Shown: positions 1 to 64,000 of the stretch, one piece after another | Numbering within the stretch: the first letter of the stretch is position 1 | Layout of the letters: each line of letters opens with the position of its first letter | NCBI GenBank assembly: GCA_966250335.1 | Contig: CBINGZ010000022.1 | Location: 11,218 to 75,217, forward strand | Direction: 5' to 3' | Source of the DNA: an uncultured bacterium | GTDB lineage: Bacteria; Bacteroidota; Ignavibacteria; OLB7 | DNA length: 64,000 nucleotides | Translations under genes and position numbers: made by a program | The notes under the pieces: generated by a model | Told to the model about the DNA's origin: nothing | The model's database searches: none | The model's input: the letters and a program-made list of their open reading frames with translations, nothing else

Positions 1-159
1 TCTTCGATGCTCTCCGGCTTCGGCTTCCGTACTGAGCGTTTCTTGATCATGCGAGAGGATAAAATATCGGAAGAAGATTCCCCGACTTCTGTCGGCCGGG
101 TCTGCGGGCATAAGATATACATGCTCGGGATCTTTACGAACCTCTGCGAGCCCTTCGCA

Positions 160-3132
160 TCACTTCACCAGCGTCATCACTCCGGTCCGCGACCAGTGGC
201 CCGAGGTCAGGCGGTAGTAGTAGAGCCCGGATGGGAATCCCTCGGCGTTCCAGGTGACCGTGTAGCTTCCGTGCGTGAGCGGCTCATCCACCAGGGTCGC
301 TACGGCGCGGCCTCTCCCGTCGAGGATCTGGAGCCGGGTGTGGGCGTCGAGGCCGATGGAGAAGGGGATCTCCGTGGACGGATTGAACGGGTTCGGACGG
401 TTCGCGTCGAGCGTGTAGCCGGAGGTCGTCGATTCGATCAGCCGCAGATTGAGCCCGCAGATCGAATCGACCAGAACATGCCCGCTCTCGGCGACGACCT
501 CCACGCATCCGGAGCCCGATGCGGAGACCTCGAGGAGAATATCGGATTCCAGCGCCGTGCCGAGGAAGACCTCCGACTCGATCACCATCAGCCTCCCCGA
601 TCCGCTCAACGGTTTCCCCTGCGGAGCCCGCAGGCTCAGGATCAGACGTCCCGGCGACCGCTCTATCGTCTCGATCGTCCATCCGCTCGTGAGCGTTCCC
701 GCCGGAGAGAGGTCGTTCAGACGGAGAACTCCCGCGTCGTACGTGAGATCGATCGTATACGACTCGATCCCCGCCCCATCCGCGGGCTGCGGAAGGATCA
801 GCGGAATCGGGAGCTTCGATCCCGGCGCCGCCCGGAGATCGCGAGGTATCGCGACCCGAACCGTTGCCGAAGGGACCACGGAAACCGTGACGGTATCCTC
901 GGCGAAACATCCGTCCGCTGAATATGCTCGTACGATATAATCGGTTGCCCCCCTGGGCGATGCCGCCGGATCGGCGCAGTCGGTGCAGCTCAGTCCGGCG
1001 GCCGGTCTCCATTCATATCGTATTCCGCCCGAAACCCGCAGCCGCGCCTCTCCGCCGACGCAGATCGTCGTGTCGGGCCCGGCGTCGGGATCGGGGGGGG
1101 AGCCGGCACGGACCTCGAACGCCGGGGAGGTTCCGCTGCATCCCGCCGCATCGGTGACCGTGACGGTGTAGGAGCCGGGAACCGTCGTCGTGATCGACCG
1201 GGTGGTCTCACGCGTCGACCAGAGATAGGCGATGAATCCCTCCGGCGCGGTCAGGGTCACCTCCCTCGCTCCGCAGAGTGAAGGATCGCCTTCGGATGTG
1301 ATAACCGGCTTCGGCGCCTCCCTGACGTTCACCGCCGTGATCGACGACCGACCGGTGCAGCCGTTGATATCGGTGACGTCGACGAAATAGACGCCCCCCA
1401 TCTCGATCCGGGTCTCCCGTGTCGTGTCGCCGTTGGACCATCGGTATGCGAGATATCCATCCGCGGCCGTGAGCGTGACGCTCTCCCCGTGGCATATCGT
1501 GACGGAGCCGGAGGGGGTGATCGTCGGATACGGGGTCTCCCCGGTGATCACGCGGACCGTATCGGAGCGTCCGAAGCAGCCTCCCGCGGCGGTCACATCC
1601 ACCCAGTAGCTTCCGGCGGCGGTCACGCGGATCGTCCGTGCCGTCTGATTGTTCGACCAGCGATAGGTCTCGTACTCTCCTCCGGCGTCGAGTTCAACGC
1701 TGTCGCCGGGGCAGAGGGTGACGGTCCCGGAGGGATTCAGCTTCGGCGCAAGGCTGGTCCGTATCGTGACGGAGACCGGGTCGGAGGTCGCTGTGCAGCC
1801 GTTCTCGTACTGAACGGTCACACTGTATTCCCCTTCGCCGTCGACCTCGATCGTACGGGTCCGTGCGCCGGTGGACCAGAGGTAGTTGTCGAAGCCCTCG
1901 CCGGCGTCGAGGGTCCGGCGCTGTCCGGGGCAGAGCTCGATCAGCCCGGCCGGGGAGATGATCGGCTTCGGCGCCGGAAGAACGGTCACCACAAGCCTGT
2001 CCGATTCCCCCGAACATCCGTTCGAGTCGGTCACCATCGCCGAATAGACCCCCGGCCTGTCGACGGTGATCGTGGGAGTTCTCTCCCCCGTCGACCAGAG
2101 AATCGACGCATACTTCCCTGAAAGAGAAAGAGCGATACTTCCCCCCTGGCAGAACGGCAGCGGGCCGGTCACGATCACGCGCGGGTCGGGCTTCGGCAGC
2201 ACCGTGTAGGAGACTTCGGTATAGATCCGGCTGCATGCGGAGAAGGGGAGTTGAAGCGTGTAGCGTCCCCCCTTCTTCACCGTGATCGATGAGGTCCGCT
2301 GGCCGGTGGACCAGAAATACTCCTTGAAGCCGGGCGGTCCCACCAGCACGACGCTGTCCCGCAGGCAGGCGTCCGTCGTGTCGAGCGGTCGTATCCCCGT
2401 CGGCTTGAAATTCCAGAGAAGAATATCGTGCTGTTCCCAGGCGGAGCCTGTCGAACTGGTGAATCCGACCCAGGCGCGGCCGTTGTCGAGCAGGAGCCGC
2501 TTCTCCAGATCGACGGCGACCTCCAGGATCGGGGGGTTGCAGCGGTCGAGATAGATACGGAGCAGCCCCGGCACATACTCGATGATCGCCGTGTGGACCC
2601 CTCCGTCGGAGAGCTCCCGGATGTCGGAGGTGGCGCCGATCGAGGCCGAGTGCTCGGAGGTGTTGAAGGTTCCCTCCCTGGTGTGGACGCTGACGTGATT
2701 GTTGTCGGGGTCGTTGACCCCGGGATTGTTCCAGGTGTCGAACTCGATCGCCAGGCTGTTGCCGATGCCGCTGTAGCCGATCCCGCCGCCGTCGGCGCCG
2801 ATCGGCGTCGGCTCGTCGTTCTGGATCACGAAGGCGAATCCGTCCCCGCCGCCGCCGCCGTTCTCGTCGGTGGTGCCGGCCGTGTCGGTGATGCGGAACT
2901 GGAACTCCGTGACGAATCCCCCGGCCACGTTCTGTTTGTCGACATGCCAGACGGAACCGAGAGAATAGGGGAACGATCTGCTCAACCGCATAGATGTGCC
3001 GACCCGCTCGGCGTCGCGAACCGTGGCGAGTCCCGCGGTCGAGGCGAAGCCGGGATAGTCGAACTGCGCGCTGGCCGTAGAGAGGGTCAGCAGAGCAGAG
3101 AGGAGAATTGCAGGGAGAAGAAATATGCGCAT
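160..3132 (-). CDS. T9SS-secreted cell-surface protein: signal peptide, N-terminal L-type (legume-like) lectin domain, tandem SprB-type Cys-containing Ig-like repeats, C-terminal Por/T9SS sorting domain
   Basis: Minus-strand ORF 160..3252; best start is the ATG at 3130-3132 (MRIFLLPAILLSALLTLSTASAQ is a signal peptide). Lectin-like block FDYPGF..GFAFVIQND..GGGIGYSGIGNSLAIEFDTWNN..DNNHVSVHT. At least 6 repeats of ~80 aa with motif Y.V.VTD.NGC (for example GVYSAMVTDSNGCSGESD, GSYTVTVTDAAGCSG). C-terminal NRPNPFNPSTEIPF...GLYYYRLTSGHWSRTGVMTLVK matches the T9SS type-A CTD pattern. Stop at 160. Confidence 0.75.
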   Translation of the reverse strand: MRIFLLPAILLSALLTLSTASAQFDYPGFASTAGLATVRDAERVGTSMRLSRSFPYSLGSVWHVDKQNVAGGFVTEFQFRITDTAGTTDENGGGGGDGFAFVIQNDEPTPIGADGGGIGYSGIGNSLAIEFDTWNNPGVNDPDNNHVSVHTREGTFNTSEHSASIGATSDIRELSDGGVHTAIIEYVPGLLRIYLDRCNPPILEVAVDLEKRLLLDNGRAWVGFTSSTGSAWEQHDILLWNFKPTGIRPLDTTDACLRDSVVLVGPPGFKEYFWSTGQRTSSITVKKGGRYTLQLPFSACSRIYTEVSYTVLPKPDPRVIVTGPLPFCQGGSIALSLSGKYASILWSTGERTPTITVDRPGVYSAMVTDSNGCSGESDRLVVTVLPAPKPIISPAGLIELCPGQRRTLDAGEGFDNYLWSTGARTRTIEVDGEGEYSVTVQYENGCTATSDPVSVTIRTSLAPKLNPSGTVTLCPGDSVELDAGGEYETYRWSNNQTARTIRVTAAGSYWVDVTAAGGCFGRSDTVRVITGETPYPTITPSGSVTICHGESVTLTAADGYLAYRWSNGDTTRETRIEMGGVYFVDVTDINGCTGRSSITAVNVREAPKPVITSEGDPSLCGAREVTLTAPEGFIAYLWSTRETTRSITTTVPGSYTVTVTDAAGCSGTSPAFEVRAGSPPDPDAGPDTTICVGGEARLRVSGGIRYEWRPAAGLSCTDCADPAASPRGATDYIVRAYSADGCFAEDTVTVSVVPSATVRVAIPRDLRAAPGSKLPIPLILPQPADGAGIESYTIDLTYDAGVLRLNDLSPAGTLTSGWTIETIERSPGRLILSLRAPQGKPLSGSGRLMVIESEVFLGTALESDILLEVSASGSGCVEVVAESGHVLVDSICGLNLRLIESTTSGYTLDANRPNPFNPSTEIPFSIGLDAHTRLQILDGRGRAVATLVDEPLTHGSYTVTWNAEGFPSGLYYYRLTSGHWSRTGVMTLVK

Positions 3133-3390
3133 GCGGACGAGGTCAGAACATCGATGTCGATCGTCCGGCCGCCCGGACGGGCGGAGAAGAAGGGGGCGCG
3201 GGAGTCGATCGGAATATACGCCTTTACCTCGACGATCGTGTGCGCCGCGCAATGTAGACCGGCCGTCGCCGATCCCGATGTTTCAAGGGGTGCCGGGGGG
3301 AGACGGGTACCGCTCTATCACGTAATTTGGGGAGGCACAAAAGGTATCCCGGGGACCGAAAAGAAACGATGCAACGGAACGGAATGTATC

Positions 3391-4281
3391 ATGAAGCAAC
3401 GCCGACACACCGACGAACCGACGCCCGATCCCCTTGCCGGAGATGCGGTCCCCTCGTCGGGGGAGCCTGAACCGGCTGCCCCGCCGGACCCGGTCCCCGG
3501 GGAGGCCGATCGCGCGTTCGAGCTGCTGCGGCTCGGCCGTTCACGCCTCGATGCCGGTCTCCCCGCCGAGGCGACGGAGCCGCTGACCGGGGCGCTCGCC
3601 TTCTTCGAGGAACGGGAGATGAGGGAAGGAGCGTACGAGGCCTGTCTGGGGCTCTGCGAGGCGTACGAGGCGCTGGGAGAGCTCCGGCTCGCGTACGAGC
3701 AGTACGTCCGGTATGTGGAACTGCGGGAGGGGACGCTCGGCGCCGAGAAGCTGCGGGAGGTGGCCGAGGTGGAGATGGGACACAGGATGGTCGAAGCCGA
3801 GCGCCAGCAGGAGATCCTGCGGATGCGCGCGGAGCAGGCCGAGATCGAGGCGGAGTTCAACCTGAAGGAACTGAACTCGATCACCGCCAGCCTGGCCCAG
3901 CGGAACGAGCTGCTGAAGGCGCTGCGCGATATTGTGGTCCCCCTGGCCGAGACCGGAAAGGGGAGCACCCGGGAGCTTGCCGCCGCGGTCCTTGCCGGCA
4001 TCGGCGGGGCGGCCCTGGCGACCACCGAATGGCAGGTGTTCGAGGAACAGTTCGAACGGGTACACAGCGATTTCATCAGACGCCTGCATGAACGCTCCCC
4101 CGGACTGACCCCGGCGGAGATCAAGGTCTGCGTGCTGGTGCGCCTGAACGTCTCGATGAAGCAGATCGCCGATATGCTCTTCGTCTCCGCCTCGACCGTC
4201 AAGACGCATCGTACCCATATCCGGAAGAAACTCGGCCTTGGAGCCGACGAGAGCCTCCACGCCCTCCTCACATCCCTGTAG
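3391..4281 (+). CDS. LuxR/GerE-type HTH transcriptional regulator with N-terminal TPR-like/coiled-coil region (paralog of 24342..26027)
   Basis: ORF 2428..4281 overlaps the divergent lectin gene upstream, so ATG 3391 (MKQRRHTDEPT) is preferred. C-terminal EWQVFEEQFERVHSDFIRRLHERSPGLTPAEIKVCVLVRLNVSMKQIADMLFVSASTVKTHRTHIRKKLGL is a LuxR-type HTH. The middle region is a charged coiled coil (RQQEILRMRAEQAEIEAEFNLKELN). Confidence 0.6.
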   Translation: MKQRRHTDEPTPDPLAGDAVPSSGEPEPAAPPDPVPGEADRAFELLRLGRSRLDAGLPAEATEPLTGALAFFEEREMREGAYEACLGLCEAYEALGELRLAYEQYVRYVELREGTLGAEKLREVAEVEMGHRMVEAERQQEILRMRAEQAEIEAEFNLKELNSITASLAQRNELLKALRDIVVPLAETGKGSTRELAAAVLAGIGGAALATTEWQVFEEQFERVHSDFIRRLHERSPGLTPAEIKVCVLVRLNVSMKQIADMLFVSASTVKTHRTHIRKKLGLGADESLHALLTSL

Positions 4282-4548
4282 CGTTTCCTCCCGGTCCCCT
4301 CCTCCTCCGGCCGAAACGGCGCATCGTGTGTTCAACCACGCGACCGATCCGGCGCGCACGGACTTCACGAATATTGCGTGGGGCGCAAAAATCTATCGTC
4401 CCGCGGGACTTTATTCTTCCCCGCAGGCCTTGTGAATACTCGATTCTCCGCCGACGTACTACCAATCTCCACCCCCTGCTCCCGTTGCCCTCCGGTATAT
4501 CGTCTCCTAACTTCATCGCGGCACTCAGGAACCCTTTTCCTTTTCGCT

Positions 4549-6804
4549 ATGAAGATCACCCTCCTTCTTCCGCTGGTCTGGCTGGCGGTCGCGCCCACCT
4601 TCGCACAGACGTCGGACACCGTCCGTCATATCGCGCCGGGAAACAAGCTTGTCTATTACCGGAACCCCGCGATCGACATGCAGGTCGCCCGGTTCGATCT
4701 GGCGGCCCCGGTCTATATCAGAGAGCTTGCCCTCATGGTCGGTGGGGAGGCCAGCGGGAGCGCCCGGCTGCGCCTCTTCGGCCGCGAGGGAGGGGGCGTG
4801 GTTCCGGCGCTGGAGCGGGATCTGATCCCACCGATCACGATCGACAAGAAGGGAGCGGGGATCGAGCGGATCGTGATACGGCTCCCGGAGCCGGTTCTGG
4901 CGGCCGACAACCAGTTCTTCGTGGCGCTCGACGGCTTCAGCGGAGGGCTCGAACTCCTCTCCAACAGCAGTCCGGTGGCGCCCGCATGCAGCTCGCGCAA
5001 CGGCGATTTCTACAGCCAGTATGTCAGGATCTCCGGCGGCGGATGGCGGTCGTGCCCCTACGCCTTCGCCATGGATCTGGTGCTGGAGCCGGCGGAAAAG
5101 CTCTCGCCGCGATATCTGGCCGACGTCACCGTCGATGCCGCTCTTGTCGACACGGTGAGCGCGTGCGGAAGCATCGCCTGGGCCGATCTGAACGACGACG
5201 GCTGGCTGGACCTGCTCGCCGGCGGGCGTCTTTACCTGAACAATCGCGATGAGAGCTTCAAGGAGATCACCCTCTCCGCCGGCCTCTCGGGTGAGCCGGC
5301 GGCGCATCTCTTCGCCGATATCGACAACGACGGCGCCGTCGACATCCTCTTCCTCGCGGAGGCGGGGATGAACGGTTCCGGCATGACTCTCTATCGCAAC
5401 GAAGGGGACCTCAAGTTCCGCCGGAGCGCCGTCGATCTGCCGGCTCTGCGGCGTCCCACCGGAGCGAGCCTTGCCGACGTGAACGGCGACGGCCGACTCG
5501 ATCTCTTCATCGGGCAGGCCGATTCCGACCCGATCGGCCGGCTTCACGATCTGCTGCTGATCAACAACGGCTCGCTCGGGTTCGCCGACAGCTCCCGTCT
5601 GCTCGATCCCTCCCCCGCCGGTTATTCCGGCAGCTTCGGCTCGGAATGGGTCGATTTCAACAACGACGGCTGGCTCGATCTCTTCGCGACCTCGGCCGGG
5701 ACCGCGCACGACAGGTTCTGGAAGAACAACGGCGACGGCACCTTCACCGATGTCGGCCTGGAGGGGAGATCTCCCGACGAGGCCGGCCGTCCCGGCGCGG
5801 CTCGCGGCTGCGACTGGTCGGATTACGATAATGACGGCGATATCGATCTGCTTCTGCCGGAGGCGATCGCGCCGGGAAGGTTCACGGATAATGTGCCCGT
5901 TCACGTCAACGGAGGATCGCCCTACTACGATGTATCGAACAGCGATGGGGCTGTCTGGCTCTCCTACGAGGAGAAGCGCTCCGGAGGCTCGTGGGGGGAT
6001 GTCGACAACGACGGGTTGCTCGATCTGATCCTCACGACCGCGTGCGACTGCCGGTTCGCCGATCTCTATGTGCAGACCCCGGATCACCGCCTGGCGCGGA
6101 AGACCTTCGAGTACGGGCTCCACAGGGTGGCCGCCGGAGGAGACGCCGTCTGGGTCGACTACAACAACGACGGACGGCTCGACCTCGCGACGTTCGAGGG
6201 GGGACGGTTCCGGCTCTACAGGAACAACGGAGAGTTCGCCGGGAACTCGATCACCTTCGATCTCTCCGGCGGCGCAGGGAGGCAGGTCGTGGGATCGCGC
6301 GTGACGGTCCATGCCGGCGCGATGCGATATACCCGCGAGGTGACCTCCGGGCGCGGTCTGCTGATGCAGGACCCGCTTCGCCTTCTCTTCGGTCTCGGCG
6401 ATGCCGATGCCGTCGACTCGGTGACGGTGCGCTGGCCGAACGGAGGGGGGAGTGAGACGTTCGCCGGAATGCGGTCGAACACGATATACAAGCTCCAGCC
6501 GGGGGGATCGCGTTTCGCCGCCGCCGACGCGGCGGTCGGGCTGCAGCTCTATCCCAACCCCTTTACCACCGATCTGAGCATCACGTACGACCTTCCCGTC
6601 GGCGGGCATGTCTCCCTTGAGATCCATACGGCCGCCGGAAGGAAGCTCGCGACCCTGATCGACGAGATCCGCCCGGCCGGGGCGCACAGGATCACATGGA
6701 GCGCGCGCGACGAGGAGGGGAACCGGCTTCCGCCGGGGATCTATATCTATCGCTTTGTGAACGGTTCGACCACGCTGACCGGACGCGCAGTGCTCGTCCA
6801 CTAA
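4549..6804 (+). CDS. FG-GAP/VCBS-repeat plus ASPIC/UnbV (CRTAC1-family) protein with C-terminal T9SS sorting domain
   Basis: Start MKITLLLPLVWLAVAPTFAQ (signal peptide) at 4549. Seven Ca-binding FG-GAP-like loops (DLNDDGWLDLL, DIDNDGAVDIL, DVNGDGRLDLF, DFNNDGWLDLF, DYDNDGDIDLL, DVDNDGLLDLI, DYNNDGRLDLA). ASPIC/UnbV-like block VTVHAGAMRYTREVTSGRGLLMQDPLRLLFGLGDADAVDSVTVRWPNG. Terminal LYPNPFTTDLSITYDL...GIYIYRF...RAVLVH matches the T9SS CTD. Confidence 0.8.
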   Translation: MKITLLLPLVWLAVAPTFAQTSDTVRHIAPGNKLVYYRNPAIDMQVARFDLAAPVYIRELALMVGGEASGSARLRLFGREGGGVVPALERDLIPPITIDKKGAGIERIVIRLPEPVLAADNQFFVALDGFSGGLELLSNSSPVAPACSSRNGDFYSQYVRISGGGWRSCPYAFAMDLVLEPAEKLSPRYLADVTVDAALVDTVSACGSIAWADLNDDGWLDLLAGGRLYLNNRDESFKEITLSAGLSGEPAAHLFADIDNDGAVDILFLAEAGMNGSGMTLYRNEGDLKFRRSAVDLPALRRPTGASLADVNGDGRLDLFIGQADSDPIGRLHDLLLINNGSLGFADSSRLLDPSPAGYSGSFGSEWVDFNNDGWLDLFATSAGTAHDRFWKNNGDGTFTDVGLEGRSPDEAGRPGAARGCDWSDYDNDGDIDLLLPEAIAPGRFTDNVPVHVNGGSPYYDVSNSDGAVWLSYEEKRSGGSWGDVDNDGLLDLILTTACDCRFADLYVQTPDHRLARKTFEYGLHRVAAGGDAVWVDYNNDGRLDLATFEGGRFRLYRNNGEFAGNSITFDLSGGAGRQVVGSRVTVHAGAMRYTREVTSGRGLLMQDPLRLLFGLGDADAVDSVTVRWPNGGGSETFAGMRSNTIYKLQPGGSRFAAADAAVGLQLYPNPFTTDLSITYDLPVGGHVSLEIHTAAGRKLATLIDEIRPAGAHRITWSARDEEGNRLPPGIYIYRFVNGSTTLTGRAVLVH

Positions 6805-6807
6805 GGC

Positions 6808-6832
6808 CGCCTCCCACCCCGGAGGCGGTTCA
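6808..6832 (+). terminator. GC-rich hairpin after the FG-GAP gene (weak T tail)
   Basis: GCCGCCTCC-cacccc-GGAGGCGG followed by TT. The stem is perfect but there is no T-run. Confidence 0.25.
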
Positions 6833-6874
6833 CGGCCCGATGCCCCGACCTATCCCAACATCAACTGAACGGAC

Positions 6875-9800
6875 ATGAGCAAGATGAATCGGGGAGAGAG
6901 GTACTCTCCCGCCGCCGTACTGTCGTTCGCCCTCATCGCGTCGTTCCTCTCCCTGCTTCTCCCCCCTCTTCTGAAGGCGCAGACGGCGGGGCCGGCGCAG
7001 CCGGAGTTCTCGAACTTCGAGCCGGTGTCGACATCGAACATGGTGAACCCGTTCGACGGCTCGTTCACCTACAATATTCCGGTGGTGACGATCCCGGGGC
7101 CGCAGGGGAGCGGATATGCCCTTTCCCTCTCCTATCACAGCGGCAACACCCCTGAGACGCAGTCGTCGTGGGTCGGCTACGGATGGACGCTGAACCCGGG
7201 GTCGGTGATCCGCGACCTGCGCGGGTTCCCGGACGACCACAAGGGGGCCGCGGTCAGGTACTGGAACAAGACCGGGAAGAACTGGACGGTGTCGGTGATG
7301 CCGAAGCTCACGTTCGAGCTCTTCAGCGCCGAGGAGCTTCCCGAGGGGATGTACGGGCCGGAAGAACTGAAAAGGATGGGGGACCTGTTCAGCTTCAATA
7401 ACACACTGCGATACAACAACCGGAAGGGGTTCGGATACTCCAAGTCGATTAATGTCAGCCCCAACCTGAAGGGGATGCCGGACTGGAGCAAGGGGGTGGT
7501 CAGCCTGAACCTGAGCCTGGACGATGGAGTGGGGAGCTTCAACTTCGGGATCAACCCCGCCAAGTCGTTGATCCAGCATGCGCTGGGGACCTCGTTCCCT
7601 TCCTCGACCGAAGACATTTATATCGATACCCGAAAGAATTTCAACAGCGCCAACTCGATCAAGCTCTTCGACCTGATGAGCGTCTTCTCCTTCTCGGGGT
7701 CGATGCGTGCGTCGAACCTCCCGGAGTACGAGGGGGAGTCGTACAACGTCCGTGTGAACGGGATGTTCACGACGACCCCGATGCCGGTCGGCATGAAGAT
7801 GGGGATAGAGGGGAGCTATACCTGGCAGCGCAACCGCGAGTCCAACATCGACGGCGCCTACGGCTACATGTATTCAGGTGACGCCGGAGAGGGGGGAGCA
7901 ATGGACTACTACCTGGAGCGTGAATCCCCCTACGTGAAACGGGAGAACTACCTGGCGATCCCCTTCAGCAACGCCGACAACTTCACGGTCACCGGCGAGG
8001 GGGTCGGAGGCGGATTCCGTCTCCACAGCGACAGGGCCGGGCATTTCGGCCCCGTCGGCAGGCACAGCAGCATCGAGATCCTTCAGGCAGGGCTTGAGCT
8101 TCATGCAGGGCTCAACGTGGGGGTCGGCTTCAGCCTCGGCGTCGGGCAGCATACCCTGGAGGTCAACCGCTGGGAGGATGAAAGCAACAGCGCCCATCAC
8201 TACAGGGCCAACAAGGGGGACGACAGCTACTTCTTCCGCTTCAACAACGACCCCGGGGGGGATGTGACGTTCGCCGACGACGACACGCCGGTCCGCGCCA
8301 GAGCCGTGGGGCCGTTCCTGAATCCCCCCATGTTCAAGTCGTACGATCCCAAGATCAGCGCCTTCATCAGCCCCACCCCGCTCGACGGCACGCAGCGATC
8401 GAACTATATCGCATATCATACGAATCGTGAGATGATGCAGCGGAGCGACACGCGTGTCGGCGAGGCGTGGGAGGTCAACGGTGTGTACTACAACTCCTAC
8501 AACAAGAATATCGCCTCCCGTGATTTCGTCGACAGAAGCGAACAGCCGGACGGTATCGGGGAGATCGCCGTCTTCAACGAGCACGGCAACAGGTACGTGT
8601 ACGGACTGCCGGTTTATTCCAGAAAGGAGAAGAACCTCCAGTTCGGGCTCGACGGCGCATCGGCCGATGATCGGGAGAACAATCATATCGCCTATACGGT
8701 CACGACCCCCTCGGCCTCCGAGCTCGTCGTCGGCGAGGAACGGAACATGCCGTATGCGAGCATGTTCCTGCTGACGGAGATCACGACCCCCGACTATGTC
8801 GACCTCACGAACAACGGCCCCACCCCGGACGACTTCGGCGGCTACACGAAATTCAACTACCGCCGCGCCGCCGGCAGCAACAGCAAGATCGACGGCGAGA
8901 GCGAGGGATGGGGGGAGAACGCGAACGAGTGGTACAAGTGGAGGTTCCCGTTCAGCGGGCTGATCTACAACAGGAACTCCCTCTCCGATCCGGAAGACGA
9001 CAGAGGTTCCCTCACCTCCGGAGAGAAGGAGCTCTACTACCTGGAGTCGATCGAGACGAAGACGCATATCGCACGGTTCATCACCAACAAGTGGCCCGAT
9101 AACCTGGGGGAGCGTCTGGACGCCTACGAGGCGCATCACGATGAAGCGGTGGCGATGGGGGACCGCGACGCCGAGATCGGCCCGGTCGGCGACGAGCCCC
9201 CGGTCAACAAATCCGAATATCTGACCAGGATAGAACTGCATGCGAAGAAATCGAACGGCGCCCCCGGTGAACTGCTCCAGAGGGTGAACCTGGAGTACGA
9301 TTACTCCATCTGCCCCGGCCTTCCCGGCTCGTACAAGCCGGAGGGAGCCGAGAAGAGCGGCGGCAAGCTTACGCTCCGGAAACTCTGGTTCGATCACGGC
9401 AACACCGCGAACGCCGAGATCAGCCCCTACGTCTTCCACTACAACTACAGGAAGAGTGAGGATTACGCGCAGGAGGTACGCGACGCCTACCCGGAGATCA
9501 CATCGTTCGGCGATGCGTACTATCCTTCGAGCATGACCACGGAGCAGCAGGAGAAGATCCAGAACCCGGACTACTCCCAGTTCCTCTCCGACCGCTGGGG
9601 CTATTACCAGTTCAACGGCGCCGACCGCTACAGGATCATGAACCCGTGGGTCGATCAGACCCCGGAACCGGAGTTCGATCCGGCCGCGTGGGAGCTGAAG
9701 GTCATCAGGCTTCCATCGGACGGCGAGATTCACGTTCAGTACGAGCAGGACGACTACGCGTATGTGCAGGATCAGCCGGCGATGGCGATGGTCAGTCTGC

Positions 9801-12800
9801 TCCACCCCGCATCGAACAGGCTGCGGGACGGCGCGGAGGGGACGGGCGTCAACCAGGCCAGATACGACATCAACCTGGCCGACCTGGGGATCCAGAGCGA
9901 TCCGACGAAACCCGATTATTCGGCCGACGAGATCGTGGAGCTGCAGAAGCGGATCTTCGAGCAGTTCGTCGTGAGGAAGGAGAAGATCTATTTCAAATAT
10001 CTCTATGCGCTCGTCGAGCTGTACGACGACTTCATCAACGCGGGCTTCCCGGTGAACCCCGAGGATTTCGCAACGGCCAGCGACGAGGTGAAGGAGATGA
10101 TCCTGCGGCGATGCGGCGCGGAGTATCTGAACGGATACGCCCAGGTGAGGGATGTCCTGCTCGATCCCCCTCTGAGCCCGCAGCCGACGGGGATCAAGAT
10201 CCTGCTCGGTACCGGGGAGGATGGAGATTACTCGATCCCGCACGAGCTCTGCCTCGATTTCCTCCGCAAGGAACGGGCGGGACGTGTCATCCCCGGCGCC
10301 GACTGCGATGCTCCGAACGATTATACCATCAGCGACGACGGCGAAGCCGTCAGCAGTGTCCGCCAGCTGTGGTCGTTCATGGGAACCATGTTCTCCGACC
10401 TGGAGACCAACTGCCGCACACTCGACTATCCTCACTCCTATCTCCGCATCCCGATAACGCGCCCGAAGAAGGGGGGGGGGATCAGGGTGAAACGGTTGCT
10501 GACCTACGATCCGGGGATCGAGTCCGGGGACGCGGCCCTCTACGGACAGGAGTTCTTCTATCGTACCGAGGATGGAAAAAGCAGCGGCGTGGCCGAGAAC
10601 GAACCGACGACGGGGCGCGATGAGAACTCGATCGTCAAGGAGATGAAGCCGCGTCACGACGAGGACGAGGAGGCGGAGATCGTGGCGGGTGAAGACCTTG
10701 CCGAATATGAAGGGCCGCTCGGCGCCAGCATCATGCCCGGTCCCTCGGTCGGATACTCGCGTGTGGTCGCGCACGATATCAACACGCGCAAGACCGGCAC
10801 CGGGTTCACGGTCCACGACTTCTTCACGGCGAAGGATTATCCCTTCGGGATGCGATATGTGCCGGCGACCGAGGGAACGCCGGAGCCGGCCGGGCTCGAC
10901 AAGAATCCGGTCAGCACGGAGCTTGAGGATCACGCGGACTGGATGATCCTCCCCCTTGGGTTCGCCGGCTACTCCAAGGCCAACGTCTGGCTCACACAGG
11001 GATATTCCTTCGTCGCCAACCGGATGCACGGCCAGCCGAAACGGACGGCGGCCTACGGCGGCCTCTACGATCCGGTCGACCCGGACCCCGCCTCGTGGGT
11101 CCTCAGCAGCCTGGATCAGTACGAGTATTTCGCCCCGGGGGAGCCGGTTCCGCTTATGCGGAGCGCCTCCGATATCGGCAAGAGAGAAGGGGGGATGGCC
11201 GATCCGGTCGTTCCGGGCGGGGTGATCGAGGAGTTCGAGACCGGATATCCCGGGAAGGAGATGGAGGTCCTCTTCGAGGGACGATGGATCGCCGACGACA
11301 AGACCGACATCGCGGTCCCGAGCGATATCAGTATTCCGATACCGGTCGGAATTCCTCCGATCGTCTCATCGGTCGCTCTCTTCTCCTACTCCACGAACAA
11401 CCTGCGGACCCATGTGACGACCAAGGTCGCCCGCTACCCGGCGCTGGTCAAGCGGATGATCACATATCGTGATGGGATCTACGACAGAGTCGACAACCTG
11501 GCGTTCGATCCGGAGACGGGGCGCCCGGCGGTCACCCGCACATACGACGAGTACGACCCGATGCACGAGCCGGTCAGGGCTCCGCATCTTTACGACGGAC
11601 GCTATCGCACCTACACGCTCCCCGCCATGCGTGACCACCGGGAGATGGGGCAGAAGGCGCTCGGCGAGCGCGGCACGATCCTTTCCGGGGACGATATCTC
11701 CGTCACCAGAAAATATCTCGGCACGGACCTGACCCCCTATCTCTCCTTCTCGTTCACGAAGCCGGGAACGGCGGAACTGATGGAAAAGATCGTACCGGGA
11801 GATCTCATCCGCCTCAGTCGCGACAACGGCGGCTTCGCGGGGCTCTACTACGCGGGAACGCCGCGGGGGAACATGCTTCCGCTTCTCCCCACCTATCTCG
11901 GCGGCGACATCTTTACATCGGAGAAGGTGGGGATCGAGATCCTGCGCAGCGGGCGCACGAACCAGCTCAGCGCCGCAAGCGCCGAGATCAGGACGTTCGG
12001 CAGGCCCCGTGCCGTGCAGATCGCGGACGAGAACGGTCAGTACGCATCGAACCGGGACGATATGTTCCTTGCCAGGGAAGGGGTCGTCACCGCGCTCAAC
12101 ACGGCGCTGGATCTGCTGGAAACGATGCCGGTCACCTCTACCACGGGAGTATCGTTCGCCGATGATATCGGTATCGTCGACGTGGACGGGACCTGCCGTA
12201 CACGCCCTTCGGGGACGCCGTGGATCGAGCTGAAGAAGGGCGCCGGGCTGGGGACCGGGGTGAATATCAGCATGGAGGTCGAGACGCGCACGGCGGCGGA
12301 AGCCCCTCCGCTCGTCAGCCCGAGTTATCCGGAGGATTCCCATCCGCTCGTGGTCGATCTCAACGCGATGCTGAACAGGACGTGGGGAATGGAGATCCAG
12401 AGTCTGACGGCGTCGCCGTCGGCACTGTTCGACTGCAGTTCGATATGCACCCCGTATTACGACGAGGAGATCCATGAGGGCTTCCCGCGTTATATCGAGC
12501 AGACATTCCCCTCGGCCATGAAGACTCCGATCCTGGCGGTCGCGGGGATCTCGGCGATACGCACATCGATGTACGATGTGGCGAGCGGTTCGGTGTCGGG
12601 CTCGGATCTTCTTGTTACGACAGACTCCGATATCGGAACCGGATGTATATCGGATCGGGAGGAACGGACGTCGAAGCTGAAGAATATCGCGATCGTTGTA
12701 AAGCAGCCCGGAACGCCGAACGCCCTTACGCTCACGCTGGACGGAAATATCAGGGATTACGTGAGGGATGTCACCTGGGTATACGAGAACGGGCAATACG

Positions 12801-15007
12801 ATCCGGCGCAGACGGCGAAGGCCGGGTATTCGCTGGCCTGTACGGCCCCGGCCGACCTCGGCAACTGGGTGCTGGCCGATGAGGGGGGAAACCCCGAATG
12901 GACCAACTCGGCGCTCGAACCCTCCCCCGATCCGATGGCCTGCTCGAAGCAGTATACGGCGGATGATCCCGGTCTGACGCCGCATCAGGACGCCGAAAAG
13001 AACAACAGTGATATCGTATCGTTCTACGATCCCGGCGTCATCTTCACCGAACAGTTCGCGCGCTTCGGGAACGACGCGGAGGGGAACCTGACGCTGACCC
13101 TTCTCGACGAGAACGGCTGTGACTACCGGAAGCTGACCACCGGCATCAAGCTCTTCGCCCCTCCCGAGCAGGAGGAGACGTGCAGCATCGTGCTGGCCGA
13201 GCTGCCGGGGACCGCCCTCGACTACGGCGCCTTCGAGCTCGATCCGGTGACCTGGGAGGTCCTCTACCGTCCGGAAGGGGAGGCCGCCGCGACGAAGATC
13301 CCCTGCCTTCCGTTCTGCGAGACCGTCAGGTCGGTCAGGACGCTGAACGGCGTGGTGGCCGCCTCGGCGCAGACCTTCGGCGACGACTGGGCCTTCGATC
13401 ATGGTGAGTTCAAGGGAATCCCCTTCAGGGCCAACGCCTACGAGTCCGGGGAGCGGGGGAAATGGCGTCCGGAGGGGGGCCACGTCTTCAATACCGAGAT
13501 CTACGGCGGCACCGGCCTCTTCGGCAAGTCGTACGAGCGAAGCTTCAGGGGAACCGATCCGTCGGGACCGCCGACGCAGGAGACGCACGGGGCCGGCGTC
13601 TACACCGGGTTCACGCTCCACAACCCGGTCGATGAGGCCAACAACAGCCCGAAATGGCTCCGCACGACCGGTGTGGTCTCCTACTCGCCGCACGGCATGC
13701 CGACGGAGCAGCAGGATGTGCTGAACATCCCGAGCGCCTCCAAGTACGGTCACAAGAACATGGTGCCGGTGCTGATAGCCAACAACGCCCCGTACGATGC
13801 CGTGGCGTTCGAGAGCTTCGAGGGGGCGTCCGGCCAGCCGTCCGGGGTCGCGCACTCCGGCAGCAACTCTCTGATGATGACGACGTGGGGCGGACCGGTG
13901 TCGATCCTGGGGCCGACGATCTCGCGGCTGACCTGGACTGCCGACATGGCGTCGCAGGGGGTCTCGGTCAGAGTCTGGTCGAAATCATCGTACACCGATG
14001 AAACGAAGCGCGACGAGCTCGTCGGCGCCCCCTTGTTCAATGTCACCCTTATGGACGAGGACGACCAGCCGCTCCTCTCCATAGCGCCGAGCGCGTTCAA
14101 GCTGATCGCGCAGACCGGCGAATGGTCGCTCCACGAGATGAAGACCACCGGCCTCAGCCTGTCGGTCGGGGATCGCTTCGGCCTGCAGTTCTCGCTGGGG
14201 CAGCGGGGTGTTTCGGGCGGGGGACTCGAACCGAACACGACCTGGGTCGACGACATCAGGGTGCAGCCGGTGACGGCGCAGATGAACTGCTACGTCTATG
14301 ATCCCGCCTCGCTCCGGCTGGTGACCACCTTCGACGATCAGCACTTCGGCATCTACCATCAGTACAACGCCGAAGGGAAGCTGGTGAGGACGCTGAGGGA
14401 GACGGAGCGCGGGATGAAGACCGTCAAGGAGCAGCAGTACCACACCCCGACGCTCGCCCGCGATATCGATCCCGCGGTGGCCGGCATCCCGCCGGCCGAG
14501 AGGATCTCCGGCGATGCCGAACGTCTGCTCGGACGCCTGCGCGGCGCCCCGGCCAGGGTCGACATGGGGGACAACGGCGCCGGGGCGACCGCCGATATCC
14601 TGGATATCGAGCTGAGTCCCGAAAAGCGGACCGTCAAGCTCTTCGGCGAGACGAACCCGACGCTCCCGGACTTTACCGAGATAACGGCTCCCGCCATATC
14701 GCTCCCCGATGTCGATCTCCTGGAGAGTCTTGAAGGGCTCGATCTCACGGAGGTCGAGAAACTGAAGTTCATCGGAGAGCTGCGGGCGCTGGATGAGAAG
14801 CTGAGAGAGATCGCCGGGCGCGACACGGTCGCCCTGAGCGACGATGAGAAGAGGAAGCTCGACGATGAGGTGAAGACGCTGGAAGGGCGCCGGAACGAGA
14901 TCCTCAGGGATTCCCTGAAGCTCTCCGACGATCAGATCCGAGAACTCTACAGAGATGCCGAAGCGCTCCGGAAGGAGAAGGAGGAAAACGATGACGAGCG
15001 GAAATAA
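6875..15007 (+). CDS. Giant (2710 aa) secreted protein with N-terminal SpvB/TcB-like domain, a YD-like repeat segment and a coiled-coil tail; candidate Tc-toxin B-like cocoon component
   Basis: Signal peptide MSKMNRGERYSPAAVLSFALIASFLSLLLPPLLKAQ. Residues ~60-110 (NIPVVTIPGPQGSGYALSLSYHSGNTPETQSSWVGYGWTLNPGSVIRDLRGFPDD) match the conserved SpvB N-terminal motif of TcB/TcaC proteins (..G.GyaP.L.L.Y.SG.gN..fGlGW.....I.R). Later segments resemble YD/RHS repeats (CYVYDPASLRLVTTFDDQHFGIYHQYNAEGKLVRT). The C-terminal ~130 aa is a heptad-rich coiled coil (LKFIGELRALDEKLREI...KEKEENDDERK). The sense strand is confirmed by these motifs; the long antisense ORFs are GC artefacts. Confidence 0.7.
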   Translation: MSKMNRGERYSPAAVLSFALIASFLSLLLPPLLKAQTAGPAQPEFSNFEPVSTSNMVNPFDGSFTYNIPVVTIPGPQGSGYALSLSYHSGNTPETQSSWVGYGWTLNPGSVIRDLRGFPDDHKGAAVRYWNKTGKNWTVSVMPKLTFELFSAEELPEGMYGPEELKRMGDLFSFNNTLRYNNRKGFGYSKSINVSPNLKGMPDWSKGVVSLNLSLDDGVGSFNFGINPAKSLIQHALGTSFPSSTEDIYIDTRKNFNSANSIKLFDLMSVFSFSGSMRASNLPEYEGESYNVRVNGMFTTTPMPVGMKMGIEGSYTWQRNRESNIDGAYGYMYSGDAGEGGAMDYYLERESPYVKRENYLAIPFSNADNFTVTGEGVGGGFRLHSDRAGHFGPVGRHSSIEILQAGLELHAGLNVGVGFSLGVGQHTLEVNRWEDESNSAHHYRANKGDDSYFFRFNNDPGGDVTFADDDTPVRARAVGPFLNPPMFKSYDPKISAFISPTPLDGTQRSNYIAYHTNREMMQRSDTRVGEAWEVNGVYYNSYNKNIASRDFVDRSEQPDGIGEIAVFNEHGNRYVYGLPVYSRKEKNLQFGLDGASADDRENNHIAYTVTTPSASELVVGEERNMPYASMFLLTEITTPDYVDLTNNGPTPDDFGGYTKFNYRRAAGSNSKIDGESEGWGENANEWYKWRFPFSGLIYNRNSLSDPEDDRGSLTSGEKELYYLESIETKTHIARFITNKWPDNLGERLDAYEAHHDEAVAMGDRDAEIGPVGDEPPVNKSEYLTRIELHAKKSNGAPGELLQRVNLEYDYSICPGLPGSYKPEGAEKSGGKLTLRKLWFDHGNTANAEISPYVFHYNYRKSEDYAQEVRDAYPEITSFGDAYYPSSMTTEQQEKIQNPDYSQFLSDRWGYYQFNGADRYRIMNPWVDQTPEPEFDPAAWELKVIRLPSDGEIHVQYEQDDYAYVQDQPAMAMVSLLHPASNRLRDGAEGTGVNQARYDINLADLGIQSDPTKPDYSADEIVELQKRIFEQFVVRKEKIYFKYLYALVELYDDFINAGFPVNPEDFATASDEVKEMILRRCGAEYLNGYAQVRDVLLDPPLSPQPTGIKILLGTGEDGDYSIPHELCLDFLRKERAGRVIPGADCDAPNDYTISDDGEAVSSVRQLWSFMGTMFSDLETNCRTLDYPHSYLRIPITRPKKGGGIRVKRLLTYDPGIESGDAALYGQEFFYRTEDGKSSGVAENEPTTGRDENSIVKEMKPRHDEDEEAEIVAGEDLAEYEGPLGASIMPGPSVGYSRVVAHDINTRKTGTGFTVHDFFTAKDYPFGMRYVPATEGTPEPAGLDKNPVSTELEDHADWMILPLGFAGYSKANVWLTQGYSFVANRMHGQPKRTAAYGGLYDPVDPDPASWVLSSLDQYEYFAPGEPVPLMRSASDIGKREGGMADPVVPGGVIEEFETGYPGKEMEVLFEGRWIADDKTDIAVPSDISIPIPVGIPPIVSSVALFSYSTNNLRTHVTTKVARYPALVKRMITYRDGIYDRVDNLAFDPETGRPAVTRTYDEYDPMHEPVRAPHLYDGRYRTYTLPAMRDHREMGQKALGERGTILSGDDISVTRKYLGTDLTPYLSFSFTKPGTAELMEKIVPGDLIRLSRDNGGFAGLYYAGTPRGNMLPLLPTYLGGDIFTSEKVGIEILRSGRTNQLSAASAEIRTFGRPRAVQIADENGQYASNRDDMFLAREGVVTALNTALDLLETMPVTSTTGVSFADDIGIVDVDGTCRTRPSGTPWIELKKGAGLGTGVNISMEVETRTAAEAPPLVSPSYPEDSHPLVVDLNAMLNRTWGMEIQSLTASPSALFDCSSICTPYYDEEIHEGFPRYIEQTFPSAMKTPILAVAGISAIRTSMYDVASGSVSGSDLLVTTDSDIGTGCISDREERTSKLKNIAIVVKQPGTPNALTLTLDGNIRDYVRDVTWVYENGQYDPAQTAKAGYSLACTAPADLGNWVLADEGGNPEWTNSALEPSPDPMACSKQYTADDPGLTPHQDAEKNNSDIVSFYDPGVIFTEQFARFGNDAEGNLTLTLLDENGCDYRKLTTGIKLFAPPEQEETCSIVLAELPGTALDYGAFELDPVTWEVLYRPEGEAAATKIPCLPFCETVRSVRTLNGVVAASAQTFGDDWAFDHGEFKGIPFRANAYESGERGKWRPEGGHVFNTEIYGGTGLFGKSYERSFRGTDPSGPPTQETHGAGVYTGFTLHNPVDEANNSPKWLRTTGVVSYSPHGMPTEQQDVLNIPSASKYGHKNMVPVLIANNAPYDAVAFESFEGASGQPSGVAHSGSNSLMMTTWGGPVSILGPTISRLTWTADMASQGVSVRVWSKSSYTDETKRDELVGAPLFNVTLMDEDDQPLLSIAPSAFKLIAQTGEWSLHEMKTTGLSLSVGDRFGLQFSLGQRGVSGGGLEPNTTWVDDIRVQPVTAQMNCYVYDPASLRLVTTFDDQHFGIYHQYNAEGKLVRTLRETERGMKTVKEQQYHTPTLARDIDPAVAGIPPAERISGDAERLLGRLRGAPARVDMGDNGAGATADILDIELSPEKRTVKLFGETNPTLPDFTEITAPAISLPDVDLLESLEGLDLTEVEKLKFIGELRALDEKLREIAGRDTVALSDDEKRKLDDEVKTLEGRRNEILRDSLKLSDDQIRELYRDAEALRKEKEENDDERK

Positions 15008-15800
15008 CAGAGGAAGAGCGACCGGACCGTCGTTCCGAATCGCGACACGATTCATTGCCTGCGCGCTCCTGATCCTCCTGGCGGGGACCGAGTCCCGCGC
15101 GCAGGGCTCCTCCGAATGTCTGCGCCCGGTCAGGGATATCTATCGCAGACTGAGTGAATATCCGACAGGGGAGAGAGCGTACCATCTCGCCTACCGGGTG
15201 CGGACGATCATGGCCGACAGCTCCCGGTGGAAGAACAGCACATCGCGGATCGATCTTCTCATGAACGGGGAGAGCGTCCGCTACATCAGCCCGGAGATGG
15301 AGATCTATCGCGACAGCTTCCACACGGTCGCCGTGGTTCCGGAACACCGTATGGTTCAGGTGTCGGCCGTGGGGACCGCGGCCGGGACGGAGGAGATGTG
15401 GGGGAGGATCACTCCCCTCAACGATTCCCTGTTCGCCCGGCTGCATGTGGAGGCCTGCGACGAGATACGCGACGGCGAGGGGCGGCTTCTCAAACGGATC
15501 TCGGCGTCGGCCGACTCGGCGACGATGGCGATCGCCGGGGTCGAGAAGCTCGACTTCACCCTCGATTCCTCCGGAACCTCCCTCCGCACGGTGACGGTCC
15601 ACTACCCCCGGCCGAACCGGGTGGCGGCGCTGGAGGTGACCTTTGAGAGGGTCGATCTGGACGCTCCGGGCGCGGCTCTGGCCCTCTCCCCCCTCTCCGT
15701 CCTGTTCGACGACCGGGGGGAGCTGCTGCCGAAGTACGGCGGGTATCGGATCTCCGACCTTCGCAACTCGCGCTCTTCGAGCAGGGAACAGACTCCGTAG
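14991..15800 (+). CDS. Secreted hypothetical protein (~269 aa) between the two giant toxin-locus genes
   Basis: ATG 14991 overlaps the upstream stop by 17 nt. N-terminus MTSGNNRGRATGPSFRIATRFIACALLILLAGTESRAQG is signal-peptide-like. No recognisable catalytic motifs. Codon usage is like its neighbours. Confidence 0.45.
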   Translation: MTSGNNRGRATGPSFRIATRFIACALLILLAGTESRAQGSSECLRPVRDIYRRLSEYPTGERAYHLAYRVRTIMADSSRWKNSTSRIDLLMNGESVRYISPEMEIYRDSFHTVAVVPEHRMVQVSAVGTAAGTEEMWGRITPLNDSLFARLHVEACDEIRDGEGRLLKRISASADSATMAIAGVEKLDFTLDSSGTSLRTVTVHYPRPNRVAALEVTFERVDLDAPGAALALSPLSVLFDDRGELLPKYGGYRISDLRNSRSSSREQTP

Positions 15801-15866
15801 TATGCCCCGGCCGCATGGGGCCCGCCGAACGACTCTTCCATCGACACCGAAGCCAACTGGATCATT

Positions 15867-18800
15867 ATGAGCGTCTCATCCATCGTTCATCGGTTCGCGA
15901 TTCTCTTCCGTTTCCTGTTCACGGCGGCGCTGCTTGTCGTCTCATCCGTTCCGGCGAGCTCCCAGCAGATCGAGCGCCGCACCGCCACACCCGACGGACT
16001 CTCCGGCGTTGACGGAGGGACCTCCGAGAGCGTCCCCTTCTATGCCATAGAGCAGAAGACCGCCAAGGTGGAGTGGAACGGACCGAACATCATCACGAAC
16101 GCCCAGACCTCCCGGTCGATCGTCCTTCTCGGCGATCCGACCCCCGCGAACTGCTCGCAGACCGATCCGACCGAGGCGAAGCTCAACATCCGCCTCTTCA
16201 TGGGGAACCGGAGCGGAGCGCACGACGAATACGAGTTCGGGACCAACCAGTTCAAGGTGACGGTGCAGGTCCGGATCACCAATACACGCAACGGCGTCCC
16301 GGTGCTTCCCACGACCGATGTCACGCTGGTGAGCCGCGTGGAGATGGTTGCCGGGAAGCTGATGATCGAGCCGGAACAGCTCCACAGCAGCAGTTATCTC
16401 TCGCTGCTGACGGGGCCTACTCCGATCAACGGCATCACCGTCAAGATCATCAACACGCCGACCGTGACGGTGCCCGGCGGAACCCCGGCCGCGGTGACCG
16501 CCAGCCTGGCGGCGAACATCCATATGGAGGCGTTCACGCACGAGGTCTACAAGGTGGCCGGGCGGAGCATCGCCAACTCGGGGAACGATATTCTTGTCGC
16601 TCCGACCGCCGTGACGGCCGTCGGCGGCGAGGTGGTCTCCAACCCCGTCACCTTCTCGTGGGATCTGCTCGCCTGCGACAAGTTCCCCAACTACGAATTC
16701 CAGTTGCTCCGCCTCTACAACAACGATCGCGACAACGAGCCGGATGAGAAACATATCGTGGCGGATGTCGACTGGCGGAAGGCTCTGACGATCGAGACCG
16801 GTAACTCGAAGACCGATCTGACGCTGACGGTCGCCGAGGGGAGCGGATACTACCTCTGGCGCGTCCGCCCGATCGGCGACTACTATCCGGGGGGGATCGC
16901 CAACGACAGGAACTGGGGGGTATGGAGCCAGGCCCCGCCGCAGGGCTCCACGGTCGAGATCTCCGCCACCGAGTTCACGATCACGACGGAAAGCGGCACG
17001 ACGATCGTGGGGCCGAGCGATCCGCGCAACGCGAGCCGGCTCTTCTACAGGCAGTTCGACGACGAGAAGAACTGGATCTTCGAGCGGACCTTCAGCGAGG
17101 GAGAGGAGGGAACGAAGATCGGCGAGGGGATGGCATACGCCTCCTCTCTGATGCAGGTCAAGCAGAAGCAGACGATCCTGAAGACCCACGAGCGGCGTCT
17201 GGTCAGCCAGACGGTCTACGATTACAGCGGGCGCCCTTCCCTCACCGCGCTTCCGGCCCCGGTCCCCGTTCCGGAGGGGATCGGGTTCAGCTACAGGACC
17301 GGGACATTGCAGCATGGGGGCGGAACTCCGCATCTCTACACGGCTGCCGATTTCGACGACGACACCCCCTCAGGGGCGAGCTGCGTCCCCGCGAACTATC
17401 CCTACCTCAACCCCAAGCCCGTCGACGCAGGGATCGTGGGGAATTACTACTCCGACGTCAACTCCGATCTCGATATACCGGATGCCGACGGTTATCCGTT
17501 CCGGCGTGTGCTCTATTACCGGGACGGATCGGGGCGGGAACGTGAATCGGGGAACGTCGGAGCCGCCCACAGGATCGGCGGAAGCGCCGAAGGGGCCGAC
17601 AGAACCGTCAAGACATACTACGGCAGCGTATCGCAGACCGAGCTTGTGCGTCTCTTCGGCGACGAGGCTCCCAGAGCCGACGCGGTCCACAAGATGATCA
17701 CCGTCGACGAGAACAAGGTCGCCACCGTTCAGTATATCAACAACCACGGGAAGCCGATCGCATCGGGCATGATCGCCGGAGCGAACGACCTGCTGACCGA
17801 GATCGAGGGCTATTACGAGGTTTCGCTCCCGAACCCGCACGGCCTGAAGAACGTCGTGGTCAACGAAGCGGTGCCGGGGCGTATGATGCTCGGCGACGAC
17901 GATATGGGGAAGGGGACGAGGCTCGTCTTCATGAAGCCGACCGAGGTGACGATGAGCTACACGCTCACCGTGAACTCCTTCCAGCCCCCATGCGGCTCCG
18001 GCTGCTGGCCGTGCGATCTGGAGGTGGAGTTCGTGATCAACAGGGTCGACAGAGATTGCGACGGGGGAGATCCCGTCCCGGTCTGCAACTCCGCTTCCCC
18101 TCCGCCACCCGGCGCCCTCAACGTCTTCCCGCTCGTCGTTCCCGTTTCGATGGAGAACGTCGAGTGCTTGACGCCGACCGTGCAGACGAGCACCACGGTC
18201 TGTCTCGGCGCGGGGACCTACATCATCGAACGGAGGATCAGGAAGGCTTCCCACACCCTCGGTGAGCTCTCCGCGTTCGAGGAACATGCCGCTACACAGC
18301 GTGCCGAGGTGCGCGATCAGATCAACGACGTGCTGAACGCCGGGCAGGGGACCGGCACCGTGAGCCTTGCACAGATCATGGATCTGGTGGCGGCCGGGCC
18401 CTCCGCTTCGACCCCGAAGTCCCTGGAGGATCTCTACCGGTATATCGAGGACGATATCCTGATCGGTGAGAACAACATGGGGCCGGACCGCTTCACGCGG
18501 GTGATCGAGAACGAGGAAACGATCGGCTACACGTTCGAGACCGAATGCTGCGGCGAGATCTTCATCCCGCGTGAACGTTGCGAGATATGTGGGGAGGGAC
18601 AGCCGGCGTACGAGTTCGAGCAGCTGCTCTACGACAAGTGGGGGAGCAAGTACGATGATGATATCGACGACTATTTCTTCACCGACGGCTTCCCGACGTT
18701 CTCTATGGGAGGGATCGACAAGGGAGACAACGGCCAGTTCGACGCCGTGATCGACCGCATGGTCAACGAGGCGGGCTACAACTGCACGGAGCTGTGGGGG

Positions 18801-29100: not shown

Positions 29101-29571
29101 GAGTGCCGGGTCGACGTGCCCGAGCACGAACCGCTGGAGGCGGAGGTGATCGCCGAGCTGACGCACGGGACCGAGGACTACTTCGAAGAGACCGAGATCT
29201 GCCGGGTCGAGGGGCAGGTCGTTCCTGTGCAGATCCAGTCGATCCGGCAGGAGGAGACCTCCGGCGAGACCTCCGATGCTCCGTCAATATCGGCGGTTCC
29301 CGGCGCGGGCGAAACCGGTCTGCGCGCGGTTCCGACGCCGGTCAGGCTCGGTGAGCGCTTTGTGCTGCAATCCCCGATTCCGCTCGGCGCCTCCGTCGAG
29401 ATCGTGATCGGCAACACGGCCGGCGAGGTCGTCGAGCGCCGGACGGTCTCCGGCGAGGGGGAGCCCGATCTCTCGGTCTCCACCCTGGGATGGGCTCCGG
29501 GAGCCTACGTGGTTCGTGTGACGGTCGGTGAGAAGGTCATCGGCACGGCGCGGGTCGTCGTCGTGGAGTAG
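26194..29571 (+). CDS. T9SS cargo protein built of SBBP-type beta-propeller repeats with C-terminal Por sorting-domain-like tail
   Basis: Signal-like N-terminus (AAVVLAAAAMATAPRLEAQ). More than 12 repeats of ~50-60 aa with pattern G..QWs..Yg......d.g.si..T.DgGfIvaGyt, for example GALQWSRAWDGS...TNDRGFIVAGWAN and GATQWAKSYGRQ...TFDGGYIVAGYSNS. The C-terminal ~80 aa (LGERFVLQSPIPLGASVEIVIGNTAGEVV...GAYVVRVTVGEKVIGTARVVVVE) resembles a T9SS CTD. Confidence 0.7.
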   Translation: MMGTFLRMSSGTTATNPPVVRREKVERRSTVAKRCAAVVLAAAAMATAPRLEAQFEYYYGDASALVDEWAYDMDATSDGGFIMVGARFSAGVTEVYAVKTDRVGQMQWDRTYRLNPAPLTTTTGYSVDETFDPFGNPSGYAITGSVSGFIGGVMSQDALLLKIDGVGALQWSRAWDGSSFGSNNADAGQSVQQTNDRGFIVAGWANYRTQADCFNPLSHVGGDMLLTKTNANGLTQWSAVVSHGPLFIPAGQFAYRMLRAQSVQQTTPDNGYIVAGYHHDPLAVPCQVLPAVNERMYALRLVPPGGPPAIAWSNTYPDPMGIADRGNCVRQVSDGFIIVGATQRATKDVYVVKTNTAGAVMWAKAYDAGGNDEGYTIRENGSRFVIAGTSTGAGGADALVMEITSNGGLIAAKLQGDLGTDEARAVRPVEHGRYVAAGFTDSYGGVGNYDLYMFDTDLEACEHCPGDDVPMTVSDVATFAHQEPVTISSAQPKTWSIVAADVSVLDQEICSTCQDLTAPTFQKHYNGWRVDFGTGGIPTAGGAGYAVVGYTHNSFDPGEDADALLMNLDPDGGIIWARELYTGISITQTDDRNDPGNRLEHGYAVAQTGDGFIVAGDIYYRNTTRDTNGLLIKVDQNGATQWAKSYGRQNEGEHDLWKSIHKTFDGGYIVAGYSNSRFAPTTPAGYNFYVMKTDASGNVGGPNTWAYTYGGDRDDFAYHIEMTDDNDDGIINNTDDDGDGIAEDGYIVVGYSNSSNDVINGGVDDDIYVVKLRADGTREWDAYYATGGEGQFYEDLGFWITEVDDNDVDSRRDDGYAIAGHTTFGGNGIASVYLLRIADNGTRIWDKKLEGDVNLDATAMSISQAIDKGFIVAGYTWSGFTPGLVDQSLLIKVDLCGNPQWSKEYPQTAMPADADHAASAFQTGDGGYVVFGTTCSFVHPGKADVHVAKTNCLGQLCNSEDLEWTAIEPECRVDVPEHEPLEAEVIAELTHGTEDYFEETEICRVEGQVVPVQIQSIRQEETSGETSDAPSISAVPGAGETGLRAVPTPVRLGERFVLQSPIPLGASVEIVIGNTAGEVVERRTVSGEGEPDLSVSTLGWAPGAYVVRVTVGEKVIGTARVVVVE

Positions 29572-29608
29572 GCCTTTCGATGACGGCGGCAACCTCGGTG
29601 CTCTGAAT

Positions 29609-29644
29609 ACGGCCCCGTCGGATCACTCCGACGGGGCCGTTTCG
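29609..29644 (+). terminator. Hairpin terminator candidate downstream of 26194..29571
   Basis: ACGGCCCCGTCGGA-tcac-TCCGACGGGGCCGT (14-bp perfect stem) followed by TTTCG. The T tail is weak. Confidence 0.4.
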
Positions 29645-29733
29645 CAACCCTTCGTCTCTTCCCCCGAACCGGCGGGAATAGACCGATACGATACGGTCGC
29701 TTCCCGAACGGAACCTTTTCCGTAACATGAATC

Positions 29734-31650
29734 ATGACAATCCTCTCTCTGGAAAACATCGGGAAAAGCCACGCCACGAAGCTTCTGTTCGAGGGGATCA
29801 CCTTCGGACTCGACGAGATCGATCGTGTGGGACTCATCGGCGCGAACGGTTCCGGCAAGACCACGCTCCTCAGAATCATCGCCGGGGTCGAGCCGGCCGA
29901 TACCGGCCGTGTGATGCTGGCCGGACATCCGGTCGTCGGCTACCTGCCGCAGCATCCGACGTTCGACGGCGATCTGACGGTTCTTGATACGATATTCTCC
30001 TCCAGCGGTGGCCCCCTTGCCGTCCTGCGCGAATACGAGGAGGCGTGCCGCGAACTGGCGCTGAAGGGGGATGCGGGGGGGCCCGCGCTTCTGACGCGCG
30101 TTTCCGATCTGGCGGCCCGCCTGGAATCGGTCGGCGCCTGGGAACTGGAAACGAACGCCCGGATCGTCCTCGATCAGCTCGGCATCACCGACACCGCCGC
30201 CCGCGTCGGCACCCTCTCCGGCGGCCAGCGGAAACGGATCGCGCTCGCCCATGCCCTGATCGAACGCCCCGACATCCTGATCCTGGACGAGCCGACGAAC
30301 CACCTGGACGCCGATACCATCACCTGGCTGGAATCGTACCTCGCCCGCTACTCCGGCGCTCTCCTGCTCGTCACCCACGACCGCTACTTCCTCGATCGCG
30401 TCACCAACAGGATCGTCGAGATCGACCGCGGACGGGTGCAGACCTTCGGCGGGAACTACGCCTACTATCTGGAGAAGAAGGAGGAGCAGGAGGGACGTCA
30501 GGCGGCCGAGGAGGATAAACGGAAAAAACTGATCCGTCAGGAACTTGCGTGGCTCCGCAAGGGAGCCAAGGCGCGTACCACCAAGCAGAAGGCGAGGATC
30601 GACAGAGCCGAAGCTCTGATGTCCGCCCCGAAACAGGAGGAGCGGGGGGAAGTGGAGGTCTCGGTGGGATCGCGAAGGCTCGGCAAGAAAGTGATCGAGC
30701 TTCATGACGTCTCGAAGTCGTTCGACGACCAGATCATCCTGGAGCGCTTCAACTATATCGTACAGCCCGGGGAACGGATCGGGATCATCGGTCCCAACGG
30801 GTCGGGGAAGACGACCCTGCTGGAGATCATCGCCGAACGGACCAGGCCGGAGAGCGGCCGGGTGGTGATCGGCGACACTGTCGTTATCGGATATTATGAT
30901 CAGGAGAGCCGCGCGCTGGAGGATGAGATGCGGGTCATCGATTACATCCGCGAGATCGCGGAGACGATCCGGACGGCCGACGGCTCCACCATCACCGCGA
31001 GCCAGATGCTCGAACGGTTTCTCTTCCCCCCCGCCATGCAGTATTCGCCGATCGGCAAGCTCTCCGGCGGCGAGCGGCGCAGGCTCTATCTCCTCCGGCT
31101 GCTGATGGGGACCCCCAACGTCCTTCTGCTCGACGAGCCGACCAACGACCTCGATATCCCGACCCTGACGACGCTGGAGGATTACCTCGACGAGTTCGGC
31201 GGATCGCTGATCGTCGTCAGCCACGACCGCTACTTCCTCGATCGCACGGTCGATCATCTCATCAGGTTCGAAGGTGACGGCCGGATGCGGGACTATCCCG
31301 GCAACTACAGCGCCTTCCTGGAGATCCGCGAGCGGGAGGCCGCCGAGGAGCAGCAGAAGAACATATCGCAGAAAGACGATGCGCGAAAGGCTGCCGGAAC
31401 AGCGCCGGCGACGACAGGTGATCGGGGCGACGCGCCCCGCAAGCTCTCCTACAAGGAACGGAAGGAGCTGGACAGACTGGAGAAGGAGATCGAGAAGTGG
31501 GAGGCGAAAAAGGGGGAGATCGAAGAAGCGCTGGGAGAGGTCGGGACCGACTACACGAAGGCCCAGGCGCTTGCCGAGGAGCTTCGTCGGATCTCCGAGC
31601 GTCTGGAGAAGGATATGGACAGATGGACGGAGCTTGCCGAGTTCGCATGA
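29734..31650 (+). CDS. ABC-F family ATPase (two ABC domains, C-terminal coiled coil; Uup/EttA-like translation factor type)
   Basis: Two Walker A motifs (GANGSGKTTLL; GPNGSGKTTLL), two ABC signatures (LSGGQRKRIALAHAL; LSGGERRRLYLLRLL), Walker B ILILDEPTNHLD and LLLDEPTNDLD, no TM segments. The C-terminal KERKELDRLEKEIEKWEAKKGEIEEAL coiled coil is typical of Uup-like ABC-F proteins. Confidence 0.9.
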   Translation: MTILSLENIGKSHATKLLFEGITFGLDEIDRVGLIGANGSGKTTLLRIIAGVEPADTGRVMLAGHPVVGYLPQHPTFDGDLTVLDTIFSSSGGPLAVLREYEEACRELALKGDAGGPALLTRVSDLAARLESVGAWELETNARIVLDQLGITDTAARVGTLSGGQRKRIALAHALIERPDILILDEPTNHLDADTITWLESYLARYSGALLLVTHDRYFLDRVTNRIVEIDRGRVQTFGGNYAYYLEKKEEQEGRQAAEEDKRKKLIRQELAWLRKGAKARTTKQKARIDRAEALMSAPKQEERGEVEVSVGSRRLGKKVIELHDVSKSFDDQIILERFNYIVQPGERIGIIGPNGSGKTTLLEIIAERTRPESGRVVIGDTVVIGYYDQESRALEDEMRVIDYIREIAETIRTADGSTITASQMLERFLFPPAMQYSPIGKLSGGERRRLYLLRLLMGTPNVLLLDEPTNDLDIPTLTTLEDYLDEFGGSLIVVSHDRYFLDRTVDHLIRFEGDGRMRDYPGNYSAFLEIREREAAEEQQKNISQKDDARKAAGTAPATTGDRGDAPRKLSYKERKELDRLEKEIEKWEAKKGEIEEALGEVGTDYTKAQALAEELRRISERLEKDMDRWTELAEFA

Positions 31651-31800
31651 CCTCCGGTCCCCCTCCCGTCACGGCCGGAGCGGGACGGGCCTTCGCGGCG
31701 TAACAATCGCTCCGGTCGTTCCGATATCAGCGGCCGGCTCCGGGTCTCCGCGCCGGCCGGTCGATCGGCGTCGCGCGTTTCATCCTTATCGCTATTCGAT

Positions 31801-33969
31801 ATGAATCTCTCCTCACGGCTTCTGTTCCGTTCGATCCTCCCTCTGTTCGTTGCGACTGTTGTTTCGGTCTCGGCCCAGGATGCTTCGGACCCGGCGGGTC
31901 GCTGGGAGGGGGCGATCCTGATACCGGGGCAGAGTCTGGGAGTGGTCGTCACACTGACCCGTTCCGGTGAGAGATGGAGCGGCTCGATCGACATTCCGCA
32001 GCAGGGGGCCCAGGGGGTTGCGCTCGAGAAGATCTCGGTGACGCCCCCCTCCGTGACGTTCGCCATCGCCGGCATCCCGGGCGCTCCCACGTTCGAGGGG
32101 CGGATCACGCACTCGGGGGACTCTCTCACGGGCGATTTCCGGCAGGGAGGGGGGAGCTTCCCCTTCGCGCTCGGTCGCAGGAGCGAGCGGAAGAGAGCCG
32201 AGGAGGCGAAGGTCGAGCGGACGAAGCTCGATTCGATCCGCGCGTTCATCAGGGAGGCGATGACGGAGTGGCGCGTTCCCGGCGTCGCCGTCGCGATCGT
32301 GCGGAAGGATAGCGTCCTTCTTGCCGAGGGGTTCGGCGAGCGGGATGTGGCGGGGAAACTGCCGGTGACGGAGCGGACCCTCTTCGCGATCGGCTCCTCC
32401 ACCAAGGCGTTCACCGCCTTCGTGCTCGGAACACTGGTGGCGGAGGGGACGCTGGAGTGGGACAAGCCGGTGATCGAGTATATGCCGGAGTTCAGACTGA
32501 AGGATCCCGTTGCGACAGAGAAGATGACGCCGCGCGATCTGCTCAATCATCTTTCAGGTCTTCCGCGCCATGATCTGCTCTGGTACGGTTCGTCGCTGAG
32601 CCGCGCGGAACTCTTCGAGAGGCTTCCCTATCTGGAGCCGACGGCGGGGTTCAGGGAGAAATGGCAGTATCAGAATCTGATGTATATGACCGCGGGGGTT
32701 CTCGCCGAACATGTGAGCGGGAAGAGCTGGGAGACCCTTGTGGCCGAGAGGATCTTCACCCCCCTCGGCATGACGGAGAGCAACTTCCGGGTCGACTCCA
32801 TGAAGAGAGCGATGAACCGGGCGATCCCCTACGAGTTGAAGAGCACGGAAAAGGAGGAGAAGGGGAAGTTCCTGGGGGGCCGTCCCGAGCCGACGGAATA
32901 TCGCAATATCGACGCGGTCGGACCTGCCGGCGCCATCAACTCCACCGTGACCGACATGACCCGCTGGGTCATGCTCCATCTGGGGAAGGGACGTTTCCAG
33001 GGGAAGAAGATCCTCGACGAGTCGACCATGAAGGCGCTTCATGAGCCGAAGGTCGTGATCGGCTCCGGAAGCTCGACCCACAAGGAACTTCTCTTCGATC
33101 TCTACGCCCAGGGATGGATGGTGCATGCCTATCGCGGGCGCAGGGTCTACGAGCACGGCGGCAACATCGACGGGTTCTCGGCGATGGTCAGCTTCCTTCC
33201 GGATGACGATCTGGGGGTGGTGATCCTCACGAACATGGACGGCACGCCGTTCGTCAACACGGCCCTCTACACGATCTACGACAGGCTGCTCGGCTATAAC
33301 GACGTCGACTGGAACGGGTCGCTCCTGGCGAAGATCAGCGCCCTCGATTCACTCTCCGCGAACGGGGAGGAAGATGATGAACGGAAGAATCTGGCCCGTG
33401 TCGAGGGGACCCGGCCGTCGCATCGGCTTGCCGATTATGCCGGCGAGTACGAGAACCCCGGGTACGGTCGCATCGTGGTGCGCGAGCGCAAGGGGAAGGG
33501 AGGGGGACTGGAGGCGACCTACAACGGCATCACGCTCCCCCTGGAACATTTCCACTACGATCTGTTCGAGGTCAAGGATGAGGAGAGCTACATGAACGGC
33601 ATCAAGGTGATGTTCCGGATGAACTCCCGCGGCCATATCGCAAGCCTTCTGGCGCCTTTTGAAATATCGACGGACGATATCCTCTTCGAGCGCCGTCCGC
33701 CCGCATCGCTCTACGATGCAGGCGCGCTGAAGATCTACGTCGGGGAATATATGATGGACGGCAAGGCGGTCTCGGTCTCTCTGGAAGGGAAGACGCTGAC
33801 GCTGATGGTGCCGGATCAGCCGTTATATCGTCTTGTGCCGTATCGGGAACATGAGTTCAGCCTGAAGGGTATCAAGGGTTACAGCGTGCGGTTCGAGGTG
33901 GAGGATGGAACGGTGACGGCCGCCCACTTCATCCAGCCGAACGGGACGTTCACGGCGAAGAGGAAGTGA
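31801..33969 (+). CDS. Secreted beta-lactamase-family serine hydrolase (class C/PBP4*/EstB-like) with large C-terminal extension
   Basis: Signal peptide MNLSSRLLFRSILPLFVATVVSVSAQD. Motifs S-x-x-K (FAIGSSTKAF), Y-x-N (YQN) and H-x-G (YEHGGNIDGF) are in the expected order. The remaining ~300 aa may be a lipocalin-like domain, as often seen in this family. Confidence 0.8.
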   Translation: MNLSSRLLFRSILPLFVATVVSVSAQDASDPAGRWEGAILIPGQSLGVVVTLTRSGERWSGSIDIPQQGAQGVALEKISVTPPSVTFAIAGIPGAPTFEGRITHSGDSLTGDFRQGGGSFPFALGRRSERKRAEEAKVERTKLDSIRAFIREAMTEWRVPGVAVAIVRKDSVLLAEGFGERDVAGKLPVTERTLFAIGSSTKAFTAFVLGTLVAEGTLEWDKPVIEYMPEFRLKDPVATEKMTPRDLLNHLSGLPRHDLLWYGSSLSRAELFERLPYLEPTAGFREKWQYQNLMYMTAGVLAEHVSGKSWETLVAERIFTPLGMTESNFRVDSMKRAMNRAIPYELKSTEKEEKGKFLGGRPEPTEYRNIDAVGPAGAINSTVTDMTRWVMLHLGKGRFQGKKILDESTMKALHEPKVVIGSGSSTHKELLFDLYAQGWMVHAYRGRRVYEHGGNIDGFSAMVSFLPDDDLGVVILTNMDGTPFVNTALYTIYDRLLGYNDVDWNGSLLAKISALDSLSANGEEDDERKNLARVEGTRPSHRLADYAGEYENPGYGRIVVRERKGKGGGLEATYNGITLPLEHFHYDLFEVKDEESYMNGIKVMFRMNSRGHIASLLAPFEISTDDILFERRPPASLYDAGALKIYVGEYMMDGKAVSVSLEGKTLTLMVPDQPLYRLVPYREHEFSLKGIKGYSVRFEVEDGTVTAAHFIQPNGTFTAKRK

Positions 33970-33971
33970 CG

Positions 33972-35930
33972 ATGAGCCGCAACGGAGCCGTCCCATCCCG
34001 CCGGCCTCTCTCGGCGCCCCTCCTCGGCGCGATCCTTGTGGGGATTGTGTCGCTGGTCCTCTATATCTCCACCATGAGCCCCACGTTCGGATACGTGGAC
34101 AAGGGGGAGATGGCGGCCGTCGCAAGCACCTTCGGGATTCCGCACCCGACCGGCTATCCGACCCTTATCGCTCTCGGATATCTCTGGACGGCGCTGGTTC
34201 CGATGCGGGATGTCGCCGCGCTCAATCTGCTGGCCGCGCTCCTGACGGCCGGGGGGGCCGCTCTGCTGGCGCTTCTGCTGTACGATATTCTGGGGCGCCT
34301 TCGTCCGGGGAGGAGGGAGGATGCCGGTTCCTCCGCCCCTTCCGAGACCGCGCGGAGCGTCGTATCCGCCTCGGCCGCGCTCTTCATCGCCGCCACGGCG
34401 ACATGGTGGGAACAGGGGACGGGGTTCGAGGTCTACTCGCTCCACCTTCTGATGATCCCTCTGGTGATCCTTCTCTGTCTGCGATATGTCGACGAGGAGG
34501 AGGGTTCTACCGCGGAACCGGGAATCCGTCCGACGACGCGCGGGTTCCTCTTCTCGCTCGCCGTCGGTCTCTCATTCACCAATCATCTTGCCACGATACT
34601 CCTTGCCCCCGCTCTTCTCGTCTACACCTTCGCCCGCCTCGGGTTGAACCGGCGGACGGTGGTGCGGTTGATCCCCCTGATGCCCGGTTTCTTTCTGGGG
34701 CTGCTCCCGTATGCGCTGCTGCCGCTTCGCGCCGCCGCCTCTCCCCGGTTCAACTGGGGAGATCCCGTGACGTTCGAGCGGTTCGTCGATCATGTGACGG
34801 GGAGCGCGTTCAGAGGTCTGCTGTTTTCGACCGGCAGCGAGACATTCACCTCGCATCTCGGCTATTTTCTGGCGAAGCTGCCGGCCGAGCTGGGATATCT
34901 CGGCATCCCCGTGGCTCTCGTCGGGATCGTCCGTACCTTCCGCGCTCCTTCCCTGGCTGTCGCGGCTCTCCTTCTCTTCCTGACCTGCGTGGTCATCGCC
35001 AGCGGATACGGGATCGCCGACATCGACGCCTACTATCTGACGGCGTTCGTCGCTCTCGCTCTCTGGAGCGCGGCCGGACTCTTTCTGCTGGCCGAACGGT
35101 TCGGAACGGCGACGGTCTCGGTCTGCGGCCTTCTGCTTCTCGCCTGCGCCCTCTGGTTCAATCACGGCAGGGCCGACAAGGGGGAGGAGACCCAGGTGGA
35201 GGAGACGGCGTGGAACATGCTCTCGAGCCTTCCTCCGAACGCGATCGTCATCTCCTCGCAGTTCAACTACTGGCTGGGGGGGAGCTGGTATCTGCAGGGG
35301 GCCGAAGGGGTTCGGCCGGATGTCACGGTGATCTACGAGAACCTGCTCGGGCTTTCATGGTTCGCCGAACGGCTCAGGGTCGAATATCCCGATATTGTTC
35401 TTCCGACGAACGGAGAGATCGAGAGGTTCACGGAAGCGGCGCGCCGGTATGAGGAGGGGGAGATCTCGTCTGACCCCGGCAGGTTGCAGACTCTCTATCT
35501 GGAGATGGTGAACGCGATCATCGGGTTGAACATCCCGCGCCGTCCCATCTTCGTGACCGGCGATATTCCTCCGCAGATGGGGGCGAACTACAGGCGTGTT
35601 CCCAATTATCTTGCGCTTCGCCTGATGCCGACGGAGGAGTATCTTCCGCAACCTTTTCCCGACTATCGGTTCCGGAGATGGGAGGGCCCCGCCGATCCCT
35701 ACGTAGCGAACCTGCACGAGCTCTACGGAAGGAGTCTCTACGCACGCGGTCTCTACGAGCAGGGGTATGGCCGGGACTCGCTGGCGATGGCATATTTCCG
35801 GTACGCGCTGGAGTTCGATCCCGGGTTCGACACGACAGATCTTCCTCCCATCCCGCTCGACGGGGAATCCCAGGTTCGCGCCACCGCGCGCTTCTTCGGT
35901 TCGTTGCGCCGGGGGCTGGGGAGCAGATGA
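33972..35930 (+). CDS. Polytopic membrane protein, DUF2723/GT-C-fold (ArnT/PMT-like) candidate glycosyltransferase, copy 1 of a tandem pair
   Basis: ATG 33972 (a GTG at 33966 is also possible), overlapping the upstream stop. Multiple hydrophobic segments. The N-terminal conserved block YISTMSPTFGYVDKGEMAAVASTFGIPHPTGYP sits in the first loop, as for the acidic motif of GT-C enzymes. The soluble C-terminal ~250 aa has TPR-like character. ~45% identical to the next gene. Confidence 0.6.
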   Translation: MSRNGAVPSRRPLSAPLLGAILVGIVSLVLYISTMSPTFGYVDKGEMAAVASTFGIPHPTGYPTLIALGYLWTALVPMRDVAALNLLAALLTAGGAALLALLLYDILGRLRPGRREDAGSSAPSETARSVVSASAALFIAATATWWEQGTGFEVYSLHLLMIPLVILLCLRYVDEEEGSTAEPGIRPTTRGFLFSLAVGLSFTNHLATILLAPALLVYTFARLGLNRRTVVRLIPLMPGFFLGLLPYALLPLRAAASPRFNWGDPVTFERFVDHVTGSAFRGLLFSTGSETFTSHLGYFLAKLPAELGYLGIPVALVGIVRTFRAPSLAVAALLLFLTCVVIASGYGIADIDAYYLTAFVALALWSAAGLFLLAERFGTATVSVCGLLLLACALWFNHGRADKGEETQVEETAWNMLSSLPPNAIVISSQFNYWLGGSWYLQGAEGVRPDVTVIYENLLGLSWFAERLRVEYPDIVLPTNGEIERFTEAARRYEEGEISSDPGRLQTLYLEMVNAIIGLNIPRRPIFVTGDIPPQMGANYRRVPNYLALRLMPTEEYLPQPFPDYRFRRWEGPADPYVANLHELYGRSLYARGLYEQGYGRDSLAMAYFRYALEFDPGFDTTDLPPIPLDGESQVRATARFFGSLRRGLGSR

Positions 35931-35967
35931 GTCGCCGAGAACGTCAACGCATGAGTCACATCGTATT

Positions 35968-37995
35968 ATGAGTCAATCGGACGTAAGAGAATCGGCCCCG
36001 GAGGCTTCGAAGGGGCTTCTCGGCGCGCTCACCCCCGCAAGGGCCGCCGCCGTCGTGACGGTACTGGCGTTCGTGCCGTATCTGATAACGATGAATCCGT
36101 CGTACGGGTTCGTCGATAAGGGGGAGATGGCGGCCGTCGCCAGTTCGCTGGGGATCGCTCACCCGACGGGATATCCCACCATCATGCTGCTGGGGTATCT
36201 CTTCGCGAAGCTCCTGCCGGTTCGGGACGCATACGCGCTCAATATCCTTTCGGGACTCCTCACGGCCGGGGGCGCCGGTGTCCTCACCCTCCTCTTCCAT
36301 GAACTCCTCACCCGCTTCGATCTCCCCCGTCCGGCCCCGACTCCCGTGCGAAAAGGGGAGCGGAACAGAGGGAAGGAGGCTCCCCGAAAAGGGGCGGTCG
36401 TTGCGCAGGCACCTCCCTCCGGTATGGAATCGAACGTTCTGCCGGCAGCCCTTGCCGCGCTCTTCACGGCGTTCACCTCCACCTGGTGGAATCAGGGGAA
36501 CGGCTTCGAGGTCTACTCGCTCCATGTGCTTCTGATGGCGATCGTGACCCTCCTCTTCATCAGGTATGTGGAGGGGGAGCGGGCCGCGGACTCGATCGAT
36601 ATCTTCTCGAAGCGGGGAGTGTGGTTTGCCGTCATGCTCGGGCTCTCGTTCACCAACCATCTTACAACGATACTTCTTGCTCCCGCCTTTCTGGTCTTCT
36701 ACTTCATCCGGCTCGGGATCAACGGGGGGGCGTTCCTGAGGATGGGGGGACTGGCCCCCTGGTTCGTGGCGGGACTGCTTCCGTATCTCTGGCTTCCGAT
36801 CAGGGCATCGATGAAGCCCCGGTTCAACTGGGGTGATCCTTCCAACATGAAGAGGTTCTTCGACCACATCACCGGCAAGCAGTATCAGGTCTGGATGTTC
36901 AGCAACGCCGAGACGTGGAGTCAGCAGTCGAAGTTCTTCTTCGGCAATCTTCCGGCCGAGCTTGGATATATCGGACTGGTGATCGTGGCCCTCGGGATCG
37001 TCCGGCTTATCGGGCGGAGCCCGGCCCTTGGGATCAGCGTCGCGGTTCTCTTCCTGACCTGCATCGTCTGGGCCGGCGGGTACGACATTATGGAGATCGG
37101 GCCGTACTATCTGACCGCGATCTTCGCGATCGGGATCTGGGCGCTCTTCGGTCTCTCCTTCCTGCGTGAGCGGATCGGTTCGCGGGGAGCGCTTCTCGCC
37201 GGCGGCGTCCTGGTGCTGGCGACCCTCGCCGTCAACTACTCCTCCAGCGACGAGAGCGGGAACACGCTCGTGGAGGACAAGACCGTGAACATGCTCACGA
37301 CGCTGCCGCAGAACGCCGTGGTCTTCTCCGCGCAATGGGATTTCTGGGTGGCCGGCAGTTTCTACACGCAGGAGGTGGAGGGACTTCGTCCCGATGTGGT
37401 CGTGGTCGATCCGGAACTGATGCGCCGTTCCTGGTATATCGATGAACTCCGGCGCTACTTCCCGGAGTTCATGGCGACGGTCAGGGGGGAAACCGACCGG
37501 TATCTGGTGGAGCTCCACAAGTTCGAATACGAGCTTCCGTACAACGACGCGGTGATCGAAGGGGCGTACATCGGGCTGCTCCGGGCGATGGTGGAGAAGA
37601 ATATGGAGATCCGTCCGGTGCTGGTCACCGGGGATGTCCGCCCGGATATGACCTCCGGGTTCGTGCTGACGCCGTACTATCTGGCGCTGAGGGTCACGCG
37701 CGATCCCGCCTATATTCCGATGGAGTTCCCGAAGTACACCTTCCGCCTGTGGGATCGTGTGGACGGATATACCGCCAAGCTGTGCGAGCTTTACGCGCGG
37801 AGCGCCGTGGGACGGATGCTCTACGAGCGGAAGCACGGACACGACTCCCTCGCCGTCCGGTATGGAGATCTGGCGCTCAGTTTCGACCCGGGATTCGACC
37901 ATGAGCATATCCCCAGTCTGCCGCTCAACAGCGAGGATCAGGTGCGGGGGACGATCGATTTCTTTGCCGCGCTCCGGGGAGAGCTCGGGCGCTGA
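35968..37995 (+). CDS. Polytopic membrane protein, DUF2723/GT-C-fold candidate glycosyltransferase, copy 2 of the tandem pair
   Basis: MSQSDVRESAPEASK...YLITMNPSYGFVDKGEMAAVASSLGIAHPTGYP shares the conserved N-terminal block and overall architecture with 33972..35930 (…WWNQGNGFEVYSLHVLLM… against …WWEQGTGFEVYSLHLLMI…). Confidence 0.6.
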   Translation: MSQSDVRESAPEASKGLLGALTPARAAAVVTVLAFVPYLITMNPSYGFVDKGEMAAVASSLGIAHPTGYPTIMLLGYLFAKLLPVRDAYALNILSGLLTAGGAGVLTLLFHELLTRFDLPRPAPTPVRKGERNRGKEAPRKGAVVAQAPPSGMESNVLPAALAALFTAFTSTWWNQGNGFEVYSLHVLLMAIVTLLFIRYVEGERAADSIDIFSKRGVWFAVMLGLSFTNHLTTILLAPAFLVFYFIRLGINGGAFLRMGGLAPWFVAGLLPYLWLPIRASMKPRFNWGDPSNMKRFFDHITGKQYQVWMFSNAETWSQQSKFFFGNLPAELGYIGLVIVALGIVRLIGRSPALGISVAVLFLTCIVWAGGYDIMEIGPYYLTAIFAIGIWALFGLSFLRERIGSRGALLAGGVLVLATLAVNYSSSDESGNTLVEDKTVNMLTTLPQNAVVFSAQWDFWVAGSFYTQEVEGLRPDVVVVDPELMRRSWYIDELRRYFPEFMATVRGETDRYLVELHKFEYELPYNDAVIEGAYIGLLRAMVEKNMEIRPVLVTGDVRPDMTSGFVLTPYYLALRVTRDPAYIPMEFPKYTFRLWDRVDGYTAKLCELYARSAVGRMLYERKHGHDSLAVRYGDLALSFDPGFDHEHIPSLPLNSEDQVRGTIDFFAALRGELGR

Positions 37996-38114
37996 CGCAA
38001 CCGCGAAACGTCGGCACGGTATCGACGAGAAACGTTATCATTGCCGGAAGGAGCGATGATGCAGTCGACCGGGGGAGAGCCCCCGAACTTTTTCACAGAA
38101 TTGTAGTCAGGCAG

Positions 38115-38639
38115 ATGGACACAGCGTCGAGCGAACCGGGTACCGTCGACAGGTCGAGCGTCGAGGCCGATGGAGAAGTGGAGTTCGTTCATGAGCGGAT
38201 CAAGCAGAAACGATTCGCCAGCACGATCGAGGAGGCGATGGTCGGGCTCATGGTCGCGGCCAGCGAGGTGAACTCCAGGATCTCCCAGATCTGCGAGGAG
38301 TTCGGCGTCACCGTGGCGCAGTACAACGTGCTCCGGATTCTTCGGGGTGTGCATCCGGAAGGGCATCCCCGCTACGAGATCAGCAGTCGGATGATCGACC
38401 GTGCTCCGGACGTCACCCGGCTCATCGATCGTCTGGAGCGGCAGGGGCTGGTGGAACGGATCCGCTCGCCGGAGGATATGCGCCTGTCGATCAGCAGGAT
38501 CACCCCGCACGGTCTCGAACTGCTGGAGCAGGTGCAGCCCCGGCTGAACACCCTCTTCGCCGCGATCACCGAGCGGCTGCCGGAGCAGGATCAGCGCGAA
38601 CTGGCCCGCATCTGCCGCGACCTCTGCCAGATCTGGTAG
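38115..38639 (+). CDS. MarR-family transcriptional regulator
   Basis: Winged-HTH region FGVTVAQYNVLRILRGVHPEGHPRYEISSRMIDRAPDVTRLIDRLERQGLVERIRSPEDMRLSISRITPHGLELLE is a classic MarR pattern; 174 aa. Confidence 0.85.
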   Translation: MDTASSEPGTVDRSSVEADGEVEFVHERIKQKRFASTIEEAMVGLMVAASEVNSRISQICEEFGVTVAQYNVLRILRGVHPEGHPRYEISSRMIDRAPDVTRLIDRLERQGLVERIRSPEDMRLSISRITPHGLELLEQVQPRLNTLFAAITERLPEQDQRELARICRDLCQIW

Positions 38640-38886
38640 GATAGATGGTCGTGTAAATTCTTCGAAATGATCTGCTGTCCGTTTTCAGGAATTCGTACGG
38701 ATTCCGGACAGATTCCGGATCAAGGTCGTGTGTGCCAACACTGAATTTTCCTGAATTTCGGGGAGATATGGTGTTGGCACGATTATTATATGTACCTCCG
38801 CTATCGGTGTGAGGACCGATCAGAATAATTGAATCCGCCCGAGGGCGGAACCAGGTACAGGTACAGGTAAACGAGGAGATTCCCTA
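38640..38886 (+). promoter_or_regulatory. Upstream regulatory region of pilin-like cassette 1 carrying inverted repeats and a TGGCAC box
   Basis: IR CTGTCCG (38675-38681) / CGGACAG (38705-38711). Direct repeat attccgga x2 (38701-38719). Near-perfect IR tGTGCCAACAC (38731-38741) / GTGTTGGCACg (38771-38780), whose right arm contains TGGCAC (38775-38780). Palindrome TCCGCCC-gag-GGGCGGA (38834-38849). SD-like GAGGAG 8 nt before the ATG. Confidence 0.35.
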
Positions 38887-39435
38887 ATGCAGAAGCAGGT
38901 CATTGCCCTCGCGGCAGCGTCCGCCATGGCACTTATCGGCGCGGCCGGAGTGCAGGCACAGTCCGCGTCGGTCAACAGCACCGCGACCATCGTCACGCCG
39001 ATCACGGCAAACGCCACCGCCCCCCTGGCGTTCGGGACGATCAACAAAGGCGCTACATCTTCGGTTGCAGCCACGAGCGCTTCGGCAGGCGCCGCAACGT
39101 TCAGCGGAGATGAGGGGGATAACATCACGGTCTCCGTTCCGGCAACGGCGACGATCAACACGACCTCGGGCGCGGGCTCAAGCATGACGGTCACGCTCAA
39201 CCGCGCTTCGCTGCGGTCGAACACGACGAGCGCCCAGGGATCGGCCACGACGCTCGACGCATCGAGCGGTTCGGCTGCGGCAAACCTGAGCACGGACGGA
39301 AGCGGTGACGGCACCGCCAGCGACGGCCTCGGCCAGCTCTACGTCTGGATCGGCGGCTCGGTCACGCCGGCGGCTGCACAGCAGCGCGGCACCTACAGCG
39401 GCACGTTTACGGTCAGCGCAGTCTATTCGAACTGA
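38887..39435 (+). CDS. Secreted pilin-like subunit, SCPU (spore-coat-protein-U)/DUF4402-like, paralog 1 of 3
   Basis: 182 aa with signal peptide (MQKQVIALAAASAMALIGAAGVQAQ). Low-complexity A/S/T/G-rich beta-type sequence. C-terminal YVWIGGSVTPAAAQQRGTYSGTFTVSAVYSN is like the SCPU/DUF4402 C-terminal strand. ~75% identical to 40944..41480 and 43685..44227. Confidence 0.6.
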   Translation: MQKQVIALAAASAMALIGAAGVQAQSASVNSTATIVTPITANATAPLAFGTINKGATSSVAATSASAGAATFSGDEGDNITVSVPATATINTTSGAGSSMTVTLNRASLRSNTTSAQGSATTLDASSGSAAANLSTDGSGDGTASDGLGQLYVWIGGSVTPAAAQQRGTYSGTFTVSAVYSN

Positions 39436-39492
39436 CCCCGAAGACCCTGTTCGATAGTGAGGGGTAGCCCCCCTGCCCCTAGCTTCGATCTG

Positions 39493-39540
39493 CCGGTCCG
39501 CACGAATAAGATTCTTCGTGCGGACCGGTTTATTTTCTAA
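39493..39540 (+). terminator. Rho-independent terminator after pilin-like gene 1
   Basis: CCGGTCCGCACGAA-taagattc-TTCGTGCGGACCGG (14-bp stem) followed by TTTATTTTC. Confidence 0.65.
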
Positions 39541-39671
39541 AGATCTCTCTCTTCTCCGCCCGAATCCGCCGGACGTGAGAGGAAGGAGAAGAGCAAGAAG
39601 TTTTCCGTAAGATGCGCTCGTTGCAATTACGCAGCCCGACCCCGACCCGCGCACCAATCTCCAAGAAAACC

Positions 39672-40622
39672 ATGAGCCGGACCGAACCATCCCAGGAAAC
39701 CCCGACCCCCGAGCCCTCCGGCCTCGAGATGGTGATTCATTCCCGCACACGCGAGATCGTCGAGGGTTTCAAGGTGAGGCGTGTGCTCCCTTCGGCGCGA
39801 AGGCGGATGGTCGGCCCGTTCATCTTCTTCGATCAGATGGGACCGGAAATCCTGACCGCCGGTCGAGCGCTCGACGTGGCTCCGCATCCCCACATCGGGC
39901 TTGCGACGGTTACGTATCTCTTCGACGGCGAGGCGTTCCACCGCGACAGCCTGGGAACACGGCAGCCGATCAGACCGGGAGATGTCAACTGGATGACGGC
40001 GGGACGTGGTATCGCGCACTCCGAGCGGACGCCGGAGAATCTCAGACTGACCGGATCGAAGATGTTCGGCATTCAGTCATGGGTGGCGCTGCCGACGAAA
40101 TATGAGGATACCGATCCGGCGTTCGCGCATCATTCCGCCGGGGAGCTCCCGGTGATCGAGGGGGAGGGAGCGGAGGTCCGTCTGATCGTCGGCGGGATGT
40201 TCGGTTCCCGTTCTCCCGTGCAGACCCTCTCGGAGACCTTCTACGCCGATGTGGCGTTGCGGCAGGGGGTCCGTTTCTCGGTGCCGGTCGATCAGGAGGA
40301 GCGCGCGGTCTACGTTCTGGAGGGGAGCATCGAGATTGCCGAGGAGGAGGGGAGCTACGCCGAAGGGGAGCTTCTGGTCCTCAGGCCGGGAGCCGTCGTG
40401 ACGTTGCGGGCTCCGGAGTCGGCTCCCGCCCGCGTCATGCTGCTGGGAGGGGCGACGATGGATGGTCCGCGGCATATCTACTGGAACTTCGTCTCCAGCT
40501 CCCGCGAGCGGATCGAGCAGGCGAAAGAGGATTGGAGGGAAGGGCGATTCGCTCCCGTTCCCGATGAAACGGAGTTCATCCCGCTGCCGGATGATCCTCC
40601 GCCTCCGGTGTCTTATCCGTAA
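39672..40622 (+). CDS. Pirin-family cupin protein
   Basis: [51 protein letters not shown] matches the pirin N-terminal cupin metal site (HPHRGFETVTY..GE..HRDS.G....GD.QWMTAG.GI.HSE). The start could alternatively be ATG 39729 (MVIHS). Confidence 0.85.
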
Positions 40623-40740
40623 GCTTCATACGACTGCTCTGCGAATCTCGGCCGGCGTCCACGCTTCTTTCTCTTCTCCTTCGCGGCCTGAAGGAGCGGT
40701 TCCGGTTTGACCCGATCTTGCCGACCGTATCCCTCCGGAA

Positions 40741-40943
40741 CTTCCGCCACCCTGTCCGAATCCACCCCACAGTCCGACTTCCGGACAATCGCTCAATCTC
40801 AGAATCCTCCATTTCCTCATGATTCCGCTGTTTTCGTTCCTGGCACAATTATGCAGGTGTTATAACGCAGACGGCGATTACGCCGCTCGATCAGACAAGC
40901 AGATAACGAACACGAAATAAACAACGCACTCAGGAACACAGTC
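40741..40943 (+). promoter_or_regulatory. Conserved ~190-bp leader (copy A) of pilin-like cassette 2: IR TGTCCGAA-N20-TTCGGACA-like operator plus TGGCAC box
   Basis: ctgtccgaatccaccccacagtccgacttccggacaat...ttcctggcacaattatgcagg... Near-identical leaders occur at 43497..43684 and 44413..44536. Confidence 0.45.
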
Positions 40944-41480
40944 ATGAAGAACCTCCTCTCGATCCTCGCCCTCTCGGTCATCGCTTCCGCCGCCGCCTTC
41001 GCTCAGTCGGCCTCGGTCACCAGCACCGCCACGATCGTCACCCCGATCACCGCGACGGCGACCGCCCCGCTCGCCTTCGGAACGATCACCAAGGGCGCCA
41101 CGGCGTCGGTTGCCGCCAACAACGCCGCCGCCGGCGCAGTCTCCTTCAGCGGCGACGAAGCCGACAACATCACGATCTCGGTCCCGGCAACCGCGACGAT
41201 CTCGACGACCTCCGGCGCAGGCTCGAACATGACGGTAACGCTCAACCGCGCAGCACTCCGCTCGAACACGACAAGCGCGCAGGGATCTGCCTCGACGCTG
41301 GACGCATCGAGCGGGACGGCAGCGGCGAATCTGAGCACGGACGGCAGCGGTGACGGAACGAACGGCGACGGTCTCGGCCAGCTCTACGTCTGGATCGGCG
41401 GTTCGGTGAGCCCGACGGCGACGCAGCAGCGGGGCAATTACAGCGGCACGTTCACGGTGAGCGCCGTCTACTCGAACTAA
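40944..41480 (+). CDS. Secreted pilin-like subunit, SCPU/DUF4402-like, paralog 2 of 3
   Basis: 178 aa; MKNLLSILALSVIASAAAFAQSASVTSTATIVTPITATATAPLAFGTITKG...YVWIGGSVSPTATQQRGNYSGTFTVSAVYSN; signal peptide. Confidence 0.6.
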   Translation: MKNLLSILALSVIASAAAFAQSASVTSTATIVTPITATATAPLAFGTITKGATASVAANNAAAGAVSFSGDEADNITISVPATATISTTSGAGSNMTVTLNRAALRSNTTSAQGSASTLDASSGTAAANLSTDGSGDGTNGDGLGQLYVWIGGSVSPTATQQRGNYSGTFTVSAVYSN

Positions 41481-41559
41481 GGATGGGACGCCGCTACGCG
41501 GCTTCGAACAAGAGCATGGAACATGCGGAGGCGCGACGGCGCGACTCTCTTACCCCGGT

Positions 41560-41595
41560 ATCCTCGCGGAAGGCGTTTCCGCGAGGATTTTTTTA
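41560..41595 (+). terminator. Rho-independent terminator after pilin-like gene 2
   Basis: ATCCTCGCGGAA-ggcgt-TTCCGCGAGGAT followed by TTTTTTT. The same stem sequence recurs after pilin gene 3. Confidence 0.65.
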
Positions 41596-41725
41596 TGATG
41601 GTGCAGTGTGGTCGATCGTCTCTTGATCTCACCGATCGAATTTGAGAGCAAGCCTCGGAGTGCGAGGGGGCTGTGCGGGTTGGTAGATTGCATCCCGTTG
41701 CCTGAGAGATGATCGAAAACGCGCC

Positions 41726-42814
41726 ATGAAGAGATCAATGAACAGAGAAAGAGCCCCCCTCATCGAACACGATCCCCGCTGGGCTCTGGTCGCGGCTCGT
41801 GACCGGAACGCGGACGGAACGTTCTACTACGCGGTCGTGACCACGGGAGTCTACTGTCGCCCATCGTGTCCGGCCCGGCTTCCCCGCCCGGAGAATGTGA
41901 CCTTCCACACGACACGTGAGGAGGCCGAACGGGCCGGGTTCCGTCCCTGTCGCCGCTGCCGTCCGGAGATGCCGTCGCTGGCGGAAGAGCATGCGGCAAG
42001 GGTCACCGAGGCGTGCCGGATCATCGAAGAGTCGGAGACGCCTCCCGGTCTGGATGAGCTGGCGAGACGGGTAGGAGTGAGCCGGTACCATTTTCACCGC
42101 CTCTTCAGGCAGAGTACAGGACTCACTCCCAGAGAGTACGCGGCGGCGCATCGCGGAAAGCGGGTGCGAAGCGCGCTCGTCGGCGGCGCGTCGGTGACGG
42201 AGGCGATCTACGATGCGGGCTACAACTCCAACGGCCGTTTCTACGAACAATCAAACCGGATGCTTGGAATGACCCCTACCAGCTATCGCGCCGGCGGCGC
42301 GGAGACCGATATCCGCTTTGCCGTCGGCGAATGCTCGCTCGGCTCGATCCTTGTGGCGAGCAGCGACAAGGGAGTATGCGCGATCCTCATGGGAGATGAT
42401 CCCGACGAGCTGACGCGCGACCTTCAGGACCGTTTTCCCCGAGCTCATCTGATCGGTGGGGAGAAGGAATTCGAGGAGCTCGTCGCCCGCGTCGTCGGGT
42501 TCGTCGAGACACCCCGCATCGGACTCGATCTGCCGCTGGATGTGCGGGGAACCGCGTTCCAGCAGCGGGTCTGGCAGGCGTTGTGCCGGATTCCGGCGGG
42601 GAAGACCGCAAGCTATACCGAGATCGCCGAGCAGATCGGTTCGCCGAAGTCGGTGCGGGCCGTGGCGCAGGCGTGTGCCGCGAACGCGATTGCCGTCGCG
42701 ATCCCCTGTCACCGTGTGGTCAGGACGGATGGAGGGCTCTCCGGATATCGGTGGGGAGTTGAACGGAAACGGGCGCTGCTGGAGAAGGAGGGAGCGTATG
42801 AAGGGAAACCGTGA
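41726..42814 (+). CDS. ada: Bifunctional Ada: Zn-Cys4 methylphosphotriester-DNA methyltransferase / AraC-type HTH / O6-methylguanine-DNA methyltransferase
   Basis: N-terminal Ada Zn-binding motif (VYCRPSCPARL...FRPCRRCRP). AraC HTH (LDELARRVGVSRYHFHRLFRQSTGLTPREY). C-terminal MGMT active site IPCHRVV with preceding QQRVWQAL; 362 aa. Confidence 0.9.
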   Translation: MKRSMNRERAPLIEHDPRWALVAARDRNADGTFYYAVVTTGVYCRPSCPARLPRPENVTFHTTREEAERAGFRPCRRCRPEMPSLAEEHAARVTEACRIIEESETPPGLDELARRVGVSRYHFHRLFRQSTGLTPREYAAAHRGKRVRSALVGGASVTEAIYDAGYNSNGRFYEQSNRMLGMTPTSYRAGGAETDIRFAVGECSLGSILVASSDKGVCAILMGDDPDELTRDLQDRFPRAHLIGGEKEFEELVARVVGFVETPRIGLDLPLDVRGTAFQQRVWQALCRIPAGKTASYTEIAEQIGSPKSVRAVAQACAANAIAVAIPCHRVVRTDGGLSGYRWGVERKRALLEKEGAYEGKP

Positions 42815-43322
42815 AACCGGGACGATCGAGAGGGAAGATCTCCCCGAACGTGTGGAACTCCTGGAGTGGAAGAGGATATCGGACGATCTCGACGACCGCG
42901 GATATGCCGTGATAAGCGGACTTCCCAGCCCCGAAGAATGCACGGCCCTCACCGCGCTCTACGATCACGATGATCTTTTCCGCAAGCATGTCGTCATGGA
43001 GCGCCACGGCTACGGACGCGGCGCATACAAATACTTCGACTACCCGCTTCCGGACCCGGTTGCGGCGTTGCGGGGATCACTCTACACGCGTCTTGCGCCG
43101 ATCGCGGACCGCTGGAATGATCTGATGGGGATCGATGTGCGGTTTCCGTCGCGACCGGAGGTGGTGCCGTTAAGAGAGGGGGATGCCGTCATCTTCGCCG
43201 TCCGCCACAGGCCGGTGCGGGGAACACGCGGGATCTACCGGGTCGCGATGCGTCACGGCGTCAGCCGGCTCCGTTCGGGAGGACGTCACACCCTCGGCAT
43301 CATCTTTCATGACGCGACCTGA
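42798..43322 (+). CDS. Small 2OG-Fe(II)-oxygenase-like protein, putative AlkB-type partner of Ada
   Basis: ATG 42798 overlaps the ada 3' end by 17 nt (operon-like). Candidate HxD (HDD in LYDHDDLF), distal His (VRHRP/AMRHG) and RxT-like (GGRHTLGIIF) elements; 174 aa. The assignment rests mainly on ada-alkB synteny, so it is tentative. Confidence 0.45.
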   Translation: MKGNRETGTIEREDLPERVELLEWKRISDDLDDRGYAVISGLPSPEECTALTALYDHDDLFRKHVVMERHGYGRGAYKYFDYPLPDPVAALRGSLYTRLAPIADRWNDLMGIDVRFPSRPEVVPLREGDAVIFAVRHRPVRGTRGIYRVAMRHGVSRLRSGGRHTLGIIFHDAT

Positions 43323-43342
43323 ACGGTAGCGATGACTCGGTA

Positions 43343-43376
43343 ATTCCGGAGGCGCCGGATCGGATCACGACCGCGG
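43343..43376 (+). terminator. GC hairpin after the ada-alkB-like operon (no T tail)
   Basis: GGCGCCG-gatcggatcacgac-CGCGGCGCC. Confidence 0.25.
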
Positions 43377-43496
43377 CGCCTGCCGGATCAATCCGACGTT
43401 TCGCAGGGCTGACTGAGAGACCATCTACCCCATGCCCGGCGGGGTTTCGAGGCTCCCGCGGTCGCCGGTCATCCCTTGAACACCTCCTCCTTTCTG

Positions 43497-43684
43497 TCCG
43501 AATCCACCCCACAGTCCGATTTTCGGACAATTGCCCCCTCCTAAGATCCCCCGTTTTTCCCTGATTCCTCACGTTCCTTCCTGGCACGATTCTGAAGGGG
43601 TTCTACCACAGAACGGCAATCGCGCCAATCGACAACACAGCAGATAACAACAACACGAATACAAAACGCACGCTCAACACTCTC
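43497..43684 (+). promoter_or_regulatory. Conserved leader (copy B) of pilin-like cassette 3 with exact IR TGTCCGAA-N20-TTCGGACA and TGGCACGATT box
   Basis: tctgtccgaatccaccccacagtccgattttcggacaattg ... ttcctggcacgattctgaagg ...; ends at ATG 43685. Confidence 0.45.
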
Positions 43685-44227
43685 ATGAAGAACCTCCTCT
43701 CCATCCTCGCCCTCTCGATCATCGCAACTTCCGCTGCCGTCGCCCAGTCGGCTTCGGTCACCAGCTCCGCCACCATCGTCACGCCGATCACCGCTGCTGC
43801 CACCGCTCCGCTCGCCTTCGGCACGATCACCAAGGGCGCCACCGCCACCGTCGCCGCCAACAGCAGCTCCGCCGGCGCCTTCAACTTCAGCGGTGACGAA
43901 GCCGACAACATCACCGTCTCGGTCCCGGCCACCGTCGTCATCTCGACGACCTCCGGCGCAGGGGCGAACATGACGGTGACGCTGGCGCGGAACGCGATGC
44001 GACACACGGGTCTGGTGAACGTCCCGTCGAACGGCGCGTCGGCCGTGGATGCCTCGAGCGGAACGGTGACGGTTGCTCTCAGCAGCGACAACCAGGGAGC
44101 GGGCGAGAACGGAGACGGTCTGGGTCAGGCATACATGTGGATCGGCGGCTCGGTGACGCCGGCGGCGACGCAGCAGCGCGGCAGCTACAGCGGGACGTTC
44201 ACGGTGAGCGCCGTCTACTCCAACTAA
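43685..44227 (+). CDS. Secreted pilin-like subunit, SCPU/DUF4402-like, paralog 3 of 3
   Basis: 180 aa; MKNLLSILALSIIATSAAVAQSASVTSSATIVTPITAAATAPLAFGTITKG...YMWIGGSVTPAATQQRGSYSGTFTVSAVYSN. Confidence 0.6.
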   Translation: MKNLLSILALSIIATSAAVAQSASVTSSATIVTPITAAATAPLAFGTITKGATATVAANSSSAGAFNFSGDEADNITVSVPATVVISTTSGAGANMTVTLARNAMRHTGLVNVPSNGASAVDASSGTVTVALSSDNQGAGENGDGLGQAYMWIGGSVTPAATQQRGSYSGTFTVSAVYSN

Positions 44228-44304
44228 GGATGGGAGGCCGCGACGCGGCGACAGAAGAAGCATTAACGCAGAGGCGCAGAGGGCTGCGCCTCTCCCAACC
44301 CCCA

Positions 44305-44342
44305 GATCCTCGCGGAGAGCCTTCCGCGAGGATTCTTTTTTC
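44305..44342 (+). terminator. Rho-independent terminator after pilin-like gene 3
   Basis: GATCCTCGCGGA-gagcc-TTCCGCGAGGATTC followed by TTTTTT. It is homologous to the terminator at 41560..41595. Confidence 0.65.
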
Positions 44343-44412
44343 TCTCACCTCTTCTTTCTCTCTTCTTTCTTACCTCTGTGTCCTCTGTGACTCCCTGTTC
44401 ATTTCTCTTCAT

Positions 44413-44692
44413 CTTCTGTCCGAATCCACCCCACAGTCCAACTTTCGGACAATCTCTTCGTTTGAAATCCCTTATTCCTTCATAATTCCGCCGTTTTCGT
44501 TCCTGGCACAATTATGCAGGTATTATCACACAGACGGCGATTATGGATCTGCCTCGACGCGGGACGGCGACGGCGAACCTGAGCACGGACGGAAGCGGCG
44601 ACGGGAGTGGGCGGTTCGGTGAGCCCGACGGCGACGCAGCAGCGCGGCAATTACACCGTCACGTTCACCGTCAGCGCAGTGTATTCGAACTA
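44413..44692 (+). pseudogene. Recombination remnant: conserved pilin leader fused to the 3' ~150 nt of a pilin-like gene (N-terminal ~110 codons deleted, frame disrupted)
   Basis: Leader copy C (ttctgtccgaatccaccccacagtccaactttcggacaatc ... ttcctggcacaattatgcaggtattatcacacagacggcgatta) runs directly into ggatctgcctcgacgc...ggttcggtgagcccgacggcgacgcagcagcgcggcaattacaccgtcacgttcaccgtcagcgcagtgtattcgaactaa. That segment is homologous to the 3' end of 40944..41480 but carries internal deletions; the only ORF (44543..44734) is out of frame with the pilin C-terminus. Confidence 0.6.
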
Positions 44693-44772
44693 AGCCTGCG
44701 GATGCAACACGGAAACTCGCCTGATGAATGGTAATTTGGTTCGGTGCCCGGCTCATCCGGCGCCGAACCGTC

Positions 44773-45648
44773 ATGTTGAACATCTTTATGACGATGCGCA
44801 TTCTCTCGATCACTCTTCTCGCTTTCCTTTCGCTCGCCTCGGCCGTCGTCGCACAGGTCGAGGTTGCTCCCACCAGAGTCATCCTCACCATGCGTGAGCG
44901 GTCCAAGGAGGTCAACGTCTCCAACACCACCGACAGCCCTCTGGAGGTCGACGTCCAGCTCGGCTTCAAGCTGATCACCTCCGATTCGGCGGGTGTGCAG
45001 GGGATCGACTCGGTCGGGACGCCGGAACAGCGCACCAGATCGGCCAGGGAGTGGCTGAAGGCGTTCCCGCGCCGGTTCACGCTCGACCCCCGTTCCTCCA
45101 GAACGGTGCGTGTCCTCGCGACGATACCGGATGCGGCGGAGGAGGGAGAGTACTGGGCACGTCTGATCGTGGCCGGCACCCCGGTCGCCGGATCGGTCCC
45201 TGTCGACGGAGATACGGCGCAGGGGATCGCCACCAATCTCGTCATGCGCCTCGAACTCGATTTCCCGGTGATCGTCCGGAAGGGAAATCCCTCCACCGGC
45301 ATCGAATTCAACGGACTTCAGGTCCGCCGGAGCGCCGCGGAGACGATCGCTCTGCTCGATATGACCAGGACCGGGAACAGCGCCTATCGCGGCACTCTCT
45401 TCGCGACGCTCAAGAACGCGTCGGGGGCCGAGGTCGCCAGGCTCGAGGAGCAGTTTACCACCGAATTCAGGTTCCGGAAGGCGCTCCGCTTCCCTTCCCT
45501 TCCCGACGGCAACTATCTGCTCGAGCTCGAATCGCGCACCGTCAAGAAGGGGAGCGCCAACGATGCGGTGATTCCCTCGACGGACGTGAGGAAGAGCTAT
45601 GCTCTCGCCGTCTCCGGTTCCTCCGTAACTGTTACCATGAAGGATTAA
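44773..45648 (+). CDS. PapD/CsuC-like periplasmic pilus chaperone candidate
   Basis: Signal peptide (MTMRILSITLLAFLSLASAVVAQ), then VEVAPTRVILTMRERSKEVNVSNTTDSPLEVDVQL, which matches the PapD_N first-strand pattern (l.pTRvi....k...l.v.N......lvq.w). ~290 aa, the two-domain chaperone size. It sits between pilin-like genes and a large outer-membrane protein gene. Confidence 0.55.
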   Translation: MLNIFMTMRILSITLLAFLSLASAVVAQVEVAPTRVILTMRERSKEVNVSNTTDSPLEVDVQLGFKLITSDSAGVQGIDSVGTPEQRTRSAREWLKAFPRRFTLDPRSSRTVRVLATIPDAAEEGEYWARLIVAGTPVAGSVPVDGDTAQGIATNLVMRLELDFPVIVRKGNPSTGIEFNGLQVRRSAAETIALLDMTRTGNSAYRGTLFATLKNASGAEVARLEEQFTTEFRFRKALRFPSLPDGNYLLELESRTVKKGSANDAVIPSTDVRKSYALAVSGSSVTVTMKD

Positions 45649-45909
45649 CTCCGACCGTTCTCATCATCATTAACCTAACCCCTCTTCCCGGGAAGCGCTC
45701 CGCGATTCTGTGAAGGGGGGTGAGCCGTACGCGCCTGTTCGTATGTCCGTATCCCGGAGGGACGCGGAGGGAACTGTACGGATTTCAGACATCATTCTCT
45801 TTCCATAAGCCCCATTTTCGCAAGGATTTTGCGGAAATCGACCCTGGCATAATTCTTATACCTTATTATCACAGAGCAGGCCGAGATCAGTGACGACGGT
45901 CGCGAAACA

Positions 45910-46398
45910 ATGACAGAGATCTGGACAATGGCAATCCGACACACGATAGCGATAGTGACGATGATGATCCTCTGCACGGTCACGACGGCGTTCTCACAGA
46001 CCGTCATGGGACTCGACGGTCTCGATTTCGGATCGCTCTATCGTTCGTCGACCGGCAGCATCGAGTATATCTCGAACGCCGCCGCCCAGTTCTCGGTCGT
46101 TGCCAAGGAGAAGAAGACGATCCGTCTTACCGTCACGGTCGTCAACCTCAAGCGCGATTCGAAGACGCTCCCGATCACGGTGACCAACAACGACTGCGCC
46201 TACAGTCTGGATGACGGCGCCAACTGGATCACCTTCTCCACCGGCTCCCTCTATCAGGATATTCCGATCCCGAAGGACAATGACAAGGGGAATCGCGAGA
46301 CGATTCTGGTGAGAGTGGGGGGATCGGTGACGGCATCGGCGACGCAGCAGCGCGGCAACTACAGCGGAACGGTATCTCTCTCCGTATCATACATCTGA
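45910..46398 (+). CDS. Divergent SCPU/DUF4402-like minor subunit (tip/adaptor candidate)
   Basis: 162 aa, hydrophobic N-terminus. C-terminal LVRVGGSVTASATQQRGNYSGTVSLSVSYI is homologous to the major-subunit C-terminus. A TGGCATAATTCTTATA box lies ~110 nt upstream. Confidence 0.5.
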   Translation: MTEIWTMAIRHTIAIVTMMILCTVTTAFSQTVMGLDGLDFGSLYRSSTGSIEYISNAAAQFSVVAKEKKTIRLTVTVVNLKRDSKTLPITVTNNDCAYSLDDGANWITFSTGSLYQDIPIPKDNDKGNRETILVRVGGSVTASATQQRGNYSGTVSLSVSYI

Positions 46399-46429
46399 CA
46401 TCAATAAGGCTTCCCAGATAATCTTCCCG

Positions 46430-56966: not shown

Positions 56967-57785
56967 ATGCTGCAGAAGGTGATGCGATATGGTGCTCCCG
57001 AACTCAAGGCGACCTACGAGCGTAATCTGGGGAAGGGCTTCGTTGTCTCGGCGACGCTCCATCTGATCGTGGCGTTCCTCCTCTTCATGAACAGGGAGAC
57101 GCACGATCCGTCGCGGCCTGCCGGGCTTCTGCTCCCCCCGATCGGAAGCGATACGCTCTCCGTGCCGCTTACGCTGATGAACGTGAAGGTGGGAAAAGTG
57201 GGGGGGGGCGGCGGGAGCCGTACGGTCGAGAAGCCGGAGGGGCAGGCGAAGAAGGGGGCGGAGGATGCCGATCCGAAGCTGAAGACCCCGAACCGCAGAA
57301 CCACGACGGTCGCCGCCGGAGCCGGAAAGGTGACGCCGGTGGCGGACGCGAAGAGCGACAACCGTCCCCGCAGCCCGAACCAGCGCGACACCAACACGAA
57401 CAACGTCCGCCCCGGCGGAAACCCCGGCCAGCATGACCAGGGGAAGGGAGTCGTCGACGCGGGGGGGAGCGGCGGTCCCGGTGTCGGGTTCGGACGCGGA
57501 AGCGGCGTCGGGAATTACTCGGCCGATATGGGGGGGCGCGGGTGGCAGGTACGTCCCAATGCGGTATACCCGAGCGGGTCGAGCGCCGTGGGGGCCGTCA
57601 CCCTCAGCATCACGATTCTTCCCGACGGGAAGATCGGAACTATCGTTCCCGTGAAGAGCGCCAGCGCGGATCTGCTCAAGGCCGCGGTTGCCGGGCTCCG
57701 TCGCGCCAGGGCGGCGGCGCTCCCCGCAGGTGCGGCGCAGTCGGTGCAGAAGGCGTCGATCACCTTCAACTTCAAGCTCAAGTAA
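56967..57785 (+). CDS. TonB-family energy transducer (copy 1)
   Basis: N-terminal TM segment (FVVSATLHLIVAFLLFM), P/K/G-rich linker, C-terminal TonB_C-like domain (YPSGSSAVGAVTLSITILPDGKIGTIVPVKSASADLLKAAVAGLRRA...ITFNFKL). The start could be 56931 or 56982. Confidence 0.7.
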   Translation: MLQKVMRYGAPELKATYERNLGKGFVVSATLHLIVAFLLFMNRETHDPSRPAGLLLPPIGSDTLSVPLTLMNVKVGKVGGGGGSRTVEKPEGQAKKGAEDADPKLKTPNRRTTTVAAGAGKVTPVADAKSDNRPRSPNQRDTNTNNVRPGGNPGQHDQGKGVVDAGGSGGPGVGFGRGSGVGNYSADMGGRGWQVRPNAVYPSGSSAVGAVTLSITILPDGKIGTIVPVKSASADLLKAAVAGLRRARAAALPAGAAQSVQKASITFNFKLK

Positions 57786-57860
57786 AGGGCGGCCGTTCAG
57801 TCGGTAATATCGCAAGATGATTCGACCGGCCGCCTGATCACTTCAACGCAGGTCGCAGCT

Positions 57861-58529
57861 ATGTCCAGTCTGTTCGATATGTATATGAAGGGAGGATGGG
57901 TGATGCACCCCATTCTCCTTTGTTCGTTTATCGCGCTGTATATCGTGATAGAGAGATACATGGCGCTCAGGCGCGCCCGCACGGTTCCGGCGGGATTCGT
58001 CGGTGAGCTCCGGAACTTCATCCGCAAGGGGGATGTGCAGAGCGCGCTCCTCTATGTAACGCGGTACGATCTTCCGGTGGCGCGGATCGTGAAGTCGGGA
58101 CTGCAGAAACTTCATCGCGGCAGCACGCGCGTCCAGCAGGCGATGGAGGATCAGGGGCGCGCCGAGGCGGCGAAGCTCGACAGGAGCATGGGGGTGCTTG
58201 CCACCATGGCCGGCGTGGCGCCGCTCCTCGGGTTCCTGGGAACCGTCGTCGGTATTGCCATCGCGTTCGATCAGATCGCGGCGATGGGGGGGAAGGTCAG
58301 TCCGGACACGCTTGCCGACGGTATATCGCAGGCACTCTATACCACGGTCTTCGGTCTGATCGTCGGTATCCCCGCGTTCGCGGCGTTCAACTACCTCTCC
58401 GGCATCATCCAGATCGTTGTGGCGACGCTGGAAGGGACCGCCAGGGAGATGTTCGACACGCTCGAGGAGGAGCTTCCCGCCGAAGCCCTCGACAAACCGG
58501 GGCGACCCGCCATATCTCCGGCAGAGTAG
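57861..58529 (+). CDS. exbB: MotA/TolQ/ExbB-family proton-channel protein
   Basis: Three TM segments. Conserved region VLATMAGVAPLLGFLGTVVGIAIAF...ISQALYTTVFGLIVGIPAFAAFNYL is typical of ExbB/TolQ. Confidence 0.85.
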   Translation: MSSLFDMYMKGGWVMHPILLCSFIALYIVIERYMALRRARTVPAGFVGELRNFIRKGDVQSALLYVTRYDLPVARIVKSGLQKLHRGSTRVQQAMEDQGRAEAAKLDRSMGVLATMAGVAPLLGFLGTVVGIAIAFDQIAAMGGKVSPDTLADGISQALYTTVFGLIVGIPAFAAFNYLSGIIQIVVATLEGTAREMFDTLEEELPAEALDKPGRPAISPAE

Positions 58530-58538
58530 GAGGAGCCC

Positions 58539-58946
58539 ATGCAGTTCAGAAAGAAAGGGGAATCTCCCTATCTCTCGGCGTTCAACTTCTCATCGTTGAC
58601 CGATATCGTCATGCTTCTCCTCATCTTCTTCCTGCTGACGAGCTCGTTCGTGGCGACCGACGGAATGGATGTGGTGCTGCCGGAGGCAAGGAACGCCGAC
58701 ACGCAGGAGGAGGCGCGTCTTTATATCAGCATGGACGAGGAGCGGAAGATCTCGATCAACAACAGGGACGCCACGATGGAGACCCTCCCCGGTCTGGTGG
58801 CCGCCGAGATCGCCCGCGACAGTTCGCAGACCGTCGTCATCAGGGCCGATCAGACCCTGCTGATGAGCGACGTGATAGGGCTGCTCGATGTGGTGAAGGG
58901 GGCGGGAGCGCGACGGTTCTTCATAGCGACCGAGAAGGCGAAGTAG
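58539..58946 (+). CDS. exbD: ExbD/TolR-family biopolymer transport protein
   Basis: N-terminal TM segment DIVMLLLIFFLLTSSFV followed by the periplasmic domain (VVIRADQTLLMSDVIGLLDVVKGAG); 135 aa. Confidence 0.8.
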   Translation: MQFRKKGESPYLSAFNFSSLTDIVMLLLIFFLLTSSFVATDGMDVVLPEARNADTQEEARLYISMDEERKISINNRDATMETLPGLVAAEIARDSSQTVVIRADQTLLMSDVIGLLDVVKGAGARRFFIATEKAK

Positions 58947-58971
58947 ATCGTGAAGAATATCGGAATCCGTC

Positions 58972-59718
58972 ATGAGTGAACATCCCTCGGAGTATTCCGA
59001 GCAGACATACGACAAACGGACAAGACGGACGGCGATGATCGTCTCGGGGGCGTTTCACCTGGGCCTTCTTCTCCTGACCATGCTCGTCACCTGCTCCTCG
59101 CCGACGGAGCAGGAGGATCTGACGGAGATCGTCTGGGGCGGCTCCGGAGGTTCGCCCGACGTCGACGCCCCCGCCGGTCCCGCGCAGCGCGGGAATCCCT
59201 CGGTTCAGCGGCAGCAGCCGAAGCCGGTTCCGACGACGCCGGAGCCGAAGAAGATCGACGTGCCGAAGACGACCTCCCCCTCCACGGAAACCGTTTCTCC
59301 TACGACGGAGAAGCCGAAGCCCGCCAGGCCGAGCACCGAGGAGACTCCGCGTCCCTCGTCCTCCGAAGCAGAGCAGGGGGGGCAGCGTCCGGACGGAACG
59401 GGGACAAGGCCGGCGGGAGGAACGGGGGGAACGACGAGCGGATATTCGGTCAACGGACTGGGGAATCGGGGGTGGATCAGATCGCCCCGCGCGAGCTATC
59501 CGCAGGGGGCCGATGCCTCCGGTGAGGTGGTCCTCTCGTTCACCGTGACCCCGTCGGGGGAGGTGACCAACGTGAAACCGGTCAAACGGGCGAACCAGGC
59601 GCTCGTCAACGCGGCGACGGCGGGATTACGCAGGGCCCGCGCCCGGCCGCTGCCGTCGTCTGTTCCGCAGATACCGCAGCAGGGGACGATCACCTACACC
59701 TTCAGGCTGGAGAATTGA
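58972..59718 (+). CDS. TonB-family energy transducer (copy 2)
   Basis: TM segment (MIVSGAFHLGLLLLTMLVT), Pro-rich spacer (PKPVPTTPEPKKIDVPKTTSPS...), C-terminal TonB_C-like domain (YPQGADASGEVVLSFTVTPSGEVTNVKPVKRANQALVNAATAGLRRA...ITYTFRL). Confidence 0.7.
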   Translation: MSEHPSEYSEQTYDKRTRRTAMIVSGAFHLGLLLLTMLVTCSSPTEQEDLTEIVWGGSGGSPDVDAPAGPAQRGNPSVQRQQPKPVPTTPEPKKIDVPKTTSPSTETVSPTTEKPKPARPSTEETPRPSSSEAEQGGQRPDGTGTRPAGGTGGTTSGYSVNGLGNRGWIRSPRASYPQGADASGEVVLSFTVTPSGEVTNVKPVKRANQALVNAATAGLRRARARPLPSSVPQIPQQGTITYTFRLEN

Positions 59719-60503
59719 CCGGCTCCTTCGATCACGACCGTGAATACCCGGAGGAGCTGAGAGATCTCACGGCCGGCTTCCGGGCAACCCCGATCACGCA
59801 CGGGATGTCGGGATCGCGGGTGCTCAGGCTGAGCGGTTCCGGGGGCGAATCGCCGGTGCTCAAGATCTCCGCTCCAGGTCTTCTCACGGGGGAGTGTGAG
59901 CGCCTCGCCTGGCTTGAGGGACGGCTTCCCGTTCCTGTCGTTCTCCGTTATATTTCCACCGCCGACGCCGATTATCTTCTGACGACCTGCCTCCCCGGTC
60001 TCGACGCCTCCCACAGATCTCACGATTCCGATATATCCCGTCTCGTCGATATCCTTGCCGAAGGGCTTCTGCTGCTCCATTCGACCTCGATGGAAGGATG
60101 CCCCTTCGATCACCGGCTCGACCCCGAACTTGCGCGGGCGCGTGGAAGAATGGAGCGGGGAGAAGTGGATGAGGAGGATTTCGACATATCGCGACACGGC
60201 AGGAAGGCCGTCGAGCTTTACGAGGAGCTGCTGGCGACCAGGCCCGCCGGCGAGACCCCCGTGCTCACCCACGGCGATTATTCCCTGCCGAACATCATGA
60301 TCGACCGGGGAGGTCTCGGCGGGTTCGTCGACCTCGGCGCGGCGGGGATCGGCGACCGCTACCGCGATCTGGCGCTTGCCGCGCGCAGTCTTGCCTTTAA
60401 TTTCGGAGCCGAACACCTCTCCCGGCTTTTCGAGGCCTACGGCCTCGCGACTCCAGACATGCGCCGGATCGCATATTATCAGATGCTGGATGAGTTCTTC
60501 TGA
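59715..60503 (+). CDS. Aminoglycoside 3'-phosphotransferase (APH(3')) family kinase
   Basis: Catalytic loop VLTHGDYSLPNIMID and the motif FVDLGAAGIGDRYRDLALAA match the APH(3') signatures (HGD..L.N; D.GR.G..DRY.DLA). The C-terminal ...RIAYYQMLDEFF mirrors the characteristic ...LDEFF end of APH(3') enzymes. The apparent start is TTG at 59715, overlapping the tonB stop; there is no in-frame ATG near the N-terminus. Confidence 0.85.
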   Translation: MTGSFDHDREYPEELRDLTAGFRATPITHGMSGSRVLRLSGSGGESPVLKISAPGLLTGECERLAWLEGRLPVPVVLRYISTADADYLLTTCLPGLDASHRSHDSDISRLVDILAEGLLLLHSTSMEGCPFDHRLDPELARARGRMERGEVDEEDFDISRHGRKAVELYEELLATRPAGETPVLTHGDYSLPNIMIDRGGLGGFVDLGAAGIGDRYRDLALAARSLAFNFGAEHLSRLFEAYGLATPDMRRIAYYQMLDEFF

Positions 60504-60767
60504 GGCGGAATCGGGGGTGATCGCCGTTCCGTTCCACGTCGGGTAATCGGTGACGGCACGACGGAGAGAGTCGTTCGAAGGGGTCCATGCGTCAGGCGGG
60601 GGCCCCTTTCGGCATCTTACCGGTATGGAGATCCAACTTTTTGCGGCGACCCCACGTTTCATGACGGTCCGGCCGAGCGAAATCCTCCTCGCGTCCCGGG
60701 TGCGGACTCCTTATTTTCCTCTCGATACCGATGTCGCCGACCTTCTCCGAATCATGATGGATGATCG

Positions 60768-63700
60768 ATGAACACTCTTTTTCGCATGCCGCGCATGGCG
60801 CCGGCGATCGTCGCCGCCCTGTTTCTCCTCTCCGTCTGCGATCTTTTCGCCCAGAGGGAATACAACATCTGGTATTTCCCGCTGATGGCCGGCCTCGACT
60901 TCAACGGCGGCGCTCCGGTTCCGCTGACCGACAACGCGATGTTCGACTTCGGCGACGAGGCCTCCGCCGTCTTCTCCGATCCCGCGACCGGAAAGCTCCT
61001 CTTCTATGTATCGGGTGAGGATGTCTGGAACGCGAACCATCAGTTCATGGCGAACGGGAGGCGCCTGGCCGGGCATATCAGCAGCACGCAGGGGGCGCTG
61101 ATCGTCCCCCTTCCCGGAAGCTCCACCCTCTACTACGTCTTCACCACCGATGCCGGCGATTACTACGAGCCGCCGAACGTCGGGCTCCATTATTCCATCG
61201 TCGACATGACGCAGGAGAACGGGCTCGGCGCCGTCACGCAGAAGAACGTGGAACTCCTCAACGTCGCCACGGAGAAACTGACGGCGGTCAGACATTGCAA
61301 CGGCAGGGATTTCTGGATTCTGGCGCACGGCTGGGGAGACAACAGTTTCTATGCGTACCGCCTTACCCCCGCCGGCCTGAAGCCTCCGGTGGTGACGAGC
61401 ATCGGGAGCGTCCACGGGGGAGACCCGCAGAACTCGATCGGCTGGCTCCGCGCCTCCCCCGACGGCCGCCGCCTCGTCTCGGTCGTGACCGGCACGGGGA
61501 GCGTCGAGCTCTTCAACTTCGACAACAGGACAGGGACCGTCTTCAACAGGATCGACCTCCCCGGAGGGAACCAGGAGTACGGCGCCAGTTTCTCCCCCGA
61601 CAACACCAAACTCTACATCACCCGGACCACGCAGACACCCGATGCGATCTATCAGTATGACGTATCGAGTTCCGATCCGTCGACGATCATCGCCTCGCGC
61701 ACGAACGTGGCGGTCACCGTCGGCGCCGGGGCGCTCGCCCTCGGTCCGGACGGGAAGCTCTATCTGGTTCGGAAGGGAGAGATCGGGAACAGATATAGAT
61801 TTCTCTCGGTGTTCGATAATCCCAACCTTGCGGGGGCCGCCTCCGGGTTTCGTCTGGATGCGATAGATCTTGCGGGACGCGAGACCAGGCGCGGCCTGCC
61901 GAACAATATCGACGCCTACCGCCCGACGCCGAACGACGACTGCCTTCCCCCACGCGCGCTCTTTGCGCCGAGCCGGCTGGAGATATGCGTGGGTGAGTGC
62001 ATCGACTATACCGATCGTTCGGAGAGGGGGGCCACGAAATGGGAATGGAGGTTCGACGGGGCATCCATCGCATCGTCGAGCGATAGAAATCCGGCCAACG
62101 TCTGCTATGCCGCTCCCGGCTCCTACACGGTGCGCCTGATCGCCTCGAAGATGCTCGCCCAGGACGACGAGCTTGCCGACACGGTTGTTCAGACGATCGT
62201 CGTGCATCCCTCTCCCACGGTCGACGCCGGCCCCGACCGGAACATCTGCGAACGTGAGAGCGTCACGCTGACGGCATCGCAGGGCGATACGTACGAATGG
62301 ACTCCCTCGCCGGGGCTCTCCTGTACCGACTGCCGGTCCCCCGTCGCGACCCCGTCGGTGACCACGACCTACACCGTCACGGTGACGAACGAGTTCGGCT
62401 GTAAGGCGAGGGACTCGGTGACTGTCTTTATAAAGCCGGCCCCGATCATCAGCGTGCTGCCGTCGGCCACGACGATCTGCAGCGGAGAATCGGTCCAGCT
62501 TCGCGCAAGCGGGGGCACCACATATTCATGGACGCCGACCGACAGGCTGAGCTGCACCGACTGTCCCGAGCCGATCGCCAACCCGTCGAAGAGCACGATG
62601 TATATCGTGAGCTCCTCCACCCCCGGCACCTGCGAGGCGCGGGATACCGTGATCGTCACCGTCGTCGAGGCGATGGAGGTGGAAGCGGGGAACGATCCGA
62701 CGATCTGCCTGGGTGACAGCGTCACGATCGGTGCGACGGCGACCCCCGGCGCCTACTCCTGGACGCCGACGACCGGATTGAGCTGCGCCGACTGTCTGAC
62801 GCCGAGGGCCGCCCCCACGACGACGACGACCTACACCCTCACCGCCAGCAGCGCCGGTGAATGCGTCGCCGTCGATCGGGTGACGGTGACCGTTCTCCCC
62901 CCTCCCCAGGCCGATGCCGGGGGGGATGAGCTTATCTGTCTGGGAGATACCGCGCGGCTGCACGCGATCGGCGGCGTGTCGTACAGATGGGAGCCTGCGA
63001 CGGGGCTGAGCTGCACCGACTGTCAGACCCCTCTTGCCTTCCCCGATGTGACGACCGCCTATTTCGTCACGGTGACCGGCGCGGAGGGATGTGTCGCCCG
63101 GGATGTCGTGACGGTGCGGGTCGACCGCTCCCCCCGCACCGTGCGGACGCATATCGAGAACGCCCAGGGGCCGACCGGCGCCACGGTCCGCGTCCCCCTG
63201 CTACTGGACGACCGTCTCGATTCGGCGGCCGTCGATTCCCTCATGATCGATCTGACCTACGACGACGGCATGATGGTCCTGCGAAGCCAGGATCTGAAGG
63301 GAGGGATTCTGGAGGGATGGGATCTGAAGATCATCGAGGCGTTCCCCGGCAGGTTCAGTGCCATGCTGGTCGCCCCTCCCTTCACGACACTGAAGGGGAC
63401 GGGGAAGATGCTCGATCTCGCCTTCCTCCTCTACCTCCGCACGGCGACCGAATCGTGCATCGAGTACACGATCTCGCTCCCCGGCAACAACTGCACCCGG
63501 ATCGTTCCGGACCCCGGCTGCATCGAGCTCGATCCCTTCTGCGGCGCCACCATCAGGTTCGTCGTCGGGACGAACGAGGGGTATGCGCTGGAGGAGAACC
63601 GGCCGAACCCGTTCAACCCCGAGACCGAGATCCCCTTCTCGCTCGGCCTCGACGGGCATACGGTTCTCACGGTGGTCAACGCCTCCGGAGAGGAGGTCGC

Positions 63701-63839
63701 CCGTCTGGTGAACGAGCGGATGGAACCGGGACGATATATCGTCTCGTGGAACGGGGCCGAGCAGCCCTCGGGGGTCTACTACGTGCGCCTTACCTCGGGC
63801 GACTGGTCGGCGAGCCGGAGAATTCTCCTGGTGAAATAG
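60768..63839 (+). CDS. T9SS-secreted cell-surface protein: signal peptide, N-terminal beta-rich domain, six SprB-type Cys-containing Ig-like repeats, Ig-like domain, C-terminal Por/T9SS sorting domain (paralog family of 160..3132)
   Basis: Signal peptide MNTLFRMPRMAPAIVAALFLLSVCDLFAQ. Repeats with G(L)SCTDC..P.A.P...TTY.V....GC...D.V.V (for example TTYTVTVTNEFGCKARDSVTV, TTYTLTASSAGECVAVDRVTV). C-terminal NRPNPFNPETEIPFSLGLDGHTVLTVVNASGEEVARLVN...GVYYVRLTSGDWSASRRILLVK matches the T9SS CTD. Confidence 0.75.
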   Translation: MNTLFRMPRMAPAIVAALFLLSVCDLFAQREYNIWYFPLMAGLDFNGGAPVPLTDNAMFDFGDEASAVFSDPATGKLLFYVSGEDVWNANHQFMANGRRLAGHISSTQGALIVPLPGSSTLYYVFTTDAGDYYEPPNVGLHYSIVDMTQENGLGAVTQKNVELLNVATEKLTAVRHCNGRDFWILAHGWGDNSFYAYRLTPAGLKPPVVTSIGSVHGGDPQNSIGWLRASPDGRRLVSVVTGTGSVELFNFDNRTGTVFNRIDLPGGNQEYGASFSPDNTKLYITRTTQTPDAIYQYDVSSSDPSTIIASRTNVAVTVGAGALALGPDGKLYLVRKGEIGNRYRFLSVFDNPNLAGAASGFRLDAIDLAGRETRRGLPNNIDAYRPTPNDDCLPPRALFAPSRLEICVGECIDYTDRSERGATKWEWRFDGASIASSSDRNPANVCYAAPGSYTVRLIASKMLAQDDELADTVVQTIVVHPSPTVDAGPDRNICERESVTLTASQGDTYEWTPSPGLSCTDCRSPVATPSVTTTYTVTVTNEFGCKARDSVTVFIKPAPIISVLPSATTICSGESVQLRASGGTTYSWTPTDRLSCTDCPEPIANPSKSTMYIVSSSTPGTCEARDTVIVTVVEAMEVEAGNDPTICLGDSVTIGATATPGAYSWTPTTGLSCADCLTPRAAPTTTTTYTLTASSAGECVAVDRVTVTVLPPPQADAGGDELICLGDTARLHAIGGVSYRWEPATGLSCTDCQTPLAFPDVTTAYFVTVTGAEGCVARDVVTVRVDRSPRTVRTHIENAQGPTGATVRVPLLLDDRLDSAAVDSLMIDLTYDDGMMVLRSQDLKGGILEGWDLKIIEAFPGRFSAMLVAPPFTTLKGTGKMLDLAFLLYLRTATESCIEYTISLPGNNCTRIVPDPGCIELDPFCGATIRFVVGTNEGYALEENRPNPFNPETEIPFSLGLDGHTVLTVVNASGEEVARLVNERMEPGRYIVSWNGAEQPSGVYYVRLTSGDWSASRRILLVK

Positions 63840-63961
63840 CGGGGGGTGAAACCCTAGCTCCGTCGCCGGGGTTCTATACATATCGCACTGATGGAATCGC
63901 CGGTCGGATGAACCGATCGGCGGCCGTCTCCTCCCAAGCATATCATTTCGAGAAACGCTTA

Positions 63962-64000
63962 TGAATCGGAACTACGCGTTACTCTTCTCTCTTCTGGTCG
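63962..64000 (+). CDS. 5' end of a further gene (partial; hydrophobic signal-like N-terminus MNRNYALLFSLLV)
   Basis: ATG at 63962 followed by a hydrophobic run. It is truncated by the window end. Confidence 0.25.

What the first reader, a model, noticed from the sequence alone, without database searches (positions are those of the whole stretch)
40741..44536. Triplicated ~190-bp leader with a perfect inverted-repeat operator (TGTCCGAA-N20-TTCGGACA) ~70 bp upstream of a TGGCAC box
The leaders at 40741..40943, 43497..43684 and 44413..44536 begin with CTGTCCGAATCCACCCCACAGTCC(G/A)A(C/T)TT(C/T)CGGACAAT. The two arms are exact 8-bp reverse complements in copies B and C; copy A has TTCCGGACA. A CCTGGCAC(A/G)ATT box follows ~50-60 bp later, ~105-110 bp before each ATG. 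Variants of the box also precede pilin 1 (38775) and the minor subunit (ctggcataattctta, ~45800). The inverted repeat is the right size for a dimeric regulator. Its position ~70 bp upstream of a TGGCAC element is the geometry of an enhancer-binding-protein UAS plus sigma-54 -24 box. A GC -12 element at near-correct spacing (TGGCACAATTATGCA) exists only in copies A and C, one base too close.
Basis: seen in the sequence. Interest (0 to 1): 0.65.

Follow-up and report, generated by a model that had tools for sequence, protein, structure and literature searches.

The report
Activator-dependent pilin gene promoter module
The repeated stretch in front of five pilus genes is a conserved on-switch (an activator landing site, a built-in DNA bend and a sigma-54-style promoter box) shared by pilus genes across an uncultured bacterial phylum. 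This is a familiar kind of gene control, with one oddity: the usual second promoter element is missing.

Summary
The inverted repeat and the TGGCAC box occur where stated and far above chance. They are not a local curiosity. The same module precedes DUF4402 pilus genes in at least 7 Kapaibacteriota MAGs and 6 metagenome contigs (32 instances). It starts 87-90 bp (19 times exactly 89) before [T/C]GGCA[C/T]G-N4-T. Box-to-ATG distance varies from 65 to 138. The 52-54-bp linker carries A/T tracts phased at 10-10.5 bp, suggesting an intrinsic bend. A Y-R step 27-28 nt after the box is the likely start site. An NtrC-type enhancer-binding protein operon (sensor kinase, REC, REC-AAA+-HTH_8 with GAFTGA) adjoins the pilus cluster in five related contigs. 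Its orthologue lies on a contig that almost certainly belongs to the window's organism. Ignavibacteria relatives carry TGGCACG-N4-TTGA promoters next to the homologous activator. Best reading (about 0.6): a sigma-54/bEBP-type pilin promoter. The canonical -12 GC is not conserved, so it is not a canonical member. MarR, RNA-hairpin and recombination-site readings are poorly supported. It is a solid, moderately interesting new variant of a known kind.

The parts
38676..38721 (+). Pilin-1 operator: the 35-bp composite palindrome (38676-38710) plus an 11-bp duplicated proximal half-site, GATTCCGGATC (38711-38721)
   Evidence: Operator PWM score 41.7. The box lies 99 bp from the operator start, which is the standard 89 plus about one helical turn. 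There are 53 nt between the extra half-site and the box.
38775..38786 (+). Pilin-1 box TGGCACGATTAT (-24-like element plus the invariant T at box position 12). The predicted start is near 38803.
38887..39435 (+). DUF4402 pilin 1, followed by a strong terminator at 39492-39529
   Evidence: (PF14352, E = 7.7e-9).
40753..40787 (+). Copy A operator TGTCCGAATCCACCCCACAGTCCGACTTCCGGACA. The outer arms and the right inner half-site are kept; the left inner half-site is degenerate.
   Evidence: (PWM score 34.0).
40788..40840 (+). Copy A linker, 53 nt, with phased T-tracts (ATTTC, GATTC, GTTTTC)
40841..40852 (+). Copy A box TGGCACAATTAT. TGCA follows one base too close for a canonical -12. The predicted start is C40868/A40869.
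40944..41480 (+). DUF4402 pilin A, followed by a terminator at 41560-41588
43495..43529 (+). Copy B operator
   Evidence: PWM score 35.3.
43530..43581 (+). Copy B linker, 52 nt, with T-tracts
43582..43593 (+). Copy B box TGGCACGATTCT. There is no GC downstream. The predicted start is near 43610.
43685..44227 (+). DUF4402 pilin B, followed by a terminator at 44305-44334
44417..44451 (+). Copy C operator
   Evidence: PWM score 30.2.
44504..44515 (+). Copy C box TGGCACAATTAT. The predicted start is near 44532.
44543..44694 (+). Truncated pilin remnant (3' fragments of a pilin A-like gene) fused to the start of the copy C leader. Copy C's promoter now faces the chaperone gene.
   Evidence: (families D3, D5 and D16 align it to 41283-41481).
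44728..45648 (+). PapD-like chaperone
   Evidence: PF00345, E = 5.9e-6.
45744..45791 (+). Minor-subunit operator, split. The left arm TGTCCGTATCCCGGA (45744-45758) is displaced by a 13-nt insertion. The right half TGTACGGATTTCAGACA (45775-45791) stays in the standard register, with a virtual operator start 88 bp before the box.
45845..45856 (+). Minor-subunit box TGGCATAATTCT. The predicted start is near 45873.
45910..49021 (+). DUF4402 minor subunit (45910-46398) and usher-like protein (46430-49021; no Pfam hit)
38115..38639 (+). MarR-family gene ending 37 bp before the pilin-1 operator. This is the rival regulator, and it is not conserved next to the module elsewhere.

Best explanation
Each copy is a complete activator-dependent promoter for a DUF4402 pilus gene. 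It is most likely bound by the NtrC-family enhancer-binding protein (REC - sigma-54 AAA+ - Fis-type HTH) of a FIST/PAS-GAF sensor-kinase operon. A 52-54-bp linker with A/T tracts phased once per helical turn bends the DNA. The bend would bring the bound activator against RNA polymerase sitting at [T/C]GGCA[C/T]G-N4-T, a sigma-54 -24 element plus the -15 T. Transcription would start at a conserved pyrimidine-purine step 27-28 nt downstream of the box's first base. The window holds five such units: pilin 1, pilin A, pilin B, the remnant-plus-chaperone unit, and the minor subunit plus usher. The three full-length pilin genes (pilin 1, A and B) each end in their own terminator.

Shown: the conservation, spacing, phasing and gene linkage. 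Inferred: which protein binds, that the sigma factor is sigma-54, and the start site.
For: - The module recurs before DUF4402 major pilins, minor pilins and ushers in at least 7 Kapaibacteriota MAGs and 6 metagenome contigs, 32 instances in all.
- The operator-to-box distance is 89 (19 times), 88 (8), 87 (3), 90 (1) and 99 (1). The box-to-ATG distance ranges from 65 to 138.
- In about 600 kb of held sequence, every operator PWM hit of score 24 or more is paired with a box at that distance.
- Box logo from 29 non-redundant instances: G2, G3 and C4 are 29/29; A5 is 28/29; G7 is 26/29; T12 is 29/29. These are positions 1-12 of TGGCACG-N4-TTGCW.
- Position 28 is C or T in 25/29 and position 29 is A or G in 26/29.
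- AA/TT periodicity in the linker peaks at 10-10.5 bp: mean z = 2.8, 12 of 16 loci have z > 2, and phase coherence relative to the box is R = 0.91. A-tracts and T-tracts substitute for one another.
- There is no sigma-70-like promoter on the + strand between 38600 and 46000.
- A bEBP with GAFTGA/GSFTGA, Sigma54_activat (E = 1.9e-70), REC and HTH_8, together with a REC protein and a PAS/GAF kinase, adjoins the pilus cluster in L010, L020, L046, L035 and L049.
- Its 76%-identical orthologue lies on a contig from the same ENA sample as the window's own contig. Coverage is 7.1 against 7.3, and the tetranucleotide correlation with the window is 0.979, equal to that of the window's own fragment.
- Ignavibacteria-like loci carry a 62-64%-identical bEBP next to pilin-like, chaperone-like and usher-like genes. 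Their promoters are TGGCACG-N4-TTGA/TTGT at canonical spacing, with a different upstream repeat (TCAAAATGA). Their HTH recognition helix also differs (IGRATFYRL against ISRSTxYEL).
- EBP genes next to sigma-54 pilin promoters are a documented pattern, for example PilR/pilA in Geobacter (PMC2725144).
Against: - The defining -12 GC is not conserved. Box positions 13-15 are near-random.
- 12-13 instances, including window copies A, B and C, have TG(C/A) one base closer than canonical. That spacing is reported to inactivate classical sigma-54 promoters (own knowledge).
- No canonical TGGCAY-N5-TTGC was found in 517 kb of these genomes.
- rpoN was not seen in any held sequence, so its presence rests on the existence of GAFTGA activators.
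- The window itself holds no bEBP.
- The activator-operator pairing is correlative only.
- The instances are phylogenetically related, so the logo and phase statistics overstate independence.
Confidence: 0.6

Rival explanations
1. The architecture is the same (upstream palindromic activator site, bent linker, promoter), but the box is read by a different sigma factor or a lineage-specific holoenzyme, for example an ECF-type sigma. The palindrome would then be bound by a conventional activator rather than the AAA+ bEBP.
For: The -12 GC is absent and the TG(C/A) spacing is variable. No canonical sigma-54 promoter was seen in 517 kb. One module (L011, minus strand, 3893) lies upstream of an ECF sigma/anti-sigma pair, and such pairs are often autoregulated.
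Against: The conserved bases sit at about -28 to -22 and -17 relative to the conserved Y-R step. That is the wrong place for -35/-10 elements, and no -10-like conservation exists at box positions 17-27. ECF promoters normally have a strongly conserved -10 (own knowledge). The box matches 12 consecutive positions of the sigma-54 consensus. bEBP operons adjoin the cluster in five contigs. In L011 the ECF gene starts about 720 nt after the box.
Confidence: 0.22
2. The inverted repeat is the operator of the adjacent MarR-family repressor (38115-38639), which would control the pilin genes.
For: The MarR gene ends 37 bp upstream of the pilin-1 operator. MarR proteins bind palindromes (own knowledge).
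Against: A MarR homologue is found in only one other locus, L012, and the pilin there lacks the module. All other module-bearing loci have no MarR within the held flank. The site is centred about 71 bp upstream of the box, not over the promoter. It spans 35 bp with four half-sites, larger than typical 16-20-bp MarR sites (own knowledge).
Confidence: 0.05
3. The repeat acts as a nucleic-acid structure or recombination substrate: an RNA/DNA hairpin (a leader, or the terminator of the upstream gene), or a site for pilin gene conversion or phase variation.
For: Some instances are perfect 15-5-15 hairpins (L007 at -29.8 kcal/mol, L004 at -28.9 kcal/mol). There are several pilin paralogues and a truncated remnant after copy C.
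Against: Hairpin energy is not conserved, ranging from -4.8 to -29.8 with a median of -10.8 against -5.9 for shuffles. Symmetric positions break on one side in 20-50% of sites, and double compensatory changes are rare. There is no T-run after the repeat. It lies upstream of the conserved promoter box at a fixed distance. Each promoter has a single site, so nothing can invert. No recombinase turned up in the Pfam scans of the pilus region (33966-49021) and its downstream side (49702-63839); ORFs upstream of 33966 were not scanned. Rfam gave no match.
Confidence: 0.04

Closest known systems
PilS/PilR - sigma-54 control of the type IV pilin gene pilA (Pseudomonas, Myxococcus, Geobacter)
   Same: A major pilin gene is driven by a -24-type promoter. 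An NtrC-family response regulator binds repeated sites about 80-120 bp upstream. The EBP gene often lies next to its target (PMC2725144; Pseudomonas details from own knowledge).
   Different: Here the pilus is a DUF4402/PapD-like chaperone/usher-like system, not type IV. One regulator would serve many dispersed orphan pilin genes. The UAS sequence is unrelated. The -12 GC is missing. The sensor is a FIST plus PAS/GAF kinase with an extra stand-alone REC protein.
NtrC/glnAp2 and NifA/nifH enhancer-dependent promoters, with an IHF or intrinsic bend
   Same: A dyad-symmetric UAS with multiple half-sites lies about 100 bp upstream. A DNA bend lies between the UAS and the promoter. Promoters that bind sigma-54 weakly lean on a correctly phased bend for specific activation (own knowledge of Hoover 1990, Santero 1992 and Carmona & Magasanik 1997; not re-read here).
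   Different: No IHF site is needed here, because phased A/T tracts appear to supply the bend. The UAS-to-promoter distance is fixed to within about 1 bp across genomes. The -12 element is degenerate in the whole family rather than in single promoters.
Canonical sigma-54 promoter consensus TGGCACG-N4-TTGCW (Barrios 1999; used in PMC3162934 and PMC12316311)
   Same: Positions 1-12 ([T/C]GGCA[C/T]G-N4-T) are conserved, including the invariant GG and the T at -15.
   Different: G-13/C-12 are not conserved. A TG(C/A) occurs one base too close in about 40% of instances. PMC12316311 lists some E. coli sigma-54 promoters with deviant -12 regions, but not a whole conserved family.
MarR-family operators
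   Same: A palindromic site lies next to a marR gene (pilin 1 only).
   Different: The position is far upstream of the promoter, the site is 35 bp with four half-sites, and there is no marR linkage in other genomes.

Membership tests
sigma-54 (-24/-12) promoter | A -24 element TGGCAC with invariant GG | tested here: met
   5 of 5 window copies. GG and C are 29/29, A is 28/29, Y is 29/29 and G7 is 26/29 across non-redundant instances.
sigma-54 (-24/-12) promoter | A -12 element TTGCW with GC exactly 10 nt after GG | tested here: not met
   Only the first T (box position 12, i.e. -15) is invariant, at 29/29. Positions 13-15 are not conserved. Window copies A and C have GC one base too close, and B, P1 and M have none. 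Relatives L035 and L049 have TTGG, and L050 and L051 have TTGA or TTGT, at canonical spacing.
sigma-54 (-24/-12) promoter | No competing -35/-10 promoter; the start site lies about 12 nt after the -12 element | tested here: inconclusive
   There is no sigma-70-like site on the + strand. A conserved Y28-R29 step fits the geometry to within about 2 nt. The start site itself is not mapped.
sigma-54 (-24/-12) promoter | rpoN present in the genome | not testable with these tools
   No RpoN-box match was found in the window or any held locus. Presence is inferred from conserved GAFTGA activators.
bEBP upstream activator sequence (NtrC type) | A dyad-symmetric multi-half-site element 70-150 bp upstream of the promoter | tested here: met
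   A 35-bp composite palindrome whose centre lies 71 bp before the box; 32 instances.
bEBP upstream activator sequence (NtrC type) | A cognate bEBP with an AAA+ GAFTGA domain and a C-terminal HTH, encoded in the genome | tested here: met
   L033 comes from the same sample, has matching coverage, and has a tetranucleotide correlation of 0.979 with the window. It carries a REC-Sigma54_activat-HTH_8 protein with GAFTGA. The homologous operon is adjacent to the pilus cluster in five related contigs.
bEBP upstream activator sequence (NtrC type) | Physical binding of the bEBP to the site | not testable with these tools
   The evidence is correlative only. The HTH recognition helix is conserved (SRSTxY[ED]) in the 7 lineages with the TGTCCGG-type site. 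It differs (GRATFYR) in the 2 lineages with a TCAAAATGA-type site.
MarR repressor operator | The operator overlaps the regulated promoter and co-occurs with a marR gene | tested here: not met
   The site ends 52-54 bp (64 bp at pilin 1) upstream of the box. A marR homologue is present in only 1 other locus, one without the module.
Structured RNA leader / Rfam family | A conserved secondary structure with covariation | tested here: not met
   There was no Rfam hit. Arm pairing is often broken on one side, and hairpin energy is not conserved.

The most novel reading that the evidence does not exclude
Kapaibacteriota, and probably Ignavibacteria, may use a relaxed sigma-54 promoter grammar. Only the -24 element and the -15 T would be required, and the -12 GC would be dispensable (TTGA, TTGG, shifted or absent). 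Promoter strength and specificity would instead come from a rigidly positioned enhancer (89 bp) and an intrinsic A-tract bend. That would be a lineage-wide departure from the GG-N10-GC rule usually treated as universal for sigma-54.
Probability: 0.3. Interest if true: 0.6.

Novelty: new variant of a known kind. Interest (0 to 1): 0.4.

Why it matters
DUF4402 pili have no literature, and Kapaibacteriota are uncultured. This module gives the first concrete regulatory model for them. It names a candidate sensor-kinase/activator pair, a defined 35-bp binding site, a regulon (dispersed orphan pilin genes, minor subunit, usher), and predicted start sites that metatranscriptomes can check. If the sigma-54 reading holds, the family is a natural set of more than 30 promoters lacking the -12 GC. 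Such a set could be used to ask how much the -12 element is really needed when the enhancer position and the DNA bend are fixed. If it does not hold, the fixed-distance architecture still defines a new promoter class for this phylum.

Tried and rejected
- Rfam (gathering thresholds) and tRNA scans of the window found nothing.
- The sigma-70 promoter scan of 38600-46000 found no + strand site.
- The canonical pattern TGGCAY-N5-TTGC gave 0 hits in 517 kb. Looser patterns matched only at chance level, 4 found against about 4 expected.
- The MarR-as-regulator idea was rejected because a homologue occurs in only one other locus, and that locus lacks the module.
- The RNA/DNA hairpin idea was rejected because pairing and energy are not conserved.
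- 5'-UTR folding found 5'-proximal hairpins only in the longer leaders, and none was individually significant.
- The RpoN-box regex found nothing in any held sequence.
- The intergenic region beside the window organism's bEBP operon (L033 3960-4320) has no box.
- A literature search for DUF4402 returned 0 papers. A search for Kapabacteria with sigma-54 or pili returned nothing relevant.
- The ECF-sigma reading of the box was considered because of L011, but the geometry and the lack of a -10 argue against it.
- I did not attempt an RpoN homology search, because the word-indexed tool would return only close relatives of whatever query I could type from memory.


Full report
**What is in the window**

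The region 38.1-49.0 kb encodes, in order:
- a MarR-family protein (38115-38639);
- three full-length DUF4402 pilins: P1 (38887-39435), A (40944-41480) and B (43685-44227);
- a PapD-like chaperone (44728-45648);
- a DUF4402 minor subunit (45910-46398);
- an 863-aa usher-like protein (46430-49021).

Unrelated genes are interleaved: pirin, Ada, and an AlkB-like oxygenase. Each full-length pilin gene ends in a strong intrinsic terminator (39492-39529, 41560-41588, 44305-44334). They are therefore separate transcription units. The organism is a high-GC (about 62%) member of Kapaibacteriota / 'Chlorobiota' known only from metagenomes.

**Checking the observation**

TGTCCG-N23-CGGACA occurs four times, at 38676, 40753, 43495 and 44417, against 0.2 expected. 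TGGCAYRATT occurs five times, at 38775, 40841, 43582, 44504 and 45845, against 0.21 expected. The A/B/C leaders are recovered as repeat families and align throughout.

Small corrections:
- The 8-bp arms are 19 nt apart, not 20.
- The box lies 103 nt before the ATG in A and B.
- Pilin 1 also has the IR, with the same 35-bp span.
- The minor-subunit copy has a 13-nt insertion splitting the site, but its promoter-proximal half stays in register.
- Copy C is a promoter plus the first ~35 nt of leader, fused to 3' fragments of a pilin gene. It now faces the chaperone gene.

**The module is family-wide**

I searched one genome per species with a pilin alignment. This returned 30 loci from six Kapaibacteriota MAGs. 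A metagenome scan added 13 more loci, and activator look-ups added further loci. I extracted the upstream regions of all DUF4402 genes.

The same arrangement appears in 32 instances (31 tabulated, plus L049):
- A 35-bp element, consensus TGTCCGGAATCCGGA-tcgtg-TCCGGATTCCGGACA. In some loci it is a perfect 15-5-15 palindrome, for example L007 and L004.
- A linker of 52-54 nt.
- Then [T/C]GGCA[C/T]G.

The operator-start-to-box distance is 89 (19 times), 88 (8), 87 (3), 90 (1) and 99 (1). The box-to-ATG distance ranges from 65 to 138. The single outlier is window P1. It has an 11-bp duplicated half-site immediately after the operator, about one helical turn, which leaves 53 nt between the last half-site and the box.

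In roughly 600 kb of held sequence, every operator PWM hit of score 24 or more is paired with a box at that distance. The only other hits are the same palindromes read from the other strand. The module also precedes usher genes (L024 3535, L027 1823, L046 2709). Once it precedes a region upstream of an ECF sigma/anti-sigma pair (L011).

Information content is high at positions 1-6, 13-15, 20-24, 29-31 and 33-35. In window copies A-C the left inner half-site is degenerate.

**The linker**

Aligned from the box, A/T content peaks every ~10 nt, at linker positions ~15, 22-26, 32-36 and 42-47. The Fourier amplitude of AA/TT steps peaks at a period of 10-10.5 bp: mean z = 2.8 against shuffles, with 12 of 16 non-redundant loci above z = 2. 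The phase relative to the box is coherent, R = 0.91.

A-tracts and T-tracts replace each other at equivalent positions, for example GAAAAATC in L008 against GATTTC in L005. This points to a structural constraint (an intrinsic bend) rather than base-specific recognition. The loci are related, so the nominal p-values are optimistic. The window's own copies are among the weaker ones.

**The box**

Across 29 non-redundant instances, G2, G3 and C4 are invariant. A5 is 28/29, position 6 is C or T, G7 is 26/29, and T12 is 29/29. These are exactly positions 1-12 of the sigma-54 consensus TGGCACG-N4-TTGCW. Positions 13-15, where T, G and C should be, are not conserved.

About 40% of instances carry TG(C/A) one base closer than canonical. 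This includes window A and C (ATGC) and B (CTGA). L035 and L049 have TTGG at canonical spacing.

Position 28 is a pyrimidine in 25/29 and position 29 a purine in 26/29 (mostly CAG). This is the expected signature of a start site, and it sits within about 2 nt of the sigma-54 geometry. It puts the conserved box at about -28 to -22, which is not where a -35 element would lie. There is no -10-like conservation between positions 17 and 27. No sigma-70-type promoter is detected on the + strand.

**The activator**

A regex scan for GAFTGA and the Walker A motif found an enhancer-binding protein in L010 and L020, just beyond the usher gene. Pfam shows REC, Sigma54_activat (E = 1.9e-70), AAA_lid_14 and HTH_8. 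It is preceded by a stand-alone REC protein and a ~1000-aa PAS/GAF histidine kinase.

The same operon, often with a FIST-domain gene, lies next to the pilus genes in other contigs:
- convergent with the pilus cluster in L046;
- divergent from the pilin in L035 and L049, where the shared intergenic region carries the module.

A 76%-identical orthologue (P0084) lies on contig NODE_793 of ENA sample ERZ27393852. That is the sample holding the window's own contig, NODE_587. Coverage is 7.09 against 7.31. The tetranucleotide correlation with the window is 0.979, identical to that of the window's own fragment and above every other locus. The window's organism therefore very probably encodes this two-component system, unlinked to its pilin genes. 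The window itself has no bEBP or rpoN.

**Out-group support**

In two Ignavibacteria-like genomes (L050, L051), a 62-64%-identical bEBP plus a small kinase lies divergent from a cluster of ~166-aa pilin-like genes, a 270-aa protein and a 940-990-aa usher-like protein. The promoters there read TGGCACG-N4-TTGA(A/G) or TTGT at canonical spacing. They are preceded about 80 bp upstream by a different repeat, TCAAAATGA, inverted or direct.

The Fis-type recognition helix differs consistently between the two groups. It is ISRSTxY[ED] in all seven Kapaibacteriota proteins and IGRATFYR in the two Ignavibacteria. That is what one expects if this protein reads the upstream site. Phylogenetic distance is a confounder.

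**Rivals**

- MarR. A homologue is present in only one other locus, L012, whose pilin lacks the module. The site is also far upstream of the promoter.
- Hairpin. Predicted energies range from -4.8 to -29.8 kcal/mol. Symmetric positions are frequently broken on one side and rarely show double changes. There is no T-run and no Rfam match.
- Recombination or phase variation. There is one site per promoter, so nothing can invert. No recombinase turned up in the Pfam scans of the pilus region (33966-49021) or its downstream side (49702-63839); ORFs upstream of 33966 were not scanned.
- A non-sigma-54 holoenzyme reading the box. This remains the serious alternative, because the -12 GC is missing and no canonical sigma-54 promoter was seen in 517 kb.

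**Comparison with what is known**

Functionally this resembles PilS/PilR-sigma-54 control of pilA, where the EBP gene often neighbours its target (PMC2725144). It also resembles NtrC/NifA promoters, where a bend aligns the enhancer with a weakly binding promoter (own knowledge). Sigma-54 control of pili and the cell exterior is a general theme (PMC3162934). PMC12316311 notes that promoters deviating at -12 exist and escape PSSM searches.

Membership in the canonical sigma-54 promoter family fails on one defining feature, the -12 GC. I therefore describe it as working like a sigma-54/bEBP promoter, not as a canonical member.

**Verdict**

It is a new variant of a known kind: enhancer-dependent pilin promoters with a rigid 89-bp enhancer spacing, a built-in bend and a degenerate -12 element. 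It controls an uncharacterised pilus family in an uncultured phylum. Interest is moderate (0.4). It would rise if the -12-less grammar is confirmed experimentally.

Noticed in passing
window 38732-38741 and 38771-38780: Pilin 1 alone has a perfect 10-bp inverted repeat, GTGCCAACAC-N29-GTGTTGGCAC. Its right arm overlaps the TGGCAC box. It could be a P1-specific repressor site, conceivably for the adjacent MarR.
   Followed up: partly
window 33966-35930 and 35767-37995: Two tandem TMEM260-like protein O-mannosyltransferase paralogues lie just upstream of the MarR/pilin region. The pilins are Ser/Thr-rich, so pilin O-glycosylation is a possibility. A TMEM260-like gene also lies near the bEBP/pilus locus in L035 (18448-21371).
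   Followed up: no
window 6875-15007 and 15867-23939: Two giant ORFs, 2710 and 2690 aa, lie in tandem on the + strand. They were not examined and could be surface adhesins.
   Followed up: no
window 44543-44694: A truncated pilin pseudogene, made of 3' fragments of a pilin A-like gene with internal deletions, is fused to the copy C leader. This looks like the scar of recombination between pilin paralogues, and it leaves a full promoter in front of the chaperone gene.
   Followed up: partly
window 41726-43322: An Ada (methyltransferase/AraC) gene and an 'Oxygenase-NA' gene are inserted between pilins A and B. The oxygenase matches its Pfam model in two stretches and may be damaged.
   Followed up: no
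L011 3893-3770 (minus strand); ECF sigma at 2369-3082, anti-sigma at 1008-2327: A complete module (operator, 53-nt linker, TGGCACG-N4-T, and a pilin-type 5' leader hairpin) points toward an ECF sigma/anti-sigma pair about 720 nt downstream. No pilin ORF lies in between. It could be a regulatory cascade, or a promoter left behind by a lost pilin gene.
   Followed up: partly
L021 about 4780-4960 and L022 about 9780-9920; L022 9459-9383 (minus strand): These pilin upstreams lack the standard module. They have a variant repeat (TTCCCGGAATATTCCCGGAA / TTCCTTGAATATTTCAGGAA) about 87 bp before a TGGTGCC box. On the opposite strand, a canonical-looking TGGTAT-N5-TTGCT precedes a ~75-aa ORF and is conserved in both genomes.
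   Followed up: partly
L050 269-7530 and L051 647-8803 (minus strand): Ignavibacteria-like loci carry a cluster of four to five ~166-aa secreted proteins, a ~270-aa protein and a 940-990-aa CarboxypepD_reg-like protein next to the homologous bEBP. None of the small proteins has a Pfam hit. This may be a related, unannotated pilus family with TGGCACG-N4-TTGA promoters.
   Followed up: partly
L033 1-4003 (minus strand): Six tandem genes alternating between ~197 and ~255 aa, with no Pfam hits, lie next to the window organism's FIST-kinase-REC-bEBP operon. The intergenic region has no TGGCA box.
   Followed up: partly
L004-L009, L011, L013, L014, L017, L018: Most module-bearing major pilin genes are orphans with no chaperone or usher within 10 kb, and there are several per genome. 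This suggests a repertoire of interchangeable major subunits served by one or a few assembly clusters.
   Followed up: partly

What the first reader, a model, noticed from the sequence alone, without database searches (positions are those of the whole stretch)
44413..44692. Leader-to-3'-end fusion remnant of a pilin gene heading the chaperone/usher operon
A copy of the conserved leader runs, after …gacggcgatta, straight into sequence homologous to the last ~50 codons of the pilin 2 gene, with internal deletions and a frame change (compare ggatctgcctcgacgcTGGACGCATCGAGCgggacggc in 41279.. with ggatctgcctcgacgcgggacggc here). The usher operon therefore appears to have lost its resident major-subunit gene by deletion or recombination, while intact copies sit upstream as independent cassettes. 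This is direct evidence that the paralogous subunit genes recombine; it could serve cassette-like antigenic or phase variation, or it may simply be decay.
Basis: seen in the sequence. Interest (0 to 1): 0.6.

Follow-up and report, generated by a model that had tools for sequence, protein, structure and literature searches.

The report
Decayed pilin gene heading pilus operon
This is the decayed remnant of the pilus-subunit gene that once headed a chaperone/usher pilus operon, with its promoter region kept and most of its coding part deleted; the bacterium keeps at least three, probably four, intact stand-alone copies, so it is ordinary gene decay and not a switching device.

Summary
Window 44416-44543 is a copy of the upstream region of pilin 2 (85% identical) and pilin 3 (74%). 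At 44543/44545 it joins directly to homologues of the last 65 codons of pilin 2. Three deletions relative to pilin 2 (about 402, 14 and 35 nt) leave the three surviving coding pieces in three different frames.

Eleven related lineages (Kapaibacteriota, Chlorobiota and Bacteroidota MAGs and metagenome contigs) carry a pilin gene abutting the chaperone, full-length wherever the contig reaches far enough. Each has a GC-rich hairpin just before the chaperone start. The window has the same hairpin after the remnant, so the remnant sits in the ancestral resident slot.

The 'leader' is mainly a promoter-type region: an inverted repeat plus a TGGCAYRATTHT box. The box lies upstream of every DUF4402 gene in the window (5 hits, 0.01 expected). 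Pilins 1-3 each have this box and a strong terminator. A fifth copy sits at an unlinked locus in the same sample.

Every contig of this organism that reaches the remnant (three separate metagenome assemblies and one sequencing-run assembly) shows it unchanged. No recombinase, silent cassette or alternative junction was found.

Verdict: a pseudogene in a poorly characterised DUF4402 chaperone/usher-like system. Its promoter probably still drives the chaperone gene. Cassette variation is not supported, although the intact paralogues are clearly mosaic.

The parts
38887..39435 (+). Pilin 1 (DUF4402, 182 aa), a stand-alone copy. Its box is at 38775-38786 and its terminator at 39492-39529.
   Evidence: Pfam DUF4402, E 8e-9; terminator; box.
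40752..41594 (+). Pilin 2 cassette: upstream region 40752-40880, CDS 40944-41480 (178 aa), terminator 41560-41588. It is the closest relative of the remnant.
43494..44339 (+). Pilin 3 cassette: upstream region, CDS 43685-44227 (180 aa, with the second type of variable region) and a strong terminator at 44305-44334. The terminator isolates it from what follows.
   Evidence: 77% identical to the pilin 2 cassette over 861 nt; terminator with a 13-bp stem and a T run.
44416..44453 (+). Conserved block 1 of the retained upstream region. It contains the inverted repeat TGTCCGAA (44417-44424) ... TTCGGACA (44444-44451).
   Evidence: The first 24 nt are identical in pilin 2, pilin 3 and the remnant. 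Only 2 of 38 positions differ from pilin 2.
44504..44515 (+). Promoter-type box TGGCACAATTAT. It resembles a sigma-54 -24 element, but the -12 part is not canonical.
   Evidence: The pattern TGGCAYRATTHT has 5 hits in the window against 0.01 expected. Every hit is upstream of a DUF4402 gene or of the remnant. The box is also present in relatives.
44543..44545 (+). Fusion junction (...GATTA | T | GGATCTG...). It creates an ATG that opens a 63-aa ORF (44543-44734) with no signal peptide. Only 15 of its residues are read in the pilin frame.
   Evidence: No gene is called here on L001 or L002.
44545..44693 (+). Pilin pseudogene body: 149 nt homologous to codons 114-178 of pilin 2, in three pieces (44545-44560, 44561-44604, 44610-44693). 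The pieces are separated by 14-nt and 35-nt deletions and lie in three different frames. The stop codon is at 44691-44693.
44694..44772 (+). Native pilin-to-chaperone spacer. It holds a 13-bp GC-rich hairpin (44738-44769) with no T run, ending 3 nt before the chaperone ATG.
   Evidence: An equivalent hairpin lies in the same place in all nine related loci folded. The pilin 2/3/5-type 3' flank is absent here.
44773..45648 (+). PapD-like periplasmic chaperone (291 aa), intact.
   Evidence: Pfam PapD_N, 26.7 bits against a cut-off of 23. It equals P0001 and aligns over its full length to 43 homologues.
45845..46398 (+). Second box (45845-45856) followed by the minor DUF4402 subunit gene (45910 or 45961 to 46398).
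46430..49021 (+). Usher-like outer-membrane protein (863 aa), intact.
   Evidence: No Pfam hit. A low-confidence model (pLDDT 52) nevertheless gives FimD or PapC as its top 19 Foldseek hits, E 8e-20 to 2e-8.

Best explanation
The segment is a pseudogene. It is what is left of the major-subunit (DUF4402 pilin) gene that originally headed this chaperone / minor-subunit / usher operon.

Shown:
- A full gene once stood here. An internal deletion of about 402 nt removed the end of its 5' untranslated region and its first 113 codons.
- Two further small deletions (14 and 35 nt) and a few substitutions followed.
- No pilin can now be made from this site.

Inferred:
- The upstream promoter-type region (inverted repeat plus TGGCAC box) and the downstream spacer with its hairpin survive because they are still the only plausible route for transcribing the chaperone gene. 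Pilin 3, immediately upstream, ends in a strong terminator.
- Major subunits are now supplied in trans by stand-alone paralogues. Three are in this locus and one more is elsewhere in what is probably the same genome. Each has the same type of promoter box and its own terminator.
- The loss was tolerated because of this redundancy. It is fixed in the sampled population.
For: 1. Homology and lesions: searches give the alignments. Searches show three pieces in three frames.

2. Ancestral state. In 11 related lineages (L005-7, L011-L019; chaperone 53-66% identical) a pilin gene lies 80-250 nt upstream of the chaperone. It is full-length in nine; in L016 and L017 the contig starts inside it. Flanking synteny is conserved: ABC-F, TMEM260-like and MarR on one side, OmpA and TPR genes on the other.

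3. Native site. The spacer after the remnant carries the same GC hairpin, right before the chaperone ATG, as all nine related loci folded. It lacks the 3' flank shared by pilins 2, 3 and 5.

4. A once-functional gene. Of 13 differences from pilin 2 in the retained coding pieces, 10 are synonymous third-position changes (binomial P = 0.0016). The 3 non-synonymous changes are all specific to the remnant. One is Gly to Val at the Gly of Y(S/T)G(T/S)F, which is invariant in 13 homologues.

5. Promoter region. The two conserved blocks differ from pilin 2 at 4 of 76 positions, against 15 of 53 elsewhere in the leader (Fisher P = 6e-4). The box is specific to DUF4402 genes (5 hits, 0.01 expected). 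Strong terminators follow pilins 1-3 and none follows the remnant.

6. Machinery intact. The chaperone, minor subunit and usher-like gene are all full length.

7. Real and fixed. The sequence is identical in every contig of this organism that reaches it (L001-L004). Neighbouring contigs L026, L027 and L029 also match the window arrangement.
Against: - Present activity of the retained promoter is not shown. Most of its conservation could date from before the deletion.
- The nature of the box is unresolved. The GG...GC spacing is one base short of the sigma-54 consensus, and the -12 element is not conserved among copies.
- All contigs of this organism are 99.5-100% identical, so they sample one population. 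A rare subpopulation with another arrangement would not show up in consensus contigs.
- The closest other lineage is distant (chaperone 66% identical), so the time of the loss cannot be bracketed.
- That pilins 1-3 are actually assembled by this usher is inferred only from family membership and linkage.
Confidence: 0.8

Rival explanations
1. Programmed cassette-type antigenic or phase variation. The remnant would be one state of an expression site that is refilled from, or emptied into, the upstream pilin copies by recombination.
For: - The paralogues do exchange sequence. Pilin 5 has a pilin 2-like signal region (97%) and a pilin 3-like variable region. Pilins A and B of L005 are 95.7% identical in codons 23-100 but have unrelated flanks.
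- Two variable-region types exist in this genome.
- The remnant shares identical stretches of 24-35 nt with pilin 2. These could support rare homologous recombination.
- Assemblies break at these repeats.
Against: - The upstream copies are complete genes with promoter box, signal peptide and terminator. They are not silent cassettes.
- The remnant carries three independent deletions and a substitution at an invariant Gly. This is decay, not a clean recombination product.
- There is no recombinase or invertase gene nearby and no flanking inverted repeats.
- Every contig that crosses the site has the same junction.
- Contig breaks at repeats are what short-read assemblers produce anyway.
Confidence: 0.06
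2. The remnant was never a complete gene at this site. It would be a partial copy of the pilin 2 cassette placed in front of the chaperone by unequal crossing-over or gene conversion between paralogues. The true resident gene would be pilin 3, or would have been lost entirely.
For: - The remnant is closer to pilin 2 (85-91%) than pilin 2 is to pilin 3 (77%).
- A few tail positions are shared with pilin 1 and not with pilin 2, a hint of mosaicism.
Against: - The remnant's 3' flank is the operon-type spacer with hairpin, not the cassette-type flank and terminator of pilins 2, 3 and 5.
- Its differences from pilin 2 are mostly synonymous. It therefore evolved as a coding gene after the split.
- Pilin 3 has its own strong terminator and lies 545 nt from the chaperone. 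The resident pilin in relatives lies 80-250 nt away and has no terminator with a T run.
Confidence: 0.09
3. The remnant is functional as it stands. It would act either as a small protein (the 63-aa ORF from the ATG created at the junction, or the 28-codon C-terminal strand peptide) or as a long regulatory 5' untranslated region for the chaperone.
For: - The junction creates an ATG (44543). The resulting ORF ends 38 nt before the chaperone start, so translational coupling is conceivable.
- The retained tail encodes the most conserved strand of the pilin.
Against: - There is no signal peptide.
- The ORF is out of the pilin frame for most of its length.
- No gene is called here on the full contigs.
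- No relative has anything comparable.
- There is no Rfam match.
- The invariant Gly is replaced.
Confidence: 0.04
4. Assembly artefact: a chimeric collapse of reads from the pilin paralogues.
For: The locus is repeat-rich, and short-read contigs break at the repeats.
Against: - The remnant differs from every paralogue: 15% in the leader, plus unique substitutions and unique deletions.
- It is reproduced exactly in separate assemblies. L001 and L002 span it with unique sequence on both sides, and L003 crosses the fusion junction.
Confidence: 0.01

Closest known systems
Disrupted or truncated structural genes in chaperone-usher fimbrial operons of Enterobacteriaceae (E. coli, Salmonella)
   Same: A subunit gene inside an otherwise intact chaperone-usher cluster is truncated by deletion and left as a pseudogene at its syntenic position. 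In E. coli, 458 clusters were found and 379 usher sequences came from intact operons. [quoted passage not shown]
   Different: - The system here is a very distant one: DUF4402 subunits, and an usher without a Pfam Usher match, in Kapaibacteriota-like bacteria.
- The lost gene is the major subunit itself.
- Several independently transcribed paralogues in the same locus make up for the loss.
- The promoter region of the dead gene is retained.
Archaic (sigma-clade) chaperone-usher pili such as Csu of Acinetobacter baumannii and CupE/SCPU of Pseudomonas aeruginosa
   Same: - Operon logic: subunit(s), then a PapD-like chaperone, then an usher.
- The usher-like protein matches FimD and PapC by fold.
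   Different: - There is no sequence-level match to any solved pilin, chaperone or usher.
- The subunits belong to Pfam DUF4402, not SCPU.
- Gene order places a minor subunit between the chaperone and the usher.
- The fold scores are modest, and the usher model has low confidence.
Neisseria pilE/pilS antigenic variation. This is a type IV pilus system recalled from general knowledge and was not tested here.
   Same: Several paralogous pilin sequences with variable regions are clustered in one genome, and there are signs of gene conversion among them.
   Different: - In Neisseria the silent copies lack the promoter and the 5' coding part, and the expression locus is complete.
- Here the situation is the reverse. 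The upstream copies are complete, and the truncated copy keeps the promoter and lacks the 5' coding part.
- No dedicated recombination element was found.

Membership tests
Chaperone-usher pilus assembly system | Periplasmic PapD-like chaperone | tested here: met
   Pfam PapD_N scores 26.7 bits against a cut-off of 23 (E 6e-6) for 44728-45648. JGI names homologues 'P pilus assembly chaperone PapD'. NCBIfam fimbrial chaperone models score far below their cut-offs.
Chaperone-usher pilus assembly system | Outer-membrane usher: a 24-strand barrel with plug, N-terminal and C-terminal domains | tested here: inconclusive
   There is no Pfam, NCBIfam or PDB sequence match. The AlphaFold model has low confidence (pLDDT 52, pTM 0.32, four sequences in the alignment). 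Even so, its 19 best Foldseek hits are all FimD or PapC (E 8e-20 to 2e-8, TM 0.19-0.47), ahead of other barrels.
Chaperone-usher pilus assembly system | Subunits with an incomplete Ig-like pilin fold that polymerise by donor-strand exchange | tested here: inconclusive
Pfam DUF4402 (PF14352) | Match to the family model above the gathering score | tested here: met
   Pilins 1, 2, 3 and the minor subunit score 34-43.5 bits against a cut-off of 25.2. No paper in the library mentions the family.
Pseudogene (non-functional gene remnant) | Homology to a functional gene, together with loss of the start, loss of the signal peptide and a broken reading frame | tested here: met
   Codons 1-113 are missing. 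Deletions of 14 and 35 nt put the three remaining pieces in three frames. An intact gene occupies the same position in relatives.
Pseudogene (non-functional gene remnant) | Relaxed constraint after inactivation | tested here: inconclusive
   All 3 non-synonymous differences are specific to the remnant, and one hits an invariant Gly. The numbers are too small for a rate test.
Cassette-based pilin antigenic variation or invertible-promoter phase variation | Promoterless silent cassettes plus one expression locus, or inverted repeats flanking a promoter together with a site-specific recombinase | tested here: not met
   Each upstream copy has a promoter box, a signal peptide and a terminator. No inverted repeats flank the promoter region. 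No recombinase is present among the neighbouring genes.
Cassette-based pilin antigenic variation or invertible-promoter phase variation | Alternative arrangements coexisting in a population | tested here: not met
   Every contig of this organism that reaches the site shows the same arrangement. Contigs only were examined, not reads, so rare variants are not excluded.
Sigma-54-dependent promoter | TGGCAC-N5-TTGC with GG and GC separated by 10 nt | tested here: not met
   The -24-like TGGCAC is conserved in all copies. The GC follows after 9 nt, and only in some copies (pilin 2, the remnant, L011). Other copies have TGAA, TTAT or TTAA at that place.

The most novel reading that the evidence does not exclude
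The retained promoter-plus-remnant is not just debris. It would be a selected arrangement that uncouples subunit supply from the assembly machinery. The chaperone/usher genes keep the same inverted-repeat and TGGCAC-box control as a dispersed set of at least four monocistronic pilin genes with two variable-region types. One machine could then build antigenically different fibres, depending on which paralogue is expressed. In addition, homologous recombination between the remnant and pilin 2 or pilin 3 could occasionally rebuild a canonical operon by deleting the genes in between.
Probability: 0.1. Interest if true: 0.55.

Novelty: new member of a known kind. Interest (0 to 1): 0.25.

Why it matters
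In itself it matters little. A truncated subunit gene inside a fimbrial operon is a common form of gene decay.

It does have three uses:
- For annotation: the 545-nt 'gap' before the chaperone is a pseudogene plus a promoter region.
- As a marker that this lineage moved major-subunit supply from the operon to dispersed, independently terminated paralogues.
- As a pointer to an uncharacterised DUF4402 chaperone/usher-like pilus system in Kapaibacteriota, Chlorobiota and Bacteroidota. This system has a specific, recurring promoter architecture and conserved MarR and TMEM260-like neighbours, and those features deserve study more than the remnant does.

Tried and rejected
- Exact look-up of hypothetical hybrid proteins (pilin 1, 2 or 3 with the remnant's NYTVTF tail) and of the 63-aa ORF found nothing. 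Pilins 1 and 2 themselves, used as positive controls, were not found either. The test is therefore uninformative.
- A scan of JGI metagenome contigs for the unique spacer sequence found nothing. The organism is present only in ENA, Logan and NCBI data.
- Profile-based scans for related loci gave only 4 genome loci and 2 metagenome loci. The first attempt failed because the alignment was too divergent. Most comparative loci came from exact-protein look-ups instead.
- The usher look-up by exact sequence failed.
The four-sequence model that replaced it has low confidence.
- Rfam found no credible RNA family in 38000-47000.
- PDB sequence searches found nothing for the pilin, chaperone or usher.
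- Literature searches for DUF4402, PF14352 and sigma-54 promoters in Bacteroidetes returned nothing.
- I suspected a further decayed leader copy upstream of the pirin gene (about 39550-39620). The leader profile did not support it.
- An apparent missing minor-subunit gene in L019 relative to L020 was only a gene-calling difference; the DNA is identical.
- I considered the sigma-54 reading of the box and did not adopt it, because the spacing and the -12 element do not fit.

Full report
**What is in the sequence**

The locus reads, on the + strand:
- MarR-family regulator, 38115-38639
- pilin 1, 38887-39435
- pirin
- pilin 2, 40944-41480
- Ada and a DNA-repair oxygenase
- pilin 3, 43685-44227
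- the segment in question, 44413-44693
- PapD-like chaperone, 44773-45648
- minor subunit, ending at 46398
- an 863-aa usher-like protein, 46430-49021

The three pilins and the minor subunit match Pfam DUF4402. The chaperone matches PapD_N above its threshold. The 863-aa protein matches nothing in Pfam.

**Checking the observation**

- 44416-44543 is 85% identical to the region upstream of pilin 2 and 74% identical to that of pilin 3.
- After ...GACGGCGATTA (ending at 44543) and one odd base, the sequence continues with the homologue of pilin 2 codon 114 onward.
- Relative to pilin 2, about 402 nt are missing at the junction: the end of the 5' untranslated region plus codons 1-113.
The three surviving pieces lie in three different frames.
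- BLAST E-values of 1e-28 to 1e-36 exclude chance.
- The remnant has its own substitutions and is reproduced exactly in independent assemblies, so it is not a chimeric assembly.

**Ancestral state**

The chaperone has homologues in MAGs labelled Kapaibacteriota, Chlorobiota and Bacteroidota, and in one labelled 'uncultured Alphaproteobacteria', as well as in many metagenome contigs. The usher's homologue P0126 is named Candidatus Kapaibacterium.

In all eleven related lineages for which upstream DNA was available, a DUF4402 pilin gene lies 80-250 nt upstream of the chaperone. It is full-length in nine. In L016 and L017 the contig begins inside the gene.

Flanking synteny is conserved: ABC-F and TMEM260-like genes and MarR on one side, OmpA-like and TPR genes on the other. 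The window locus is therefore an expanded version of a conserved locus.

All nine related loci that were folded have a strong GC-rich hairpin without a T run just before the chaperone start. The window has the equivalent hairpin at 44738-44769, directly after the remnant's stop codon. In contrast, pilins 2, 3 and 5 share a different 3' flank, followed by a canonical terminator.

The remnant therefore occupies the native resident slot. It is not a stray partial copy.

**History of the dead gene**

In the retained coding pieces the remnant differs from pilin 2 at 13 positions.
- Ten are synonymous third-position changes (binomial P = 0.0016 against one third).
- The three non-synonymous changes are all specific to the remnant. 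One replaces the Gly of the Y(S/T)G(T/S)F motif, which is invariant in 13 homologues.

The gene thus evolved as a functional paralogue for most of the time since it split from pilin 2. It was inactivated later and has since gathered two more deletions and a few substitutions. This is the usual deletional decay of bacterial pseudogenes.

**What the 'leader' is**

The conserved upstream region has two islands.
- Island 1 carries an inverted repeat, TGTCCGAA...TTCGGACA. Its first 24 nt are identical in the three copies.
- Island 2 carries the box TGGCACAATTAT.

The pattern TGGCAYRATTHT occurs five times in the 64-kb window against 0.01 expected. The hits lie upstream of pilins 1, 2 and 3, the remnant and the minor subunit. 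The box recurs upstream of pilin or minor-subunit genes in relatives and at an unlinked pilin locus.

Between the remnant and pilin 2, the two islands differ at 4 of 76 positions. The rest of the leader differs at 15 of 53 (Fisher P = 6e-4).

The box looks like a sigma-54 -24 element. However, the GC dinucleotide follows one base too early and is not conserved among copies. I leave the sigma factor open.

Most of the 'leader' is therefore promoter DNA and not transcribed leader.

**How it most likely works now**

Pilins 1, 2 and 3 each end in a strong terminator with a 13-15 bp stem and a T run. These are the three best terminator-like sites in the 12 kb scanned. None follows the remnant. The only promoter-type element between the pilin 3 terminator and the chaperone is the remnant's box.

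I infer, without transcript data, three things:
- The box still drives the chaperone.
- The minor subunit and usher also have the box at 45845.
- Major subunits come from the stand-alone paralogues.

A fifth pilin (P0061) lies on another contig of the same sample at the same coverage (7.3x). It has its own inverted repeat, box and cassette-type 3' flank. A relative with a 3.2-Mb contig also has orphan pilin genes far from any chaperone gene. Dispersed subunit genes thus appear to be normal in this group.

**Recombination and variation**

The intact paralogues are mosaic.
- Pilin 2 shares its flanks and signal region with pilin 3 (67-86%) but its variable region with pilin 1 (84%, against 53% with pilin 3).
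- Pilin 5 has a pilin 2-like signal region (97%) and a pilin 3-like variable region.
- The two pilins of L005 are 95.7% identical in codons 23-100 and have unrelated flanks.

Gene conversion among paralogues is therefore well supported. That support comes from these data, not from the remnant.

For a programmed switch there is no support:
- There are no silent cassettes.
- No recombinase gene was found near the locus among the genes scanned.
- There are no inverted repeats around the promoter.
- L001 and L002 span the remnant whole, L003 crosses the fusion junction, and L004 holds its last piece. All are identical to the window. Neighbouring contigs L026, L027 and L029 also fit the same arrangement.

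These contigs are 99.5-100% identical, so they represent one population. Rare variants cannot be excluded without reads.

**Classification of the system**

- The usher model is poor (pLDDT 52). Its 19 best structural matches are nevertheless all FimD or PapC.
- No sequence-level link to solved structures exists.
- No paper in the library mentions DUF4402.

The label 'chaperone/usher operon' is reasonable, but the system is a distant and uncharacterised branch.

**Comparison with known cases**

Truncated structural genes in chaperone-usher operons are commonplace in E. coli. Of 458 clusters, 379 usher sequences came from intact operons. Clusters with truncated structural genes or IS insertions were classed as disrupted, and many fimbrial types occur intact or disrupted at the same locus (PMC3559732).

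The present case is a new example of that known phenomenon in a new lineage. Its particular features are that the major subunit gene is the one lost, that its promoter region is retained, and that paralogues with their own terminators compensate.

**Verdict**

- Interest is low to moderate (0.25).
- The more interesting leads are side observations: the DUF4402-specific promoter architecture, the conserved MarR and TMEM260-like neighbours, and the mosaic pilin paralogues.

Noticed in passing
window 38775-38786, 40841-40852, 43582-43593, 44504-44515, 45845-45856; also L005 11046, L011 9209, L017 1466, L023 9927: The box TGGCAYRATTHT lies 65-112 nt upstream of every DUF4402 gene start (5 hits in the window, 0.01 expected). 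An inverted repeat of the TGTCCG...CGGACA type usually lies 55-90 nt further upstream. The box resembles a sigma-54 -24 element, but the GC is one base too close and the -12 part is not conserved. This is a candidate regulon-specific promoter and operator.
   Followed up: partly
window pilins 1-3; L023 10001-10543; L005 8297-8845 and 9361-9906: The paralogous pilin genes are mosaics. Pilin 5 combines a pilin 2-like signal region (97%) with a pilin 3-like variable region. The two pilins of L005 are 95.7% identical in codons 23-100 but have unrelated signal peptides and flanks. This is concerted evolution, or gene conversion, within genomes. Two variable-region types coexist in this organism.
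   Followed up: partly
window 33966-37995 and 38115-38639; L005 5168-7943; L019 4031-6943: One or two TMEM260-like (protein O-mannosyltransferase-like) genes and a MarR-family regulator are conserved immediately upstream of the pilin genes in relatives. The pilins are rich in Ser and Thr, so pilin glycosylation and MarR control of the box or inverted repeat are possible. Neither was tested.
   Followed up: no
window 39612-40622, 41726-43322, 31801-33969: Compared with the syntenic locus L005, the window locus has extra genes interleaved with the pilin cassettes: pirin, Ada with an oxidative DNA-repair oxygenase, a beta-lactamase-family gene and a second TMEM260-like gene. No mobile-element gene is visible.
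   Followed up: partly
window 44738-44769; L005 9950-9983, and the equivalent sites in L011-L015, L018 and L019: A strong GC-rich hairpin without a T run lies just upstream of the chaperone start codon in every locus. The loops of L012, L015 and L018 share CTGCCATGCG. It may set the pilin-to-chaperone expression ratio or stabilise the pilin mRNA.
   Followed up: partly
window 44335-44412, 40655-40690, 39545-39565: Polypyrimidine (CT-rich) tracts on the + strand lie between each terminator and the next conserved upstream region. The longest, about 80 nt, is just before the remnant's leader.
   Followed up: no
window 6875-15007 and 15867-23939: Two giant ORFs on the + strand (2710 and 2690 aa) with coding-like GC3 lie upstream in the window. 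They were not examined.
   Followed up: no
L030 8001-9234 and 9578-10971: On a 3.2-Mb contig of a relative, two tandem DUF4402 pilin genes lie with no chaperone gene called in the roughly 8 kb held on either side. Next to them are an ECF sigma factor gene and a possible anti-sigma gene (a 252-aa product with no Pfam hit), and then a 913-aa protein with faint PapD/ASH-like Ig hits.
   Followed up: no
window 44543-44734: The deletion junction creates an ATG that opens a 63-aa ORF ending 38 nt before the chaperone start. Gene callers ignore it on full contigs. It was not found in the protein collection, but that look-up also failed its positive controls.
   Followed up: partly
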